Source: Candidatus Zixiibacteriota bacterium
GTDB lineage: Bacteria > Zixibacteria > MSB-5A5 > DG-27
Direction of reading: 5' to 3'
Assembly (NCBI GenBank): GCA_030605835.1
Contig: JAUWHO010000042.1
Span: forward strand, 5,732-69,731
DNA: 64,000 bases
A model generated the notes under the pieces. It did no database searches and was not told where the DNA came from. It saw nothing but the letters and a program-made list of their open reading frames with translations. A program made the position numbers and the translations under genes. How positions within the stretch are numbered: position 1 is the stretch's first letter; every line of letters begins with the position of its first letter. Below are positions 1-64,000 of this stretch, piece after piece.

Positions 1-99
1 CCTTTTGATAATCCTCCTCCCGGCCTTACTCGACATCCTCTTCCTGAAGCCGTGGTCGTTGAGCCTCTTACGATTCGAAGGTTGATAGGTTCTCTTCAT
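1..99 (-). CDS. rpmH: 50S ribosomal protein L34 (partial; gene continues past window start)
   Basis: Minus-strand ATG at 97-99 preceded by GGAG; translation [33 protein letters not shown] matches the conserved bL34 N-terminus. Not in ORF track because it is open at the window edge. Confidence 0.8.
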
Positions 100-289
100 T
101 TAACCTCAAATCTCCCTTTTGAAAGAACTTCGTTCGTGGGAATATAAAAATCCGATGTTCAAAGTCAAGCACAGAATGGTGAATAGTCCCCTACCCGGCA
201 GAATGCGAGAAGCCCCGATTTGCCGGGGCCTCTCAGCTTCTTTGATCTGATCCCGTCGTGGCTGTCGGACTCAGGTCGACGGCGACAAA

Positions 290-2332
290 TCACTTCAAAA
301 GCACCATGCGGCCAACCTGGGACTCTCCGGAAGTAGAGAGCTTGCAGTAATAGATTCCCGAAGCCACTCCATCAGCATCCCAACTCACGGAGTTCAAACC
401 CGCAGCCAGAGGGCCGTCGAGGAGAGTCGAAACCTTCTCGCCGGAGAGGTTGTATATCTCCAGTGTGACCTTCCCGGGTCGGGACAGCTCAAAGGTGATG
501 GTGGTGGAGAGGTTGAAAGGATTCGGATGATTCCCTTTGAAAGTGAAACTCGCGGGGAGGCTCAACTCCTCCTCCTGGAACCATCCCTTCAAGGTCACCC
601 AGTCGAAATCAGCCAAATCCCCCACTCCGCTCTTGGTGAAGGTGAAAAACGAGGAGTCAACCTTCACCGAGGGGTAGTCGCCGACATAAGCGATGTAAGT
701 ATACTCTCCCGCCGGCGCTCCTCCGGGAACCCGTTTCCGCATCTCAAACTGCTTGATGACTTCGTATGCCTCGAGACGAACATCGTTATAATTCAGCACC
801 GGCCCATACAGACCCATTCCGGGGACATCGACCATAGCCCAGAGGTCAACCCGCTGGTTGAAGGGGACGTTGCTTATCAGAGTGCCGTCGTACGTGAACT
901 GGCCTCCCTCGGGAGGTATCACCACCGGAGGATCGTCCGGCATTACGAGGACGCTGGCGTTGTTGGAAAAATCCAGAGTGGCGGTGAAGGCATCCTGATC
1001 GCCCAAACGGGTGTCGGTCCACAGCGGATGCACCTTACCCCCCATCGAGGTCACCCCGATGTACTCACCCAGAAGACCGGCGGTACCTAAACCGGCAGTG
1101 GGATCCGAGGAGACTGTCGAAACCCGGATGTTGGGGGTGAAGGTCAAGCCACCATCATAAGAGCGGGTGAGATAACAGTCCATATAGAGGTTGTTGGGGT
1201 CGTTCCGGCGATCAAGCCAGACCACGGTGATGATTCCCTCCTCATCGACCCAGGTCCAGGGGTGAAACTGGTCGCAACCGTTGCCGTAGGGGTCATCGTT
1301 TATGCGGATGCGATCCGACCAACTGTTACCCCCGTCGGTGGAACGCTTAAAGTACATGTCCGTCTCTCCGCCGGGACCATAATCCATATAGGCGACATAG
1401 ATGTTGCCGTTGTCGGGGCCGCCGGTGATGTCAACGTCCATCGCCGGATAGGGGAAAACTAAAATTCCGCCGTTGATGTAACCTCCGGGATCGAAGTCGG
1501 TGTTGGTCAAAACCCTCTCACTGCCGAAACTCACGCCCCCATCGGTTGAGATTGCGTAGCGGATCTGGGTGGGATAGTATGCACACCAGGCGACGTAAAG
1601 CTCTCCGCTGGGACCGACTGCCGGGACTGGCCATTGCACCCCACTCTGGTCGGACACCTGCACCGGACCGACCCAGTTTATCCCGCCGTCAGTGGAACGG
1701 CAGCACATTATTTGAGTGGAATAGAAGCGAGCCCAGACCACGTAGAGGTTTCCCTGATAGAGGCTGGTGGGGCCGCGGTCGCAGGCAATGAGCTCCTTGT
1801 CCTCGAAAACCCCGGGAACTCCGTCGATGACGGTGTAAGGTCCGCTCCAGTTCACTCCCCCATCGGTGGACTTATAAACGAAAAGACCGTTCGACTGTCC
1901 GGTGGAGTAGTAAGAGAGTATCACCGCATAGAAGTTCCCATCGACGTCAACGGTTAAACCGGGGTCGCTGTCGTATTCGTAGATTGGCTCCACAAAGCGA
2001 TGCTCCCCCCAGGTCTTGCCACCGTCGAATGAGTAACCGGCATAAACCTGACGATAGCCGAACCGGAAATCTCTCCAGATGCCTACGAGGTTGTCGGGGT
2101 TGAGGGGATTGGCTACGATCTGCTCCTCGTTATGGACCTGGCGGGTCTGGTCGAGGTTAACGCGGACGTTGAAGGGATCGTAAAAGGGTTCCAGTTCCGG
2201 GAACCCCCCTGGGTGACTCTGGATCAAATCTCCCTGCAGGACCAAAGGGAATGGACCTGGCCCTTCTCCAGCAAATGCCGTTGTGAAAAGGGACAGAAGG
2301 AATACCACCAACAGAATCTTCGTTTTTGCCAT
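290..2332 (-). CDS. Secreted BNR/Asp-box repeat protein (sialidase-like beta-propeller) with T9SS C-terminal sorting domain
   Basis: ORF track 680 aa. Signal peptide MAKTKILLVVFLLSLFTTAFA; six Asp-box motifs (STDGGKTW, STDGGVNW, STDGGINW, STDGGVSF, STDGGNSW, SYDGGLTF); C-terminus ...GIYYCKLSTSGESQVGRMVLLK typical of Por/T9SS CTD. ATG at 2330-2332 with upstream AAGGTGAGG. Confidence 0.75.
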   Translation of the reverse strand: MAKTKILLVVFLLSLFTTAFAGEGPGPFPLVLQGDLIQSHPGGFPELEPFYDPFNVRVNLDQTRQVHNEEQIVANPLNPDNLVGIWRDFRFGYRQVYAGYSFDGGKTWGEHRFVEPIYEYDSDPGLTVDVDGNFYAVILSYYSTGQSNGLFVYKSTDGGVNWSGPYTVIDGVPGVFEDKELIACDRGPTSLYQGNLYVVWARFYSTQIMCCRSTDGGINWVGPVQVSDQSGVQWPVPAVGPSGELYVAWCAYYPTQIRYAISTDGGVSFGSERVLTNTDFDPGGYINGGILVFPYPAMDVDITGGPDNGNIYVAYMDYGPGGETDMYFKRSTDGGNSWSDRIRINDDPYGNGCDQFHPWTWVDEEGIITVVWLDRRNDPNNLYMDCYLTRSYDGGLTFTPNIRVSTVSSDPTAGLGTAGLLGEYIGVTSMGGKVHPLWTDTRLGDQDAFTATLDFSNNASVLVMPDDPPVVIPPEGGQFTYDGTLISNVPFNQRVDLWAMVDVPGMGLYGPVLNYNDVRLEAYEVIKQFEMRKRVPGGAPAGEYTYIAYVGDYPSVKVDSSFFTFTKSGVGDLADFDWVTLKGWFQEEELSLPASFTFKGNHPNPFNLSTTITFELSRPGKVTLEIYNLSGEKVSTLLDGPLAAGLNSVSWDADGVASGIYYCKLSTSGESQVGRMVLLK

Positions 2333-2443
2333 GACCTCACCTTTGTGGAAGTTAGAGGAATCTCAACTGTGAGAAACTCGAATCCCGTTTTCTATGTTAA
2401 ACTCACCTCCCGATCACCAACTGCTAGTCACTGGTGAACGGTT

Positions 2444-2536
2444 ACCTGTTCCTGTTTCCTGTTTCCTGTTTCCTATCTCCTATCTCCTATCTCCTATCTC
2501 CTGTTTCCTATCCCCTGTTTCCTATGTCCTGTTTGC
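2444..2536. repeat. Tandem 7-nt repeat tract (CCTGTTT / CCTATCT units on + strand; AGGAAAC / AGGAGAT on - strand)
   Basis: Read directly: ...cctgtttcctgtttcctgtttcctatctcctatctcctatctcctatctcctgtttcc...; lies between stop of M28 peptidase gene (2541) and start of BNR gene (2332), both minus strand. Confidence 0.85.
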
Positions 2537-2540
2537 TTGC

Positions 2541-4529
2541 CTACTTCAGAAGCAGCATCCGTCTTACCTCGGAGGTCTCACCAAACGAGAACATCATAAA
2601 GTAAACCCCAGATGAGTAGTCAGCAGCATCCCAGACAACTTCTTTGATCCCTGGAGGCTGATTCTCATCGACCAAGGCTGCAACTCTCTGCCCGGCGAGG
2701 TTATAGACCTCCAGCCTCACCTCCATCTCCTCCGGCAGATAGTAGCTTATCATGGTTGAAGCGTTGAAGGGATTGGGGAAATTGCCCACCAGCCCAAAAT
2801 CTGTTGGTACGGGCGAGGTCGACTTCTCCACTTCCCATCCAGAGATCCCCGAGCTATAGCTTTCGCCAGAGCCTCCAGTTTTGGTAAAAGTGAACAGGTC
2901 GAAGTCGTAGACAGAACTCGGGTAGGTCCCGACCTTGCCGAGGTACTGATACAATCCAGCAGGGGCAGGACCGGGTACATTTTGAACCAGGTCGAACACC
3001 TGGACGTGGCCGTGGGGAGCGAGGTGGACATTCCTCATTTTCAGTGGGCCGTGAGGAGTGCCGTCGGGAAGGATCACGTCCACCCAGGCATTGAAATCCT
3101 GAGCTTGGCTGGTGGAGTTGGCCAGAGTGACGTCGAAGGTGAAACTCCCGCCCTCCGGGGGAATCACTATCGAAGGAGATTCTGGATCGAGCTCTACCCT
3201 GACGATTTTTTCGCCGAGGATTCCAGCTAAGGAAGCCATCGTCACCCCGGCCCCCTTGACAACTTCGATTCCGAAATCGGTGTCTAAGTTCCCGACGGTG
3301 TCGGCAGTGGAGTGATACCAGGGATAGAAATCGGGAGCCGACCACATCTGGGCATCAATGGAGAATATCGCCGGGAAACCGTAAACCGAGAACCAGAAAT
3401 GGTCGCTACCGTAAGTGGGGCCATCTTCGTTCAGGCGGATGGAATAGGCATCGGTGTAATCGTCGACCATCTGGGCCAGGAAGTCGCCCAGGGCTATCTC
3501 CAAGGGCTTATTACGATCGGCATAGATATTGATGTCCCAACCGTAACCCCCCTCATATGAAATCATGTCGAAGTTCAGGACGCCGATTATGCCCAGGTTG
3601 TGTTGGTAGGCCCACTCGGCATAAGCCTCGCTGCCAATAAGCCCCTGTTCCTCCCCGGTGAAGAGCACGTACTGGATGGTATAGTCGAAGGTGTAATCGC
3701 TCAAGACCGTGGCTGTCTGCAGAACCGCCGCGCTCCCGCTGGCATTATCTTCGGCTCCCGGCGCATCGTATCTGGGATTCCCGGAGGTGGCATCCATATG
3801 CCCGCAGATGATGAGAATCGAGTCGGGGAAGCTCAATCCCGGCTGAGTGCCGATAACATTTCTCCACGAGGAATAGTATTCGAAGAACTCCGCATCCAAA
3901 CCCAGATCTTCAAGGTAGTCGTAAGCCCACTCTTCGGCGGCGCGGCACGAGTCGGCGTAGGAGTACCTGGTCACAAAGGCCTGAAGCCTGTAAAGCAGGG
4001 TTCTGTAGTCGGCCTCGGTAAAACGGGCAAGGATGTCCTCCAGGAAGCCATCGCTTGACTTCAGCGGCTCTCGGGCCGAGGGTCCGGATACCTCTGGCCT
4101 GGGGAGAGGTTTCATAGGTATTCTGGTGAGGCCGAAACCGATTCTCGCGATCCTTTCAATTGCCTCCGGAGAGGCAATGATTAGGGCATTTTCACCGTCG
4201 AAGTAGTTGACAGCCACCAGCATTTCAAGAACAGGAATGGCCTCAGGAGTCACCCGCAGGAGATATAGGGCCTCTCCCGGAACCGGCGAGGGCAATCCCC
4301 GAAGTGCGAATTCCTCCAGAACCTCAGCGGAGAATGTCTCCTTCTCAAATCCCACCACGGCTTCGTCCCCGAAAAGGGCATATACCTCAAACCCCTCCTC
4401 CCAAAAAGCCACTCGGCTTTGGCCTTCAGGAACCGTGGCCACGCCGAGATTTAGATCACCGGCGACCAAAAGCGCCGCCACCGAAACCACCAAGAGTAGC
4501 GACAGGATAACTGCGAACCTCAGTCTCAT
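2541..4529 (-). CDS. Secreted M28-family zinc aminopeptidase with T9SS C-terminal sorting domain
   Basis: ORF track 2541..4808 trimmed to internal ATG (residue 94, MRLRFAVILSLLLVVSVAALLVAG signal peptide; GGAGAAGGAA upstream). M28 motifs HMDATSG...DNASG...FTGEEQGLIGS...GSDHFWF; C-terminal ...GVYFMMFSFGETSEVRRMLLLK CTD. Confidence 0.8.
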   Translation of the reverse strand: MRLRFAVILSLLLVVSVAALLVAGDLNLGVATVPEGQSRVAFWEEGFEVYALFGDEAVVGFEKETFSAEVLEEFALRGLPSPVPGEALYLLRVTPEAIPVLEMLVAVNYFDGENALIIASPEAIERIARIGFGLTRIPMKPLPRPEVSGPSAREPLKSSDGFLEDILARFTEADYRTLLYRLQAFVTRYSYADSCRAAEEWAYDYLEDLGLDAEFFEYYSSWRNVIGTQPGLSFPDSILIICGHMDATSGNPRYDAPGAEDNASGSAAVLQTATVLSDYTFDYTIQYVLFTGEEQGLIGSEAYAEWAYQHNLGIIGVLNFDMISYEGGYGWDINIYADRNKPLEIALGDFLAQMVDDYTDAYSIRLNEDGPTYGSDHFWFSVYGFPAIFSIDAQMWSAPDFYPWYHSTADTVGNLDTDFGIEVVKGAGVTMASLAGILGEKIVRVELDPESPSIVIPPEGGSFTFDVTLANSTSQAQDFNAWVDVILPDGTPHGPLKMRNVHLAPHGHVQVFDLVQNVPGPAPAGLYQYLGKVGTYPSSVYDFDLFTFTKTGGSGESYSSGISGWEVEKSTSPVPTDFGLVGNFPNPFNASTMISYYLPEEMEVRLEVYNLAGQRVAALVDENQPPGIKEVVWDAADYSSGVYFMMFSFGETSEVRRMLLLK

Positions 4530-5038
4530 CGTTCCTTCTCCTACTTGTATGTGAACGTATCTTTCATGACGATTTGCTGCAGAACGGGAGCAAACCTCAG
4601 TCAGTCTGCTCTGCGAAAGTGTATCAGGCTTGCCAGTTTCCTGCAAAAGCTTCAGATCTGCGAAGGCACTACCGAAGATACTTTCTTTTAATATAGTGAA
4701 ATAGACAGATTTTGCAAATGCTTTTGACTTCCTCGGGCCGGACATCATAGCCGCAATGAAGGCGATTAGAGGGTAATCCGGTCCTGCCGACGAAACCCGT
4801 AGAAGCACGGCTGATGGACGAAGTATGGTGTTGCAGATTCTGATGCTATAGCGTAATTTCCTGATAGGGAGGAGATGTATTCAGACGCCGGGCAGCCGAC
4901 CTCAACTGTGGAGGTCGACCCCTTGCAGGGTGAAACGGATTCACACGTTTGAGGGTGAATCGCTCCCGGGAATCGAGTTAGAACGTATAACTGTAAGGGG
5001 CTGATCCGGTATGCGACTCCAGTGATTGTGAAAACCCC

Positions 5039-6424
5039 ATGAGGCTGACCACCAAATACATACTGACCGAACTGATCGGACCTTTCCTATTCGGGTTGGC
5101 AGTGATCACCTTTGTCCTGATCATGGACTTCATCCTGGATATTCTAAACTTGATCATATCAAAGGGGCTGGACTGGAAGACCATCCTGGAGGTCTTCGCC
5201 TTAAACCTGGCCTGGATGCTGGCGCTCTCGGTCCCGATGTCGGTTCTGGTGGCGGCCCTGATGGCTTTCGGTCGGATGTCCGCGGACAACGAAATCACGG
5301 CTTTGAACGCCTGTGGAGTTCCTCTCTATCGGATAGTTGCTCCGGCTTTGCTTGCCAGCGCCGTTTTGGCGTCAGGGCTGGTATGGTTCAACAACGAAAT
5401 CCTGCCGGAGGCAAATCACCAGGCGAGGCTCTTGATGACCGACATCACCCAGAAGAAGCCGGCCTGGAACTTGGAGCCTAACGTCTTCATCGACTATTTC
5501 GAGGGGTATCACCTCCTGGTCAAGAAGGTCGACCCCCGCACCTCCAGGCTGGAAGATGTAACTATCTACGATCACAGGGAGGGTGCCCTTCCCCGGACCA
5601 TCATCGCCAAACGGGGGCGAATGGAGTTCTCCGCAGACGGCAACAATCTGCACATCTTCCTGGAGGAGGGAGAGATTCACGAACCCGACGAGGAGGACCC
5701 CACCCATTATCGTCGTCTGACCTTCAGCAAACAGACTATAAACATAACCGATGTCGGGGGAGAGCTGGTCAGGTCCTATTCCGATTATCGTGGCGACCGG
5801 GAGAAATCGAGCTCCCAGATGTTGGAGGAGAATCGCCAGAAGAGAGGCGCCCTGAACAGGTCTCGGCGAAAGATTCAGGACTACGTCAGGACCGCGGCGG
5901 GCTCAGCGTTGGAGGGCGATATCGGCCGGACCGAATCCCTCCCCCGAGCTTTTGTGGTCAATCGCCGCCGCGCCGCCACCCTGGCGCTCAACGACAATCG
6001 CAACCTGCTCAGAAAAATAGAATACGAAGCCACTCAGATGAGAAATCTGAGTCGGCAAATAAATTCCCTGAATGTGGAGGTTCACAAGAAGTATTCGATT
6101 CCAGTCGCCTGTTTGGTCTTCGTCCTCATCGGCGCGCCTCTGGGAGTGATGGCACGTCGTGGCGGGATGAGCACCGGCCTGGGATTAAGTCTCCTTTTCT
6201 TCATCCTCTACTGGGCTTTCCTCATCGGCGGAGAGGAATTAGCCGACAGACAATTCCTGAGTGCCTTCTGGGCGATGTGGAGTGCGAATTTCCTCATCGG
6301 GGCGGTGGGCATAATCCTTCTGGTGAAGTCGGTGCGGGAAACCGTGTTCATATCCTGGGAGTGGTTAGACCGCCTCACATCCAAGTTCAGGAAATCGGCC
6401 TCAGAGGATAGGGGGAGGGCTTGA
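5039..6424 (+). CDS. LptF/LptG-family permease (YjgP/YjgQ) with a long periplasmic insertion
   Basis: ORF track 461 aa; N-terminus MRLTTKYILTELIGPFLFGLAVITFVLIMDF and C-terminal TM block typical of the LPS export permease family; about 100 aa longer than usual because of a charged insert. Confidence 0.7.
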   Translation: MRLTTKYILTELIGPFLFGLAVITFVLIMDFILDILNLIISKGLDWKTILEVFALNLAWMLALSVPMSVLVAALMAFGRMSADNEITALNACGVPLYRIVAPALLASAVLASGLVWFNNEILPEANHQARLLMTDITQKKPAWNLEPNVFIDYFEGYHLLVKKVDPRTSRLEDVTIYDHREGALPRTIIAKRGRMEFSADGNNLHIFLEEGEIHEPDEEDPTHYRRLTFSKQTINITDVGGELVRSYSDYRGDREKSSSQMLEENRQKRGALNRSRRKIQDYVRTAAGSALEGDIGRTESLPRAFVVNRRRAATLALNDNRNLLRKIEYEATQMRNLSRQINSLNVEVHKKYSIPVACLVFVLIGAPLGVMARRGGMSTGLGLSLLFFILYWAFLIGGEELADRQFLSAFWAMWSANFLIGAVGIILLVKSVRETVFISWEWLDRLTSKFRKSASEDRGRA

Positions 6425-7515
6425 TGTCGCTAATAGACCGTTACCTCGCCAGGACATTTCTTTACACTCTCGGATTTGCGCTACTTGCCTTTGTCTTAGT
6501 GTTTGTGATTGTTGACCTCATCGAAAACCTGGACAAATACATCGACCATGACGCCTCCCTCAGAGATGTCTTCTATTATTACGTTTGCTTCACCCCTTTC
6601 ATCGTGGTCTTGACTCTCCCGGTGGCGATGTTGCTTTCGACCCTCTTTTCCCTCGGCACCCTGTCGAAATACAACGAGCTAACCGCCATCAAAGCCAACG
6701 GGGTTTCGCTCTATCGGATTCTCTTGCCGATCTTCGGGATTGCCTTTCTGGTGAGTCTTCTAGTGCTCTTCAGCGCCGAATATCTCATCCCCCAGGCCAA
6801 CGCCGAGAAAAGCCGAATAAAAAGCTTCAACATCGAAAAGAAACCGAGGGCGAAAGAGATCATCAGGAGCAACCTGTTCTTCGAGGGGCGGGATCACTTC
6901 TTTTATTACTTCAAGAAATATAACAGTGAGACCCAGACTGCGGAGAGGGTGGTGGTGCAGAAGATCACGGAGGGGCGTATCACAGAATCGATTGAGGCCG
7001 AAAAGATGGTGTGGACAGCCCGGGGTTGGAAGTTCGAGAAAGCCAAACGACGCCTCTTTACAGATTCACTTGGGGAGGAATCCACAGAAAGGTACGAAGA
7101 GCACGAAACCCTTCTCTACCCGGTCCTGAAGGAGACCCCGGAGGAGTTCGCCAAGAAGCAGAAAAAGCCGGACGAGATGGGCTTTTTCGACTTGCGGAGA
7201 TTCATCAAAATCAAAGAGAGTCTGGGGGAGAATACCGCCAAAGAGCTGGTGGAACTCTATCTGAAAATCACCTTCCCCTTCGTCAATTTGATCGTGGTTT
7301 TTCTGGGAGCTCCGATTGCCGCTGCTCCTCGCCGGGGGGGATTCATGCTCGGATTTGCGATTTCGCTGATTATCAGCTTCGTATATTTCGCATTGATCCG
7401 GGCGGGGCAATCGCTGGGGCAAAACCAGAAGCTGCCACCCCTCCTGGCGGCGAGTTTCGCCAACATCGTCTTCGGACTTATCGGTCTGGTGCTTCTAATC
7501 AAAGCAAAGAAATAA
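6421..7515 (+). CDS. LptF/LptG-family permease (YjgP/YjgQ)
   Basis: ORF track 364 aa; MMSLIDRYLARTFLYTLGFALLAFVLVFVIVDLIENLDKY; 4-bp overlap with upstream paralog suggests an operon. Confidence 0.7.
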   Translation: MMSLIDRYLARTFLYTLGFALLAFVLVFVIVDLIENLDKYIDHDASLRDVFYYYVCFTPFIVVLTLPVAMLLSTLFSLGTLSKYNELTAIKANGVSLYRILLPIFGIAFLVSLLVLFSAEYLIPQANAEKSRIKSFNIEKKPRAKEIIRSNLFFEGRDHFFYYFKKYNSETQTAERVVVQKITEGRITESIEAEKMVWTARGWKFEKAKRRLFTDSLGEESTERYEEHETLLYPVLKETPEEFAKKQKKPDEMGFFDLRRFIKIKESLGENTAKELVELYLKITFPFVNLIVVFLGAPIAAAPRRGGFMLGFAISLIISFVYFALIRAGQSLGQNQKLPPLLAASFANIVFGLIGLVLLIKAKK

Positions 7516-7517
7516 TA

Positions 7518-7592
7518 TAGGAAACAGGGGACCGGAGACAGGGAACAGGAAACAGGGGGCCTCAGTGAACCGTGAACTGTCAACTGTGAACT
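7518..7592. repeat. Purine-rich 7-nt repeat tract (AGGAAAC / AGACAGG / GTGAACY units on + strand)
   Basis: Begins about 3 nt after the lptG-like stop (7513-7515): aggaaacaggggaccggagacagggaacaggaaacaggg...gtgaaccgtgaactgtcaactgtgaac. Confidence 0.8.
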
Positions 7593-7880
7593 AACCGGGG
7601 TAGCCTCCTGGCCTCGGCCAGGGGGATTATTTTGAACCCGTAGAGCGGTGAATTTATCACCGCCATTTCTATGAGCCGTGACCCCCTACCCCTGGGTAGC
7701 CCAGTGGCCTCTGCCACTGGGTCGCTTGCATCAACTTGGGTGTGATGAATTCTCCGACCCCTACGGATTATCTTTCAAGGGAATCGGAAATCGCATATAG
7801 GAATCAGTGAACGCAGCATTCATTTACAATCCATGACGGTCGGTCTAACGGGTAACCGCAGAGGTTATCCTCCAGAGACA

Positions 7881-7910
7881 AAGAAAGGGCAGGGGTGTTT
7901 CCCCTGCCCT
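7881..7910 (-). terminator. Intrinsic terminator-like hairpin (distal, third copy)
   Basis: gggcaggggtgtttcccctgccc preceded on + strand by aagaaa (UUUCUU on minus-strand RNA); weakest of three copies. Confidence 0.35.
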
Positions 7911-8017
7911 TTCGATCACAAGTAAGCTGGGAGCTATCTTTATTGTTCCGTCAGGACCGAAGCGTAGCGTGTCCTGACGGTTAGTCCGAGGCGTAACCAC
8001 AGAGGTCATCCCTGGAT

Positions 8018-8049
8018 ATAAAAAAGGCAGGGGTGGTATCCCCTGCCCT
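8018..8049 (-). terminator. Intrinsic terminator (second copy)
   Basis: aaaaaaggcaggggtggtatcccctgcc on + strand = GC stem followed by UUUUUU on the minus-strand RNA. Confidence 0.5.
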
Positions 8050-8224
8050 TTCGGTCACGAATAAGTTGAGTGTTATCTCTTGTCCATGGGAACGTATTCG
8101 GCCTCCAGTGGTCCGACGTAAACTGCCCGAGGTCTGAAGATACGGTTTACTGTTCCGTCAGGACCGAAGCGTAGCGTGTCCTGACGGTTAGTCCGAGGCG
8201 TAACCACAGAGGTCATCCCTGGAT

Positions 8225-8256
8225 ATAAAAAAGGCAGGGGTGGTTTCCCCTGCCCT
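8225..8256 (-). terminator. Intrinsic terminator of citrate synthase gene (proximal copy)
   Basis: About 25 nt past the gltA stop: aaaaaaggcaggggtggtttcccctgcc on + strand, i.e. 8-bp GC stem plus U6 on the minus-strand transcript. Confidence 0.6.
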
Positions 8257-8279
8257 TTCGGTCATGTATTAGCCGAGTG

Positions 8280-9494
8280 TTATCTCTTGTCAATGGGGAC
8301 GTAGTCGGCCTCCAGTGGTCCGACGTAAACTGCCCGAGGTCTGAAGATACGGTTCTGGGGGAGATACTCAAGGACTCGAGCCACCCATCCAGCCACCCTG
8401 CTGACCGCAAAGATGGGGGTGAACATGGGAACATCGATCCCGAGAGCATAGTAGATGGTGCCGGAGTAGAAGTCGACGTTCGGGAAGATGCCCTTCTCTC
8501 CGTAAGCCTTGATGACCTCTTTCTCGATGGTGTTGGCGATCTTGTAGAGATGCCCCACGCCCTTCTTCTCGGTGATCTCCTGGGCATACTCTCCCAGTAC
8601 TTTGGCTCTGGGATCGTAAGCTTTATAAACCCGGTGCCCGAAGCCCATGAGCTTTTTCTTCTTGGCGATGGAATCCTTAACGAACTCCACTGCACCGGCT
8701 TCGTCCTTTATCGACAGAACGTCAGCCAGGGCGCGCTCGTTGGCACCACCGTGAAGCGGTCCCTTCAGGGAGGCGATTCCGGCGGTGATGGAACTGTACA
8801 GATCGCTCAGGGTGGAAGCCACCACCATGCAAGTGAAGGTGGAATTGTTCATCCCGTGGTCGGCGTGAAGGATTAAAGAAACGTCCATCACCTTTTCGAG
8901 GGTCTCGTCCGGCTTCTCCCCGGTCATCATGTAAAGGAAATTGGCGGTATGATTCAAGGAGGAGTCTGGATCCACAGGCTCTTTGCCCCCGCGTATGCGA
9001 GCCCAGGCCCCGGCGATGGTGGCCATCTGCGCCGTCAACTTCTCGCCCATTTTGTAGCTGGCCTTGATTCCCTCGGAGATCTGATCCGGCTCTCCGGAGA
9101 ACATCTTCTTTACGGTCGGCTCTGCCTCCTCATCGCAGGCTCCCAGGGCCGAGACCCCCACCTCCAGGGCACCCATGGGATGGGAATCCTTGGGCAGAAG
9201 TTTTAAAGCATCGATGACCGCCCGGGGTATGTTCCGATAGGAAACCAGCCGGGAACAGAATTCATCCAACTCCTTCTTGGTAGGGAGCTTCCCGTAGATC
9301 AACAGATAGGCAGTCTCCTCGAAGTTGGAGTGCTTGGCCAGATCGAAGATGTTATAACCCCGATAGACCAGCCAGCCCTTCTGGCCGTCCACATAACCGA
9401 TGGTGGACTCACAGGTTATGGCACCTTCCAGGCCCTTGTTGAGTTCGATGGTGACCGGCCACTCAACTTTGCCGGTGAATTTCGGTTGAGCCAT
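8280..9494 (-). CDS. gltA: Citrate synthase
   Basis: ORF track 404 aa; citrate synthase signatures LHADHG, MGFGHRVYKAYDPRA, FPNVDFYSG; full-length relative to the family. Confidence 0.9.
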   Translation of the reverse strand: MAQPKFTGKVEWPVTIELNKGLEGAITCESTIGYVDGQKGWLVYRGYNIFDLAKHSNFEETAYLLIYGKLPTKKELDEFCSRLVSYRNIPRAVIDALKLLPKDSHPMGALEVGVSALGACDEEAEPTVKKMFSGEPDQISEGIKASYKMGEKLTAQMATIAGAWARIRGGKEPVDPDSSLNHTANFLYMMTGEKPDETLEKVMDVSLILHADHGMNNSTFTCMVVASTLSDLYSSITAGIASLKGPLHGGANERALADVLSIKDEAGAVEFVKDSIAKKKKLMGFGHRVYKAYDPRAKVLGEYAQEITEKKGVGHLYKIANTIEKEVIKAYGEKGIFPNVDFYSGTIYYALGIDVPMFTPIFAVSRVAGWVARVLEYLPQNRIFRPRAVYVGPLEADYVPIDKR

Positions 9495-9627
9495 TCATCT
9501 ACCTCCTAGAGTAAGGCTACGATTGAAGTTTGTTTTCTCTTGAGCCAAACAGCCGTCAAGATTGTTACAAATTTCACATGCTCAGGTTAAAAAAAACCAG
9601 AAAACGGCTTTCCTCTTCTGTAGCGTA

Positions 9628-9657
9628 AAGATATGAAAGAGAGCCATCCCTTGTCAA
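9628..9657 (-). promoter_or_regulatory. Sigma-70-like promoter candidate for gltA
   Basis: Minus strand reads TTGACAagggatggctctctttcaTATCTT (-35 TTGACA, 18-nt spacer, -10 TATCTT) about 130 nt upstream of the gltA start. Confidence 0.4.
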
Positions 9658-9768
9658 GTGATTTCTGAGAAAATTTCGCAAAAGGGTTGTGAACATTTCC
9701 AGGGGTTACCGACTGCAATCTAGAGCGAAGCTACGACTGAAGCTGAAACTGCCAGCGTCGACGAGTAA

Positions 9769-10689
9769 TTACTCCAGCACTAAATCACGAGAGCTGTAAA
9801 TAAACCGGCGGGGGTCGGTAGGATGACCTCGATAACGAACCTCGTAGTGGAGATGGGGACCGGTGGAGTACCCGGTCGAGCCCATGCCGCCAATCAGTTG
9901 ACCCCTCCTCACCTCCTGACCCTTGCGGACGTTTATGCTGTACAGATGCCCGAAAACTGTTAAATAGTTGTAGCCGTGGTCGATCTTCACCACTTTCCCC
10001 AGGGCTCCACACCACCCAGTGAAGACCACCTTCCCGTGGGCGGGGGCATAGACCGGGGTGCCACGAGGAGCGGCAAAGTCTATACCCTGGTGGAACTGCA
10101 TCCATCCCGTGAAGGGATCCCGTTTCATCCCGAAACCCCTGCTGATGTATCCTTCGCAGGGCCTTATGGAGGGGGTGTGGTCTAAAAGCTGCTTTTTGTC
10201 TGTGACCTCCTCATAGATGTACTCTAAAGATTCGTTCTCAAACTTAATTCGGCGATAAAGCTCATCAATGTCAGAACAGATCTCCTCGAAGCTTTCTCCC
10301 CATAAAGCTCCTAAAGGCAGGGGTTGACGGTACTCACGACCGCCAACACCCAACTGGCGGATCTCCTCATCCACCTCCGGCAAGCCAAATACGGTACGGA
10401 TGGCGTTCTCTTTCTCCACCAACTTCCCCAGCTCCGACTCCAGGCTATCGATAACGCTCTTGACGCCCCCCAACTCCGAGCTCAAAAAGGAGTTCTCCGT
10501 TTCAAGCTTCGCTAATTCTGCCTCCTGAGACACCCTGTTGAAAAAGCTCCAGAATAGAAAAAGGCTCGAGACGATGAAGAGAAATAGAATCACGCCCCCG
10601 AAAGCCAGAAGGCCATAAGGGATTCTCTTTTCAAGGATCCCGCGGGAATGGTGGGAAACCAGGATTATGGAAAGATCTCTTTTGCCCAT
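9769..10689 (-). CDS. M23-family metallopeptidase (LytM domain) with N-terminal TM segment and coiled coil
   Basis: ORF track 306 aa; GIDFAAPRGTPVYAPAHGKVVF...HGYNYLTVFGHL...GSTGYSTGPHLHYEV matches the M23 HxxxD / HxH zinc site. Confidence 0.85.
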   Translation of the reverse strand: MGKRDLSIILVSHHSRGILEKRIPYGLLAFGGVILFLFIVSSLFLFWSFFNRVSQEAELAKLETENSFLSSELGGVKSVIDSLESELGKLVEKENAIRTVFGLPEVDEEIRQLGVGGREYRQPLPLGALWGESFEEICSDIDELYRRIKFENESLEYIYEEVTDKKQLLDHTPSIRPCEGYISRGFGMKRDPFTGWMQFHQGIDFAAPRGTPVYAPAHGKVVFTGWCGALGKVVKIDHGYNYLTVFGHLYSINVRKGQEVRRGQLIGGMGSTGYSTGPHLHYEVRYRGHPTDPRRFIYSSRDLVLE

Positions 10690-10738
10690 GTCAGCTCTCG
10701 GCTACACGTCCATTTCCTTATCGTTAAGATTCCTTGTG

Positions 10739-10768
10739 AACTTAATAGCAAGGGGCAATTATGTCAAG
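10739..10768 (-). promoter_or_regulatory. Sigma-70-like promoter candidate for M23 peptidase gene
   Basis: Minus strand: TTGACAtaattgccccttgctatTAAGTT (-35 TTGACA, 17-18-nt spacer, -10 TAAGTT) about 50 nt upstream of the start at 10689. Confidence 0.4.
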
Positions 10769-10918
10769 GACTTTGAGTCTATCCCGCTAACGATTCTCTC
10801 CCGGGCGCGACCCAAGAGCTTCAAGTAGAATTCAGAAACCACGCCTGCTGCTCCCTAACACTCAAACACCAACCTCTGCTCACCGCTCAGGCTTGGTTCT
10901 CTCAGTCATCTTTCTTGT

Positions 10919-12142
10919 CTATGCTGTTCTCAAGGATCCAATTATTTGGACCTTTACCCTATCCCCGGCTCGGAGGTATGGTATCTCCGGAGGCAAGACC
11001 ACCAAACCGTTAGCCTGACCCAGTGACTCCCCGGCGTTGCCATCAGATAGATTTATAGGACAGACCAAGAAGGTTCCCTCCTTTATCTTCACCTCCGCGA
11101 GAATGAAGTGCGTTAGGCCTCCCCCCCCTTTGACTTCAGCCTCCAGCTCGGCCGTCACTATCAAATGCCGGAGCTCCTGGTATCCCATCATCTTGAGGAT
11201 TGCCGGACGGATGAACTCCTCTAAGATCACGACTGCAGAAATCAAGTTGGGCGGCAATCCAAACACCAAGGTGCCATCGAAAGTGCCGAAGAACACGGAT
11301 CTTCCGGGGCGAATCCCCACCTTCCAGAACTTCAGGTCGATTCCCATCTCGTTGAGAGCTTCTCGGGCAGATTCGAAGTAGGCCGGGCTGGGTCCGGGAA
11401 GATTTATGAATATGTCGTGCTCTAATCCCTCTTCGAACTTCGGTTTCATCTCCTCCTTCACCCCGGAAACGATTCCCAGATCCACAGGGTGGGCTCCGTA
11501 TTCCTTTATTTGAGAGTGGATGATGAAGGGATTGGGGAGGCGATGCTTTCCGGGTTCGCTCTTACCCCCCAGAGGCAGAATGCCATCTCCACTAGTTATG
11601 AAGGATACTCTCGGAGGGCGATAGCATTTGACCTTGTTGACCCCTAAGAGCGCCAGGGTTCCCATGTCGGTGGTTCCGAGAACCTTGCCTCGCTGAAATA
11701 CCAAGCTGTCCTGAGGAATCTCTTCACCTTTGATCTTGACGTTTGCTCCCGACTGCGCCTCCCTGTAAACCTTCAGTCGGTTTGTCGATTCCCGGACGGT
11801 GTCATCGACGCTCACAACCGAATCAGCCCCTTCCGGCAGAGGCGCACCGGTGGGAAGCTTCAGGGCCTGTTTTCCCTTCAGAGGCTCTTCCCAAATCTCC
11901 CCGTTTCTCAACTCTCCGACCAATTCCAGAGTCACCGGGGAGCCGGAGCTGGCAGCTTTTATCGCTGCAGCTCTCAGGGCGTAACCATCGGAGGTGGAGA
12001 TACTGGAGGAGGGTATGTTCTCGGGAGCAACGATATCCTCCGCCAAAACCCGATGACTGGCTTCCAGCAAAGGGACCTCCATCTCCTCCAACACTCCCGC
12101 AGACTCTAGGACCATCTGTAACGCTCTGTCAACTGAAATCAT
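10919..12142 (-). CDS. moeA: Molybdopterin molybdenumtransferase MoeA-like protein (divergent)
   Basis: ORF track 407 aa; N-terminal ISVDRALQMVLES...EASHRVLAEDIVAPENIP...SDGYALRA follows the MoeA N-domain pattern. The rest is divergent, so the function is tentative. Confidence 0.6.
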   Translation of the reverse strand: MISVDRALQMVLESAGVLEEMEVPLLEASHRVLAEDIVAPENIPSSSISTSDGYALRAAAIKAASSGSPVTLELVGELRNGEIWEEPLKGKQALKLPTGAPLPEGADSVVSVDDTVRESTNRLKVYREAQSGANVKIKGEEIPQDSLVFQRGKVLGTTDMGTLALLGVNKVKCYRPPRVSFITSGDGILPLGGKSEPGKHRLPNPFIIHSQIKEYGAHPVDLGIVSGVKEEMKPKFEEGLEHDIFINLPGPSPAYFESAREALNEMGIDLKFWKVGIRPGRSVFFGTFDGTLVFGLPPNLISAVVILEEFIRPAILKMMGYQELRHLIVTAELEAEVKGGGGLTHFILAEVKIKEGTFLVCPINLSDGNAGESLGQANGLVVLPPEIPYLRAGDRVKVQIIGSLRTA

Positions 12143-12620
12143 CTTTCACTCCATACTAAACGTTCCCTCGAAATAGGATCTCCTCAAAAAAGCTGACTTC
12201 AAAGCTCAAATGGAATCAAGAGGTGACTCCGTTATGGAAGACCACCTTCTCATACCAGAAGTAAAAGCATCGGTCACGCTTCCGAGCGAAATAGGCAGCT
12301 ACTTAGTAGTCTCGGGAGAGAAGCTCCAGGGGAAAATGTAAATCTCTAGGCGCTGTAGTCTGGAGGGGTCGAGGTCTGATTCCTTTTGGCGGTCTGTTTG
12401 ATGTGTGGTTACCGCCTCGGCCCACAATTTCCTCTCCCTCGGAAATTTCCCCTATTATTATAGATAGCCATCCAGATGTCAAGAGAAATTTACTACAGAT
12501 TGTGTAAAAAAAATCAGATACTACAATATACATCCCGCTGATCCGTCAGTAACCGGTAATCGCCCCTTGTTCGCGGCAAAACTCACCACCAGTTGTCATC
12601 CACCCACTATTACTCTCTGA

Positions 12621-12657
12621 CCCAAAAAAAAAGGCGCAAGGTCTGAAACCTTGCGCC
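12621..12657 (-). terminator. Intrinsic terminator downstream of OmpA-family gene
   Basis: + strand aaaaaaaaaggcgcaaggtctgaaaccttgcgcc = 9-bp stem (ggcgcaagg/ccttgcgcc) followed by U9 on the minus-strand RNA, about 25 nt after the stop at 12681. Confidence 0.65.
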
Positions 12658-12680
12658 AAGTTTCTCGATTGAGAAAACCG

Positions 12681-14144
12681 CTACCTTCTGGGAACGATCT
12701 CAATCCTGCGGTTTTTCTTAGCATTCTTGTTGACAGGATCGAGGAAGTTGGTCTCGCCGTAACCGGTGGCGGTCATCCTGGCGGAGCTGATTCCCTTGCC
12801 CTGCAGATACTTCTTGACAGCATCCGCCCGCCCCTGGGAGAGTCTCTTGTTCAGACTCCTGGAACCGAGAGCGTCGGTGTAACCGTTGATGTCAATCTTA
12901 ACGTCGGTGTAAACCGCCAACCGCTCCGCAAGGTCGTCCAGCTTCATCCTGGCAGCAGCGTCTGGCTCCACCGAACGAATGGCATACTCGATGTGCAGAA
13001 CCAGAGGCTCTTCGATCGGCTTGGCCAAAGGACAACCTTTCTCATCAACCGGAGCGCCCGCGGGAGTGTCCGGGCAGCGGTCGATGCCATCGGCAACGCC
13101 GTCGTTGTCCGAGTCAATGGGGCAACCGTTCATATCAACCTTGGCTCCCCGGGGAGTCCCAGCGCACTTGTCTTTGTAATCGGGAACGCCGTCATTGTCC
13201 TCGTCGAGGGGGCAACCCTTTCTGTCGACCTTAACACCGGAGGGGGTGTTGGGGCAACGGTCGATGCCGTCATAGACTCCATCCCTATCGGAATCGATGG
13301 GGCAACCGTTGACGTCGACCTTGGCGCCTCTGGGAGTGTTGGGGCACTGGTCTAAGCCGTCGTAAACGCCGTCGCCGTCCTCGTCAAGCGGACAGCCGTT
13401 CATATCCACCATGGCGCCAATCGGGGTGTCGGGGCACATGTCCATATCGTCGTTAACCCCGTCCTTGTCGGTGTCCTTGCCTCCGCCAATGTAGTACGTG
13501 AAATTGACAGAGGGCTCAAGATAGGCGCGATAGGCTCTCCACTTCGACTCCGCCTGCTCGTCGGTCCACGCGTCATCCTTCTGGACGTACATCAGAAAGT
13601 AGTTGAAGCGCGCTCCGACGTTGATGCCAATTCTCTCAGCGACGAAGAACTCCACACCAGCTCCGCCCTTCGCAAAGAGGTCGCTGTAGCTGGCGACCTC
13701 GACGCCTCCCGGCTCGGTCTTGAGCTTCATGAAGTTGATGCCGATGCCGGCCAGAACGAACGGACGGACGTTGCTTTCAGGCATGAAATAGTACCACCCG
13801 GTAACATCCGTGAAGATGCCGGTCAGCTTCATGCTGGCATCACCACTGCTGTAAAAACTGAAGCTCTTGTCGTCGGTCCCGGTGGTGTCGTCGTAAGTGA
13901 GACCGTAGGCACCGGAGACACCCACCATGATGTTCTCGTTGAGCCCGTATTTGAACTGGACTCCACCGAGAAGTCCCATCAGAAAAGGCTCACGATTGAG
14001 CTCGGAACCGTTCAAGAGGGGGGCCCAGAAGGGACCCTTTGCGCCGACGCCAATCGATTTGGTCAAATCGAACTGCGCCCAAGCACCGCTGCTGAGAAAG
14101 GCTGCCATAAGCAGAGCAATCCCTAGATAGGTCAGTTTCTTCAC
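12681..14144 (-). CDS. OmpA-family outer membrane protein with thrombospondin type-3 calcium-binding repeats
   Basis: ORF track 487 aa; signal peptide MKKLTYLGIALLMAAFLSSGAWA; N-terminal beta-barrel-like region; repeated DxDxDGVxD...CPNTP units; C-terminal OmpA domain (...NGYTDALGSRSLNKRLSQGRADAV...NRRIEIV). Confidence 0.85.
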   Translation of the reverse strand: MKKLTYLGIALLMAAFLSSGAWAQFDLTKSIGVGAKGPFWAPLLNGSELNREPFLMGLLGGVQFKYGLNENIMVGVSGAYGLTYDDTTGTDDKSFSFYSSGDASMKLTGIFTDVTGWYYFMPESNVRPFVLAGIGINFMKLKTEPGGVEVASYSDLFAKGGAGVEFFVAERIGINVGARFNYFLMYVQKDDAWTDEQAESKWRAYRAYLEPSVNFTYYIGGGKDTDKDGVNDDMDMCPDTPIGAMVDMNGCPLDEDGDGVYDGLDQCPNTPRGAKVDVNGCPIDSDRDGVYDGIDRCPNTPSGVKVDRKGCPLDEDNDGVPDYKDKCAGTPRGAKVDMNGCPIDSDNDGVADGIDRCPDTPAGAPVDEKGCPLAKPIEEPLVLHIEYAIRSVEPDAAARMKLDDLAERLAVYTDVKIDINGYTDALGSRSLNKRLSQGRADAVKKYLQGKGISSARMTATGYGETNFLDPVNKNAKKNRRIEIVPRR

Positions 14145-14308
14145 TGATACCTCCTTATTGTGTTATTGAGAGTTTCACTAGCTTCCATCTTGTCGGCCTG
14201 AGGCTGACTGGCCTCAGGTTGTAAAGTCTTATCAATTACTCGGTTTTATCACCCCCTCGCCGGATAGTAAACTCCGTACTCTTGCCGTTTACTTCCAAAA
14301 TTCATTTG

Positions 14309-14337
14309 ATATTAAAACCTTCCCAATCCCTTGTCAA
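14309..14337 (-). promoter_or_regulatory. Sigma-70-like promoter candidate for OmpA-family gene
   Basis: Minus strand: TTGACAagggattgggaaggtttTAATAT (-35 TTGACA, 17-nt spacer, -10 TAATAT), about 160 nt upstream of the start at 14144. Confidence 0.45.
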
Positions 14338-14406
14338 CACTTTTTTTAGCTATTCCTCCTTAAAAAAATGTTTTGTGTAAGGATATTTCGGTGATTCAGC
14401 TCACAA

Positions 14407-14733
14407 TCACTGAATGTTGGCGGCAACCTTTTTCTCCAGTTGGCCCTTGGGCACTGCCCCGACTATCCGCTCCTTCTCCTGTCCATCCTTAAAGATTATC
14501 AAGGTGGGGATACTCATCACCCCGTACTGCAGCGCGGTCTTGTTATTGTTATCGACATCCAATTTTGCGAACTTCATCTTTCCGTCGTAGGATTTCGCCA
14601 GCTCCTCCACCGCCGGTGCGATCATGTGACAGGGAGCGCACCACTCCGCCCAGAAATCGACCAAGACCGGAAGCTCGCTCTTCAGGACCTCAGCCTCGAA
14701 TCTATCATCAGTAACTACAAAGGGGACCGACAA
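14407..14733 (-). CDS. trxA: Thioredoxin
   Basis: ORF track 108 aa; VLVDFWAEWCAPCHMIAP with the WCxPC active site; typical length. Confidence 0.95.
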   Translation of the reverse strand: MSVPFVVTDDRFEAEVLKSELPVLVDFWAEWCAPCHMIAPAVEELAKSYDGKMKFAKLDVDNNNKTALQYGVMSIPTLIIFKDGQEKERIVGAVPKGQLEKKVAANIQ

Positions 14734-14803
14734 TCTATACCTCCTATCGGACTACCGAAGAAACCCTTCGGAAAGTTTCAAAAACGAACCCAAAATTTCC
14801 GCA

Positions 14804-14832
14804 ACTATAAGATATTTCCTACCCCCTGTCAA
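14804..14832 (-). promoter_or_regulatory. Sigma-70-like promoter candidate for trxA
   Basis: Minus strand: TTGACAgggggtaggaaatatctTATAGT (-35 TTGACA, 17-nt spacer, -10 TATAGT) about 70 nt upstream of the trxA start. Confidence 0.45.
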
Positions 14833-14842
14833 GTGCTTTTTC

Positions 14843-16501
14843 CTATCCTGCAGGTGACCTCCGGAAAAAGACCCCTCTCGCCTCCGAGATGATAAAAAGA
14901 ACCAAGAGAATCAAGATCAGGCTGGTGACTCCGAGAACATACAACCTCTGGCAGAAGAAATCGTAACCCTGGTAGACTAAAGCCCCAATGGTGGTGAGGC
15001 CCATAAAGATTGCGGGCAACAGGGTATAGAGCCTCGGCCTTCGCAGCCCCACCAGATAGGCGGAGACGACCGTCAAAGCCAGCGCCGCCACCAGCTGATT
15101 GGCGGCCCCAAAGACCGGCCAGATGATTTTGTATCCCCCACCGGCTCCGAAATAGACGGCGAACGCTATGGTGATGGCGGTTGCCAGCCAACGGTTGTTG
15201 AAGGCTCGAACCTTCCCCCCCACCAGCTCCGACAGGATGAACCTCCCCAGACGGGTGGCGGTATCCAGGGTGGTGATCACGAAGGCGTTTAACATGATCA
15301 TCCCGAAATAGACCCCGACAATGAAGGTGAATCCGGGAACTGCGGAGGTCATTCTCCCGAAACCGGTGGCGAAGGCGACAATCGGTCCCCCACCCTCCCC
15401 CATGAGCCACTGGAGACCGAACTCCGATCTCCCCCCGGCAGGATCCCACTTCAGTGCTCCCGCGGCGATAGTTATGACTAAGGCCGCCAGCACTGCCTCC
15501 ACAACCATCGCCCCGTAACCGATCTTTTTCCCTTTGCTCTCTCTATCCAGCTGTTTGGAGGTAGTGCCCCCCGCAACCAGAGAGTGGAAACCGGAGATGG
15601 CACCGCAGGCGATGATGACGAAAAGCATCGGCCACAGGGGACCATCTCTGGAGTTGAAGCCCACGAAAGCGGGAGCGTTCAACCGGGGGTGGGCGAAAAC
15701 CAAACCGAGGTAGCCAAGCCCCAGTCCCAAAAAGAGCAGCCAGCTGGAGAGGTAATCCCGGGGCTGAAGCAGAAACCAGACCGGCAGGATGGAGGCAACC
15801 AGGGCATATATCATCAGAATGATGAACCAGAAGGCGAACGCAGAAAGCCCCAAGACCGTCTGTGGAAGCTCCACCGGGAGATTATCGCCGAGATAGAGAA
15901 GCACCGCGATCAAACCCAGTGACAACAGCGTGCCCAGAGACAGAGGCACTCCCTTGTGGTGGACCATCCAACCAAAAAGCATCGCCACGAAGATCAGACC
16001 GAAAGTGGGGATGACGATCTCGGGCTTGGAGATGAAAGTGTTAGTGGTGATGACTGCAAAGATTGCGACCACCAAAACCAGAGCTAACCAGAGGAAAACA
16101 GAGAAAATCACCCGGGAGCGACGACCCAGACTCCTCTCCGTGATCTCGGCGATGGACTTTCCCTGGCTGCGCACCGAGGCCATCAGGGCGACGTAATCGT
16201 GAACTGCTCCGATGAAGATGCTGCCTATGGCGATCCAGAGGGCCGCCGCCAGCCAGCCGAAATAGAGCACCCCCAGAAGGGGACCGACAATCGGTCCGGC
16301 CCCGGCGATGGAGGAGAAATGGTGTCCGAACAATACTGGAGTCTTGGCCGGGGAATAATCTACCCCGTCCCTTAGTTCGTGAGCCGGGGTGGGGACAGAA
16401 TCGTCAGGAACAACCAGTTTCCTCTCGATCCAGGAACCGTAGATTTTGTATCCAGCGAAAAGCCAGATTAGAAGAATCAATCCTAGGACTAAAGCGTTCA
16501 C
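14843..16501 (-). CDS. cstA: Carbon starvation protein A (CstA-family peptide/pyruvate transporter)
   Basis: ORF track 552 aa, polytopic; N-terminal KTPVLFGHHFSSIAGAGPIVGP motif characteristic of CstA; GTG start. Confidence 0.8.
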   Translation of the reverse strand: MNALVLGLILLIWLFAGYKIYGSWIERKLVVPDDSVPTPAHELRDGVDYSPAKTPVLFGHHFSSIAGAGPIVGPLLGVLYFGWLAAALWIAIGSIFIGAVHDYVALMASVRSQGKSIAEITERSLGRRSRVIFSVFLWLALVLVVAIFAVITTNTFISKPEIVIPTFGLIFVAMLFGWMVHHKGVPLSLGTLLSLGLIAVLLYLGDNLPVELPQTVLGLSAFAFWFIILMIYALVASILPVWFLLQPRDYLSSWLLFLGLGLGYLGLVFAHPRLNAPAFVGFNSRDGPLWPMLFVIIACGAISGFHSLVAGGTTSKQLDRESKGKKIGYGAMVVEAVLAALVITIAAGALKWDPAGGRSEFGLQWLMGEGGGPIVAFATGFGRMTSAVPGFTFIVGVYFGMIMLNAFVITTLDTATRLGRFILSELVGGKVRAFNNRWLATAITIAFAVYFGAGGGYKIIWPVFGAANQLVAALALTVVSAYLVGLRRPRLYTLLPAIFMGLTTIGALVYQGYDFFCQRLYVLGVTSLILILLVLFIISEARGVFFRRSPAG

Positions 16502-16536
16502 TTCTCCCTGCCGTCAAGAATTCAGCCCGGCGCTGG

Positions 16537-17121
16537 TCAGTTGGCTGAACCTTCAGCCGCAGCATCAGACGCCAGATATTCCCTTTTCCTCCGGAAGCTG
16601 CTCGCGCCGGGGCAGAAGAGACGTTGGTGGCACTGCTTACATCCCGCATGCCACTGCAGAAAACGCCGGGATATGAAGAGTATCATAAGGTAGATAGCGA
16701 AAATCAGAAGAGCCTGAAGGTCCCTCAGCCGCACTAGCTGAAGCAGACCCACGAGGAGGGGAATCATCCAGACCGGATAGAGAAAAACCGAGTATTTGAA
16801 ATTCTCCTTGAACAGTTCCTCCTTCCCTTTGGGATAGAGAAAAGATGCGACTTTGCCCCAAGAGATGTGACAGACCTTACCGTAATAGTAACATCGGGTG
16901 CAACGCGCCAGGGGGAGAATGATCGTGATCGCGATCGCCAGGTAGGAGGCATAGAAATAGGCAAGGATATTATAGAAGCCGAAGATAATATACACCGCCA
17001 TGATCCCCTCCGCCAAACCGAAAAGAGCGCGAAGGATCAAGATGGATAGTGGGTACGATTCGTTAAATCTTTCCGGAACTGGTCCTGGAAGCGATCCTTC
17101 AGAGTGTGGGATTGGCTCCAT
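16537..17121 (-). CDS. Hypothetical cysteine-rich membrane protein
   Basis: ORF track 194 aa; ATG with AGGAG 8 nt upstream; hydrophobic segments plus CTRCYYYGKVCH and HAGCKQCHQRLFCPG motifs (possible metal-binding). Confidence 0.45.
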   Translation of the reverse strand: MEPIPHSEGSLPGPVPERFNESYPLSILILRALFGLAEGIMAVYIIFGFYNILAYFYASYLAIAITIILPLARCTRCYYYGKVCHISWGKVASFLYPKGKEELFKENFKYSVFLYPVWMIPLLVGLLQLVRLRDLQALLIFAIYLMILFISRRFLQWHAGCKQCHQRLFCPGASSFRRKREYLASDAAAEGSAN

Positions 17122-17237
17122 GTCGATCTTTTTTACTCCTTCTCTTGATTGCCAAGGGGGGCTCCCCGGCTTCGCCGGGACACCCTGTCGATGGCGAAAT
17201 TTGGCTAACTATAAATCGAATGCTCACGATTGTCAAA

Positions 17238-18203
17238 TCAAAAAAGCGGGCTCCGGCGGTGAGAGACTGTGTCTGCCAGTCGAGCAACTTGACCCAGCGA
17301 ATTCAAATCGCTCAATCCCTCAACTCCGGAGAAACTCACTTTGAAGCCGGCGACCTTGTTTGCGAATTGGACCGCCTCAAAGAAATCCCCACTCACCAGG
17401 TAACTGTGAATGAAGCCGGCGGAGAAAACGTCGCCACAGCCGGTGGTGTCGACCTCCTCGGAAGATTCAGATGAATAGAATCTCTCCGTTTTTGTTTTGC
17501 TCCCTTCACGAAGGGAAGCCAGCGCTCCCCTTCGACCCAGAGTGACAATCACTCCCTCCGGGCCCAGTCGGTTCAAATCCCGCATTCTCTGGTAGCTCTC
17601 ACCGATCTTCAGATTCTCACTGCCGGTTATTATCTCCAGCTCCTTTCTGTTCAACTGCAGGTAATCGCAGCTCTTGACGTATTCTTCCCAGTTGGGCGGG
17701 CGGCGAAAGAATCTTCTCCCCTTTTTGTCTATCCCCAAGGTGAGACTGTGAAGATCGATCAGCAACCTCCCCTTCCTGCTCGAGAACATCTTCTTCAGAG
17801 TTGAAAGCGAGAGGTCTACCCCCGAGATAAAATTCACCAGAATGAAATCGCTGTCCAGGATATCCTTCATCCTCTCGAAGGAAAGAGGCGGCACTCTGCT
17901 CTTCAGGACTTCGCTCTTCTCTCCCTCCCGGGGATAGAAAAGAGTGACGTGATTGTTCTTTTTTTTGACCTTCCTGACCGCATCCAGCCGGAGATTCTTA
18001 CGTTGCCTCAACCTTGCCGAGACTTCATCGTAGACGTCATAACCGACGTTGCAGACTGGATGGATCCACGCACCTGAGCCGAACAGATATGAGAGGGCAT
18101 AGAGGTTATAAAGAATTCCGCCAAAATCCTCGATCACTCCCCCCTCGTAAAGATTAATGGTGTCCCGGTTTATGGTGCCGATTACGGCAACTTTGAACTT
18201 CAC
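17238..18203 (-). CDS. PfkB-family carbohydrate kinase (ribokinase-like; possibly heptose-phosphate kinase)
   Basis: ORF track 321 aa; PfkB signature DTTGCGDVFSAGFI near the C-terminus; GTG start overlaps the stop of the upstream heptosyltransferase gene by 4 bp. Confidence 0.75.
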   Translation of the reverse strand: MKFKVAVIGTINRDTINLYEGGVIEDFGGILYNLYALSYLFGSGAWIHPVCNVGYDVYDEVSARLRQRKNLRLDAVRKVKKKNNHVTLFYPREGEKSEVLKSRVPPLSFERMKDILDSDFILVNFISGVDLSLSTLKKMFSSRKGRLLIDLHSLTLGIDKKGRRFFRRPPNWEEYVKSCDYLQLNRKELEIITGSENLKIGESYQRMRDLNRLGPEGVIVTLGRRGALASLREGSKTKTERFYSSESSEEVDTTGCGDVFSAGFIHSYLVSGDFFEAVQFANKVAGFKVSFSGVEGLSDLNSLGQVARLADTVSHRRSPLF

Positions 18204-19240
18204 TGGCGCTGGACTTCCTTCTCTGTGGTTTTGACCAACAGAGCGGCCACAGCTTCAAAAACCCTCTCGACCGTGATCTCCCGCATACAGCGGAAGTGCC
18301 CCTCCGGGCATCTTTTAGGACCATGCTTGCTACAGGGACGGCAGTACAGGTCCTGCACTTCCACAATCTGATGTCCCTCTCCGTGGGGATAGAAACCAAA
18401 CTGCGGCACGGTGGGACCGTAAATATCGACAACCTTTGTCCCCACTGCGGAGGCCAAATGGACCGGGGCGCTGTCGTTGGAGATTAACAGACGACACTTG
18501 GAGAGAAGCGCCGCAGATTGAAGCACCGAGGCCTCTCTCGCAGCAACTAAACTCTTACCCTTGACATCTTCGGCAATTGTTTTGCAGAGGAAGCGGTCCT
18601 CCTCACCGCCGACAAAGACCACCCCACAGCGGAAATCGCTGGCAACCATATTAGCAAGCTGAGCGAACCTCTCCGGCAACCACCTTTTAGTGGGCCAGAC
18701 CGAGCCGGGGGCGATGGCAACCCAATCATCTATGTTGTCATCCAGAAACTCCGCCACCCATCTCTGATCCTCTTCGTCGGGGAAAAGCTCCGGAGGCGAT
18801 TTCACGACATCAAGTCCCAACCCCGTGAGTAGCTCTAAGACTCTTTCCACCTCGTGAGAATCCGGCCAGTAGGGAACCTCTCTGTTCAAGAAATAATAGC
18901 CGCTGCTTGAGGTGAAACCCACACGCAGGGGAATATCAGCCCCCCAGGCCAGGAAAGCGGAGCGGAGAGAGCGATGCGGAATCAAGGCATCATCGAACCT
19001 CCTTCTCTTCACTTCCTTGACCAGGCGCAACAGATTAATGACTCCCTTCTGGGTCGCTCTCTTATCGTAGGTGATTATCTCCGCCACCTGCGGATTGTTC
19101 TTGAAAACCTCGGAGGTGGACGGCAGGGTCAAAACCGCAATCTCAACCTCCGGAAGGCCCTGTTTTAAAGCCCTCACAAGAGGCGTGGTCAAGACCACAT
19201 CCCCCAGGAACGCGGTCTGGATCACCAATACTCTTTTCAT
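18200..19240 (-). CDS. Glycosyltransferase family 9 (LPS heptosyltransferase-like)
   Basis: ORF track 346 aa; MKRVLVIQTAFLGDVVLTTPLVRALK and ISNDSAPVHLASAVGTKVVDIYGPT match the GT9 ADP-heptose transferase family. Confidence 0.85.
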   Translation of the reverse strand: MKRVLVIQTAFLGDVVLTTPLVRALKQGLPEVEIAVLTLPSTSEVFKNNPQVAEIITYDKRATQKGVINLLRLVKEVKRRRFDDALIPHRSLRSAFLAWGADIPLRVGFTSSSGYYFLNREVPYWPDSHEVERVLELLTGLGLDVVKSPPELFPDEEDQRWVAEFLDDNIDDWVAIAPGSVWPTKRWLPERFAQLANMVASDFRCGVVFVGGEEDRFLCKTIAEDVKGKSLVAAREASVLQSAALLSKCRLLISNDSAPVHLASAVGTKVVDIYGPTVPQFGFYPHGEGHQIVEVQDLYCRPCSKHGPKRCPEGHFRCMREITVERVFEAVAALLVKTTEKEVQRQ

Positions 19241-20703
19241 AGAGACTCAGGCAATTTTGAGAGTAATATGTCCAGACGTGCGAGAATCTCATCCCCCTGA
19301 GCTTTGAAGAAGTTCAACTCCGTCTGGAGGCAGTCGCTCTCCACCAGAAGAAAGCTCTCCTCGCTTATCAGACCCTCTCCCTTCTGGCTTTTTGCAATTT
19401 CGAAATCCTCTTCTGAAAGCTTCAGCTGTTCTTTGTACAACTGGATTTTCCGGTTCTGCTGAGAGACTTTATTTACAAGACTCCTGAAGTTGAGATCGAA
19501 CAGCTTCTTCTCCCTCTCCAGCGCCAACTCTGAGGCCACATAGGAGGCTTCGGCGCTCTTCACTTTGGAGCTATTGGAACCGCCATCCCAGATCGGGACG
19601 GTGAAATTGATATTCACCCCCCAGCGATTTGGCTCGAAGGCGTCGAAGCTCTCGCTGGGGACATCTCCGCGCCCCAGAAGGCTATAGTTCAGACTGAGGT
19701 CGCCCTGGATGCGACCACTCTTGGCCGCCTGCTGAAGTGTTCTCTCTTTTCTCTCCAGGTCGATTTTGGCCGTTATCACCTGCACGCTGGAGTTGGAGCG
19801 CAGATGTTCGGGGACAGCAAGTTGCGACCTCAAAGCCTCCCAATCCACACGATCGTTCAGATCGATGTCACCCGGATATTCAACCTCCAGGAGGCTCAGG
19901 AATTTAACCTCCAGCTCCGCCAAGTTGTTTTCCTGCTCCAGGAGGCTCACCTCCAGGTCGGACCTCTCCGCTTGAAGGTTGAAATACTCGTCCGGTTTAA
20001 TCAGACCGGACTGCCATTTCACCTTGGCCGCTTTGACCAAAAGCTCCAGCCGGAGTAATCTCTTGCGGTCAATCTCCAGTTGCCTGCGGGCGTAAATCCA
20101 ATCGAAGTAGTTTTCATAGACCTCCCTTTCCAGATTCAGCAGATCCTGGTGGTTTTTTATCTTCGCGGATTTCAGATCCAGCTTTGCCTGATCGAGCTCT
20201 GCTCCCCAACTGGAGAAATCCAGAAGCGGTTGGGTCAGGCTTAACTGCAAACCGGTCCTGGTCTCGCGGATTTCCTCGGGGTCACGATTGTTGGTGCTGT
20301 TGTAACCATCGATTTTGCCGGAGACCTGTAGCCGTCCGCCGGTATACAGGTTCTGGGTGAGGCTGAGGGTTGCTCCGTGGTTGTAATTCGTGGCCTCATA
20401 CAGCCTCCTGCCCAGTGGTGGGATGTCGAAGAAATCGCGAACGTGGGAATAGCCCGGAGTGGAGATGTTCAAGCTCGCCTGCGGGAGAAGATATGACAGT
20501 CTGGTGGCGCGATAGGAAAGCTCCGCAGATTCCAGTTCCCGGTCGATGATCTCCTTCTCGGAGCTCCGCTGTAAAGCGAATTTCAGACAATCCTGCAGGC
20601 TCAAGACCAAGGTGGGCGCTTCCTCCTGTGGGTACGCTGCACCCTGCTGGAACATCAGTAGAACGACCAGCAGTATTACTTCGATAATATTGTACTTAGA
20701 CAT
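19237..20703 (-). CDS. TolC-like outer membrane efflux protein (OEP family)
   Basis: ORF track 488 aa; signal peptide, two long heptad-rich helical repeats typical of outer membrane factor proteins; 4-bp overlap (ATGA) with downstream GT9 gene. Confidence 0.7.
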   Translation of the reverse strand: MSKYNIIEVILLVVLLMFQQGAAYPQEEAPTLVLSLQDCLKFALQRSSEKEIIDRELESAELSYRATRLSYLLPQASLNISTPGYSHVRDFFDIPPLGRRLYEATNYNHGATLSLTQNLYTGGRLQVSGKIDGYNSTNNRDPEEIRETRTGLQLSLTQPLLDFSSWGAELDQAKLDLKSAKIKNHQDLLNLEREVYENYFDWIYARRQLEIDRKRLLRLELLVKAAKVKWQSGLIKPDEYFNLQAERSDLEVSLLEQENNLAELEVKFLSLLEVEYPGDIDLNDRVDWEALRSQLAVPEHLRSNSSVQVITAKIDLERKERTLQQAAKSGRIQGDLSLNYSLLGRGDVPSESFDAFEPNRWGVNINFTVPIWDGGSNSSKVKSAEASYVASELALEREKKLFDLNFRSLVNKVSQQNRKIQLYKEQLKLSEEDFEIAKSQKGEGLISEESFLLVESDCLQTELNFFKAQGDEILARLDILLSKLPESL

Positions 20704-20886
20704 GTCGCATTTCCTCTCACAACGCCCGACGGTGGAGGTTTGAGCTACCCGGCTTCTCGACCGTGGTGACTCCTTGCCTCCCCGAGCAGGCTTTCAATTC
20801 TCACGTATGACCGAACTTCAATCTGACCGAATTGGGTATCTTTGACGGGTCTTCTGACTCGAATACTCTCCACGTTCGCGATTAAA

Positions 20887-20920
20887 CCATTCACTATTCA
20901 CCATTCACCGTCCACCATCC
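20887..20920. repeat. CATTCAC-type 7-nt repeat tract (short copy)
   Basis: ccattcactattcaccattcaccgtccaccatcc; part of a segment (about 20846-20925) duplicated at about 21173-21300. Confidence 0.7.
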
Positions 20921-20997
20921 AGCTAGGGTGGGGGTTGAACCCCCACCCTCGAACGGGCAGGGGTACAACCCCTGCCCGAGCTTGAGCGAACCACAAT

Positions 20998-21072
20998 TCC
21001 CGTTACCTGTTACCTAGTTCCTATTTCCTAATTTCCCGTTCCCTGTTTCCTGCTCCCTGTTACCTGTCACCC
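20998..21072. repeat. Pyrimidine-rich 7-nt repeat tract (CCTGTTA / CCTATTT / CCCTGTT units)
   Basis: cccgttacctgttacctagttcctatttcctaatttcccgttccctgtttcctgctccctgttacctgtcacc, within the MacB-like/TolC-like intergenic region. Confidence 0.75.
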
Positions 21073-21210
21073 ACTTCTACGCGCGTCTCAGGGCCTCCAC
21101 TCCGCAGTGGTGTCAGGAGTTTCCTCCTGACACCTACCGTCAGGACGCCAGAGTCGCCTAAAGTGGAAACACCTGACGGCACTCGAATATTCTCCACGTT
21201 CGCGATTAAA

Positions 21211-21300
21211 TCATTCACTATTGACCATTCACCATTCACTATTCACCATTCACCATTCACTATTAACTATTCACCATTCACCAATCCCTGTCACCTGTCT
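21211..21300. repeat. CATTCAC / TATTCAC 7-nt repeat tract (GTGAATG on minus strand)
   Basis: tcattcactattgaccattcaccattcactattcaccattcaccattcactattaactattcaccattcacc..., ending at the MacB-like stop codon (21301-21303). Confidence 0.85.
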
Positions 21301-22596
21301 TCACTCGTATCTCAGCGCTTCGATGGGGTCCAATTTGGAGGCTCTCTGGGCCGGATAGAAGCCGAAGATGATCCCCACGGAGGCGGAAACTCCGACTGCC
21401 AGGACTATCGAATACAAGGATATGATGGTTCGCCAATTGGCATAATATGTGATCCCCGTCGCCAGACCCAGGCCAACCACCAATCCCACCAGGCAGCCGA
21501 GAAAGCAGATGAACAGTGCCTCCAGCAGGAATTGATAACGGATGTCTCTCTGTCTCGCACCCACCGCTCGCCTCACCCCAATCTCCCTGGTTCTTTCAAG
21601 AACGGTAGCCAGCATGATGTTCATTATGCCGATTCCCCCCACCAAGAGGGAAATCCCGGCAATTGCACCCATAACGATATTGAAGATGCGCTGGGTCTTC
21701 TGGCTTTGGCGGAGCAACGCCTCCGGAACCACCACCTGATAATCTTCCACCTGGTGGTGTCGCCTCTCTAAGATGCTCTTCAGGGCCGCTTGTGCCTTGT
21801 AAATATCTTTGTGGTCCCCAACTTGAATAGAGACCTCGTCAACCTGGCTGGGAGCTTCGAAGGTGCTTGCGGTCATCATGGTGTAACCACGCCTCCTGAT
21901 CACTCGACCTTTGGCGGCTTTATCCAGCCTCTTCATGGAGGTCTTCAGGGGAAGGTAGATTCCGGAATTGATATCCCTCACCGTGAGCCCTTCGATTTTG
22001 GTTTTGCCCACCGGTTTCTCCCCGAGAAAGCCGACGACGGTGAAATACTGATCGTCCAATTTGATCTGTTGCCCCAGGGGGTCCTCAAAAGGGAAAAGCT
22101 CCCTTTTCACTTTCGCTCCCAAAACGCAGACGCGCCGATATTCCTCTCCATCCTCTTCGGTGAAAAACTTCCCCGATTGTATCTGCAGCTCGAAGAGCTT
22201 CGCGAAATCCGGCTCGGTACCGACTACCTCAGCCTTGGTCTCGACATCTCTGTAAGTGACAATGTCCACGTCCTCCATCCTCTGAGGCACTACCGTTTCG
22301 ACCAGCGGATAGAGATTTCTGAAATTCTCGCAATCCTTCAGAGTTAGACCCTCCGAGAGGCGTCGGAGCTCCTCTGCCTTGGTCCCCTTCTCCAGCGCTT
22401 TAGCCTTTACGATGATGTTTGTCGAACCTAAGAGTCTGATCTGCTCTAAGGCGTCCTGCTTTGCTCCCTCCCCGATGGAGAGCATACCGATGACCGCTGC
22501 CACTCCGAAGATAATCCCCAACATGGTCAGGAAGGTTCGGAGCTTATGGCCCACAAGGGAGCCGATACAGATTTCAAATACCTTGGCGTATTTCAT
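21301..22596 (-). CDS. ABC transporter permease, MacB/LolE-like (FtsX domain)
   Basis: ORF track 21301..22701 trimmed to internal ATG (MKYAKVFEICIGSLVGHKLRTFLTMLGIIFGVAAV; GGAGAGG upstream), which removes the overlap with the adaptor gene; C-terminal FtsX-type 4-TM bundle. No ATPase domain in this ORF. Confidence 0.8.
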   Translation of the reverse strand: MKYAKVFEICIGSLVGHKLRTFLTMLGIIFGVAAVIGMLSIGEGAKQDALEQIRLLGSTNIIVKAKALEKGTKAEELRRLSEGLTLKDCENFRNLYPLVETVVPQRMEDVDIVTYRDVETKAEVVGTEPDFAKLFELQIQSGKFFTEEDGEEYRRVCVLGAKVKRELFPFEDPLGQQIKLDDQYFTVVGFLGEKPVGKTKIEGLTVRDINSGIYLPLKTSMKRLDKAAKGRVIRRRGYTMMTASTFEAPSQVDEVSIQVGDHKDIYKAQAALKSILERRHHQVEDYQVVVPEALLRQSQKTQRIFNIVMGAIAGISLLVGGIGIMNIMLATVLERTREIGVRRAVGARQRDIRYQFLLEALFICFLGCLVGLVVGLGLATGITYYANWRTIISLYSIVLAVGVSASVGIIFGFYPAQRASKLDPIEALRYE

Positions 22597-22615
22597 CGGA
22601 TAGATCCCGCCTCTC

Positions 22616-23899
22616 CTATCCCCCTGAACGGCGAGCTCCCCGGGGCTGTCCCCGACCTCCTTGCGGAGGCTGTTCGAAAGCACCCCTCCCTGTCTCCCCA
22701 ATCCCGGCCTCTTCCTGTTTTCTGGTTGGGTCTGTCAGGCAGATTCTCTCCTCTCCTGAAAGCCCGGAGATGATGGTCACTTCGATATCGTTTCTGGGCC
22801 CGACCTCCACCTCTTGAGGGTGGTAGCTGCCGCCCTCGGCGAGGTAAACGATCCTTCTCCCCCCTTTCTCAAAGACCGATTCGATTGGCACCCAGACTGA
22901 GTTGGGGATGGTGTCTATGATGATTTCAGTCTTGGCGGCCATGCCCGGCTTCAGGCGCTCGTCGTGGCCCTCCACCGTGACCTCGACATCAAACACCCGG
23001 ATTTTGGAATCGTATGATTTGGCCTTGGCCAGGGCTCCGATTTTGGTGACCTCTCCGTGAAAGGTCGGCTCCGGGTAGGCATCCAGCTTTATCTCCACCC
23101 TTTGTCCGGTTTTCAGCTTGCTGACGTCGACCTCGTTCACAGTGGCCTTGACCAGCATGGTGCTCAAATCCGGGAGATCGATGATCGTCTGTCCCGGCCA
23201 GGGTTGATCCCCCTCCTGCATCTTGCCTCTTTGTCCACCCTTCCACACCTCCGGAAAGACCACCAGGCCGGGAATCGGCGCCCTCACCGTCAGATTCTCG
23301 ATATCCTTTCGGGCATCATTGATCCTCTCCTCGGCTCTGTTGACCTCCACCTCCAACTTCTCGATGTCCGCACCCGAGCCCGCCAGCTCTGTGTCCACCC
23401 GCATCCGCATCAGCTCCAGCTCCCTTTCCGCCTCCCGCCTGATTACCGGGGCTTCGAACTCCTTCTCCTTGAAATTTCTCTCCGCCCTCTCCAGATCCAG
23501 TTGTAGTTGGTTTTCCTGAAGCTCTTTGTTTCTTATGGCTTTGTCCAGGTTGGCGTGCGCGATTTTAAGGTTGTCCAGATTGTCCTCCAGGATCTTCTCG
23601 GCCTCCGATTTGTCGAACTCCACCAGGAAATCACCCTTCTGAACGTAGGTCCCCTCCTCGGCCAGCCTGGTTATGGTCAACCTCCCGACGGCCCTAACCT
23701 GAGGGGCGGTAATCGAAACCGACTTCTGCGCCGCCAGCTCCCCGGACTCCACCAAGGAGATTCTGAAGACTCCACTTCTGACTTGTATGGTGGCGACGTT
23801 CAGCTCCTTCTTCGTGATCATCCCTGCAACCCAGACGATCAGAACGATCGCCACAACGACCAGCACATATATTGTCAAGCGTTTTTTCTTCAAGGCCAT
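22616..23899 (-). CDS. Efflux periplasmic adaptor subunit (HlyD/MacA-like membrane fusion protein)
   Basis: ORF track 427 aa; N-terminal TM anchor, long coiled-coil hairpin, beta-barrel region; Gly/Arg-rich tail; immediately upstream of the MacB-like permease. Confidence 0.8.
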   Translation of the reverse strand: MALKKKRLTIYVLVVVAIVLIVWVAGMITKKELNVATIQVRSGVFRISLVESGELAAQKSVSITAPQVRAVGRLTITRLAEEGTYVQKGDFLVEFDKSEAEKILEDNLDNLKIAHANLDKAIRNKELQENQLQLDLERAERNFKEKEFEAPVIRREAERELELMRMRVDTELAGSGADIEKLEVEVNRAEERINDARKDIENLTVRAPIPGLVVFPEVWKGGQRGKMQEGDQPWPGQTIIDLPDLSTMLVKATVNEVDVSKLKTGQRVEIKLDAYPEPTFHGEVTKIGALAKAKSYDSKIRVFDVEVTVEGHDERLKPGMAAKTEIIIDTIPNSVWVPIESVFEKGGRRIVYLAEGGSYHPQEVEVGPRNDIEVTIISGLSGEERICLTDPTRKQEEAGIGETGRGAFEQPPQGGRGQPRGARRSGG

Positions 23900-23903
23900 C
23901 GGA

Positions 23904-25484
23904 CTATCTCTTAATTTTTGCTAGATAAAGGACTCTTCTCAACTCTTCGATTTTCAAAATATGCGAGAAAAAGAGGAAAATCAACAGACCCGAAACCGAT
24001 ACCAGAAGGAATCTGAGCAGGGTGGCGATGAAACTCAGGCCCGGATCAAACAGGTTGACGACTCTCCCCGCGAAGATCAGAAACAGGGACATAAACAAGG
24101 AAGCCAGGAGGATCTTCACAACTGTCGGCACCAGGGAAGACCAATCGATCTTACCGATCTTTCGGTTGAAGAAATAGAGCAGGAGAGAGATATTGACCAG
24201 TGCCGCAACTGCCGTCGCCATCGCCAGCCCCGTGTAACTGAAAAACTGCATCAGGATGAGGCTCAAGATGATGTTGGAAGCGACCGCGATGGCCGCCACC
24301 ACCACCGGGGTTTTGGTGTTCTTGACGGCGTAAAAGACCTGAGAGGTGACTCGAACCGAGGCGTAGGCGAAAAGTCCGGCGCAATAGGGAATCAAAGCCC
24401 TGGTGGTGGCAAGGGTGTCAACTCCGGTGAATTCCCCTCGCTGATAGAGGAGTTTCAAAATCGGGGAGGCGAGGAATATGAGAAAGAGGCTGGAGGGAAT
24501 GGTCAAAAACAGAGCCAACTTCAAGGAATCGTAATAGGTGGAGAGCATCTTATCTCTATCTCCTAAAGCGGCCAACTCCGAAACCCTGGGCAAAGACACC
24601 GTCGCCACCGCCACCCCGAAGACCCCCAGCGGGAAGTGCATCAGACGATAGCTGTAGTTCAGGTAAGAGATACTTCCCTCCGGCAACAGAGAGGCTAAAA
24701 CAGTGTTAACGAAAATGTTGATCTGAGTCACTCCTACTCCGATCGCCGCCGGGGTCATGAGGGCGATGATTCTTCTCACCCCGGGGTCACGGAAATCCAG
24801 AATTGCTCTGTAAACGAAACCAACCCGCCTCAGAAAAGGCAGTTGCAATCCCAGCTGCCCCAGACCTCCGAGAAGCACTCCGATCGCCATCCCCACAATC
24901 GGGGGATCGAAGAAGGGGCAGATCAGAAATCCGGCCGCGATCATCCCCAGGTTGAACATCGTGGGGGCGATCGCTGGAGGACCGAAGCGGCCGAAGCAGT
25001 TCAGCGTTCCCATCACTGCCGCCGCCAACGCCACCAGGATCAGAAAGGGAAACATGATCCGGGCCATAAGAGTCGTCAACTCCGCCTGCCCGGGATGCTC
25101 CCCGAAGCCGGGTGCAATCAGTTTTACGATCAAGGGGGCCAAAACGATCCCTAAAAGGACCACCACACCGGTTGCGACCAGAAGACTGTTTAGCACCAGG
25201 TTGGTCAACCTCAAGGCGGACTCTTTTCCCCGTCTGGTCAGGTGTTCACTGAAGACCGGGACGTATGCTGACGATAAGGCTCCCTCGGCGAACAGATCCC
25301 TTAGGAGGTTGGGTATTCGGAAGGCAGCGAAAAAGGCGTCGGTATAGATTCCGGCGCCGAAAAGATAGGCGAAGACCTGTTCGCGGAGAAGCCCAAATAT
25401 CCTCGAGAGAAGAGTTCCACCGCCGACGGTCCCCACCTGTTTTGCAATGAGGTCCTCCCTGGCTTCCAGTTGATTCAAATCCAT
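23904..25484 (-). CDS. murJ: Lipid II flippase MurJ (MviN family)
   Basis: ORF track 526 aa; LSRIFGLLREQVFAYLFGAGIYTDAFFAAFRIPNLLRDLFAEGALSSAYVPVFS is the conserved MurJ N-terminus; 14-TM topology. Confidence 0.9.
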   Translation of the reverse strand: MDLNQLEAREDLIAKQVGTVGGGTLLSRIFGLLREQVFAYLFGAGIYTDAFFAAFRIPNLLRDLFAEGALSSAYVPVFSEHLTRRGKESALRLTNLVLNSLLVATGVVVLLGIVLAPLIVKLIAPGFGEHPGQAELTTLMARIMFPFLILVALAAAVMGTLNCFGRFGPPAIAPTMFNLGMIAAGFLICPFFDPPIVGMAIGVLLGGLGQLGLQLPFLRRVGFVYRAILDFRDPGVRRIIALMTPAAIGVGVTQINIFVNTVLASLLPEGSISYLNYSYRLMHFPLGVFGVAVATVSLPRVSELAALGDRDKMLSTYYDSLKLALFLTIPSSLFLIFLASPILKLLYQRGEFTGVDTLATTRALIPYCAGLFAYASVRVTSQVFYAVKNTKTPVVVAAIAVASNIILSLILMQFFSYTGLAMATAVAALVNISLLLYFFNRKIGKIDWSSLVPTVVKILLASLFMSLFLIFAGRVVNLFDPGLSFIATLLRFLLVSVSGLLIFLFFSHILKIEELRRVLYLAKIKR

Positions 25485-26006
25485 CCTTTCCCGAAAGGGA
25501 TGCTTGAGGCTAAGCTAATCCTGTCAAAGATTACGATACCCAAAATATAACTCCTCAAACCGATTGACAAGTCAATTTGCTGAGGTGCTTGACGCTGCCT
25601 GCGAGAAACGGTCTGAGTAAAAGCCGCACCTTCACAGTCATCCAAAACGACAGCAGATGTCAAATGACCTTCTACCGTTCCGCCAGGACCGGAGTCCGCC
25701 GAAGGCGGACGTGTCCTGGCGGTCACTGTTCTCGGTCAGACCTACGGCTCCTGTGAGACATGCCATTACTTCGGTCCTGACCGGACCACAGAACTTGCAG
25801 CGGAAACCCTTAGGTTTCCACAAACCAACTGAACCGTAGAGCGGTGAATTTATCACCGCCAACCTCCGGGTCGGTCGCCGCAGGCAATCCGCCTCTGGCG
25901 TGATGAACTCCGACCGCTACAGATTATCCTTTGTCCGGTCAGATCCGCACGGAAAAGAAATGGGAAACAGGATCACCCCCAAAAGGCCACAAAGCTCCCG
26001 AAAATT

Positions 26007-26034
26007 GTTGACAACTTCGAGCTGAAATGTATAT
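26007..26034 (+). promoter_or_regulatory. Sigma-70-like promoter candidate for rpsT
   Basis: TTGACAacttcgagctgaaatgTATATT (-35 TTGACA, 16-nt spacer, -10 TATATT) about 45 nt upstream of the rpsT start; a second TTGACA lies about 35 nt downstream. Confidence 0.5.
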
Positions 26035-26078
26035 TTAGCGGGTTGACAGACGAACTATGATGTGGAATAGGAGGTATT

Positions 26079-26348
26079 TTGCCGACACACAGATCTGCAG
26101 CTAAACGGGTGCGGACATCTCAGATGGCGCGGACCAGGAATAGAGCCTGGAGGTCCCGGGTCAGAGGAGTAATGAAGGACCTCAGCTCCGAGAAGGATAA
26201 ATCCAAGGCTCAGGAAACCCTGAAGGTAGTCTCCTCAGTCCTGGACAAGGCTACCCAGAAGGGGGCGATCCACCACAAAGCCGCCTCCCGAACCAAATCT
26301 CGCCTGGCGAGGCAGGTGAACGATTTGCCGGAGCCAAAAGCCGAATAG
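26079..26348 (+). CDS. rpsT: 30S ribosomal protein S20
   Basis: ORF track 89 aa; TTG start with AGGAGG upstream; MPTHRSAAKRVRTSQMARTRNRAWRSRVRGVMKD matches the bS20 N-terminus. Confidence 0.9.
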   Translation: MPTHRSAAKRVRTSQMARTRNRAWRSRVRGVMKDLSSEKDKSKAQETLKVVSSVLDKATQKGAIHHKAASRTKSRLARQVNDLPEPKAE

Positions 26349-26409
26349 CCCTATCAGTTTTAAGTGATGGAGAATCGATTTCTGAAGGGGGTTTGCTATA
26401 ATCAACGAA

Positions 26410-26787
26410 TCACCACCACAGCCTCTCCCCCACCAAAAGCAGCAGTCTCGGGTTACCCAAAATGATTTGTTTGACAACTTGGAACTTGTCCAATCCCGGG
26501 ACCGCCTTCCCACCAAGCATCCGATCCACCGCTCCGAGGATCTTTTCGAAGTCCTCGTCATCTGATTTTGCGTAAAGGTCTTGACAGAAACCGTATAGCT
26601 TTCTGTCCCTAGCCTTCCACTTCCGCCATCTCTCTGGATACTCGCCGAGATCGGCCCTCCCCTCCAGGAATTCATTTATCACCTCACCGGCGATCCTGCC
26701 GGAGAACAGGGCGTTACCGATTCCGGCATAGGTGAAGGGGTCAGCCAGGCGAATTGCATGACTTTCGAGTTTACTCTCTCGGATCCA
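26410..26787 (-). pseudogene. Truncated remnant of an FAD-dependent oxidoreductase (geranylgeranyl-reductase-like C-terminal fragment)
   Basis: Frame is open from the stop at 26788-26790 (inside the serpin 3' end) to 26410; ...LADPFTYAGIGNALFSGRIAGEVINEFLEG resembles the C-terminal motif of GGR-type flavoproteins, but the N-terminal FAD-binding part is absent. ORF track lists only the GTG-initiated 90 aa. Confidence 0.35.
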
Positions 26788-27973
26788 TTACGCGACCGAG
26801 AAACAGGATGCTGTTCGAACGGAGGTCACGAATCAGAAACAGAAACGGATGATCCGCCCGGAAAACGGGTTGTCGTGGCGGAGCCGCGGTGAGGCCCACC
26901 ACAACACCCGTGGCGGCGGCGGCTTCGGTGCCCTCCTCGTTGACCTCGACAAAGGCTTTGTGCAGGACCGCAGTAATGAAGAGATCCTTCTTGCCGCTCA
27001 TGCCGGAGAAATCGGCCTTGTCCTCATCGAAAGCATCGGTCATCCCCATGGACTTGAGAACCTCGGCCAGGCTGAACTCGGAGGTCATTTTGAATTTCGG
27101 CAGAGCGACGATGACCTCTTGCTTAGTGAGTCCCGTCAGCCACTTCGCCAGATTTTCGCGGTTGAGCAATTTCTCGAAATCTGTTATCGCATCCGTTTCC
27201 TTGGGAAGCAAAACAACCATCGACAAATCATCTCCGAGGTAGGGTATCTCCAGACCCTGTAAATGGTCGGTCTCCGTGTAGTTGAAATCCGCGGTCCGAT
27301 GCATCGTGGGGACCTGGACTTTCTCGCCGCTCACAAGCGTGAAGGCAGCAGGTCGGGTCATCTCCTCTTCAAACTGAGACTCCCAGAAACCCTTAAAGTA
27401 TATGGCGTTGGTCAAGACCAGCCGGGTCAGGCGATCCAGCACTCCCGGCTTGATAAGTTCCTTGATCTTGTCCTCGGTTTCCCTCTCAACCCAGGTGTTG
27501 ATTGTCTGACGAGCAGTTTCAGTCGACCCGATGAAGTCAAGCTCGCTGAGCCCGGCACCGTAATTCTCCTTGGTGAGGTTGAGGAATGTTTCGAGAAACT
27601 CATAACCTCTCTGACCCCACAAGGCATTAGCGACGCTAAGCTGGTAGCCTCGTTCCCCCTCTCCCGTCTCCAGTTGATCGAGCAGTTCCCGAAAGGCCGG
27701 ATGCAGACGTTTCTGCTCTAAGTCGAAATGCAAGACCTCGGCCATCTGTTTCTCGGTGCTGCCTCGAGCCCCGGCATAGGTCATCGCCAGTGCGGTCGAG
27801 ATGCTGTGAGGTGAGAAAAACAGGTTCCCATCTCTGTTCTTCAGCTCGGCGTATAGGTCGAGCGCAAACGCATTATTCCCCTGTACCATCATCTCCCCGT
27901 CGGCGGTCGCAGATCCAGTCGCCATTTGAGTGAGAGCCATGGAAACCAATAGGAACGTTTGAATTATTCCCAT
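26771..27973 (-). CDS. Serpin (serine protease inhibitor), probably secreted
   Basis: ORF track 400 aa; FSPHSISTALAMTYAGARG, NAIYFKGFWESQF, hinge/reactive-centre loop EEGTEAAAATGVV and C-terminal FRADHPFLFLIRD serpin signature; strong AAGGGAGG upstream of ATG. Confidence 0.9.
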   Translation of the reverse strand: MGIIQTFLLVSMALTQMATGSATADGEMMVQGNNAFALDLYAELKNRDGNLFFSPHSISTALAMTYAGARGSTEKQMAEVLHFDLEQKRLHPAFRELLDQLETGEGERGYQLSVANALWGQRGYEFLETFLNLTKENYGAGLSELDFIGSTETARQTINTWVERETEDKIKELIKPGVLDRLTRLVLTNAIYFKGFWESQFEEEMTRPAAFTLVSGEKVQVPTMHRTADFNYTETDHLQGLEIPYLGDDLSMVVLLPKETDAITDFEKLLNRENLAKWLTGLTKQEVIVALPKFKMTSEFSLAEVLKSMGMTDAFDEDKADFSGMSGKKDLFITAVLHKAFVEVNEEGTEAAAATGVVVGLTAAPPRQPVFRADHPFLFLIRDLRSNSILFLGRVMDPRE

Positions 27974-28217
27974 TTCAACCTCCCTTTCCTTAAGACATGT
28001 CTTTAGACAATAGAATTATACGCCCGAGTGGGGCTTTCAATAACGTTGACCCGACGGTCTCAGCTTGTACGGGGTTGACATAAACAGTCGTGAGACACCG
28101 AATCAGGAAGTCCGTTCGGCGGAATTGCGACGAGGCAATTATCACAGCATACAGATTGCTTTCAAAGCCAGCTTGAAGATGATGTTTTCGGGGATGGCTC
28201 CCACTCAACAGGAGGTC

Positions 28218-29345
28218 TCACTCCTCTAACATTTCAACATTCGCTCTGGGGATGATCGCTTTCTCGCCGTTCTCGAACTCCACCTCTAACACCCTGGCAC
28301 GGGATTCCGATTCCAGTTCCTGCAGTGGAGAGGGCAGATCCGAGACCTTCCCTAACCTGCCGAAATAGGGTTGCCGGATCGCCCGCACCGGACTGCCGAC
28401 CGTCAGTCCCGGATTTTCGGCTGCCTCCGCAGCCTCCGATTCAGAGATATCCCCCTTCAGGAGAACGACCACCTCCGGACGGATAACTCCGGCGCGTATT
28501 TGAGTGGCGCCGTTGATGCAGGCCAGTTGTCCCTCCCTGGATTTCAGGAGATTGAAGGTCCTCTCCGCCATCATCATTTCTCCGAAGCCCTCGGTAACCA
28601 CTAAGGTAACACCCAGCTCCTCGGAACCGGTGATGGCCACTCCCAAATCGTGGCCCAAAAAATCGCGCAGATCCTTGTCATCGAAACCACCGACAACCAC
28701 CCCTCTGGCTCCCACCGCTACCGCTTTGTTGATAGCCCCGGCGGTGACCAGGCTGCCTCCTACCACAACCTTCCCCCGGCAGCTCTCGTCAATCTCTTTG
28801 TCGGTGAGGACCGCTTTATTATCGGGGGAGACCATCTTCACCTCCCCGAAAGTCTCTCCACCGATCCCGAAGATCCCTTGGACAAAGGAGCCCCAGGTCT
28901 TGACCTCCACCCCCTCTTCGGGGAAGATCTCCGTCACCTCACCTCTGAGGTAGGCTTTGACCTCCACCGGCACCGGCGCACCCCTCAGAAGCACCTGTCC
29001 GGTGATAGAAGATATGTTCTCGACGCTTCCCGAGATCTTGGCTTTGCAGGTGGAGGTGAAAAGTCCGAAGAAGCTCTTGGTTTTGGCGATAACCTCCCCC
29101 TCTTCCACAGCCTCCCCCCTCTTTTTGGTCATACATTCGGGGACATCTTCTGGGGGAACTCCCAGAATATTGGCGACGTTCACCGGCTCGACATTCCCCG
29201 GGAGATGAGTCCGCGCCACCACCGTATCCGGCTCCACCTTATCGCCGACCTTAACAACCACTTCGCCCTTAAGCGGCAGAATCCTCCTCTTGGTAATCAG
29301 CATCCTATCAGTGACTTTCAGTCCCGGAGTGTATGCATGTGCCAT
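28218..29345 (-). CDS. Hypothetical protein (Gly/Val-rich; function unknown)
   Basis: ORF track 375 aa, ATG start; no family recognised by eye. Confidence 0.4.
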   Translation of the reverse strand: MAHAYTPGLKVTDRMLITKRRILPLKGEVVVKVGDKVEPDTVVARTHLPGNVEPVNVANILGVPPEDVPECMTKKRGEAVEEGEVIAKTKSFFGLFTSTCKAKISGSVENISSITGQVLLRGAPVPVEVKAYLRGEVTEIFPEEGVEVKTWGSFVQGIFGIGGETFGEVKMVSPDNKAVLTDKEIDESCRGKVVVGGSLVTAGAINKAVAVGARGVVVGGFDDKDLRDFLGHDLGVAITGSEELGVTLVVTEGFGEMMMAERTFNLLKSREGQLACINGATQIRAGVIRPEVVVLLKGDISESEAAEAAENPGLTVGSPVRAIRQPYFGRLGKVSDLPSPLQELESESRARVLEVEFENGEKAIIPRANVEMLEE

Positions 29346-29645
29346 AGGTTAACCTCGCCTATTCCAAATGATATCTGTCCTCCGCTTGCCTCTGCCCCTC
29401 GCCCACGTTTCCCCTTTACGATTTCGTCAAGAACTCCACAAGCAATTCGCAATTCATCTTCCTAATATAACGGCGAATCCTTCGCTGTCAACTGAAAGCT
29501 GACTCAGTAACGACAGCGCTTATGTCCTTGACATGAGTTCTGAGGAGCGGGTATATTTGAGATTTGGAGAGTATAGATGACGACCCTCTCGCTCAAGGGG
29601 ACCCGTTTTTGGCGGTGATCATTTGCAGAGGAGTGGAAGCCGAAG

Positions 29646-31328
29646 GTGCAGATTAGATCGGATCTCTTGCTGCCTCTTATCAGGATAGACCAGCATCGAA
29701 GACTGGATTTCCTGGATTTTTCGGGAAAACCGCTGACCTGGTTTGTAATCGGTCTTATCCTACATACCATCGGATTGATATATGTACATTTCTCCCCGGA
29801 TTCGATGCACTTCGTTGACCTCGGGCGGAACTTCGCCCGCGGCCTGGGGCTGGTCACATATAGCCAGAATCTCACTTCAGAATCGATTCCGGACTGGATA
29901 ACGTTCTTCCCACCCCTTTATCCGGTCCTGCTATCAATCGGATTCAAGCTTGGGATGGGAGCCGCCGGGGCGGCCCGCATAGTTTCCCTCACCAGTTTTG
30001 TGATCATTTTCCTATCGGTATATGCATTTGGAAGAAGACTGGTGTCACGAGAGCTTGGGGTGCTCGCCACGGCGTTGTGGGTGATATTGGTGAGCAGGTG
30101 GTCAATCTCCCTGTATGCATGGAGTGATCCACCCTTTGTTGCCTTTTCCCTTCTGTCACTTCTGGTGATGATGAAATCGCTCCAGAAGGAAGAGCATCTC
30201 GTCTATTACTTCGCCCTTGCAGGTCTCCTCAGCGGGCTTGCGGCCTCAACTCGTCTCATCGGCGGGACGTTACTTCCCTGCGGGATTTTGGCTGCCATTC
30301 TCAGTGCCTTTAGGTCTGACAGAGACCGCAAAAGACTATGGTGCGCTGTTAAACTCACCGCGGCGCTCTTGATCGGTTTCATTGTGCCAATGTCGACGTG
30401 GATGATATACAACCGCGTCATGGCCGGATACTTCATGAAAGCACTGAGGATCCCCTCGGAAACAAGTCTGTTCACAAACGTCGCCACCATGACAAAAGGT
30501 ATCTTTTTTGACCTCTGGCCGGTGTTTGCCCTAACGCTCATGACATACCTTTTGGTAGGTGGACTCTCGCTTAAAGGATTTCTAAGTTATTTCCCTGGAA
30601 AAGGCCGGCTGTCCGAAGGGCTCAGGAAGGATATGCTGCTGATAATGTCTTGCTGGATCATCTGTTACTGCGGTCTTCTAATCGTTATAGCCAGCATCGT
30701 GGACATTTATGACATGCGATATCTGAATACAAGACTATTCGTGCCGGTCTACCCATTTCTAATAGTCATCCTGTCGGCAGTGGCTTACCTCACCTACTCA
30801 TCACGATTCAAAGCCTCCCGAATTCCAAGAGTTATCTATACCACTTTTTTTCTGATCGCACTTCTTCTAGCGGGGAAACATCTCTCCTCAGAGATCAAGC
30901 TTTACAGAGAATTGGATTTCGGGAACTGCGAACTCTATGAATGGATAGGTGAGGAGACGAACCCAGACGATCTCTTCATCGGGCGCCGGGTCTGGCACGT
31001 CCGCTTTTACACCGGGCGACCGGTTTTGGGCTCAGGTTATCCGGAGATGCCCCCGTTGATTCCTGAAGCGGTGACGGGATTCTTGAAGAGATTTGAAAAA
31101 AACTACAAGGACGCCTATTTTGTTCTCAGACTGGAGCGGGGCGAGAAGTTCTCACTTGAAGATCTGGAGGCTTACCAGCGAGCGGGATTCGATTTGCACC
31201 GATGTGGGGTTTTCGACTCTTACGAGAAGGAAGTTGAAGTCTATCAAATTGTGAAAATCAGCCACGGGATAACTTCACCAAGCTCGTTGGAATCTCCGCA
31301 AACTCAAGCTGTCTTGAAAGGGAGTTAA
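29646..31328 (+). CDS. Membrane glycosyltransferase, GT39/GT83-like (ArnT/PMT family); start uncertain
   Basis: ORF track 560 aa (first codon GTG); polytopic N-terminal region with FPPLYPVLLSIGF motif and a large C-terminal soluble domain. Confidence 0.55.
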   Translation: MQIRSDLLLPLIRIDQHRRLDFLDFSGKPLTWFVIGLILHTIGLIYVHFSPDSMHFVDLGRNFARGLGLVTYSQNLTSESIPDWITFFPPLYPVLLSIGFKLGMGAAGAARIVSLTSFVIIFLSVYAFGRRLVSRELGVLATALWVILVSRWSISLYAWSDPPFVAFSLLSLLVMMKSLQKEEHLVYYFALAGLLSGLAASTRLIGGTLLPCGILAAILSAFRSDRDRKRLWCAVKLTAALLIGFIVPMSTWMIYNRVMAGYFMKALRIPSETSLFTNVATMTKGIFFDLWPVFALTLMTYLLVGGLSLKGFLSYFPGKGRLSEGLRKDMLLIMSCWIICYCGLLIVIASIVDIYDMRYLNTRLFVPVYPFLIVILSAVAYLTYSSRFKASRIPRVIYTTFFLIALLLAGKHLSSEIKLYRELDFGNCELYEWIGEETNPDDLFIGRRVWHVRFYTGRPVLGSGYPEMPPLIPEAVTGFLKRFEKNYKDAYFVLRLERGEKFSLEDLEAYQRAGFDLHRCGVFDSYEKEVEVYQIVKISHGITSPSSLESPQTQAVLKGS

Positions 31329-31352
31329 CAGATTCATTGATTAAGAGCTCTA

Positions 31353-32558
31353 TTAAACAGCCTTTGGTCTTATCCAAGCATATATCTTAAGCAGAGCCGC
31401 CGCCACCAGCATCATCTCCAGAGGGATAAGAGGCATCCGATAGCGGTATAACCCCAACATTAACACATGCACCACCGAGAAGTATCCACAAATAAGGAGG
31501 AAAATAGGCAGTCTCCGCCAGTAGAAGATAACGCCGAGGAGAAAAAAGAGGAAAATCAGAGTTTCGAAGAAAGCCCAACTCTTGATGAGGAGAGGTTTGG
31601 AGTCCGCAAGCTCCCCGAACTCGGTGGAATTCCACTCCCCCCAGAATTTCCCCATCCAGAAACGCCGGAACTTTTTGGGCCACAAACCCATAATTTGAAG
31701 GGGGTGTTCTTTAATATTTCTTAAAGCATCCTCAATTAGAACCTCATCCACTTCTATCTGGGTCTTTTGATCTTTGACCACCTCCCACATCGGGGGATAA
31801 CGTAAACCTACCCAGTTACCGTCGGCGGAGAGGTCGTTCCCGGGCCAGAGCACAAATCCCAGACCGATGTTGACCGGGATGAACCTGTGAAACTGCAGGT
31901 AATTTCTGAGAGTCCAGGGCGAGACCACCAAATAAGCCACCACAACGTACAGAATTGAAAAAGTGACAGTCTTTTTACTTATCCCCTTTGAAATTAGAAG
32001 ATAAATCCCGTAGAGGGGAGGCAAAAGTAAAAGGACGCTTTTCAACAAGGAGGCGATCCCGGTCACGACTCCGACCAAGACTGCACTAGTAAGCTTCAGA
32101 CTTTTAGCCGATGAAGAAAGCAAATAATAGATGACCACCAGGTAAAGCACGAGCATTATGTCGAGGTAAATAAAATGTTCATATATGGTGAAGGGAAGAT
32201 AAAAAACTATAAGGGCTAAACTTAAAAGAGCGGTTTTCTCATCAAAAATTCTTCTTGCGATTAAAAAAATTATATACCCACTTAAACAGGTCATCAACGA
32301 CTGCAGAATGAAAACTAGAATGTGTGTTTCTCCAAACAGGAGAAAGATCCCCGCCAGAAAGAAGGGATATATGGGCCCTCTGAAGATTGTCGGTTTGCCG
32401 TCGGCATCGATAAAGCCCTCCCCAGAAACCAAAGAGTTGGCTATATGGACGTAACCGACGGCATCGTCCTCGATGACGGTGGGAAAGAAGACGTGGAAGC
32501 CGAGCTTCAGGATAAAGCCCACCAACAATATGATTGCAACTTTGTGGTTAAACTTCAA
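31353..32558 (-). CDS. Membrane glycosyltransferase, GT39/GT83-like (ArnT/PMT family)
   Basis: ORF track 401 aa (TTG start); polytopic; ...ADGKPTIFRGPIYPFFLAGIFLLFG loop motif typical of polyprenyl-phosphate-sugar-dependent transferases. Confidence 0.6.
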   Translation of the reverse strand: MKFNHKVAIILLVGFILKLGFHVFFPTVIEDDAVGYVHIANSLVSGEGFIDADGKPTIFRGPIYPFFLAGIFLLFGETHILVFILQSLMTCLSGYIIFLIARRIFDEKTALLSLALIVFYLPFTIYEHFIYLDIMLVLYLVVIYYLLSSSAKSLKLTSAVLVGVVTGIASLLKSVLLLLPPLYGIYLLISKGISKKTVTFSILYVVVAYLVVSPWTLRNYLQFHRFIPVNIGLGFVLWPGNDLSADGNWVGLRYPPMWEVVKDQKTQIEVDEVLIEDALRNIKEHPLQIMGLWPKKFRRFWMGKFWGEWNSTEFGELADSKPLLIKSWAFFETLIFLFFLLGVIFYWRRLPIFLLICGYFSVVHVLMLGLYRYRMPLIPLEMMLVAAALLKIYAWIRPKAV

Positions 32559-32582
32559 GTCCCAAAGGATCCTTCGGAGAAG

Positions 32583-33302
32583 CTATTTCTTGCCCGCCGT
32601 TCGCCGGAGGCGACCTGCTCCTGGCAGAAGACGATATTTTATCAAGGTAAATATCGCCTTCAGACCATCACGCCAGTTGACTTTCTTTCCCTCTTTGAAG
32701 GAACGAGGGAAGTATTTGATCGGCACCTCCTCGATCCGGTAGCCAGCTCTCAACAGCTTGGCGGTGACTTCTGGTTCCCACTCGAAACCATCCCCCTCAA
32801 TCTTCAGCTTGCTTATGACCTCCCTCCTGAAGGCTTTGTAACAGGTGGGCTCATCCGTAAGTCTGGAGGAAAACAGCAGGTTTGCGATCTTTGTGATTAG
32901 AACTCCCCCCAAATAATATCTGAAGTAGGAATGTCGTTTCTCCTTTTCCAGGTTTCTAGAACCGTAGACGACCTCAACCCCATCGGCTTTGAATTTGTCC
33001 AATATGGGAATGAAGTCCTGAGGGTCGTACTCCAAATCGGCATCTTGAACGATCACCACCTCCCCGGTGGCAACCTTCAAGCCGGACCTAAAGGCTCTCC
33101 CCTTGCCGTAATTTCGGGGGTGATTTATCAGTTTGATGTTGTGCCGCTCGGTGAGCTCTCGAAGAATCTCGGGCGAACGGTCGCTGGAGCCATCGTTCAC
33201 CACAATTATCTCCTTCTCCACCGGAACCTGAGAGACCCTCAAAAGCAGCGCTTCGATCGTCTTCTCTTCGTTGTAACAGGGGATAATTACGGACAGCTTC
33301 AA
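32583..33302 (-). CDS. Glycosyltransferase family 2 (polyprenyl-phosphate sugar synthase-like, GtrB/DPM1-type)
   Basis: ORF track 239 aa; LSVIIPCYNEE, VVNDGSSD, VIVQDADLEY, VYGSR motifs of GT2 synthases; 24 bp upstream of the GT39-like gene. Confidence 0.85.
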   Translation of the reverse strand: MKLSVIIPCYNEEKTIEALLLRVSQVPVEKEIIVVNDGSSDRSPEILRELTERHNIKLINHPRNYGKGRAFRSGLKVATGEVVIVQDADLEYDPQDFIPILDKFKADGVEVVYGSRNLEKEKRHSYFRYYLGGVLITKIANLLFSSRLTDEPTCYKAFRREVISKLKIEGDGFEWEPEVTAKLLRAGYRIEEVPIKYFPRSFKEGKKVNWRDGLKAIFTLIKYRLLPGAGRLRRTAGKK

Positions 33303-33369
33303 AGGAGTGACGCCTATTTACAGAGTGTATCCTATACTCCCACTAACCCCGTGTAGCTTTCTTGGAGAA

Positions 33370-35211
33370 TCAGAATTCCTCTAATGCCTCTTTGGGGTAG
33401 ACATCGAGCTCGGTCATCCACTCCTTGAGCTTTCCCACCCGTTCTGAGGCTTCCCTGGGGAGCTTGAAGGGGCGACCGCGCCCGTCTAAGACGATGCCCA
33501 CCACACCCCCGGAAAGCTCCAGTTCCCACTTACTCCCTTTGCCCCTTCCGATGTCGAAGCCCCTTTCGGGATCCAGCATCGCCTTGGCTTTCAAGGGCAG
33601 ATCCTTCTCATCGAACCCCAGGGGGATCAGTTTCATCTCCCCATATGTGAGCTTCCCCTCCGCTATCTGTCCGGTGGGCAACTCGATCCGATAGCCGAGC
33701 ATATCCTTCCCCTCCTTGCCCTCGCCGGCAGGTGCGACGCAGGTTCCCAGATGAATAAGGCAGTCCTTCCTGAAGACCTCCAGAGCCGCCTGAGGGTGGA
33801 CTTCAGAAAGTACTCCCAACTGCGGCATCATGAAGATCGAATCGACCGCCAGACGGGTGACCCCCTCCGGGAGGAAGCCGTCTATGAGCATCATCGCCGC
33901 CTGCTGGCGCCGGGGGGCGTGAGACAACACCCCTCCACTGCCGATCAGCATATCCAAAGACATCATATTCACCAGGGTCTGACCGGAGATTGTTTGCTCG
34001 AAAGCGTCGGCGATGGTTCTCTGTTGCTGCACGCCTTTGAGCATGGTGGCAAAGGATTTATGTTGGATGAAAGCCAACCTCAAAGCCTCCTTGGCAATGG
34101 CCTGTTCGAAGATCAACTCCTCCAACATCTGCGGGATGGTGGTAGGTCGAATCATCTTGTTTTTGATCCGATTTCTCAAATCCCGCTCATCCATGTCGAA
34201 GGGAACCCACCTCATCACGTTGGGAAGACCAGTCTCCGCGAAGACGTTGGAGACCGAGTAGCTCATCCCCAGATTGGCGGAGACGGTGCGATTGAATATA
34301 CCCTGGAAAACCGAGAAAATGTCGGTGGTGGCACCTCCGATATCCACTCCCACCACTTCGATCCCCTCCTCGTCGGCGATACGTTTCATGATCATTCCCA
34401 CCGCCCCCGGGGTGGGCATAATGGGAGCATCAGTCCAGGTCATCAGCTTGCTGTAGCCGGGAGCCTGGGCCATAACATGTTCCATGAAGAGATCGTGGAT
34501 CTTCTCCCTGGCAGGGAGGAGATTCTCTCGCTCCAGCACCGGGCGGATATTCTCGACTATGTCTAAGGAGACTTTTCCATCGAGGGTCTCTTTGATCGCT
34601 TTCCGGGCTTCAATGTTGCCGGCGTATATGACCGGCAGTTGGTATCCGCTTCCCAGGCGGGGTCTGGGATCTGCGGCGGAAACCAACTCCGCCAACTCCA
34701 CCACGTGGGTGGTGGTGCCGCCGTCAATCCCACCGGAGAGGAGAATCATGTCCGGCCTTAAGTGACGGATGCGTTCGATCTGCTGGTGAGGAAGTCTCTT
34801 GTCGTTGGAGGCGATAACGTCCATGACGATGGCGCCGGCACCCAGGGCGGCTCGCTCGGCGCTCTCGGCGGTCATGGAGCGAACCACTCCCGCCACCATC
34901 ATCTGAAGCCCTCCTCCGGCGGAGGAGGTCGAGATGTAGATATCGCTTCCTTCATTGCCATCAGTGGCTTCGAGAATCTTGCCTTTTTCGTCCAGGAGTT
35001 TTCTGCCGGAGAGCTCCTCCACCTCCCCGACGGCATTCAGAACCCCCATGGTGACATCCTCGAAGGGAGCTTCGACCGTTGTCGGAGCCTCCCCCCTGAC
35101 GATAAGACGGTATTCGCCGTCCCGTTTCTCGATCAGAATCGCCTTGGTGGTAGTGGAACCGCAATCGGTTGCCAGGATTACGTTAATATCTTCAGGTCTT
35201 ATCTCTTTCAC
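33370..35211 (-). CDS. ASKHA-superfamily ATPase (GlmL/MutL-like)
   Basis: ORF track 613 aa (GTG start); phosphate-1 motif ILATDCGSTTTKA and phosphate-2 motif GVDIGGATTDIFSV, indicating an actin/Hsp70-like ATPase fold; exact family not certain. Confidence 0.5.
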   Translation of the reverse strand: MKEIRPEDINVILATDCGSTTTKAILIEKRDGEYRLIVRGEAPTTVEAPFEDVTMGVLNAVGEVEELSGRKLLDEKGKILEATDGNEGSDIYISTSSAGGGLQMMVAGVVRSMTAESAERAALGAGAIVMDVIASNDKRLPHQQIERIRHLRPDMILLSGGIDGGTTTHVVELAELVSAADPRPRLGSGYQLPVIYAGNIEARKAIKETLDGKVSLDIVENIRPVLERENLLPAREKIHDLFMEHVMAQAPGYSKLMTWTDAPIMPTPGAVGMIMKRIADEEGIEVVGVDIGGATTDIFSVFQGIFNRTVSANLGMSYSVSNVFAETGLPNVMRWVPFDMDERDLRNRIKNKMIRPTTIPQMLEELIFEQAIAKEALRLAFIQHKSFATMLKGVQQQRTIADAFEQTISGQTLVNMMSLDMLIGSGGVLSHAPRRQQAAMMLIDGFLPEGVTRLAVDSIFMMPQLGVLSEVHPQAALEVFRKDCLIHLGTCVAPAGEGKEGKDMLGYRIELPTGQIAEGKLTYGEMKLIPLGFDEKDLPLKAKAMLDPERGFDIGRGKGSKWELELSGGVVGIVLDGRGRPFKLPREASERVGKLKEWMTELDVYPKEALEEF

Positions 35212-35387
35212 ATAATACCTCTGGAGAATATTTCCTTCATCTCAAGTTCAATTCATATGTCACCAGGCTCCGGGGCAGACTCACTCCGACAGCAAGGTTC
35301 ACTTGCTGAAAGTGACGCTCAGAAGGCACCCTCGCCGCCATCCTTCAAACCGAAAGCCGGCAACAGAACTCCCCTGCCACAAAAGCT

Positions 35388-36191
35388 CTATGGAAATCTC
35401 TTTCTGTTTTCGTTCTCCTCCTTCTCAGGAGCCGAACTCTCTTCGTCGCTTTTGCCCTCACCCTCCGCCGGCGAAGAAGACTCCTCCACCTTATCCCCCG
35501 GACTTCCAGTGAAAGTGTACGATTCTCGGGGAGTAGAAGGTCCTTGGCCTGGTGTTTGGGAACCGCCGCCTTCCGATGGTGAGTGATACGGCGAGTAAGT
35601 CCTCTCCCCGCCTGGCCGACTTGGCGAACCGTAATCGTTGCGGTAAGTGCGAGTGTAATCCTGTTCCTCCGCTCGGCGCGGTCTGCTTCTGATCTTCTCG
35701 AAGTGGCCTCGCATCTCTCGCAGATTTACGAAGTGGTGTCCGACCGCGTTTCTCAACTCCAGGGCGGTCATGGTGTCGACCGCGACCACCATCACCTTCT
35801 TGCCCCGGCTCCGCAAGAGCTCCACTGCTCGTTCGAAGTCGCCATCCCCGGAAAAAAGTATGGCGGTATCATAATGGTTGATGGTGTTGAAGATATCGAT
35901 GACGATTTCGACGTCGAGGTTGGATTTGACCACCTCCCGGCCACTCTTGCGGTCCCACATGCTTTTTATCTTTTTGATGCGGACGGTGAAGCCCATCCTC
36001 ATCAAGGCTTTGAAGAAATCCTCCCTCTCGGAACCGAAGTCGCCATCGTAACCGGTGTAATAAAAAGCATTAACTAATTCCTTCCCTTTTGTGAAATACT
36101 GCAGGATCTTGTTGTACTCGAAATGCCATCCTAACTCTCTTTGAGAATAGAACATGTTGGAGCCGTCGACGAATATTGACACTTTCTCCAT
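35388..36191 (-). CDS. NYN-domain (LabA-like, PIN-like) protein with disordered Ser/Pro/Gly/Glu-rich tail
   Basis: ORF track 267 aa; IFVDGSNMFYSQ...AILFSGDGDFERAVELLRSRGKKVMVVA matches the NYN/LabA core; strong GGAGGT SD. Confidence 0.8.
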   Translation of the reverse strand: MEKVSIFVDGSNMFYSQRELGWHFEYNKILQYFTKGKELVNAFYYTGYDGDFGSEREDFFKALMRMGFTVRIKKIKSMWDRKSGREVVKSNLDVEIVIDIFNTINHYDTAILFSGDGDFERAVELLRSRGKKVMVVAVDTMTALELRNAVGHHFVNLREMRGHFEKIRSRPRRAEEQDYTRTYRNDYGSPSRPGGERTYSPYHSPSEGGGSQTPGQGPSTPRESYTFTGSPGDKVEESSSPAEGEGKSDEESSAPEKEENENRKRFP

Positions 36192-36327
36192 TTTACCTTA
36201 CCTCCGGTAACTCAGACATTAGCTTCGCGGGTTTCATAGTTTTTCAGTTTGTCTTTTATGATCTCTCCTTTCTTATCTCTCTCTGATTGTGATGAGTGAT
36301 TTCAGAAATCACCTGGATTTCCAGAGG

Positions 36328-36735
36328 TCACTCCATTCCCAGGAGCCTCTTGAATGAGAAACTCCTCTTTTCAGTTTTCCTCAAAAGCTTCGCCTCCTTC
36401 TTTCTCTTTTTTTCCTCCTCGTAGGCTTCGGCGTCGAACTTCTCAATCCTCTGGAGCAGTCTCTCGACATTCTCCCTTCTCTCCATCATCTGTTGAAACT
36501 CGCTATACTCCGGAAGGTTGAACAGAGCGTGCACGAACGGCTCGAAGAAGACCATCACCTGGCTGCCGAGGTAACTTAAAGGCTTAACCGATTCCAAGAA
36601 CATGATCGCCGGCACCGCCATCTTCCACTGCACCACCTTCTTAGAGATCTTGTCTAAGATTTCCTCCTGCTTGGGGCTGAGCGTCTCCTCTATCTCTTTT
36701 TGGTCGCTGCCGAAGAAGAACGGTCCTTTAAGCAT
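36328..36735 (-). CDS. Hypothetical protein
   Basis: ORF track 135 aa; ATG with AAAGAGG upstream; 8-bp overlap with the upstream ORF. Confidence 0.4.
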   Translation of the reverse strand: MLKGPFFFGSDQKEIEETLSPKQEEILDKISKKVVQWKMAVPAIMFLESVKPLSYLGSQVMVFFEPFVHALFNLPEYSEFQQMMERRENVERLLQRIEKFDAEAYEEEKKRKKEAKLLRKTEKRSFSFKRLLGME

Positions 36736-37138
36736 CCTCTTTTTCCATTTTCTCTTTTATAAAGCTCAAAACCGCCTCTTTGTTCCCTTCGAAGCGTATG
36801 TAAACCCCCCGGAACGATTCCAGCCGGGAGGGACGCGGGAAGGGACTTAAGAGCACCCCGTTCTTGTCGGGGTAATAACTTCGATAGGAAGTCCAGCTTT
36901 TCTCCATAGATCTGAAGACATAACTGACCTTCACATTGTCCTCGGTCAACTCATACCTGGTTGGGAGATAGAACGGAGACAGCGAACCCAACATTATGAC
37001 GACCGACAGCACTAAAAAAAGCACACTGTTTGTGATAATATATACAACTGCCCACAGAATCACAAGAAAAACTGAGACCAAAACCGACTTGCGCAGGTTC
37101 CTTTTGACCGGATGCGAGACCCAGCTTAGCTTCTCCAC
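36728..37138 (-). CDS. Hypothetical membrane protein
   Basis: ORF track 136 aa; two predicted TM helices (VLVSVFLVILWAVVYIITNSVLFLVLSVVIMLG). Confidence 0.4.
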   Translation of the reverse strand: MEKLSWVSHPVKRNLRKSVLVSVFLVILWAVVYIITNSVLFLVLSVVIMLGSLSPFYLPTRYELTEDNVKVSYVFRSMEKSWTSYRSYYPDKNGVLLSPFPRPSRLESFRGVYIRFEGNKEAVLSFIKEKMEKEDA

Positions 37139-37141
37139 CGG

Positions 37142-37432
37142 TTATTTCTCCGCCGAGGGCCTGCCCGAGGCAGACGAGGGTGGATCCGACTCCGTCGGAG
37201 ATCCCCTCTGTTTCTCGAACTCCTTCTCGTCCTTGTATCTCTCCTGTCTGACCTTGTTTAAGAGTTCCCAGAACTCCTTGGGGTCGATGATCTTTTTTTC
37301 GACCAGGAGACGAACCAGAGTCTCCTGAGCCAGATTGGTGGATAAGACCAACTCCTCGTAGCTCACCTCTCTTACGGTGTCCCCCATAACTACTTTGAGG
37401 AGTGGCCTTTTACCTTGAGTTTCAGCTGACAT
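37142..37432 (-). CDS. Hypothetical protein
   Basis: ORF track 96 aa; ATG with AAGGAAG upstream; first of three tightly packed small ORFs. Confidence 0.4.
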   Translation of the reverse strand: MSAETQGKRPLLKVVMGDTVREVSYEELVLSTNLAQETLVRLLVEKKIIDPKEFWELLNKVRQERYKDEKEFEKQRGSPTESDPPSSASGRPSAEK

Positions 37433-37576
37433 AGTCTTCCTTACTTAATTGACCTTCTTTTGAGAACTACCCGGAGGCCCGCAAAGGGCGCCTTTTCGTT
37501 ATGACTTCTGAGTTGCCCTATTTCAGTTGGACTTCTGTGCGAATACGTTCTCCCCTGCTGCCAGGTCGTGGTCAGC

Positions 37577-39481
37577 TCACTTCAACTTCTGCCAGCTATT
37601 TCCCTGGATTCGATATATCCTCATCCCCTGGTTTTCCCCGGTGCTCTTGTCGAAGCGAATCTTGCCGGTGACGCCGCTGTAACTGGAGGTTTTCTTCAGA
37701 TATTCGTTCACCTTCTCCGGAATGACGGCTCCGGATGCAAATGCCTTCAAGAGGAGCTTGGCACAATCGTACGACAGAGCCGCCACCCAGTCGGGTGATT
37801 CCCCATATTTCTCCCGGTACTTCTTAGAAAAAGAGAACCACCGGGAATCGTCCTGGTCCTCAATGAAATGACAACAGAAAACGGCATCCTGAACATAATC
37901 CCTCGAAGGCCTCAAAACCTCCAGATCGCTGAACCCCTCCAGACCCAAGAGTTGAGTCTTGATGATTGAGAAGGCCACCTGGGGGGTGATGAGGTTCAAA
38001 TCCTCCGGATATCCCAGAATGAAAAGTCCCCTCAAATAGACCGGCCACTCCTCCGGCGGGAGAGTATCTCCTCTATCGTCGAAGAAGATGGAGCTGTCCA
38101 GCTCTCCCTTTTCCCACATGGTTTGGGTTTTGTCTATCAGGATTTCGCGAATCTGGCCCAACGGTTCTTTGAAGTCGGTCTGTCCGGGGGCATAGTAGAG
38201 CTCTTTGAGAACTTTCCCTCCTGACTTCTCTACCTCCTCCTTGAAGGCCGTCGACACCTTAGGTCCGTGGGAATCATCGGGAACCAGAGTAGCAAACTCC
38301 TTGATCTTGAGAGAGCGAACCGCATAGGAGGCCAGCCCTCTGGCCATACTCTCAGAGCTAGGGGAAAGCTGGTAGACGTAATCGCTGAGGCCGGCGATGC
38401 CGGCCTCGGAAGCGGTAGGAGTGATGACCGGGAAACGGTGACAGTCGGCGTTGACGGCGACTCCCACCGCGGTCTCGCTCCTCAAAGGTCCGATGATCGC
38501 CGCCACCTCGTCCTCCTGCACCAAAGCTCTCATGGCAAGGGCGGCAGCGACCGCCTCTCCTTTGGTATCCTCGATTGCCAATTCAACCTGCCCAAGCTCA
38601 GGATTGGACTTATCTGCAAGCGCCAGTTTTATCCCCCTGACCATGCTGTTGCCGTAGTCGGCGAAGGGTCCTGAAAGCGGTGCCAACACTCCCATAACCA
38701 GGTGAGTTGTGACCGTCTTTCTTGCGACCTCTAACAGCTTTTCCGCCTGCGGCCCTTTGACGTCCCCCGGAGAGAGGACCAAAAAGCGCTCCAGGCTCCT
38801 TATCGCCCGCCGCGATTGCCCGGCCTCCAACTCTCTTCTACCCTTGTGGAAGAAAACCTCCCCGAGAAGCTTGCCTCGATGTTGCCAGCTTAACCTCTCC
38901 AACTCCTCCAGAGTCAGATGTTTTTCCAAAAGGGGCAGAAACGATTGACAGGCACGGTCACGGTCACTCCTTCTTTCGGCCAGCTCGAAGCCCCGCAGGT
39001 AGTTCAGGGTGGACTCTAAGGGTTCGCCTCTCAGGAAGGCGACATCACCCAGGAGAATGTAAGCCACCCCGCGATAGGATGATTGGGGGAATTGTTCCAG
39101 CAACCCCTTCAATCCCCTCTCGGCGGAGTCGTACTTCCCCAACCGCAAGCGGCATTTGGAGGCCATTATCATAAAGCCGGTATAATGCCTGTCGGTGGGG
39201 AAAGTCGCCAGGAGATACTCAAATCTCTCCAGGGCGGGCTGATATTCTCCGTCGCCATATAGCTCCCGGGCTTGCTTCAAAACCTCCTTTGAGCTCTCAC
39301 CCAGGTAGTCCGAAAGGCCCTGGGAAGAACAGAGATTAAAGGTGAGAAGGCTGATTACAACTGAGATAAGAAGTGAGGCCAACCTGTGGGCGTGGGGCCT
39401 TGAACTTCTCAATTCATACATCTTTTGACATATCCGTGAGGCCACCGACCTTCCGCAGCCCTTTTTAGTTTTCGGGCTCAA
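37577..39481 (-). CDS. TPR-repeat plus type-I periplasmic-binding-fold protein (LpoA-like architecture); start uncertain
   Basis: ORF track 634 aa; N-terminal hydrophobic anchor, TPR-like helical region, C-terminal domain resembling Leu/Ile/Val-binding proteins. Alternative ATG at 39421. Confidence 0.55.
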   Translation of the reverse strand: MSPKTKKGCGRSVASRICQKMYELRSSRPHAHRLASLLISVVISLLTFNLCSSQGLSDYLGESSKEVLKQARELYGDGEYQPALERFEYLLATFPTDRHYTGFMIMASKCRLRLGKYDSAERGLKGLLEQFPQSSYRGVAYILLGDVAFLRGEPLESTLNYLRGFELAERRSDRDRACQSFLPLLEKHLTLEELERLSWQHRGKLLGEVFFHKGRRELEAGQSRRAIRSLERFLVLSPGDVKGPQAEKLLEVARKTVTTHLVMGVLAPLSGPFADYGNSMVRGIKLALADKSNPELGQVELAIEDTKGEAVAAALAMRALVQEDEVAAIIGPLRSETAVGVAVNADCHRFPVITPTASEAGIAGLSDYVYQLSPSSESMARGLASYAVRSLKIKEFATLVPDDSHGPKVSTAFKEEVEKSGGKVLKELYYAPGQTDFKEPLGQIREILIDKTQTMWEKGELDSSIFFDDRGDTLPPEEWPVYLRGLFILGYPEDLNLITPQVAFSIIKTQLLGLEGFSDLEVLRPSRDYVQDAVFCCHFIEDQDDSRWFSFSKKYREKYGESPDWVAALSYDCAKLLLKAFASGAVIPEKVNEYLKKTSSYSGVTGKIRFDKSTGENQGMRIYRIQGNSWQKLK

Positions 39482-39506
39482 TAGCAGTAAAAGAGGGGAG
39501 CTTCAC

Positions 39507-40001
39507 CTAAAGAGAATATTTCCCAAAATCCTCGGGATTGATCCTTCTCAATCTGTCTCGCAAGCTTTCGGAATCCGGCAGACCGCTTTTCTCTTTCTCT
39601 TCCTTGGATAGGCTGAAGAGGGCGTCGTTGACATAAATGGGGGCCTTGGTCTTCAGAGCCACCGCCAGAGAATCGGAGGGTCTGGCGTCGATATCGAAGA
39701 CCTTGCTGTTGATCTCCAGATATATTTTGGCGTAGAAGGTGGAGTCTACTAAATCAGTGACCTCTATCTTCTTGATTTTCCCCCCCATGGTCTTAACCAT
39801 GGTGGCAATGAGGTCGTGGGTCAGAGGTCTTTTGGAGGCTAACCCGGAAAGCTCCATGCTTATCGCCCAGGCCTCGAAGTGTCCGATCCAGATGGGCAGA
39901 AGTTTGTCGGAGTTCACCGGGGAGAGTATCACCACCGGGGAGTTGGTGGAGACATCCAGCGCCAGCCCGTTTATTTGGGCTTTGACCATTTTCTTTTTCA
40001 T
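39507..40001 (-). CDS. Bifunctional nuclease family protein (DUF151)
   Basis: ORF track 164 aa; LPIWIGHFEAWAI...LTHDLIATM core resembles the DUF151 nuclease domain. Confidence 0.7.
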   Translation of the reverse strand: MKKKMVKAQINGLALDVSTNSPVVILSPVNSDKLLPIWIGHFEAWAISMELSGLASKRPLTHDLIATMVKTMGGKIKKIEVTDLVDSTFYAKIYLEINSKVFDIDARPSDSLAVALKTKAPIYVNDALFSLSKEEKEKSGLPDSESLRDRLRRINPEDFGKYSL

Positions 40002-40117
40002 AATCTGCCGTCTCAGAAGGTATATCGACTTCCCATTGAATCCAATTCTAACTCAGTCAGTTCCTCTCTCTCCAGATCAAGATACGGTCGGTTCTGGTGG
40101 CAAGCAAGAGGATTTTG

Positions 40118-40579
40118 CTAAGCCTCCCTTTCAGGTGGCTTTTTGACCACCCACACCTTCAGATTGGCGATCACCTCCGATTCTACCTTCACCCCAACGG
40201 TGTAAACCCCTAAAGCTTTGAGGGGCTCCTCCAGAAGGATTCGTCGCCGGTCGATCTTAAAGCCCTTCTCGGTCAAAAGCTCGGCGATGGTGGAGGAGGT
40301 CACCGACCCGAAGACCTTATCCTCCTCTCCCACCAACACTTCCGCGGTGCAGGAGATCTTCTCCAACTTTTCTTTGATCCTCTCGGCCTCTCGTTTCTTC
40401 TTATTATCGTGCAGCCTCTTCTGTTTTTTCACCTCCTCGATGGCCCGGATGGTTCCTCTTTTGGCCTCGATCGCCAGATTCCGCGGCAGAAGATAATTCC
40501 TCCCGTACCCATCTTTGACGGTGATGACGTCGCCGCAGTTGCCCAGGGTGGCAATGTCCTCTTTCAGTATCACTTTCAT
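40118..40579 (-). CDS. rplI: 50S ribosomal protein L9
   Basis: ORF track 153 aa; MKVILKEDIATLGNCGDVITVKDGYGRNYLLPRNLA matches the bL9 N-domain; GAGGAAAA SD. Confidence 0.95.
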   Translation of the reverse strand: MKVILKEDIATLGNCGDVITVKDGYGRNYLLPRNLAIEAKRGTIRAIEEVKKQKRLHDNKKKREAERIKEKLEKISCTAEVLVGEEDKVFGSVTSSTIAELLTEKGFKIDRRRILLEEPLKALGVYTVGVKVESEVIANLKVWVVKKPPEREA

Positions 40580-40600
40580 ATCTTTTCCTCAACCAAAAAG

Positions 40601-41527
40601 TCAGGCCGAAACCGCGACTCCACTCTTCAGTTTCCTGAAATCGAACCAGGAGTCGAAAAGTCCCAGCACTCCCAGCAGAACTAAAGATAGCACCTGCCCC
40701 AGAAATATCAAGAGGTAAAAAAGGAGTTTGAGGAGTCTGGATACATTCAATTTCACCAGAAAGAACTCCGCCACCGAAAAACCCACGAAGAAATACAGAC
40801 CGGCGCTGAAAGCCAGAAGGTTGTGACCCACTATCCTCATGCCGGGGTTGTGCAAGAGCGAAAAGATCGCCCCTAACAGGACCATCCCCAGGAAGTAGTC
40901 GCTCAACCTCCAGCGGGAGAAGTGGGGGAGGGCCGGGATATGGTAGCCCACCTTTGACCCCAATTTGCAGGAGAGGAAATAGGCCACGGTCAGATTGAAG
41001 AGGACCGATAGCAACAAAAGCGAGGGCAAAAGTTCCACCAGTATCCTCCCGAAGTTCTTAAGATCGGAGGTCAGCCCCTCCAGCAACTCTTGACTCTGCC
41101 CCATCTCTCTGGCCTGTAGTGCGAATTCGTCCACCCACGCCTCTATCGTCAAGGAAAGAGAGGTGGAGACCTCGGAATAAGCGGTCATAAACAGCGCGAC
41201 TAAAACCAGCACCGGGATAAGCCCCCAGAAAATGGCTCGAAATCCTCCCCCGCGGCTGCGCACCAGATACCCAATCAGAAGCGCCGGCAAGCATATCGAC
41301 AGAAGAAACGTGGTCGACTGAGGCAGACCCTGAAATAGCATGAGTTCGAGGGCCACAAAACCACCCACACCCACTGCCAGTGTCGGCCGAAAATTGGCGG
41401 CCAGAAAAATGAGCGCGGCCGCGCTCAGGATCCCCCATACGTAATTTAGGAACAGTAGATCGCACAGAGGACCGTAGAGGACAACCACCGCGGCTGCCAC
41501 AAGAGCGATTCGGCTCTTAGAACCCAA
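40601..41527 (-). CDS. DUF2232-family membrane protein (YybS-like)
   Basis: ORF track 308 aa, polytopic; TTG start with AAGGAGG upstream; sits between rpsR and rplI as yybS does in Firmicutes. Confidence 0.5.
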   Translation of the reverse strand: MGSKSRIALVAAAVVVLYGPLCDLLFLNYVWGILSAAALIFLAANFRPTLAVGVGGFVALELMLFQGLPQSTTFLLSICLPALLIGYLVRSRGGGFRAIFWGLIPVLVLVALFMTAYSEVSTSLSLTIEAWVDEFALQAREMGQSQELLEGLTSDLKNFGRILVELLPSLLLLSVLFNLTVAYFLSCKLGSKVGYHIPALPHFSRWRLSDYFLGMVLLGAIFSLLHNPGMRIVGHNLLAFSAGLYFFVGFSVAEFFLVKLNVSRLLKLLFYLLIFLGQVLSLVLLGVLGLFDSWFDFRKLKSGVAVSA

Positions 41528-41564
41528 ATGGAATCTAACCTCCTTTTGGCCCCGAGGGGTTTAT

Positions 41565-41846
41565 TTACCGAAAGCTCTCGGAGGTGTAAGGCAGAAGCCC
41601 CAGGTGTCGTCCGCGTTTGATGGCGACCGTCAACTGCCTCTGATGACGGGCGCAGCTGCCGGAAATCCGCCGCGGAATGATCTTGCCGCGATCAGATACA
41701 AACCTCCGGATCATCCTCTCGTCTTTGTAATCGATAACGTCGATCTTGTTCTCGCAGAAGCGACAGATCTTTCTCCTCCTGTAGTCGACACTGAAGGAGC
41801 TTTTTCTCTGCTTTCTCGTCGTTCTATCCGTTCTCGGCCTTCTCAT
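41565..41846 (-). CDS. rpsR: 30S ribosomal protein S18
   Basis: ORF track 93 aa; ...[60 protein letters not shown] matches bS18. Confidence 0.95.
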
Positions 41847-42034
41847 CTCTCACCTCGAAAACCTAAACATATCCAAAACTACTGTCGGAATCCTCCCCCT
41901 GCTCCTGAGAAGGACTGGGAAATCCCATTCCGGACAGGTGACCTCAGACATCTCTGCCAGTTACATCCGAACCACTCACCACTAACCAGAAACTGCGATG
42001 ATACGGCCTTGGACACAGCTTTCTTGACAAACCT

Positions 42035-42457
42035 TCATCGCTCGTCATCGGCCTGCGGCTGGCTCGCCTCCGGCGGAGAGCTCGAAGCCTCCTCCTTCTC
42101 AGGTGCGGCGACCCGTTCTTTGGTCTCCTCCCTGGCAGGAGCCTCCGGAGTTGCAGCCGGGCGCTCCTTGAGCGGCAGCGACAGCACCGTCAGATACCTC
42201 AGCACCTGCTCGTTCAGTTTGTAGAATGACTCTAACTCCCGGGGCAGTTTTTGGGGAGCAGAGAAGCGGATGTGGACGTAATACCCCTGGCGGCGTTTCT
42301 TAAGCAGGTAAGCGAACCTCTTGATTCCCCACATCTCGACCTTGGTGACTTCTCCGCCGCCTGCGGCAATTGTCTCTTCAACCCTCTGTATCTCTCTGGT
42401 AAGGGCTTCCTCTTCTAAGCCGGCGTCTAAAACGAAAGTGGTTTCGTATTCTCTCAA
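42035..42457 (-). CDS. rpsF: 30S ribosomal protein S6
   Basis: ORF track 42035..42481; I place the start at the in-frame TTG (residue 9) because GGGAGGTGA lies 4-5 nt upstream and the product then begins MREYETTFVL like bS6; acidic C-terminal tail. Confidence 0.85.
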   Translation of the reverse strand: MREYETTFVLDAGLEEEALTREIQRVEETIAAGGGEVTKVEMWGIKRFAYLLKKRRQGYYVHIRFSAPQKLPRELESFYKLNEQVLRYLTVLSLPLKERPAATPEAPAREETKERVAAPEKEEASSSPPEASQPQADDER

Positions 42458-42523
42458 CTGTTCACCTCCCTTCGGCCTCATCCGGCTCCGCCTCGGGTGC
42501 GGAGCAGGGAAGTTTGGGGTTAT

Positions 42524-43114
42524 TTATGCTTCGTCGTTCACATCTTCAGTGTCGCGATTATATAAGTTCATCGCCTCTTCCAGACCGGATTCTATGACCT
42601 TTATTATGGCCTCATATGCTCTCAGAACCATCGCCTTCGCTGAAGGGATCTCCTCCTCGGTGAAGTCTCTGAGAACGTATTCCTCCAGAGACAATCCCGG
42701 CTGTGGAAGACCAACGCCCATCCGAAGTCTGGGAAAATCCTCCGTCTCCATATCGGTGATTACAGACCTCAGACCCTTGTGTCCACCGTCGGAACCGGAG
42801 GCGCGGAGCCGAATTTTGCCTAGGGGTAAGTTAGTGTCGTCACACACGACTATAACCTGTCCGAGATCGATTCCGAACTCCTCACAGAAGCTTCTAAGCG
42901 CTTCCCCGCTCAGGTTCATGTAGGTTGAAGGTTTCAGAACGTGAATCTCCCTTTGGGCGATCTGGATCTCCGCTAACTCGTAAAGTTTGTCTTTCTTCTC
43001 GAAACTGCCACCCCTCTTTTCACAGAGGTAATCGGCAACGACGAAACCTAAGTTGTGACGATTGTCTCGATGTTTTCTTCCCGGGTTGCCCAACCCGACG
43101 ACAGCTTTCACCAT
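42524..43114 (-). CDS. pth: Peptidyl-tRNA hydrolase
   Basis: ORF track 196 aa; VVGLGNPGRKHRDNRHNLGF and ...GSDGGHKGLRS motifs of Pth. Confidence 0.95.
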   Translation of the reverse strand: MVKAVVGLGNPGRKHRDNRHNLGFVVADYLCEKRGGSFEKKDKLYELAEIQIAQREIHVLKPSTYMNLSGEALRSFCEEFGIDLGQVIVVCDDTNLPLGKIRLRASGSDGGHKGLRSVITDMETEDFPRLRMGVGLPQPGLSLEEYVLRDFTEEEIPSAKAMVLRAYEAIIKVIESGLEEAMNLYNRDTEDVNDEA

Positions 43115-43422
43115 TTAGATGCAGAATGAAACCTCACCACCAAGCCACAAGTTCGCAAAAGATATGACTGCACTTGCAGCTGTCAAGCCTTTTCTCACCT
43201 CCCTCAGTTTCGATTTCGTTAGATGATCTCAACTCTTTAGGGAAGAGAAGAATTGTTGCCGGATTCAATGAATTAGCGTATTATATAGTAAGCGAAGGAG
43301 GGAGCCGTTTGTGGTTATCGTGAGTTCCGGCATAAACTCGAAGCCCCGGAAAAATGAAATTCCGAAAAGAGGAGGACAAAAGGGATCAAAAACGTAAACT
43401 TGAGGAACTGGAGGGAGTATAG

Positions 43423-44535
43423 ATGAAACCAAAATCGGTGGTGCTACTGTCCGGCGTTTTGTTCATTTTGCTCTGGGGAGGAAAGGCATCCTGGAGCAGG
43501 GAAGGCCGCACCGTTCTTTATGCAACCAAAATCTACAACAACAGGGAGCTAACCACTGCAGACGCCTCCTGGATTGCCTCCCACGCTGACCTTCTAGTCA
43601 CTGACGGTTCTGGGGACAGTTTCGCACAGCAGATGAAGTCCGAAAACCCAGACCTCAAGATGTTCCGGTATTTTGTGAGTTGCGTCGTCAGCGATGGCAA
43701 GCGCCCCTTCGGCACCGTTATCGGGTATAAGGAACTCAGCATCAAACATCCCGACTGGTTCCTTACCGACTCCGGAGGTGAGAGAATTAAGCTCAGCCCC
43801 GAACGTTATCTAATCGATCCCAAATCAGAGGGTTGGCCAGAATACTGGTTGAAGCAAGTCCTGAAAGTTACTTCCGGTCTGCCTTACGATGGGGTTCACG
43901 GAGACGTTGCCCATACCGACATCGGTCGTTTCGTTCCTCAGGCAAAACACCGCTTTCCCCACGAGGAGGACTTTCACGGAGTACAGGAGAGATTCCTGGC
44001 AGCCCTCCACGAAGGACTTAACAGAAAAGGGAAGCTCTTAATTCTGAACAATTTTACGATGGGCTCCAGCACCGATCCCGACTACCTCCTGAACACTCGC
44101 ATCCACAATTGTGACGGCTTTAACCAGCAGGGCGTTGTCATGAAGTGGCGCAATCAGCCGGAGCATCGCTTCGTCAACGAAAAGCATCTGGTCCGGACTA
44201 TGGAGATCGTCGAGGAATCCGCTCGCCGCCAAAAGATCGTGATGCTGGGAATGCAGCCATCTCCTGATAGGAGGGAGATCGCCTATTGTGTCGGCTGTTA
44301 CCTTCTGATGAAGAACGACCCCTGGGTCTATCTCAACATCGATTGGGCGGGGAAATATGAACATATGCGCCGGCTCTTTCGAGAATATGGCGACATCATA
44401 AATGCCGACTACGGAGTTCCGGTGGGGCCCCGCTACAAGGAAAAGAATCTGTGGAAGAGAAAATACTCAAAGGGGCTTGTGGTGGTCGACCCCATCAAGC
44501 ATACCTTTGATTTTATCCCTGAAACTAAGTATTGA
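43423..44535 (+). CDS. Secreted hypothetical protein (possible glycoside-hydrolase-like TIM-barrel fold)
   Basis: ORF track 370 aa; GGAGGGAG SD; signal peptide MKPKSVVLLSGVLFILLWGGKASW; family assignment is a guess. Confidence 0.45.
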   Translation: MKPKSVVLLSGVLFILLWGGKASWSREGRTVLYATKIYNNRELTTADASWIASHADLLVTDGSGDSFAQQMKSENPDLKMFRYFVSCVVSDGKRPFGTVIGYKELSIKHPDWFLTDSGGERIKLSPERYLIDPKSEGWPEYWLKQVLKVTSGLPYDGVHGDVAHTDIGRFVPQAKHRFPHEEDFHGVQERFLAALHEGLNRKGKLLILNNFTMGSSTDPDYLLNTRIHNCDGFNQQGVVMKWRNQPEHRFVNEKHLVRTMEIVEESARRQKIVMLGMQPSPDRREIAYCVGCYLLMKNDPWVYLNIDWAGKYEHMRRLFREYGDIINADYGVPVGPRYKEKNLWKRKYSKGLVVVDPIKHTFDFIPETKY

Positions 44536-44601
44536 ACTTTCCGGAGTAAAGCCGACACAATCCTTAGGTCCTCGGTTAAAATTGCAGGGAAAATTCATAC
44601 C

Positions 44602-46740
44602 TCACCAGAGATATCCCATGGCCTTCAGTTTCTCCATAGTCTGAGGATCAAACTCTGATTCCTCTCCAAAGCCTGCACCCCCTAAGGAATCTATGAAGTC
44701 TTCGCACCTGGACTTGATTCTCAGGTACTCCTCCCTTTCTTCCCACAAATTGACCTTCTCCCCGGGATCTCGCGCCAGATTGTAAAGCTCTTCCTCGCTC
44801 CCCCCATCCTCGTACCGGTTGAGGATGAATTTTAGGCTATCCTGTATGATGCAATACATCCGATGCCAGATGCCACCCTCGATCCTCTCACTGAATATGA
44901 GGCCATGTCTGTTGCCGCTCTCGCTGCGGATAAGAGGCAACAGGCTTTCTCCCTGCATCTCCGTTGTGAGGTCCGCTCGACCGAGAAAGTCCAGAACAGT
45001 GGGAGCTATATCGATGATGTTCACCGGGCTCTCGACAACCCGGGGGGTGATGCCGGATCCCTGCGGAAACTTCACAAGCAGGGGAACGTGGATCAATTCC
45101 TGATACAGGGACTGTCCATGTCCCCATTTGAAGTGTTCCAGGAACTCCTCTCCGTGGTCGGAGGTGATTATTACAAGGGAGTTATCCCAGAACCCGCTGT
45201 TCCTCAGAGATTCAAAAAGGTGGCCCAGTTCCCGATCCAGACTCTCAATCCCCTGTCGGTAACGAGACAACATATCTGCCAAGTCCTCCGGCTCCACCTC
45301 CAGCTTGGTGTTTCCCGAATGAAGCTGCTCCAGAAGGGAATACCACGCCAGTCTCCTGCTTCCGGGATAAATCCCTCCAAGAAAACTGTCGTCATCATAA
45401 TAGGGGTAGTGAGCTTCGTTGAAGTGGACATATAGAAACAGCGGGGAATCCTGAGAGTTTGGCAACGAATCTAAGATCTTTAGAGTCAACCTGCCGTGAC
45501 CCAAGTCGTAAGCACGCAGGCAGGTGAGAATGATCTTCTGAGGCATATACGGCATCCACCGGTAGAGAGCGAAGTTGCTGGAAACGTAGAACCGGATGAG
45601 GGCATAGTAGCGGTCGAATCCCTGCGCAAAAAGGGCTCCCGTGACGATGTGGTTCTCCGTAAAGCCCACGGTCCGATAGCCGTTCTCAGCTAGCATCTCC
45701 GGAAGGGTGTGGAGAGCCAACTGAGATTTGCTGGATTCCCTCCTGGCGGTTGTCGAGTAGAGGGAAGAAAGTATCGAGCGGGTTGCTGGCAGGGTCCAGC
45801 TTGAAGGGGAATAGGCCTGCGCGAAGACTACAGACTCCGAAAAAAGTGCGGTCAGATTGGGAGCAACTTCCTCCCCCTGATCCCACAGCTGGTCCGCCCG
45901 AAAGGTATCGAGGACAAAGAGGAAGATGTCAGGCTTCTCTGTGGAATTAGACCCTGCGTGAGACCTTATGGCATATTTGTCCGGAGAATGAGGGTTAAAA
46001 CGCTCAGCCAAGACAAAGCAATACCCCATAGCCAACAAGACGAAGACCGTGACCGAGAGTTTATTCCTTCTGGAAAGGGTGAAAGCCGGGGGAGAAAAGT
46101 ACCGTGTCAACCTCCCGGAGATAATCCTCACCAGAGGGAATCCCAAAAGAAAAACCCCAAGCCAGGCCGAAGCAAAAAGTAGACGCTGAGGCCAGTCAAA
46201 AGAATCTCTGATAAAACCCACGTCCATACTGAAGGTCCAAATCACCAGTAGGGCTAAGAATATGATACTACCTTGAAAAAATTCGACGATGCCAACCGCG
46301 GAGGTCCTTTTTCTCAGCCAAAATCTCCACGCCGCCGAGAGAACTAAGAGTGAGGCAATCGCAAGAATGCCGTAGCTGATGCCCATCGGAACACCAGGAA
46401 ACAGGCGAGCTATTGGCAGATAAATCGCCTCCGTCACGTAAGCCACAGCAATCACGGTCGAGGGAAAAAGGATCCCGAAGAACGTTAGATCAGTCGTTCG
46501 CTTCCCTGCAGAAATCAGATACCCAGCTATCCCAGAGAATAATGCGAAGAGAACACCCAACAACAAATAGAGTAGCCCGAAGAACAAGAGCGCCAACAGG
46601 AAATATTCATCCCAGATGATTACCCCCTGAATGAGGCTGATGAAAATCTCCACCAAGAAGGCAAACAGAAGAAGGGAGAGAGAAACCTTTAGTTCAAATT
46701 TGAAGAATTCAGAAAAACTCAAGGATCTCTGACTAGCCAT
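44602..46740 (-). CDS. Membrane-anchored sulfatase-like enzyme (alkaline phosphatase superfamily; LtaS/EptA-like architecture)
   Basis: ORF track 712 aa; about 250-aa polytopic N-terminus, then IFLFVLDTFRADQ...SWTLPATRS...VIITSDHGEEF motifs of the sulfatase/phosphotransferase core. Confidence 0.7.
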   Translation of the reverse strand: MASQRSLSFSEFFKFELKVSLSLLLFAFLVEIFISLIQGVIIWDEYFLLALLFFGLLYLLLGVLFALFSGIAGYLISAGKRTTDLTFFGILFPSTVIAVAYVTEAIYLPIARLFPGVPMGISYGILAIASLLVLSAAWRFWLRKRTSAVGIVEFFQGSIIFLALLVIWTFSMDVGFIRDSFDWPQRLLFASAWLGVFLLGFPLVRIISGRLTRYFSPPAFTLSRRNKLSVTVFVLLAMGYCFVLAERFNPHSPDKYAIRSHAGSNSTEKPDIFLFVLDTFRADQLWDQGEEVAPNLTALFSESVVFAQAYSPSSWTLPATRSILSSLYSTTARRESSKSQLALHTLPEMLAENGYRTVGFTENHIVTGALFAQGFDRYYALIRFYVSSNFALYRWMPYMPQKIILTCLRAYDLGHGRLTLKILDSLPNSQDSPLFLYVHFNEAHYPYYDDDSFLGGIYPGSRRLAWYSLLEQLHSGNTKLEVEPEDLADMLSRYRQGIESLDRELGHLFESLRNSGFWDNSLVIITSDHGEEFLEHFKWGHGQSLYQELIHVPLLVKFPQGSGITPRVVESPVNIIDIAPTVLDFLGRADLTTEMQGESLLPLIRSESGNRHGLIFSERIEGGIWHRMYCIIQDSLKFILNRYEDGGSEEELYNLARDPGEKVNLWEEREEYLRIKSRCEDFIDSLGGAGFGEESEFDPQTMEKLKAMGYLW

Positions 46741-46816
46741 TTTCTGTGCTCTTCGAACTCAGCGGGCAGAGACAATCCAGTTCGGTCAGGATGAGATGAA
46801 ACAAAATCAGACGACC

Positions 46817-48145
46817 TCAGAACCTAACCTTCTGCTCTATCACTCTCACCAAGTCCGGGATCTTCTCTCTGGTCTGAAGCATCGAATCCCGTTCCCGCAC
46901 GGTGACGGTTTCATCCTCCAAGGTTTGAGAATCGATGGTGAGGCAATATGGGGTTCCGGCTTCGTCCATCCGGCGGTAACGTCTGCCGACGGCGGCGGAT
47001 TCGTCGTAGAAGCATTTGAAGTGCACTTTCAGCTCGTGATAAATCTTTAAGGCCACCTCCGGCATTCCGTCACGTTTCACCAGGGGAAAGACCGCCACCT
47101 TGATGGGCGCAATCTTGGGGTCGAGGCGTAACACCACTCTCTTTTCATCCCGCACCACCTCCTCATGGTAGGCGTCGGCCAGACAGACCAGGGCAGTTCG
47201 GTCAACCCCGGCGGAGGTTTCAATTATATAAGGAATGAAACGCTTCTTCTCCTCGGTGGAGAAGTAGGAAAGATCCTTGCCGGAGAATTTCTTGTGCTGC
47301 ACCAAATCGTAGTCGGTGCGGTTGTGAATCCCCTCGATCTCCTTCCACCCGAAGGGGAAGTCATACATAATGTCGTAAGCGGCCTTGGCGTAGTGAGGTA
47401 ATTCCTCCTGGGTGTGCTGGTGCCAGCGCAGGCTCTCCTCTCTTATTCCGATGTCAAGATACCACTGCATCCGCTCACCGCGCCAATACTGCAGCCACTT
47501 CTCGTCCTCCTCCGGCTTGACGAAATACTGCATCTCCATCTGTTCAAACTCCCGGGAACGGAAGATGAAATTGCCAGGAGAAATCTCGTTCCTGAAGGCT
47601 TTCCCTATCTGGGCAATCCCGAACGGAATCTTCTGCCTGGAAGGTCCCTGGACATTGAGGAAATTGACGTAGATCCCCTGGGCGGTTTCGGGGCGCATGT
47701 AAACGACCGCGGAATCGTCCTCCACCGGACCCATGAAGGTCTTAAACATCAGATTGAACTGTCGGGGTTCAGTCAGTTCCCCGCCGCAGTTGGGACATCT
47801 GTCTTTATCCATCTCGTCAGCTTTGAAACGGAGCTTGCATTTCTTGCAATCGACCAGAGGGTCGGTGAAGCCCTCCACATGCCCGGAGGCCTCCCAGACT
47901 TTGGGATGCATAAGAATAGCGGCATCAACCCCCTCGATGTCGTCCCGTTTCTGGGTCATGCTCTTCCACCAGTGGTCCTTGATGTTCCTCTTCAGCTCCA
48001 CTCCCAGGGGGCCATAATCCCAGCAGGAGGCTATGCCGCCGTATATCTCCGAGGAGGGGAAGACAAACCCACGCCGCTTGGCGAGCGACACCAGCTTGTC
48101 CATTATCTCTTCCGGCCTAATCTCTACGCTCTGAACTTCGGACAT
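46817..48145 (-). CDS. glyQS: Glycine--tRNA ligase (alpha2 dimeric type)
   Basis: ORF track 442 aa; class II aaRS motifs and CxxC...CxxC insertion; full length. Confidence 0.9.
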   Translation of the reverse strand: MSEVQSVEIRPEEIMDKLVSLAKRRGFVFPSSEIYGGIASCWDYGPLGVELKRNIKDHWWKSMTQKRDDIEGVDAAILMHPKVWEASGHVEGFTDPLVDCKKCKLRFKADEMDKDRCPNCGGELTEPRQFNLMFKTFMGPVEDDSAVVYMRPETAQGIYVNFLNVQGPSRQKIPFGIAQIGKAFRNEISPGNFIFRSREFEQMEMQYFVKPEEDEKWLQYWRGERMQWYLDIGIREESLRWHQHTQEELPHYAKAAYDIMYDFPFGWKEIEGIHNRTDYDLVQHKKFSGKDLSYFSTEEKKRFIPYIIETSAGVDRTALVCLADAYHEEVVRDEKRVVLRLDPKIAPIKVAVFPLVKRDGMPEVALKIYHELKVHFKCFYDESAAVGRRYRRMDEAGTPYCLTIDSQTLEDETVTVRERDSMLQTREKIPDLVRVIEQKVRF

Positions 48146-48184
48146 GTTAATCTCAAATTGAATCGCGGTTATCTGCCTGCGGCG

Positions 48185-48961
48185 CTACCTGACTCTGTCG
48201 CCCGCCACCTTCTCCATGAACTCAAAACTCTTCAAGTCCAATTTATCTCCCAGATGATACTTCCAGAAAGCCGGCAGGACTCTGCGGATCTCTTCCTTCT
48301 CGGAACGTGTCAGGTTGATCCTGGAGAGGTTTTCACTCCTCCCTCTTTGAAGGAGGCTCACCTTCCCTGCGGTGCTTTTGGACAACTTATGATAGAATTC
48401 GGCCCCGATTGAGCAATTCCTGCAAACCAGACCTCCATCGGCGGCGCTGAAGAGAACTTCATCCTCCTCGGCCATCTTTCGACACTTAACACAGCTTGAG
48501 AAGTCCGGACGATACCCCAAGATCTCAAGCAGCCTCAAAACGAAGTGCCAGAAATGGACCGCCACTCTCCCGGAGGCGCTGTCCTCAATCCCTTTCAGAG
48601 CTCCCAACAGGCTGGCGAAAAGCTGAGCTTGAGCTTCCTCTCCGGAGGTGGCCTTATCCACCAGTTCACAGGCCCCGCAGGCCGCCGTCCACTTCGGAAG
48701 CTCTGCCTTGGTTTTGGGGAAATCGTTCAGAATATCGGTGGAGGAGAGGTAGTCGATCTCCTTCCCCTCCCTTCGATAGATCACCGCCAGGATGTGATTA
48801 CAGACCTCCAAGTCGGCGCCGAACCTGCTTCCCGGCTTTAAGGCTCCCTTGGCCACAACTGTCAGCTTCCCGAATCTATCGGTATAGAGATTGACGATTT
48901 TCGAGGTCTCCCTGAGTCTGCCCGCCTTCAGGACAATCCCTTCGGACTTGACCAATCCCAT
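48185..48961 (-). CDS. recO: DNA repair protein RecO
   Basis: ORF track 258 aa; N-terminal OB-fold region, C-terminal zinc finger CVKC...CRNC. Confidence 0.8.
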   Translation of the reverse strand: MGLVKSEGIVLKAGRLRETSKIVNLYTDRFGKLTVVAKGALKPGSRFGADLEVCNHILAVIYRREGKEIDYLSSTDILNDFPKTKAELPKWTAACGACELVDKATSGEEAQAQLFASLLGALKGIEDSASGRVAVHFWHFVLRLLEILGYRPDFSSCVKCRKMAEEDEVLFSAADGGLVCRNCSIGAEFYHKLSKSTAGKVSLLQRGRSENLSRINLTRSEKEEIRRVLPAFWKYHLGDKLDLKSFEFMEKVAGDRVR

Positions 48962-48967
48962 TCGAGG

Positions 48968-49348
48968 TTATCTCTTCACTTCGGAGGCTTTTCTGCCGGA
49001 GGCGGATCCAACTCCGTCGGACTCGAAGCGGTAAATGATGGCGCCTTTCTCCGCGAGACCGTATTTCCTGATTGCCACTCGGCGCAGATATTCGGGGTCG
49101 CCTAAGAGCATCTCTCTCTCCAACCACAAATCCAGACTCCTCACCCGCGCCTGGTTCGTCTGTGCTTCTATGTTGGACTTCTGCACCTTCAGGTCCCAGA
49201 TGCGCAGGAAACCGTATTCGCCCCCGAAGAAGTAAATAATCCATACTGCCACTGCGACCATAATGACGAGTCGCCTCACCCATCTCACCAGCCCACTGGA
49301 GTTAGCCCCCCGGCTCTTCTTTCTGCGATAACGGTTCTTTCTGGCCAC
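48968..49348 (-). CDS. Septum formation initiator family protein (FtsB/DivIC-like)
   Basis: ORF track 126 aa; basic N-terminus, single TM, coiled coil, conserved-looking C-terminal YGLAEKGAIIYRF. Confidence 0.6.
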   Translation of the reverse strand: MARKNRYRRKKSRGANSSGLVRWVRRLVIMVAVAVWIIYFFGGEYGFLRIWDLKVQKSNIEAQTNQARVRSLDLWLEREMLLGDPEYLRRVAIRKYGLAEKGAIIYRFESDGVGSASGRKASEVKR

Positions 49349-49353
49349 CGCTA

Positions 49354-50676
<1,323 letters not shown>

Positions 50677-50840
50677 CTAAAGGCTGCTGAGCTCAGGAGT
50701 CTAATTTACACCTTATGTTTTCTATTTCAAGACTTTTTTCCTGACTTATCGTTGTGGCGTCGGATGCCCACATCCGACGCAAGCTCCCCGTTGAACCCCT
50801 CAGCTCGGGCGGGAGTTGCACTCCCGCCCGCACAACCCCC

Positions 50841-50910
50841 GTTCGTCACGGACGCCCTCGTCCGTGACGTTTCTCGGGTACAGGACAAGGCGTCCTATAC
50901 CAACAGTGGG
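50841..50910. repeat. About 70-bp two-hairpin palindromic element (copy 1)
   Basis: gttcgtcacggacgccctcgtccgtgacgtttctcgggtacaggacaaggcgtcctataccaacag: hairpin gtcacggacg/cgtccgtgac then aggac/gtcct; near-identical copy at about 54764-54835. Confidence 0.8.
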
Positions 50911-51044
50911 GAGAAACACTCACAGCCCGCCAATGGCGGGTAAACACATGAAACGAATGAAACGGATCGGCATCTGCTTAATCCGCTTAGTCTGCTTGCC
51001 CGCCTCAGGCGGGCTGTGAATAACCCCTGTATCCTGCTTGCCGT

Positions 51045-52034
51045 CTACTTCTTTTTGCGGTGTAGCTTGACGAAACCTGCCTCCTCCCCCAGCGGTTCCG
51101 CATCGAACCCCTCTTCTTCGAGGTAATCGACGAACTCCAGAAATCCATGCACCACGTAAATTTTCCTGGGCTTTGCCTTCTTGGCGTAGCTCATAAGCTC
51201 TGTGAAATCGGCATGGTCGGAGAGGGGTAAAACCTCGTCGGCGTCGTACCTGTACATAGTGCTTCGGTTCAGAGCCCAGCCGGTGAGGAGGAGTTTCTTT
51301 CTTTTCTTTATGGCGTCCAGGGGCTTCCAGCGGGAAAGATGCGGAGGCACCAGCACCACCCCCAAGCCCGCACTTCCGGGCCGCCACTGGTCGTAGTTAC
51401 CGAACTTCACCCCGAACTCCTGGTAAATCTCGGCGATCTCGTAGATCGCCTTGTGGACTGAGAGATCGAATCCAGCATCGCCTAAAAGCTTCATCGTCTC
51501 CTGAGCCTTGCCGAGAGAGTATGCCATCACAATCGGAACCTCCCCCCGATCCCTGGTATCCTTCACCCAGTCCACGATCTTCTGATGGGTCTCGGCAGTT
51601 TCCGGGAAGACATATTCAGGCAAGCCGTAAGTAGATTCCATGATGAGGATATCACACTCTTTGATCTCCGCCGGGGGACAGGTCAGTGACTCTCGCAGCT
51701 TCAAATCGCCGGTGTAGACAATCTTTGTGCCTCTATACTCGATCAGAACCTGGGAGGAGCCTAAAATATGTCCGGCGGGGAAAAGCTCGATGGTTGCCCC
51801 TCGAAGCTTCAGAGGTTTGCCATATTCCAGCGCCTCGGTTTCGACATTCCCCTTTCGGAGAGCGAATAGCTTCGCAGTCTCCGGAGTGGCGATGATCTTT
51901 CTGTGATTGACGATGTGGTCGGCGTGAGCGTGGGAGATGACACTGAGGTCAACTTTCCGCTCGGCATCCAGCCACAACTCTAGCTCGGGGAGATATAACC
52001 CCCTGTTATGTTGAATCTCGACTTCAGTGCTCAT
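51045..52034 (-). CDS. MBL-fold metallo-hydrolase, beta-CASP-like (RNA/DNA processing exonuclease family)
   Basis: ORF track 329 aa; metallo-beta-lactamase motif VISHAHADH plus downstream D/H residues; resembles ligase-associated or mRNA 3'-end processing exonucleases. Confidence 0.65.
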   Translation of the reverse strand: MSTEVEIQHNRGLYLPELELWLDAERKVDLSVISHAHADHIVNHRKIIATPETAKLFALRKGNVETEALEYGKPLKLRGATIELFPAGHILGSSQVLIEYRGTKIVYTGDLKLRESLTCPPAEIKECDILIMESTYGLPEYVFPETAETHQKIVDWVKDTRDRGEVPIVMAYSLGKAQETMKLLGDAGFDLSVHKAIYEIAEIYQEFGVKFGNYDQWRPGSAGLGVVLVPPHLSRWKPLDAIKKRKKLLLTGWALNRSTMYRYDADEVLPLSDHADFTELMSYAKKAKPRKIYVVHGFLEFVDYLEEEGFDAEPLGEEAGFVKLHRKKK

Positions 52035-52038
52035 CGAG

Positions 52039-52530
52039 TCATCCTAACTTATAGCCGATTTTGCGCAAAAAGCTCTTCCGCGCCTCCACATCCTTTGGAG
52101 TCTCGATTCCCTTCGGAGCAAAGCCATCGATGACTCCGAGGACTCCCCGTCCCAGCTCGGTTTCGGCGACAATGACTTCCACCGGGTTGGCGGTGGCGCA
52201 GAACAGGCCCACCACCTCCGGACAGGCCTTCAAGGCATGCATGATGTTGATGGGAAAGGCTTCCCTTATGATGATTACGAAGCTGTGTCCGCAGCCGATT
52301 CTTTGGGCGTTCTCTTCGGCCTTCTTTTTCAGCTCCGCATCGTTCCCCTCGGAGCGGACCAGACACTCTTGCGAGGCTTCACAAAATGCCAATCCAAACT
52401 TGATGCCCGGCACCGAGCTTATGAGCAGTTCGTACAGATCCTCCGCGGTCTTGATGAAATGGGTCTGGCCGATTATTACATTCGCCCCCTCCGGTATTTC
52501 CACCTTTACGGTCTTGAGTTCCATTCGCAC
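52039..52530 (-). CDS. Adenosine-specific kinase family protein (small conserved protein)
   Basis: ORF track 163 aa; [29 protein letters not shown]...[15 protein letters not shown]...IGYK resembles the adenosine-specific kinase family from memory; unverified. Confidence 0.5.
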
Positions 52531-52675
52531 CTCCGGGAAAATTCGATTTCACAGTTCGAGAATGAGTATACGCGTTTCTCCCGAGGCAGTAAAGAGATTT
52601 TGTAGCGAGGGGAGTCCTGTTGTAAGAGTGGGGATTGATGGTTTGTGGAGTTGGGAGACAGGGAAAAGAGGCTGA

Positions 52676-53257
52676 TTAAAGAGCGCTGATGAGAATCTGC
52701 ATGACAATTCCGCTGCAGAGAATCACCATCAGATTGTCGTCGACCTTGGTGGAGGCAGCTTCGGCCACGGTGGCCACCCCCGCCCCGATGAATCCCACCT
52801 TAAGGGGCAAACCGGGGATGAGGAGTGCCACCACCATGCAGATGCCCAGACAGGCCAGGCTGCCCTCAACGGATTTGTGGCTGTAATGTATCCGCCCCCA
52901 CCTTTTCCCCACCAGAGCGGCGGCGATGTCTCCGAAGATGATAAAGGCGATGGCGGCCACCGCCACGATCTTATCGAAAATCGCTATGGCGACAAGGGAG
53001 GTCACCAGAAGGTATGTCCCCCCGGTGAAGTGGCCTTCTTCGTGGTCTCTCAGAATCGGACCGATCAGCTTCTTCTGCACCCCGTAGCCGAACCAGTGGT
53101 TAAACCTCATCAAATCTAAAAAGAGGGAGACCGCCGCTATGGGCGCCAGGATGAAAAGGGCAAACTCCTTCGACACGAAGAAATATATGATCGGAATGGA
53201 CAGGGAGACAAAGTGCACCCCCTTTCTCATACTCTCTCTGAGGAACGACAACGCCAT
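52676..53257 (-). CDS. Polyprenol/diacylglycerol kinase-like membrane protein (CTP-dependent DGK1/SEC59/VTE5 family); start uncertain
   Basis: ORF track 52676..53617 trimmed to internal ATG (MALSFLRES...): the upstream 120 codons overlap GC-rich palindromic repeats and look non-coding. FGDIAAALVGKRWGRIHY motif. Confidence 0.5.
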   Translation of the reverse strand: MALSFLRESMRKGVHFVSLSIPIIYFFVSKEFALFILAPIAAVSLFLDLMRFNHWFGYGVQKKLIGPILRDHEEGHFTGGTYLLVTSLVAIAIFDKIVAVAAIAFIIFGDIAAALVGKRWGRIHYSHKSVEGSLACLGICMVVALLIPGLPLKVGFIGAGVATVAEAASTKVDDNLMVILCSGIVMQILISAL

Positions 53258-53657
53258 TTGTGACCGGCCCAACTTGCTTACAGCATGTGCCCGCCGGTCA
53301 AGAAACCAGGTTGGCGGATGAATATCAAGTAGATTCTGTGAAGTAACTCCGGAGGTGGAAAGCGGTCTGATCTGTTTAATCCAACTGCTCGTCTCCCACC
53401 GCAGGTGGGTCGCGTACGGGCGTGGGGCGGTCTGTGAACCGTAAACTGTCAACGGTGAGCAAATCGCCGGTAGCGCCGCGACCTCCCACCGGAGGTGATT
53501 CGCCTCTGGCGACCGGCGGACTGACAATGCAATTCCTCGCGCGTAGGTCGAGGGATTCATCTTCTCAAAACAGATGCGAACAGGTCGGACATTTCCCACG
53601 ATCCCATACGAGTCCACACCACCGAATGGACCTGCTCGACAAGCCTTCGAGGAATCT

Positions 53658-53690
53658 CCCTGTCTACTACCTACTATCTACTACCTACTG
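53658..53690. repeat. CTACTAC / CTACTGT 7-nt repeat tract
   Basis: ccctgtctactacctactatctactacctactg, overlapping the last codons and stop (53685-53687) of the ORF ending at 53685. Confidence 0.8.
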
Positions 53691-54107
53691 TTCTTTAGAA
53701 AATTTCTCGTCCAGCGATTTCTTCATATTCGGTGAGGCTTTCCTACCTACGGCCGCCTGGGCCGCTCTCCGGGCCGTCTCCTCAGAGACCCCGGTGATTC
53801 TCCTGATCTCATCCACAGCGACATCAAGCCACTCCAGCCAGGGCTTGTCTGGATATTTCATGGAGAGGTAATCGGTAACATCATCGGCGATGATCAAAAG
53901 GTGCTCCGCGACGTTCTTGTTCGTATTCGACTTCAGCGTAGGCACCAAGAATTTCTTGCTCAACCACGCAAGCACTGTCAGAGACACGAGTCCGATAATT
54001 TCCATTAGAGACTCCTTCAAAACCGGAACAACCTCATCTGAAACCCCAGCGTGAGCCGTCCCGGCAAAACAGAATAACAACGCTACTGCACAGATTATCT
54101 GCTTCAT
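53685..54107 (-). CDS. Small secreted/membrane-associated hypothetical protein
   Basis: ORF track 53685..54143 trimmed to third ATG (MKQIICAVALLFCFAGTAHA signal peptide; GGAGG 7 nt upstream); one further hydrophobic helix. Confidence 0.45.
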   Translation of the reverse strand: MKQIICAVALLFCFAGTAHAGVSDEVVPVLKESLMEIIGLVSLTVLAWLSKKFLVPTLKSNTNKNVAEHLLIIADDVTDYLSMKYPDKPWLEWLDVAVDEIRRITGVSEETARRAAQAAVGRKASPNMKKSLDEKFSKEQ

Positions 54108-54141
54108 CATCATCCTCCAGGTAGAGAGAGCTTGTTCCCCC

Positions 54142-54206
54142 ATTTCCTATTTCCTATTTCCTATTTCCTGTCTACTGTCTACTGTCTACTACCTACTACC
54201 TACTAA
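54142..54206. repeat. CCTATTT / CTACTGT / CTACTAC 7-nt repeat tract
   Basis: catttcctatttcctatttcctatttcctgtctactgtctactgtctactacctactacctactaacc; overlaps the last 5 codons (LVGSR) and stop of the M15 peptidase gene. Confidence 0.85.
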
Positions 54207-54590
54207 CCTTGGCACTTGGATATGTATATGTTCTCCTCTGCCAACATCGTGATGAATGAAGCGGATTCCCCAATCTCCATACCAGTATTCGATCCAGTTC
54301 TGTTGTTCTAAGATTTCCTCAGCGGTAAAGCCGCGGCTGCGCAAATCCACGGCTCCACAGGGAGAGTCGAGGTGTCTGCTCGGCTTCAGGTAACCGTAGA
54401 TTTCTCTTTGTCGTTCGGGGGTTCTCCTCACCTCCGTAACGACCAGGTTCTTCCCAGCGGTGCGAGAAACGAAACCCGCTAACTCCAAGATCATCCCCCG
54501 CAGCCGCGCGTCCATCCCCCGGTGGGAATAGAACTGCTCTTCCAGTGCGGGCCTCTTGAATAGTAATCCCATTTTCTTAAAGGTAAACAA
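54189..54590 (-). CDS. Peptidase M15-like (zinc D-Ala-D-Ala / L-Ala-D-Glu peptidase fold; endolysin-like)
   Basis: ORF track 133 aa (TTG start, AAAGGGGA upstream); [13 protein letters not shown] and GEHIHIQV resemble the H-x-D / E-x-x-H zinc ligands of M15 peptidases; no signal peptide. Confidence 0.5.
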
Positions 54591-54630
54591 TTTCCCAAAT
54601 CCCCTTTTGGGTGGAAGGGAGCGGGGTGGC

Positions 54631-54733
<103 letters not shown>

Positions 54734-54763
54734 CTTTCAACGGGAAGGAGGATTCACGACCCT

Positions 54764-54835
54764 GTTCGTCATGGACGCCCTCGTCCGTGACGTTTATCAG
54801 GTATAGGATGAGGGCATCCTATACCAACAGGGCGA
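54764..54835. repeat. About 70-bp two-hairpin palindromic element (copy 2)
   Basis: gttcgtcatggacgccctcgtccgtgacgtttatcaggtataggatgagggcatcctataccaacag; flanked on both sides by 7-nt repeat tracts. Confidence 0.8.
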
Positions 54836-54840
54836 GGTGG

Positions 54841-54875
54841 CCCTGTTCCCTGTCTCCTATCTCCTGTTTCCCGTT
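54841..54875. repeat. CCTGTTC / CTATCTC 7-nt repeat tract
   Basis: ccctgttccctgtctcctatctcctgtttcccgtt, ending 3 nt before the stop (54878) of the upstream minus-strand gene. Confidence 0.8.
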
Positions 54876-54877
54876 TT

Positions 54878-56050
54878 TCACCAGGTGAGCTGCCAGCTAC
54901 TCTGCTGTGGCACCGTCACCTTCTTGCGCAGCACCGCTCCGGAAGAATGGTAGATGATGAACTCATACTGGGTGTCGTCAGGTGTCAAAACTGCGTTGGG
55001 ATAAAGGTCCAGATACCAGTATCCTGAGGTGTCGCTGGTAGTGGATTGATGGTATGGCGATATAATGGTCGATTCGTAACGTAACGGCACCCGGTTTATC
55101 TTTGCGGAGATAGTGATAGCCGCCAGGCCCTCACCGGCGAGGCCGTATATCCATCCGTATACCCGGCAGAGTTCAGGCTCGGGTGGCTCCCCGGGATCGA
55201 ATGTCGTCGCCCAGACGGTATCATTGACGCTTCCGGCGACAATGAGGGTATCGGGCAGGGGAGTGAACACCTGCCCCGCCTTCCAGGACCAGAGCTTGTA
55301 GGTGCCGGGGTCGAGTGAGAATATCGCTTTCCCCTCTGAATCGGTGTAGGCTCGGGCCGCGGTGGCATTCTCGGAGTCGTTCATAACCCGTATGAAGGCC
55401 GCCTGTATTGCAGTGGTGTCCTCGATCGTGAAGGCGTATAACGAGCAGGCATAAGCGCCACCGCCCGTTATTGTGACCACTTCGCCATATATCAAGCTCA
55501 CAGTGTCGCGGACAATTGCAAGCATACCCTCCTCTCGCTCGATGCTGTCGGAGGTGACCTCGGCGATCTGAGAGATACTGCCAGAGGAGACCAGAGCGCT
55601 GTCACCTTTGGCGAAGAGACCTCCTTCGACCACCTGATAATTGCCGGAGAAGCCCGGATAGCCGGAGCCCCGGAAACAGACCCGGTCGAGGGTATACTGT
55701 CCGGCATCACCGTTGGCGTTTGAAGCTTTGACCCGGTATTCGAAATATCCCAGACGCAACTTCCGGATGGCGTTATCAGAGCCTTTCCAGGTGACGGAAT
55801 CAAACAGGCTCTCTCGGTAGAAACGCAGAATCAGAATGCTATCCGGATCGGCGAGATTGCCGGTGACGCCATTGCTGAGAGTGGTGAAGTTGATCCTGAC
55901 GGTGTCGGCGGGAGAGTTCCCGTTGCCGTAAATACCGTAGTATTCGGCGCTACTCACTTTGTGAAGAAACAATGCCAAACAGATAGTCAGGGTGACCAAC
56001 AAGAGCTTCGAGGTGAAACTCTCTTTGTGGGCGAAAACTGACCTCTTCAT
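54878..56050 (-). CDS. Secreted hypothetical protein
   Basis: ORF track 54878..56074 trimmed to ATG at residue 9 (MKRSVFAHKESFTSKLLLVTLTICLALFL; AGGGGA 8 nt upstream); no family recognised. Confidence 0.45.
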   Translation of the reverse strand: MKRSVFAHKESFTSKLLLVTLTICLALFLHKVSSAEYYGIYGNGNSPADTVRINFTTLSNGVTGNLADPDSILILRFYRESLFDSVTWKGSDNAIRKLRLGYFEYRVKASNANGDAGQYTLDRVCFRGSGYPGFSGNYQVVEGGLFAKGDSALVSSGSISQIAEVTSDSIEREEGMLAIVRDTVSLIYGEVVTITGGGAYACSLYAFTIEDTTAIQAAFIRVMNDSENATAARAYTDSEGKAIFSLDPGTYKLWSWKAGQVFTPLPDTLIVAGSVNDTVWATTFDPGEPPEPELCRVYGWIYGLAGEGLAAITISAKINRVPLRYESTIISPYHQSTTSDTSGYWYLDLYPNAVLTPDDTQYEFIIYHSSGAVLRKKVTVPQQSSWQLTW

Positions 56051-56119
56051 TGTCAATCCCCTATCGCAAATCAAAAAGGTTAGCTTCTGTCTTCGGGAAT
56101 GGAGTTATCGTAGAATTAG

Positions 56120-56944
56120 CTACGGCAAGTCCGGGGAGCGCAGATAACCGATTTTTCGGACGAAGCGGTTGAGGAGGCGGTATGCCTCCATCTGATAGCT
56201 GTTAGCTAAGACACTCCACGATTCGGCTAAAGCTCCGGCGGTGCTGTTGCGGGGCGAGAGGGAAGCGGCCTCCCCCGCCTTGATACGACAGAGTATCGCC
56301 ACCGCCAGATAGGTCTCCGCGGTCACCAGCGCCTGGTCGGTAGAATCGCCGTATTGTTCGTCGATGTACTTGACCACCTTGTCGGCGGCTTCGGTGATGG
56401 CGTTGGCAATTACATCATCGTTTAAGAACCCGTATTCCACGGAGTAATCCACTAAAACCCATTGCCCCTCCTCGATGACGCCGCTCGGCTCCCTGGTGAT
56501 CAGAGCGGTGGTGTAATTGATCTTGTAATCCTGATCCCTTTGGTAGATCCGGTAGTATAGATACCACACCGTCACCGTCGCGCCTCCGGGAATCGAACCG
56601 GTGGTGTTTCGCTTGATAGTCCCGTCATCGTAGTCAACGCTGTAATCGACATTCTCCTGGTAGATGGTGTTCATGGAGCTGTTGTCGGCCACCACCACGC
56701 TGTCGTATATCAGCTCCTGATCCGGAAGGGAGATCTGTTCTAGGAGTCCGAAGCTCCCCTCAAACTGCACCGGCTCATTCATCTCTTTGGCCTTCACCTT
56801 CTCGGAGGCCGGCAGCAGGTTTCCCATTTTCAACCGGCAACTCTTCCCGCTTGCGAGGTGTAAAGGCTCATTCTCTATATCTTCAGAGCCGAGGTGGTGT
56901 TCTATAAGATGTTTTTTCACCAATACGATATTTGTGAAGGCCAT
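56120..56944 (-). CDS. Hypothetical protein
   Basis: ORF track 274 aa; ATG with AAGAGAGG upstream. Confidence 0.4.
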   Translation of the reverse strand: MAFTNIVLVKKHLIEHHLGSEDIENEPLHLASGKSCRLKMGNLLPASEKVKAKEMNEPVQFEGSFGLLEQISLPDQELIYDSVVVADNSSMNTIYQENVDYSVDYDDGTIKRNTTGSIPGGATVTVWYLYYRIYQRDQDYKINYTTALITREPSGVIEEGQWVLVDYSVEYGFLNDDVIANAITEAADKVVKYIDEQYGDSTDQALVTAETYLAVAILCRIKAGEAASLSPRNSTAGALAESWSVLANSYQMEAYRLLNRFVRKIGYLRSPDLP

Positions 56945-57002
56945 AGCCAGACCTCTCTTGAATCTTCGTTATTGCTCAAAAAGGGTAGCAGGTTATACAG
57001 AG

Positions 57003-57371
57003 CTAGCTCATCTCGACTACCCACAGGTCCACCAATCCAGTCTTGGAGGCCTCATCTTTAGCGATCCTGAATCCGGTCTGGTTTTCAGAGCCCACCTGGA
57101 AACAGCGGACCTCGTTTTTGGCAAGGATGATAACCTTGGGGTTTGCGATTGTATCCGGAAGCGGGTTCCCCTTGTAATCGAAAAGATCGCTGTAGCTCAC
57201 CTCCTGGTTTAAGCCTCCCAGGAAGGCTCGACCGAGGAGGATCCTCTTGGCGCCGGAAGCCGATTCAGTGAAGACGATCGAAGCCTCCACACTGAAGTAG
57301 TCCCCCCAGACTCTGAAATTCTTGACCAGCCAGCTTTTGTGTCCACGAAGGTAGTCTAAGGTGATGTTCAT
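57003..57371 (-). CDS. Hypothetical protein
   Basis: ORF track 122 aa; ATG start. Confidence 0.35.
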   Translation of the reverse strand: MNITLDYLRGHKSWLVKNFRVWGDYFSVEASIVFTESASGAKRILLGRAFLGGLNQEVSYSDLFDYKGNPLPDTIANPKVIILAKNEVRCFQVGSENQTGFRIAKDEASKTGLVDLWVVEMS

Positions 57372-57458
57372 CTCAAACCTCGAAATTCTTTTGGAGCGGA
57401 AAGTTCACGCACTTCTCCGTTCACAGATAGCTGCCTGCCCGCTAATTGGCAGGCGGGC

Positions 57459-58895
57459 TCAACCGTCAACGACGTTGATGTAGTCGGCGTCGGAGATGGC
57501 GGTGATCTGACTTCCCACCGGCGCCACGTTGAAGGGGGTGGCGGTCTTGGCCCGCACCCAGTATTTGGTCTCTCCATTGACGCTCTTGATCTGCCAGTCC
57601 GAGGGAGACGAGTGCAAGTCCTCCCACAGATAGACGATGAAGTTGCCGGTGAAGTGATAGGCGCCGGAGTAAGGGGTGAAATCCTGCCAACTGCTACCGT
57701 TCCAGTACTGCCATTCCACCGTCCCGATGGTGCCGCCGGTCGAGAGAATGGCGTGCACCACGCTGAACGGTGCCTCCATCCCTAAATACAGAGTATCGTT
57801 GAGGTCCTTCACTAACGCCCCGGAGGTGGGGTGATAGACATCCGCGGAGGTGGTATCGCCGGCCTCGGTGGTGCGGTCTTCGTATTTGCTGGGGGCATCG
57901 TCATCGTAACAGAAGACCTTGTCAAACAACCCCAGGGCTATCTCCAACGGCTCCGAAGATGAAAAGCTGTCCCCGGACTTATAGTTGTAGTGAAGTCGAT
58001 CCTGAAGAGTTCCGTAATTCTTGGTGAAGAACACATAGGGCGTCACCCCAAAATACCTCAGGGCTGGGGAGCCGCTGTCCTCGAACTCAACCAGATGAAG
58101 TCCCGACCAGGCTCCGCCGTCGTATTCCTTGAAGCAGATTCCACCGACGGTGGGAGCTTTGAAGGCCACCCCAACTCTGTTTTCGGGACTGCTGTCGGAG
58201 GAGAACTGATCGTTGATGTAGCTGCTCATATAGATGCCGACTTCATCCTCCCAACTCCCACCAGTCAGCGGACGGCAACGATAGGCCAAATACGAGCGGT
58301 TGTAGGTGTATATGCAGAAGAGCTTGTTCAGGGCGATCACCAGAGAGCTGTAGCAAGGGTATGCGTAACCGGAGGTGAGGGCCTCGCCGGGATCGTTGGG
58401 GCCCTCTCCCCAGGTGAGACCATCGTCGACGGAGGATTTCACGTGCAGATAATGGCTCGCCTCCGGGGGAGCCACGAAGTAACTCCAGGCCACCCACAGT
58501 TTCCCCCCTTCCTCCCCTATTATGACCGGATAGTAGTTGTCCTGCTGGTCACAGATTGTGACCGGGCTTCCCCCAGACCACTCCCCGGCACCGAAGGTGA
58601 GCTTCACAAACTTGAGATCCATGTTGGTTTGCGCGGTGAAGACAAGATACAGGTTGCTGTCGGTGTCCATGAATGCCGAGAAAGGCTGGTTGGCGCTGCC
58701 ACTCGTTACGGTTGTCGACTCTGACCAGGAGGTGTAGGGCGGGTCCGACCAGCTGTACGCGATGGTGTTGGCGTCTTTGCAGTAGAGGGCAATCAGGCGG
58801 TCAGTGAAGTCGCCGTTCTTCACCCGGAAGAGCTTCCTCTGCGGCGATATCCCGGTGCCGTAAAAGGAGGTGACGGTATCAATCAGTCTCTGCAT
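57459..58895 (-). CDS. Hypothetical protein with an Asp-box (BNR) motif
   Basis: ORF track 478 aa; ATG with CAGGAGAAG upstream; SSVDDGLTWGEG Asp-box; Trp/Tyr/Ser-rich, consistent with a beta-rich carbohydrate-binding or structural protein. Confidence 0.4.
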   Translation of the reverse strand: MQRLIDTVTSFYGTGISPQRKLFRVKNGDFTDRLIALYCKDANTIAYSWSDPPYTSWSESTTVTSGSANQPFSAFMDTDSNLYLVFTAQTNMDLKFVKLTFGAGEWSGGSPVTICDQQDNYYPVIIGEEGGKLWVAWSYFVAPPEASHYLHVKSSVDDGLTWGEGPNDPGEALTSGYAYPCYSSLVIALNKLFCIYTYNRSYLAYRCRPLTGGSWEDEVGIYMSSYINDQFSSDSSPENRVGVAFKAPTVGGICFKEYDGGAWSGLHLVEFEDSGSPALRYFGVTPYVFFTKNYGTLQDRLHYNYKSGDSFSSSEPLEIALGLFDKVFCYDDDAPSKYEDRTTEAGDTTSADVYHPTSGALVKDLNDTLYLGMEAPFSVVHAILSTGGTIGTVEWQYWNGSSWQDFTPYSGAYHFTGNFIVYLWEDLHSSPSDWQIKSVNGETKYWVRAKTATPFNVAPVGSQITAISDADYINVVDG

Positions 58896-58949
58896 GATAG
58901 CTTCTCCTGAGGAGGTGGGGCGGGAGACTCACTCCCGCCCTCGCTGCTC

Positions 58950-60059
58950 TTAACTCCAGGTTATGTCCAAAACCTTGCTGGCGTCCTCGACGATCTTGGC
59001 GTAGGCCACGGATTCGGAGATGACCGCCTCCTCGATCTTCTGCTCCACCACCTTGTCGTATTCCACTAAAAGCGGCTGCGAGAAGACCTCCTCCATGGCG
59101 AAACGGTTGTCCAATCCTAAGATGTAATCGCTGGGGATCTCGTCACACCTCACCAAGCTGGTGCCCAAAGGAGAGATGATCTCTCCGGTCTTCTGGAACT
59201 TGAACCCCGCCATGGGGTCTTTGAACTCCTCCATGGTCAGGATGGTGCGAATCTGGTCCTTGTGGCAGATCAGGGTGTTGAGCTCGAAGGGATAGAGTTC
59301 GTTCCAGAATTTGATGAGGTCGTCGTAGTCTAAGGTGCCGGAGACGTCGGTGTTTATCACCTCCGCGGGGTTGGAGTTGCCGTCGCCGCTTATGATAGTG
59401 TTGACCAGAAGGGCGTTCTTGTCCTGCTGCAGCCGGAAGCCCAAATACCACAAGAGGACTTTGAATTGGGCGGTGGTGCGATAGCGCAACGCCTTGTATG
59501 AGGCCTTCAAGGTCAAGCCGTAATCCGGTATGACGATGGTGTGTTTCTGTTCCGCCACGATGACGGAGGGAAGCTCCGCGGCATCTCCGACCGGACGCAG
59601 GGAGAGCTCGGTGTCGGTGGCGGAGGTGTCGATGAAGAACGGCGTATAGCGGCTGCTGTTGATGATAGTGGAGCTTGCCACCAGGCGATTCAGCTCCGGG
59701 CGCATCTTCTGCCCCCTGCGGATCTCCCGCATGATGAACTCCGGCAACAGGCCCGGGGCCTCCCGGTAGAAAAGCTCCACCGCGGAGGGATTCTTGCCGG
59801 CGGTCTTGATTCCGGCGATCGCCAGCTGCCGCTCGAAGGCATCCAGGGGGGAGTCTGCTTGACTGGGGTCGTAGTTCTCGGACTCCAAAAGCTCGCTGAC
59901 AGTCATTCCCCGAGACTGTGCCTCCAGGTAAGTATCTCTGTCGATCTTGAGCTGTTTGGCCCGGGAGAGATCGACATACCTTTGAGGCTCTCTCTGTTTG
60001 ATCTCATCCTCGACCGAGAGGACCCGACCGTAATTATCTGCAAATTCAGCTAAGTTCAT
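58950..60059 (-). CDS. Putative phage major-capsid-like protein (tentative)
   Basis: ORF track 369 aa; size and position (after protease-like, scaffold-like and DUF2190-like ORFs) fit a capsid gene; no motif confirmed by eye. Confidence 0.3.
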   Translation of the reverse strand: MNLAEFADNYGRVLSVEDEIKQREPQRYVDLSRAKQLKIDRDTYLEAQSRGMTVSELLESENYDPSQADSPLDAFERQLAIAGIKTAGKNPSAVELFYREAPGLLPEFIMREIRRGQKMRPELNRLVASSTIINSSRYTPFFIDTSATDTELSLRPVGDAAELPSVIVAEQKHTIVIPDYGLTLKASYKALRYRTTAQFKVLLWYLGFRLQQDKNALLVNTIISGDGNSNPAEVINTDVSGTLDYDDLIKFWNELYPFELNTLICHKDQIRTILTMEEFKDPMAGFKFQKTGEIISPLGTSLVRCDEIPSDYILGLDNRFAMEEVFSQPLLVEYDKVVEQKIEEAVISESVAYAKIVEDASKVLDITWS

Positions 60060-60195
60060 ATTCTGTTCTCCTCACCGGAGGCTATAAAAAAGCCTCCGGC
60101 TGAAAAAGTTGTCAGTTTGCCGGCCTCAGCTTGACTTGTGGCAGGCAGGATGATATGAGCATTCCCGAATGATCGCAGTGGGAAGCTCGAACGGT

Positions 60196-60618
60196 TTAGT
60201 TCAATATGAGGGTGACCTCAGTGGAGCCGTGAACCGCGATGACGGTGCCCCGGGCGACGTTTCCGCCGGCGGGGTCATTGCCCGCCAGGGCTGGGGCCTG
60301 CTTGACACTGCCGTCGCCATCGACCACCACTCTACCCCCCAACCCCGGCACCGTTGCGGTGGCAGGCAATGTGGCCACGCCTCCCACCTGCACCGTGGCG
60401 ACGCGTTTGCCTTGATCGGCATCGGTCAGGGTCAAATCCGCCAGCTTCCCTAAGAGAACGTCTCCATCGCTGCCGAAACTGACTTCGTAATCGTCGCTGA
60501 TGGCGACCGCTTTTCCGATGTCTTCGTCCTTGAGGTCGTCAACATCTCCGGTCTGATGGATTTCGAAGGTGGCGAAGACCGCCCCCACGTTTTCTAAGTT
60601 CTGATCTCTAACGCTCAT
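60196..60618 (-). CDS. DUF2190-like small Gly/Val/Ala-rich protein (phage head-associated family; tentative)
   Basis: ORF track 140 aa; ...GKLADLTLTDADQGKRVATVQVGGVATLPATATVPGLGGRVVVDGDG pattern resembles DUF2190 from memory. Confidence 0.35.
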   Translation of the reverse strand: MSVRDQNLENVGAVFATFEIHQTGDVDDLKDEDIGKAVAISDDYEVSFGSDGDVLLGKLADLTLTDADQGKRVATVQVGGVATLPATATVPGLGGRVVVDGDGSVKQAPALAGNDPAGGNVARGTVIAVHGSTEVTLILN

Positions 60619-60864
60619 TTCCGTCTCCTATTCTGAGTTATTCTCTGTCCTATCGTTGAGCGGCGACAACGCCGCCTGAAACTGTCAGGCAGGAATGCCT
60701 GACCTGTCATTTCGGTCAGGCAGCAATGTCCGGCCTATTCCTAATATTACATCCCTAATAGGCTGGGCTTTTCCGCCGGGGACTGCCCGAGGCAGTCAAG
60801 CGGATCAGCCTCTGGCTGACCAGCCCAGCGCTCAAATATGCGTGGAGCAGCAATGCCAGACCCT

Positions 60865-61266
60865 TTATTTGAATTCAGATGTGGTGAGGTAATCATCTTC
60901 GGTCAGTTCTTCCTGGTGTGACCCTGGTCGATTCGGCAGACACCGATTGAACTCTGAGGTCACCTCTTTTTTCAGCAACTTCAGATCCTCGTAACTGAGA
61001 TCCTGGCTGTCTAAAAGCTTGGTGATCATGGAGGCCGAGGTGGTCTCCCCTTTCACCTTCGTGATGGCGGAGAGCATCCTTCTCACCTCGTTCTTCACAT
61101 CCTCGGTGATTCTGACAGCTAAGGAGCTTTTTTCGCGAAGATCCACGAGCGCTTCCTTGGCCATCTCCAAATCCGAGATCAGGGCATCGAAGTCGATCAA
61201 ATCCAGGCTTTCAGCTTTTAGAAACCTGGTGTAATCTCCAAGCCTTTCAGCGATATCTTTGGACAT
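60865..61266 (-). CDS. Acidic coiled-coil protein (scaffold-like; tentative)
   Basis: ORF track 133 aa; predicted mostly helical, highly charged (E/D/K-rich). Confidence 0.3.
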   Translation of the reverse strand: MSKDIAERLGDYTRFLKAESLDLIDFDALISDLEMAKEALVDLREKSSLAVRITEDVKNEVRRMLSAITKVKGETTSASMITKLLDSQDLSYEDLKLLKKEVTSEFNRCLPNRPGSHQEELTEDDYLTTSEFK

Positions 61267-61302
61267 TTATTCCTCCACTATGCCGCAACAATCCTCTCAT
61301 TC

Positions 61303-61352
61303 CCCTACCTACTACCTACTCACCACTAACCACTCACCACTCACCACTCACC
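61303..61352. repeat. CTACCTA / CACTCAC 7-nt repeat tract
   Basis: cccctacctactacctactcaccactaaccactcaccactcaccactcacc; overlaps the last codons (GEW) and stop of the 98-aa ORF and precedes the next gene's start. Confidence 0.85.
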
Positions 61353-61637
61353 TTTCCTGGTTTGATATTCGATTTTCATCAACCGAGTGTTGATCTGTTC
61401 CCTGAACTCGAAGAACTCCTCCTTGGTGATGAATTTGCTGTTCAGGAGCACCTCGATGTTGGACAGTCTTTTGTCCAGCTGGTCGACGTTGGCGGCTTCG
61501 GCTTTGTTTGCGAGGTCAAGCCTTATGCCACCTATGGTGGTGTAGTAGGCCGCCAGAACTCCGCAAACCGTGACCAGAAAGGCAACCGCGAACTGTAACA
61601 GTTCCCTTTTGCCCAGGAACTTGACGTTATTCTTCAT
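61341..61637 (-). CDS. Small membrane-anchored coiled-coil protein
   Basis: ORF track 98 aa; N-terminal TM helix LLQFAVAFLVTVCGVLAAYYTTIGGI then heptad-rich region. Confidence 0.35.
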   Translation of the reverse strand: MKNNVKFLGKRELLQFAVAFLVTVCGVLAAYYTTIGGIRLDLANKAEAANVDQLDKRLSNIEVLLNSKFITKEEFFEFREQINTRLMKIEYQTRKGEW

Positions 61638-62706
61638 CTTGAGATTTCATTCTGTAAAAAAGCCAGCGGAATTTTTTGTTGATGATTATCTTCCGGAAGC
61701 GGAAATCCCCGCTCAGGTGTGGAGACAGAAACTGTATCTCCATTAGGTCCCGATTAAGACGGGTAGGTGCTATCTCTTCCGGAGGAATAGTAATATCTTC
61801 GACCGGAATCTCATCCTTTTGTTGCCCCGGTCTGCCGTCCTGCAAACACAAGTCTGCCAGGAAGCATCTGCCCTGTCTGATTCTCTCTTCATATCCGGAG
61901 GGCAGAGCGAACTGATATCTATTCCCGTTGACGGAGAAGGAGAAACGGAATCTCTTGTCCTCTTCTTTCGGGACTTGACCCGGCGGCTTTTGACCCAGGT
62001 AGCCCTGCAGCGAGAAGAAATCTAGCTCCTTGGTGATCCTGGTATTTGGAGTGGCGCCGCGGTAAACTAAAGAGGTCTCCAGAATCTTTTCAACGCCACG
62101 GTAGTTGAAATAAGCGGTCTGGAGCTCACCCGAGGGGCCTCGATACTTACGGAAGGGTATATGTTTGCATTCTCGTATATCCTCTCCGCAGATGCTGCAC
62201 TCCGGGGTGGTGAAGCTGAAGCTGATGGAACACTCCTTGTAGACGCCGGAATCGATGTTGGTTTTTAAGTCTTCCCCCTCCTTGGTCCCTTTGGCCCAGT
62301 AGAAATAGACCTTCACCCAGGAGGTGACCTCTCCCTTTGGGGAGCTATTCGCCCTCTCCACCACCGCGTGGAAATTTCTCGCCACTGGAAGCTTTTCTTT
62401 GGAATGACCGACCATCACCGGGGTGTCGACAAGCAGTGCCGCGATGCGATCGTGCTCCTCCGGAGGGAAGCGGCCGCCGCAGTTGTTCACCGAGTCGGAG
62501 ACTATATACATGGCCCGGATATGAACCTCCCCGTTTTTCACCGGGCGGGGTGGCCGGATGCGTCTGTTTATGAGGTTTATCAGTTCCTCCTCTTTGGAGG
62601 GGCTTTTCGTTCCCGCCTCTAAACGTGCTTTTAGCTTACCGTTCAACTGTGTCAATTTCGCCTCCAAGTGTCTCTCCACCCTATACCCTCTCTTCAGAAA
62701 CAGCAT
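61627..62706 (-). CDS. Putative prohead serine protease-like protein (HK97 gp4 / S78-like core with C-terminal extension; tentative)
   Basis: ORF track 359 aa; ...TPVMVGHS...(about 55 aa)...EGEDLKTNIDSGVYKECSISFSF has His-then-Ser spacing and context similar to caudoviral prohead proteases; start codon uncertain. Confidence 0.35.
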   Translation of the reverse strand: MLFLKRGYRVERHLEAKLTQLNGKLKARLEAGTKSPSKEEELINLINRRIRPPRPVKNGEVHIRAMYIVSDSVNNCGGRFPPEEHDRIAALLVDTPVMVGHSKEKLPVARNFHAVVERANSSPKGEVTSWVKVYFYWAKGTKEGEDLKTNIDSGVYKECSISFSFTTPECSICGEDIRECKHIPFRKYRGPSGELQTAYFNYRGVEKILETSLVYRGATPNTRITKELDFFSLQGYLGQKPPGQVPKEEDKRFRFSFSVNGNRYQFALPSGYEERIRQGRCFLADLCLQDGRPGQQKDEIPVEDITIPPEEIAPTRLNRDLMEIQFLSPHLSGDFRFRKIIINKKFRWLFYRMKSQDEE

Positions 62707-62868
62707 ACAATCGATGGTGTTTTCCCGCAGTGCTGTCGGGAGTTTCCTCCCGTCAGAAACAGTCAGGCCTATGGCGCGAATGCGTTTCCGCTACAGTCGA
62801 ATAGACTGGGCTTTGGAGCCGAGCGGGGGGCTGCTGCACGGGTGGTGCCACGTCGCCACAAACAGCTA

Positions 62869-62990
62869 GGGTGGGGGTTGAACCCCCACCCTCAGGCGGG
62901 CAGAAGATATCCGCCCTGGCGGAGGCCAGGGAGCTACCCATGTGGATTTCGTTCCCAGCGGGGTAGCCCAGTGGCCTCTGCCACTGGGTA
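62869..62990. repeat. Cluster of GC-rich palindromic elements shared with other intergenic regions
   Basis: gggtgggggttgaacccccaccc (also at about 20926-20948) and gggtagcccagtggcctctgccactggg (also at about 7693-7722), copies identical over 26-30 bp. Confidence 0.8.
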
Positions 62991-63117
62991 TGGTATTTCT
63001 TTGCGCCCGGCAAAAGGCAAGGAGGTGGAGTCTAACAATCCCCTATCTACTGTTTGCTGGCTCTGGAAACCTAAGGGTCAGACACCTCGTTTGAGACTCC
63101 CCGTCCGATACCCAAAA

Positions 63118-63216
63118 GGTCACGGATGAGGGCATCCGTGACAAACAGGTTGACTCCGGAGTACGAACGCCCCGGCTATGCCTTCCTGTTCCCTGTTCCC
63201 TGTTTCCTGTCTCCTG
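63118..63216. repeat. Hairpin element (gtcacggatgagggcatccgtgac) followed by CCTGTTC-type 7-nt repeats
   Basis: Variant of the two-hairpin element plus ccttcctgttccctgttccctgtttcctgtctcctg. Confidence 0.75.
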
Positions 63217-63511
63217 AAAACCAGGCGCAGAGGAAACCAACCTCCTCCCGTGAATTGCATCCATCTTCAGAAACAGCATACAATCGGTGGTATTTTTGGT
63301 GTTCATTTCCCATACAGAATATGCAATCGTATTCCTACCGACCTGCCTGTGAGAAGAAGGGTGAAAAGATTTTCATTGGGGTTAAAAAACACACAGCTCT
63401 GTCTCTCCTAACTTCATCTATAACACAGGTTTATCTTGATGGTGGAAAGCCAGGGCGCTGGCACGTTCCTTGCTGAAAAAGGAGCTCGAATTAGAAAATG
63501 AGGAGTTATCG

Positions 63512-64000
63512 ATGAAAAGAATCTACCTACTTTCGTTCGCTCTGGGGACTTTGCTGTTCTTCGGTTCCCCGCTATACGCGTTCAATTTTCAGTATTACGA
63601 TTTCGGGAGCGATCCTTTCACAGCGGACAACAACACCAGCCCGATATGTTATCCCCATGGGATCGGGTATCAGCCCTCGCCGGGTGATAACCCTCAATGG
63701 GAGGGGGGCGAGAAGTTCGACTACGAGGGGCTCTTCGCCCAGGTTGATATGAATTACATCAATGTGGCGGTCACCTCCTCCTTCGGGGACATTGCTCACT
63801 CCACCGGCTGGAATCAGGATTATGCCGCTGGGGACCTTTTCTTCAGCTTCCAGGGGGACGACCGGCTGTTTGCGGTGGACATCACCGATGCCACCCTGTG
63901 GGAGGTGGACACCTGGTTGGGGATTACCGATCGTCCCGGCACCTATTATGACTATCCGGACATCCGGAACCAGATCGGGCCCTGGGCGATTGAGACCGGC
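63512..64000 (+). CDS. Secreted hypothetical protein (partial; continues past window end)
   Basis: ATG preceded by AAAATGAGGAG; translation MKRIYLLSFALGTLLFFGSPLYAFNFQYYDFGSDPF... is open for 163 codons to the window edge; signal peptide; not in ORF track because no stop in window. Confidence 0.6.
   Translation, partial: MKRIYLLSFALGTLLFFGSPLYAFNFQYYDFGSDPFTADNNTSPICYPHGIGYQPSPGDNPQWEGGEKFDYEGLFAQVDMNYINVAVTSSFGDIAHSTGWNQDYAAGDLFFSFQGDDRLFAVDITDATLWEVDTWLGITDRPGTYYDYPDIRNQIGPWAIETG

Follow-up and report, generated by a model that had tools for sequence, protein, structure and literature searches.

We find that the window, by which we mean the whole 64,000-nt stretch of DNA analysed here, is very probably chromosomal DNA of an uncultivated Zixibacteria lineage, in which several families of REP-type elements have settled in the intergenic regions, spread, we infer, by RAYTs (REP-associated tyrosine transposases). 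The original prediction had described palindromic modules present in multiple copies, a description that stands, and had left the elements unnamed; motifs 2 and 3 of its three prove to be GTAG-tagged REPs, and ties to RAYT genes are found in related contigs. REP/RAYT systems are best known from Proteobacteria, and no report on repetitive extragenic elements in Zixibacteria was found in the literature searched.

Repeated hairpins in a Zixibacteria chromosomal window

Contigs of K_1_bin.48, a Zixibacteria MAG, aligned with stretches of the window at 92–97% identity, and several JGI metagenome contigs did so at 87–95%. Exact look-ups of two proteins encoded in the window returned no record. The named homologues of its MurJ protein belonged to Zixibacteria (~57% identity), and a few unnamed metagenome MurJ proteins shared 83–98% identity with it. 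The flanking genes are those of an ordinary chromosome, encoding LptF/G, citrate synthase, an outer-membrane efflux protein, MacB, MurJ and enolase.

Each of the three proposed motifs recurred at distant intergenic positions. Motif 1 (AGCTAGGGTGGGGGTTGAACCCCCACCCTC) was exact at 20921–20950 and 62864–62893, and motif 2 (GGGTAGCCCAGTGGCCTCTGCCACTGGGT) at 7694–7722 and 62961–62989; for motif 3 an exact 28-nt core (CCGTAGAGCGGTGAATTTATCACCGCCA) was present at 7638–7665 and 25834–25861, the longer 30-mer originally put forward having two mismatches within its first five bases at 7635. None of the three found a match, with up to 3 mismatches allowed, in 100 dinucleotide-preserving shuffles of the window, placing the pairs beyond chance. 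Each motif was also a stem-loop as claimed, folding as ssDNA at −13.5 (motif 1), −11.5 (motif 2) and −8.4 kcal/mol (motif 3) with z scores of −4.4 to −5.9, and an equal fold was reached in 0 of 200 shuffles. Four copies are additional to those first listed, at 50802–50830 and 20954–20982 for motif 1 and at 7598–7625 and 62914–62939 for motif 2. The nested hairpins of the original prediction proved real, with slightly shifted positions of 7948–7980 (with another copy at 8155–8187), 21137–21179 and 25680–25722 (Table 1).

A search for inverted repeats with arms of at least 18 nt missed nearly all of these hairpins and was replaced by a custom scan for stems of at least 8 bp. In 0.86 Mb of lineage DNA, 338 of the 467 perfect hairpins with such stems fell into 16 families of at least four copies. 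The proposal that intergenic space is built from a small palindromic vocabulary is therefore correct for the hairpins and not for intergenic space as a whole, since repeated modules account for 1651 of the 8905 intergenic nucleotides of the window (19%) and lie within 11 of its 29 intergenic regions. As single-linkage clustering of hairpins joined motifs 1 and 2 through G-runs common to both, each family was followed with a pattern specific to it.

The hairpins are stable and conserved, as pieces of structured RNA genes (tRNA or rRNA fragments, riboswitches or small RNAs) would be, and a permissive Rfam search of 62650–63550 returned two weak matches overlapping 62843–63014 (17 bits, E = 0.05 and 0.7). 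These matches, however, fall far short of the 35 and 40 bits required of them, the whole window gave no Rfam match at gathering score and no tRNA or tmRNA by ARAGORN, and the units are just 28–31 nt long with more than 100 different flanks on both strands, leaving an RNA-gene origin with an almost negligible probability; the motifs are thus not pieces of known RNA genes, an origin that the original prediction had named as grounds for its refutation. We also rejected CRISPR arrays and integron attC sites, as spacing and size are wrong and associated genes are absent.

Table 1. Repeat elements located in the window, in order of position
Feature	Position	Strand	Description
Motif-2 REP variant (GGGTAGCCTCCTGGCCTCGGCCAGGGGG)	7598..7625	+	Stem altered by compensatory changes
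Motif-3 REP	7638..7665	+	CCGTAG tag; stem GCGGTGA/TCACCGC; loop ATTTA
Motif-2 REP, A-type	7694..7721	+	Identical to the copy at 62961
Decayed inverted motif-3 partner (CCGTAGGGGTCGGAGAATTCATC...)	7737..7772	-	Read from the sequence and compared with the family consensus
Nested hairpin CCGTCAGGACCGAAGCGTAGCGTGTCCTGACGG	7948..7980	+	Second copy at 8155-8187, within a 207-bp tandem duplication
Motif-1 heterodimer	20920..20982	.	AGCT, GGGTGGGGG hairpin, CGAA, GGGCAGGGG hairpin, AGCT; tags outside
X-Y element	21102..21180	-	Y GGTGTCAGGAGGAAACTCCTGACACC at 21109-21134; X CCGTCAGG...CCTGACGG at 21137-21179, with ~18 extra loop nt
Nested hairpin CCGCCAGGAC...GTCCTGGCGG	25680..25722	+	Inner GTCCGCC/GGCGGAC hairpin; seen in the window only
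Motif-3 REP, second exact copy	25834..25861	+	Exact repeat
Inverted motif-3-type partner (CTGTAGCGGTCGGAGTTCATC...CCGACC)	25868..25925	-	Decayed; second palindrome nested in the loop; read from the sequence
Diverged motif-1 copy (AGCTCGGGCGGGAGTTGCACTCCCGCCCG)	50802..50830	+	Three compensatory stem substitutions
Decayed X-Y element	62725..62767	-	Remnant 3' arm of X, then Y (TGACGGGAGGAAACTCCCGACAGCACTG); repeat family D16
Motif-1 element	62863..62893	+	CAGCT tag; 11-bp G-rich stem AGGGTGGGGGT/ACCCCCACCCT; loop TGA
10-mer GGCGGGCAGA	62896..62905	+	Site of an extra 32-bp motif-1b hairpin in ortholog L007 (pairwise alignment)
Motif-2 REP, B-type (GGGTAGCTCCCTGGCCTCCGCCAGGG)	62914..62939	-	Inverted partner of the copy at 62961
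Motif-2 REP, A-type	62961..62988	+	GGGTAG unpaired; 9-bp stem CCCAGTGGC/GCCACTGGG; loop CTCT; exact repeat; -11.5 kcal/mol; fits the family consensus

Two families of GTAG-tagged REPs

Motif 2 (GGGTAGCCCAGTGGCCTCTGCCACTGGG) is a GTAG-tagged REP, being a short palindrome with a 5′ GTAG tag, many extragenic copies, sub-families related by compensatory changes, and inverted dimers. To follow it beyond the window we used the pattern GGGTAGCCNNNTGGCCTCNGCCANNNGG, with 21 specified bases and six stem positions left free, on one genome per species for 185,579 species. The pattern matched 21 stretches, 20 of which belonged to two Zixibacteria MAGs, K_1_bin.48 and DG_27. The sole match in a genome from outside Zixibacteria (L020) had a mismatched stem and was set aside, ~0.3 chance matches being expected in 1.2e12 positions. 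Matches in genomes were often close to contig ends, many within ~150 nt of one. In JGI metagenomes, the same pattern matched 108 contigs.

Pooling related contigs with the window gave 141 flank-distinct copies of motif 2 in 0.92 Mb. The conserved unit comprises 28 nt starting at GGGTAG, and information content drops to zero on either side of it, so that the copies sit in unrelated contexts. The tag is invariant across the 141 copies, which is no independent test of its conservation as GGGTAGC was required by the search pattern; it opens the sharply bounded unit and is seen again in the REPs beside RAYT genes. The stem covaries strongly, with 91.5% Watson–Crick pairs at the free stem positions, whereas 1000 shuffles gave 60.7% and at most 66.9%; one stem pair was AT in 64 copies, CG in 34, GC in 16 and TA in 9. 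Counting over 44 distinct sequences, 92.2% of cells paired compared with 82.0% in shuffled data, the covariation score was 0.231 versus 0.075 and was reached in 0 of 500 shuffles, and controls with the stem register slid paired in 35–56% of cells. G-T and A-C mismatches were about equally frequent, giving no sign of selection on one RNA strand.

A looser definition of motif 2 yielded 182 copies, 50 of which form 25 inverted pairs with GTAG tags facing inward and 17–33 nt apart, each pair combining an A-type stem (CAGTGG) with a B-type stem (CCCTGG). The copies at 62914–62939 and 62961–62988 make up such a BIME-like heterodimer in the window, with inward tags, a 21-nt spacer and a doublet fold of −24.1 kcal/mol. 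Only 30 of 181 copies lay inside rough ORFs, though ORFs cover 84% of the DNA, making the family strongly extragenic. Among the 116 copies assignable to an intergenic class, 75 had same-direction neighbours, 32 convergent and 9 divergent ones; compared with baseline intergenic nucleotides (64% same-direction, 19% convergent and 17% divergent), motif 2 is enriched in convergent and depleted in divergent regions.

This placement could also be that of hairpins serving primarily as terminators or stabilisers of mRNA 3′ ends, their resemblance arising from common constraints or from the copying of gene ends rather than from mobility. Most copies do lie downstream of genes, between same-direction or convergent ones, a simple scan flagged three hairpins in 62600–63600 as terminator-like, and the related hairpins at 8233–8254 and 7883–7913, directly after citrate synthase, are followed by T runs; the REPs of other bacteria are known to influence termination and mRNA decay (PMC3733652). 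We nevertheless regard a primarily terminator-like function as quite improbable. Conservation of motif 2 ends with the 28-nt unit, and no T tract, the criterion for a terminator, is conserved 3′ of it, while the invariant unpaired GTAG tag would be needless for termination. In addition, the units occur in both orientations and as inverted pairs, their mismatches have no strand bias, the cluster at 62869–62990 lies between divergently transcribed genes, and the same repeats flank RAYT genes. A terminator or RNA role is unsupported as the primary one, and a secondary role is possible.

Motif 3 is a second GTAG REP family; in both families the unpaired GTAG directly precedes a hairpin of 7–9 bp. 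Its GAATTYATC loop core occurred at 77 sites, 45 of which had GT[AG]G exactly 6 nt upstream, and we recognised 41 flank-distinct copies in 26 contigs with the consensus CCGTAG-[6-nt stem]-GAATTYATC-[complement]; because the related contigs were selected for containing motif 2, such counts for other families, like the enrichment of RAYT genes described below, come from a biased sample. As the tag lay outside the core used for searching, its presence as GTAG in 40 of the 41 copies (GTGG in the remaining one) was free to vary. Watson–Crick pairing in the variable stem reached 87%, compared with 54% (at most 65%) in shuffled data, and the stem took eight or more fully complementary forms (GGCGGT, GGGTCG, GTCGGG, CGGGCG and others). 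Motif-3 dimers comprised 6 tag-outward and 3 tag-inward pairs. In the window, the motif-2 REP at 7694 sits between the motif-3 partners at 7638–7665 and 7737–7772, and the inverted partner at 25868–25925 holds a palindrome in its loop, an arrangement of modules within pairs that explains part of the nested appearance.

RAYT genes between inverted repeats

Two further hairpins form a pair. Hairpin X (ccgtcagg...cctgacgg) reads GTG-CCGTCAGGTG...CACCTGACGG, and hairpin Y (GGTGTCAGGAG...CTCCTGACACC, the GGTGTCAGG hairpin) reads TGTCRGGAGGAAACTCCYGACA-GCACTG. X and Y adjoin without a gene between them in at least 15 contigs and at 21102–21180 of the window. When the two are compared from opposite strands, X and Y are a single type of hairpin in inverted versions, its outer tag being GTGC-like. 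X/Y is a third REP type, a link made for the copy at 21137–21179. The hairpins at 7948–7980 and 25680–25722 may form a separate family, as no Y follows them and they have only the stem type in common with X.

Contigs that had been fetched for motif 2 alone contained five RAYT genes, which fall into three types (L044; L051 and L117; L059 and L127). Their products scored 80–122 bits on NCBIfam NF047646 (cut-off 80), matched Pfam Y1_Tnp and kept the HUH and Y..NP motifs, and they scored 22–30 bits on the IS200 model, well below its cut-off of 55. In L127, L059, L140 and L141, a motif-2 REP lies just 5′ of the RAYT start codon and an inverted one lies at or overlaps the stop codon, with both tags distal; genes of this type (also in L140, L141 and L143) always sit between two methylmalonyl-CoA mutase subunit genes, in organisms of 38–45% GC. 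The L117/L051-type RAYT is bracketed by motif-2 doublets, and its flanks are 92–95% identical to those in K_1_bin.48 contig L012 and in L124, L088 and L099, where a single doublet stands with no gene. In L044 and the NCBI contig L131, the RAYT gene is enclosed precisely by X and Y in the interval from purH to coaBC, and this site is empty in L108 and in K_1_bin.48 contig L015. Relatives thus differ in whether a given site holds a RAYT cassette, and the REPtron arrangement, a RAYT gene with inverted flanking REPs, was found with motif 2 in L127, L059, L140, L141, L117 and L051 and with X/Y in L044 and L131.

A profile built from the five RAYTs was run against the protein collection, and the five matches examined in their contigs all had flanks of the motif-2 or X/Y type. 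This profile search, together with the contigs of the five matches, linked no transposase to motif 1 and revealed no RAYT adjoining motif 3, so that neither a motif-1 nor a motif-3 REPtron was among the five. No significant RAYT match was obtained with phmmer using E. coli RayT, or with an HUH...Y..NP regular expression, in the 64-kb window or the 21 genome-scan stretches (17 K_1_bin.48, 5 DG_27). K_1_bin.48 has no RAYT cassette at either of the two sites that are occupied in relatives, and because these sites are empty the source genome may carry REPs without an active transposase.

Motif 2 agrees with the published definitions of GTAG REPs, of their dimers and of REPtrons (PMC3733652, PMC8266576). 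RAYT binding and GTAG-dependent cleavage of REPs on ssDNA are known for E. coli, S. maltophilia and Marinomonas (PMC8266576), and the REPtron mechanism considered here is taken from experiments in E. coli, Stenotrophomonas and Marinomonas (PMC8266576, PMC3479197). By analogy with these systems, the RAYTs of this clade would mobilise the repeats described here. A RAYT, an HUH/Y1 ssDNA nuclease-ligase whose gene lies between inverted REPs, would recognise a folded REP together with its 5′ tag on ssDNA, cut beside the hairpin and rejoin the strand elsewhere, whereby REPs and REP pairs would increase in number as non-autonomous elements. The mosaic clusters would form afterwards, as stretches are duplicated locally or lost between short direct repeats and as older elements receive new insertions; any influence on where transcripts end or on DNA topology would be a secondary matter.

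Comparison with known systems

The closest likeness is to the GTAG REPs and BIMEs of E. coli and other Proteobacteria (PMC3733652, PMC8266576), which likewise have an unpaired 5′ GTAG, a GC-rich palindrome and compensatory sub-families, occur in many extragenic copies mostly between same-direction and convergent genes, and bracket a RAYT gene. The inverted dimers of two different variants also resemble those of the E. coli Y and Z REPs. The present repeats differ in their Zixibacteria host, in the coexistence of at least three to four families and in that REPs often abut arrays of 7-nt tandem repeats, and their likeness to the 24 published GTAG families is one of described features rather than of consensus sequences.

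The REPIN-RAYT systems of Pseudomonas fluorescens (cited in PMC3733652 and PMC2817692) similarly comprise inverted doublets with short spacers and several families, each with its RAYT. Singletons can derive from doublets that have decayed or been deleted, comparable to window positions 62863–62905 set against L007. By contrast with the REPINs, the doublets here are heterodimers in which each REP folds on itself and no long perfect hairpin spans the pair, and a site that holds a RAYT cassette in one close relative lacks it in another.

IS200/IS605 elements share the HUH/Y1 transposase, and the dispersed X-Y pairs without a gene resemble a non-autonomous derivative of such an element; however, the proteins here score as RAYTs, and X and Y are one hairpin type in inverted orientation, not a left end and a right end that differ from each other. 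A GC-rich stem-loop in 3′ intergenic DNA is also the form of Rho-independent terminators, and T-rich sequence follows a few of the copies here, but these repeats differ from terminators in lacking a conserved T tract, in keeping a 5′ tag, in forming inverted dimers and in their link to RAYTs.

The presence of several REP families in Zixibacteria, with cognate RAYTs in related contigs, widens the known range of REP/RAYT systems and leaves the understanding of how REPs work unchanged. For annotation, these hairpins should not become terminators or new small RNAs. As many motif-2 copies lie ~150 nt or less from a contig end, REPs probably contribute to the fragmentation of MAGs in this lineage.

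An AGCT-tagged element and the turnover of modules

Motif 1 does not carry the GTAG tag that defines REPs of that kind. Some 13 copies were seen, each with an AGCT tag, often preceded by CCACAAAC and followed by A, C or G, and with an 11-bp G-rich stem; most form tag-outward heterodimers of a GGGTGGGGG hairpin and a GGGCAGGGG hairpin. The heterodimer at 20920–20982, whose partner hairpin is the copy at 20954–20982 on the minus strand, folds at −29.6 kcal/mol (z = −8.4). Motif 1 is REP-like and looks like the same kind of element, standing outside the GTAG REPs because its tag is AGCT with a variable next base.

Orthologous spacers differed by whole modules between relatives 92–97% identical. 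The window copy of motif 1 at 62863 is a singleton, and its partner is present in the ortholog L007, which has one more motif-1b hairpin than the window; in L007, GGCGGGCAGA stands on both sides of this 32-bp indel as a 10-bp direct repeat. In the OEP-MacB spacer, L061 and L005 have a motif-2 REP that is absent from the window, and the window has the motif-1 doublet at 20920–20982 and a hairpin X that are absent from both, the coding flanks being 92–95% identical. As this direct repeat stands at both edges of the 32-bp indel, the module differences between relatives could alternatively come from deletion or recombination.

Clusters were bounded by direct duplications of 33–65 nt, and a 207-bp tandem duplication was also present. 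The 65-nt and 33-nt direct repeats were considered as dispersed modules and rejected, each being found at its own locus and the ortholog only. Together with the repeat-flanked indel, these duplications indicate that duplication and deletion shape the clusters, and they are what would be expected if the elements as a whole were products of local duplication without a transposase, or MITEs moved by a DDE transposase. Either origin is very improbable indeed for the elements themselves, as local duplication leaves more than 100 unrelated insertion contexts unexplained, and, against a MITE, the unit is 28 nt long and has no terminal inverted repeats beyond the stem itself, the flanks of the 141 motif-2 copies had no common target-site duplication, and the only transposase genes beside the repeats are of the Y1/RAYT kind.

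A more far-reaching reading, which we consider rather unlikely, is that a still-active multi-family REP/RAYT system is at work here, with features new relative to the proteobacterial models: with RAYT cassettes, one of which carries a HicB-like antitoxin gene, gained or lost at the same site among ~92–95% identical populations, with insertion or amplification that copies flanking DNA, and with motif 1 as a REP class beyond the GTAG and CGTC super-families. The flank-copying route is hinted at because 33–65 nt of local unique DNA has repeatedly been duplicated at REP clusters and X-Y elements, the 3′ end of purH being triplicated in one contig (L139). We favour instead the colonisation of these intergenic regions by several REP-type families, and since orthologous spacers differ by whole modules, the REP modules would be useful as strain-level markers.

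Genomic setting of the 62869-62990 REP cluster

The REP cluster around 62869-62990, which carries motif-1 and motif-2 elements, is intergenic and lies between divergently oriented neighbors, the rarest context for motif-2 (GTAG-tagged) REPs, accounting for 9 of 116 copies. A Pfam search of the genes on either side of this cluster returned zero matches.

Coordinates of repeats, hairpins and genes in the window
Feature	Position	Strand	Detail
Heptamer array	2441-2534
Heptamer array	7519-7592
Heptamer array	20886-20918
Heptamer array	21002-21071
Heptamer array	21212-21283
Heptamer array	53663-53689
Heptamer array	54142-54205
Heptamer array	54639-54735
Heptamer array	61318-61352
Heptamer array	63183-63216
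33-nt direct repeat	62691-62723 and 63264-63296		94% identity; encloses 540-nt cluster
65-nt direct repeat	20857-20921 and 21181-21245		89% identity; encloses 324-nt cluster
207-bp tandem duplication	7939-8352		95% identity between units
GGTCACGGATGAGGGCATCCGTGACC/GGTATAGGATGAGGGCATCCTATACC-type hairpin	50844-50869
GGTCACGGATGAGGGCATCCGTGACC/GGTATAGGATGAGGGCATCCTATACC-type hairpin	54767-54792
GGTCACGGATGAGGGCATCCGTGACC/GGTATAGGATGAGGGCATCCTATACC-type hairpin	54800-54825
GGTCACGGATGAGGGCATCCGTGACC/GGTATAGGATGAGGGCATCCTATACC-type hairpin	63119-63142
Gene near cluster	60196-61266	−	no Pfam match
Gene flanking cluster	61627-62706	−	no Pfam match
Gene flanking cluster	63512-64000	+	no Pfam match

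Duplicated DNA and RAYT cassettes

Direct duplications of local, elsewhere-unique DNA were observed at the edges of module clusters in the window and in the related contigs L139 and L131. The 33-nt direct repeat in the window is also present in the ortholog L007. L139 (1600-2010) carries three copies of a ~60-nt stretch from the 3′ end of purH, each with an X-Y hairpin pair beside it. In L131 (2940-3690), the purH stop and spacer are present in two diverged versions, ~41 nt apiece, on either side of a cassette encoding the REP-associated tyrosine transposase (RAYT). It has been noted that REP clusters can be amplified in tandem along with flanking DNA (PMC3733652). The flank duplications may have arisen by such amplification or by a flank-copying insertion route.

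Within the 207-bp tandem duplication lie the citrate synthase gene's final 73 nt, that gene's terminator-like hairpin, GGCAGGGG...CCCCTGCC, with a T run after it, and the nested hairpin found at 7948 and again at 8155.

A REP-bounded cassette with motif-2 flanks, found in L117 and L051, holds both RAYT and a preceding 77-aa ORF (L117:975-1208 and the equivalent stretch in L051), which matches the HicB-like antitoxin family PF15919 at 31 bits (cut-off 27). The entire cassette is absent from the orthologous site in the Zixibacteria MAG K_1_bin.48 (L012), L124, L088, and L099.

Heptamer arrays, hairpins, and an additional gene

Tandem arrays of 7-nt repeats occupy a large share of the module-rich spacers of the window. 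Their orientation tracks the strand of the adjoining genes, with units that read AGGAAAC, TAGACAG, GTGAATG or GTGAACT in the sense direction, and the arrays differ between the window and L007 by whole units. They resemble the STRR heptamer repeats of cyanobacteria. GTGAACCAACCG lies immediately 5′ of the GGGTAG tag in 9 of the 141 motif-2 REPs.

Another covarying hairpin family follows the pattern GGTCACGGATGAGGGCATCCGTGACC, with GGTATAGGATGAGGGCATCCTATACC as a variant, and has ~22 copies among the sampled contigs.

The ortholog L024, 93.5% identical to window positions 1776-11151, contains an additional ~2.1 kb gene (L024:5792-7939) between LptG and citrate synthase, which the window (7834-7884) lacks; the 514-aa product of this gene has a signal-peptide-like N-terminus.
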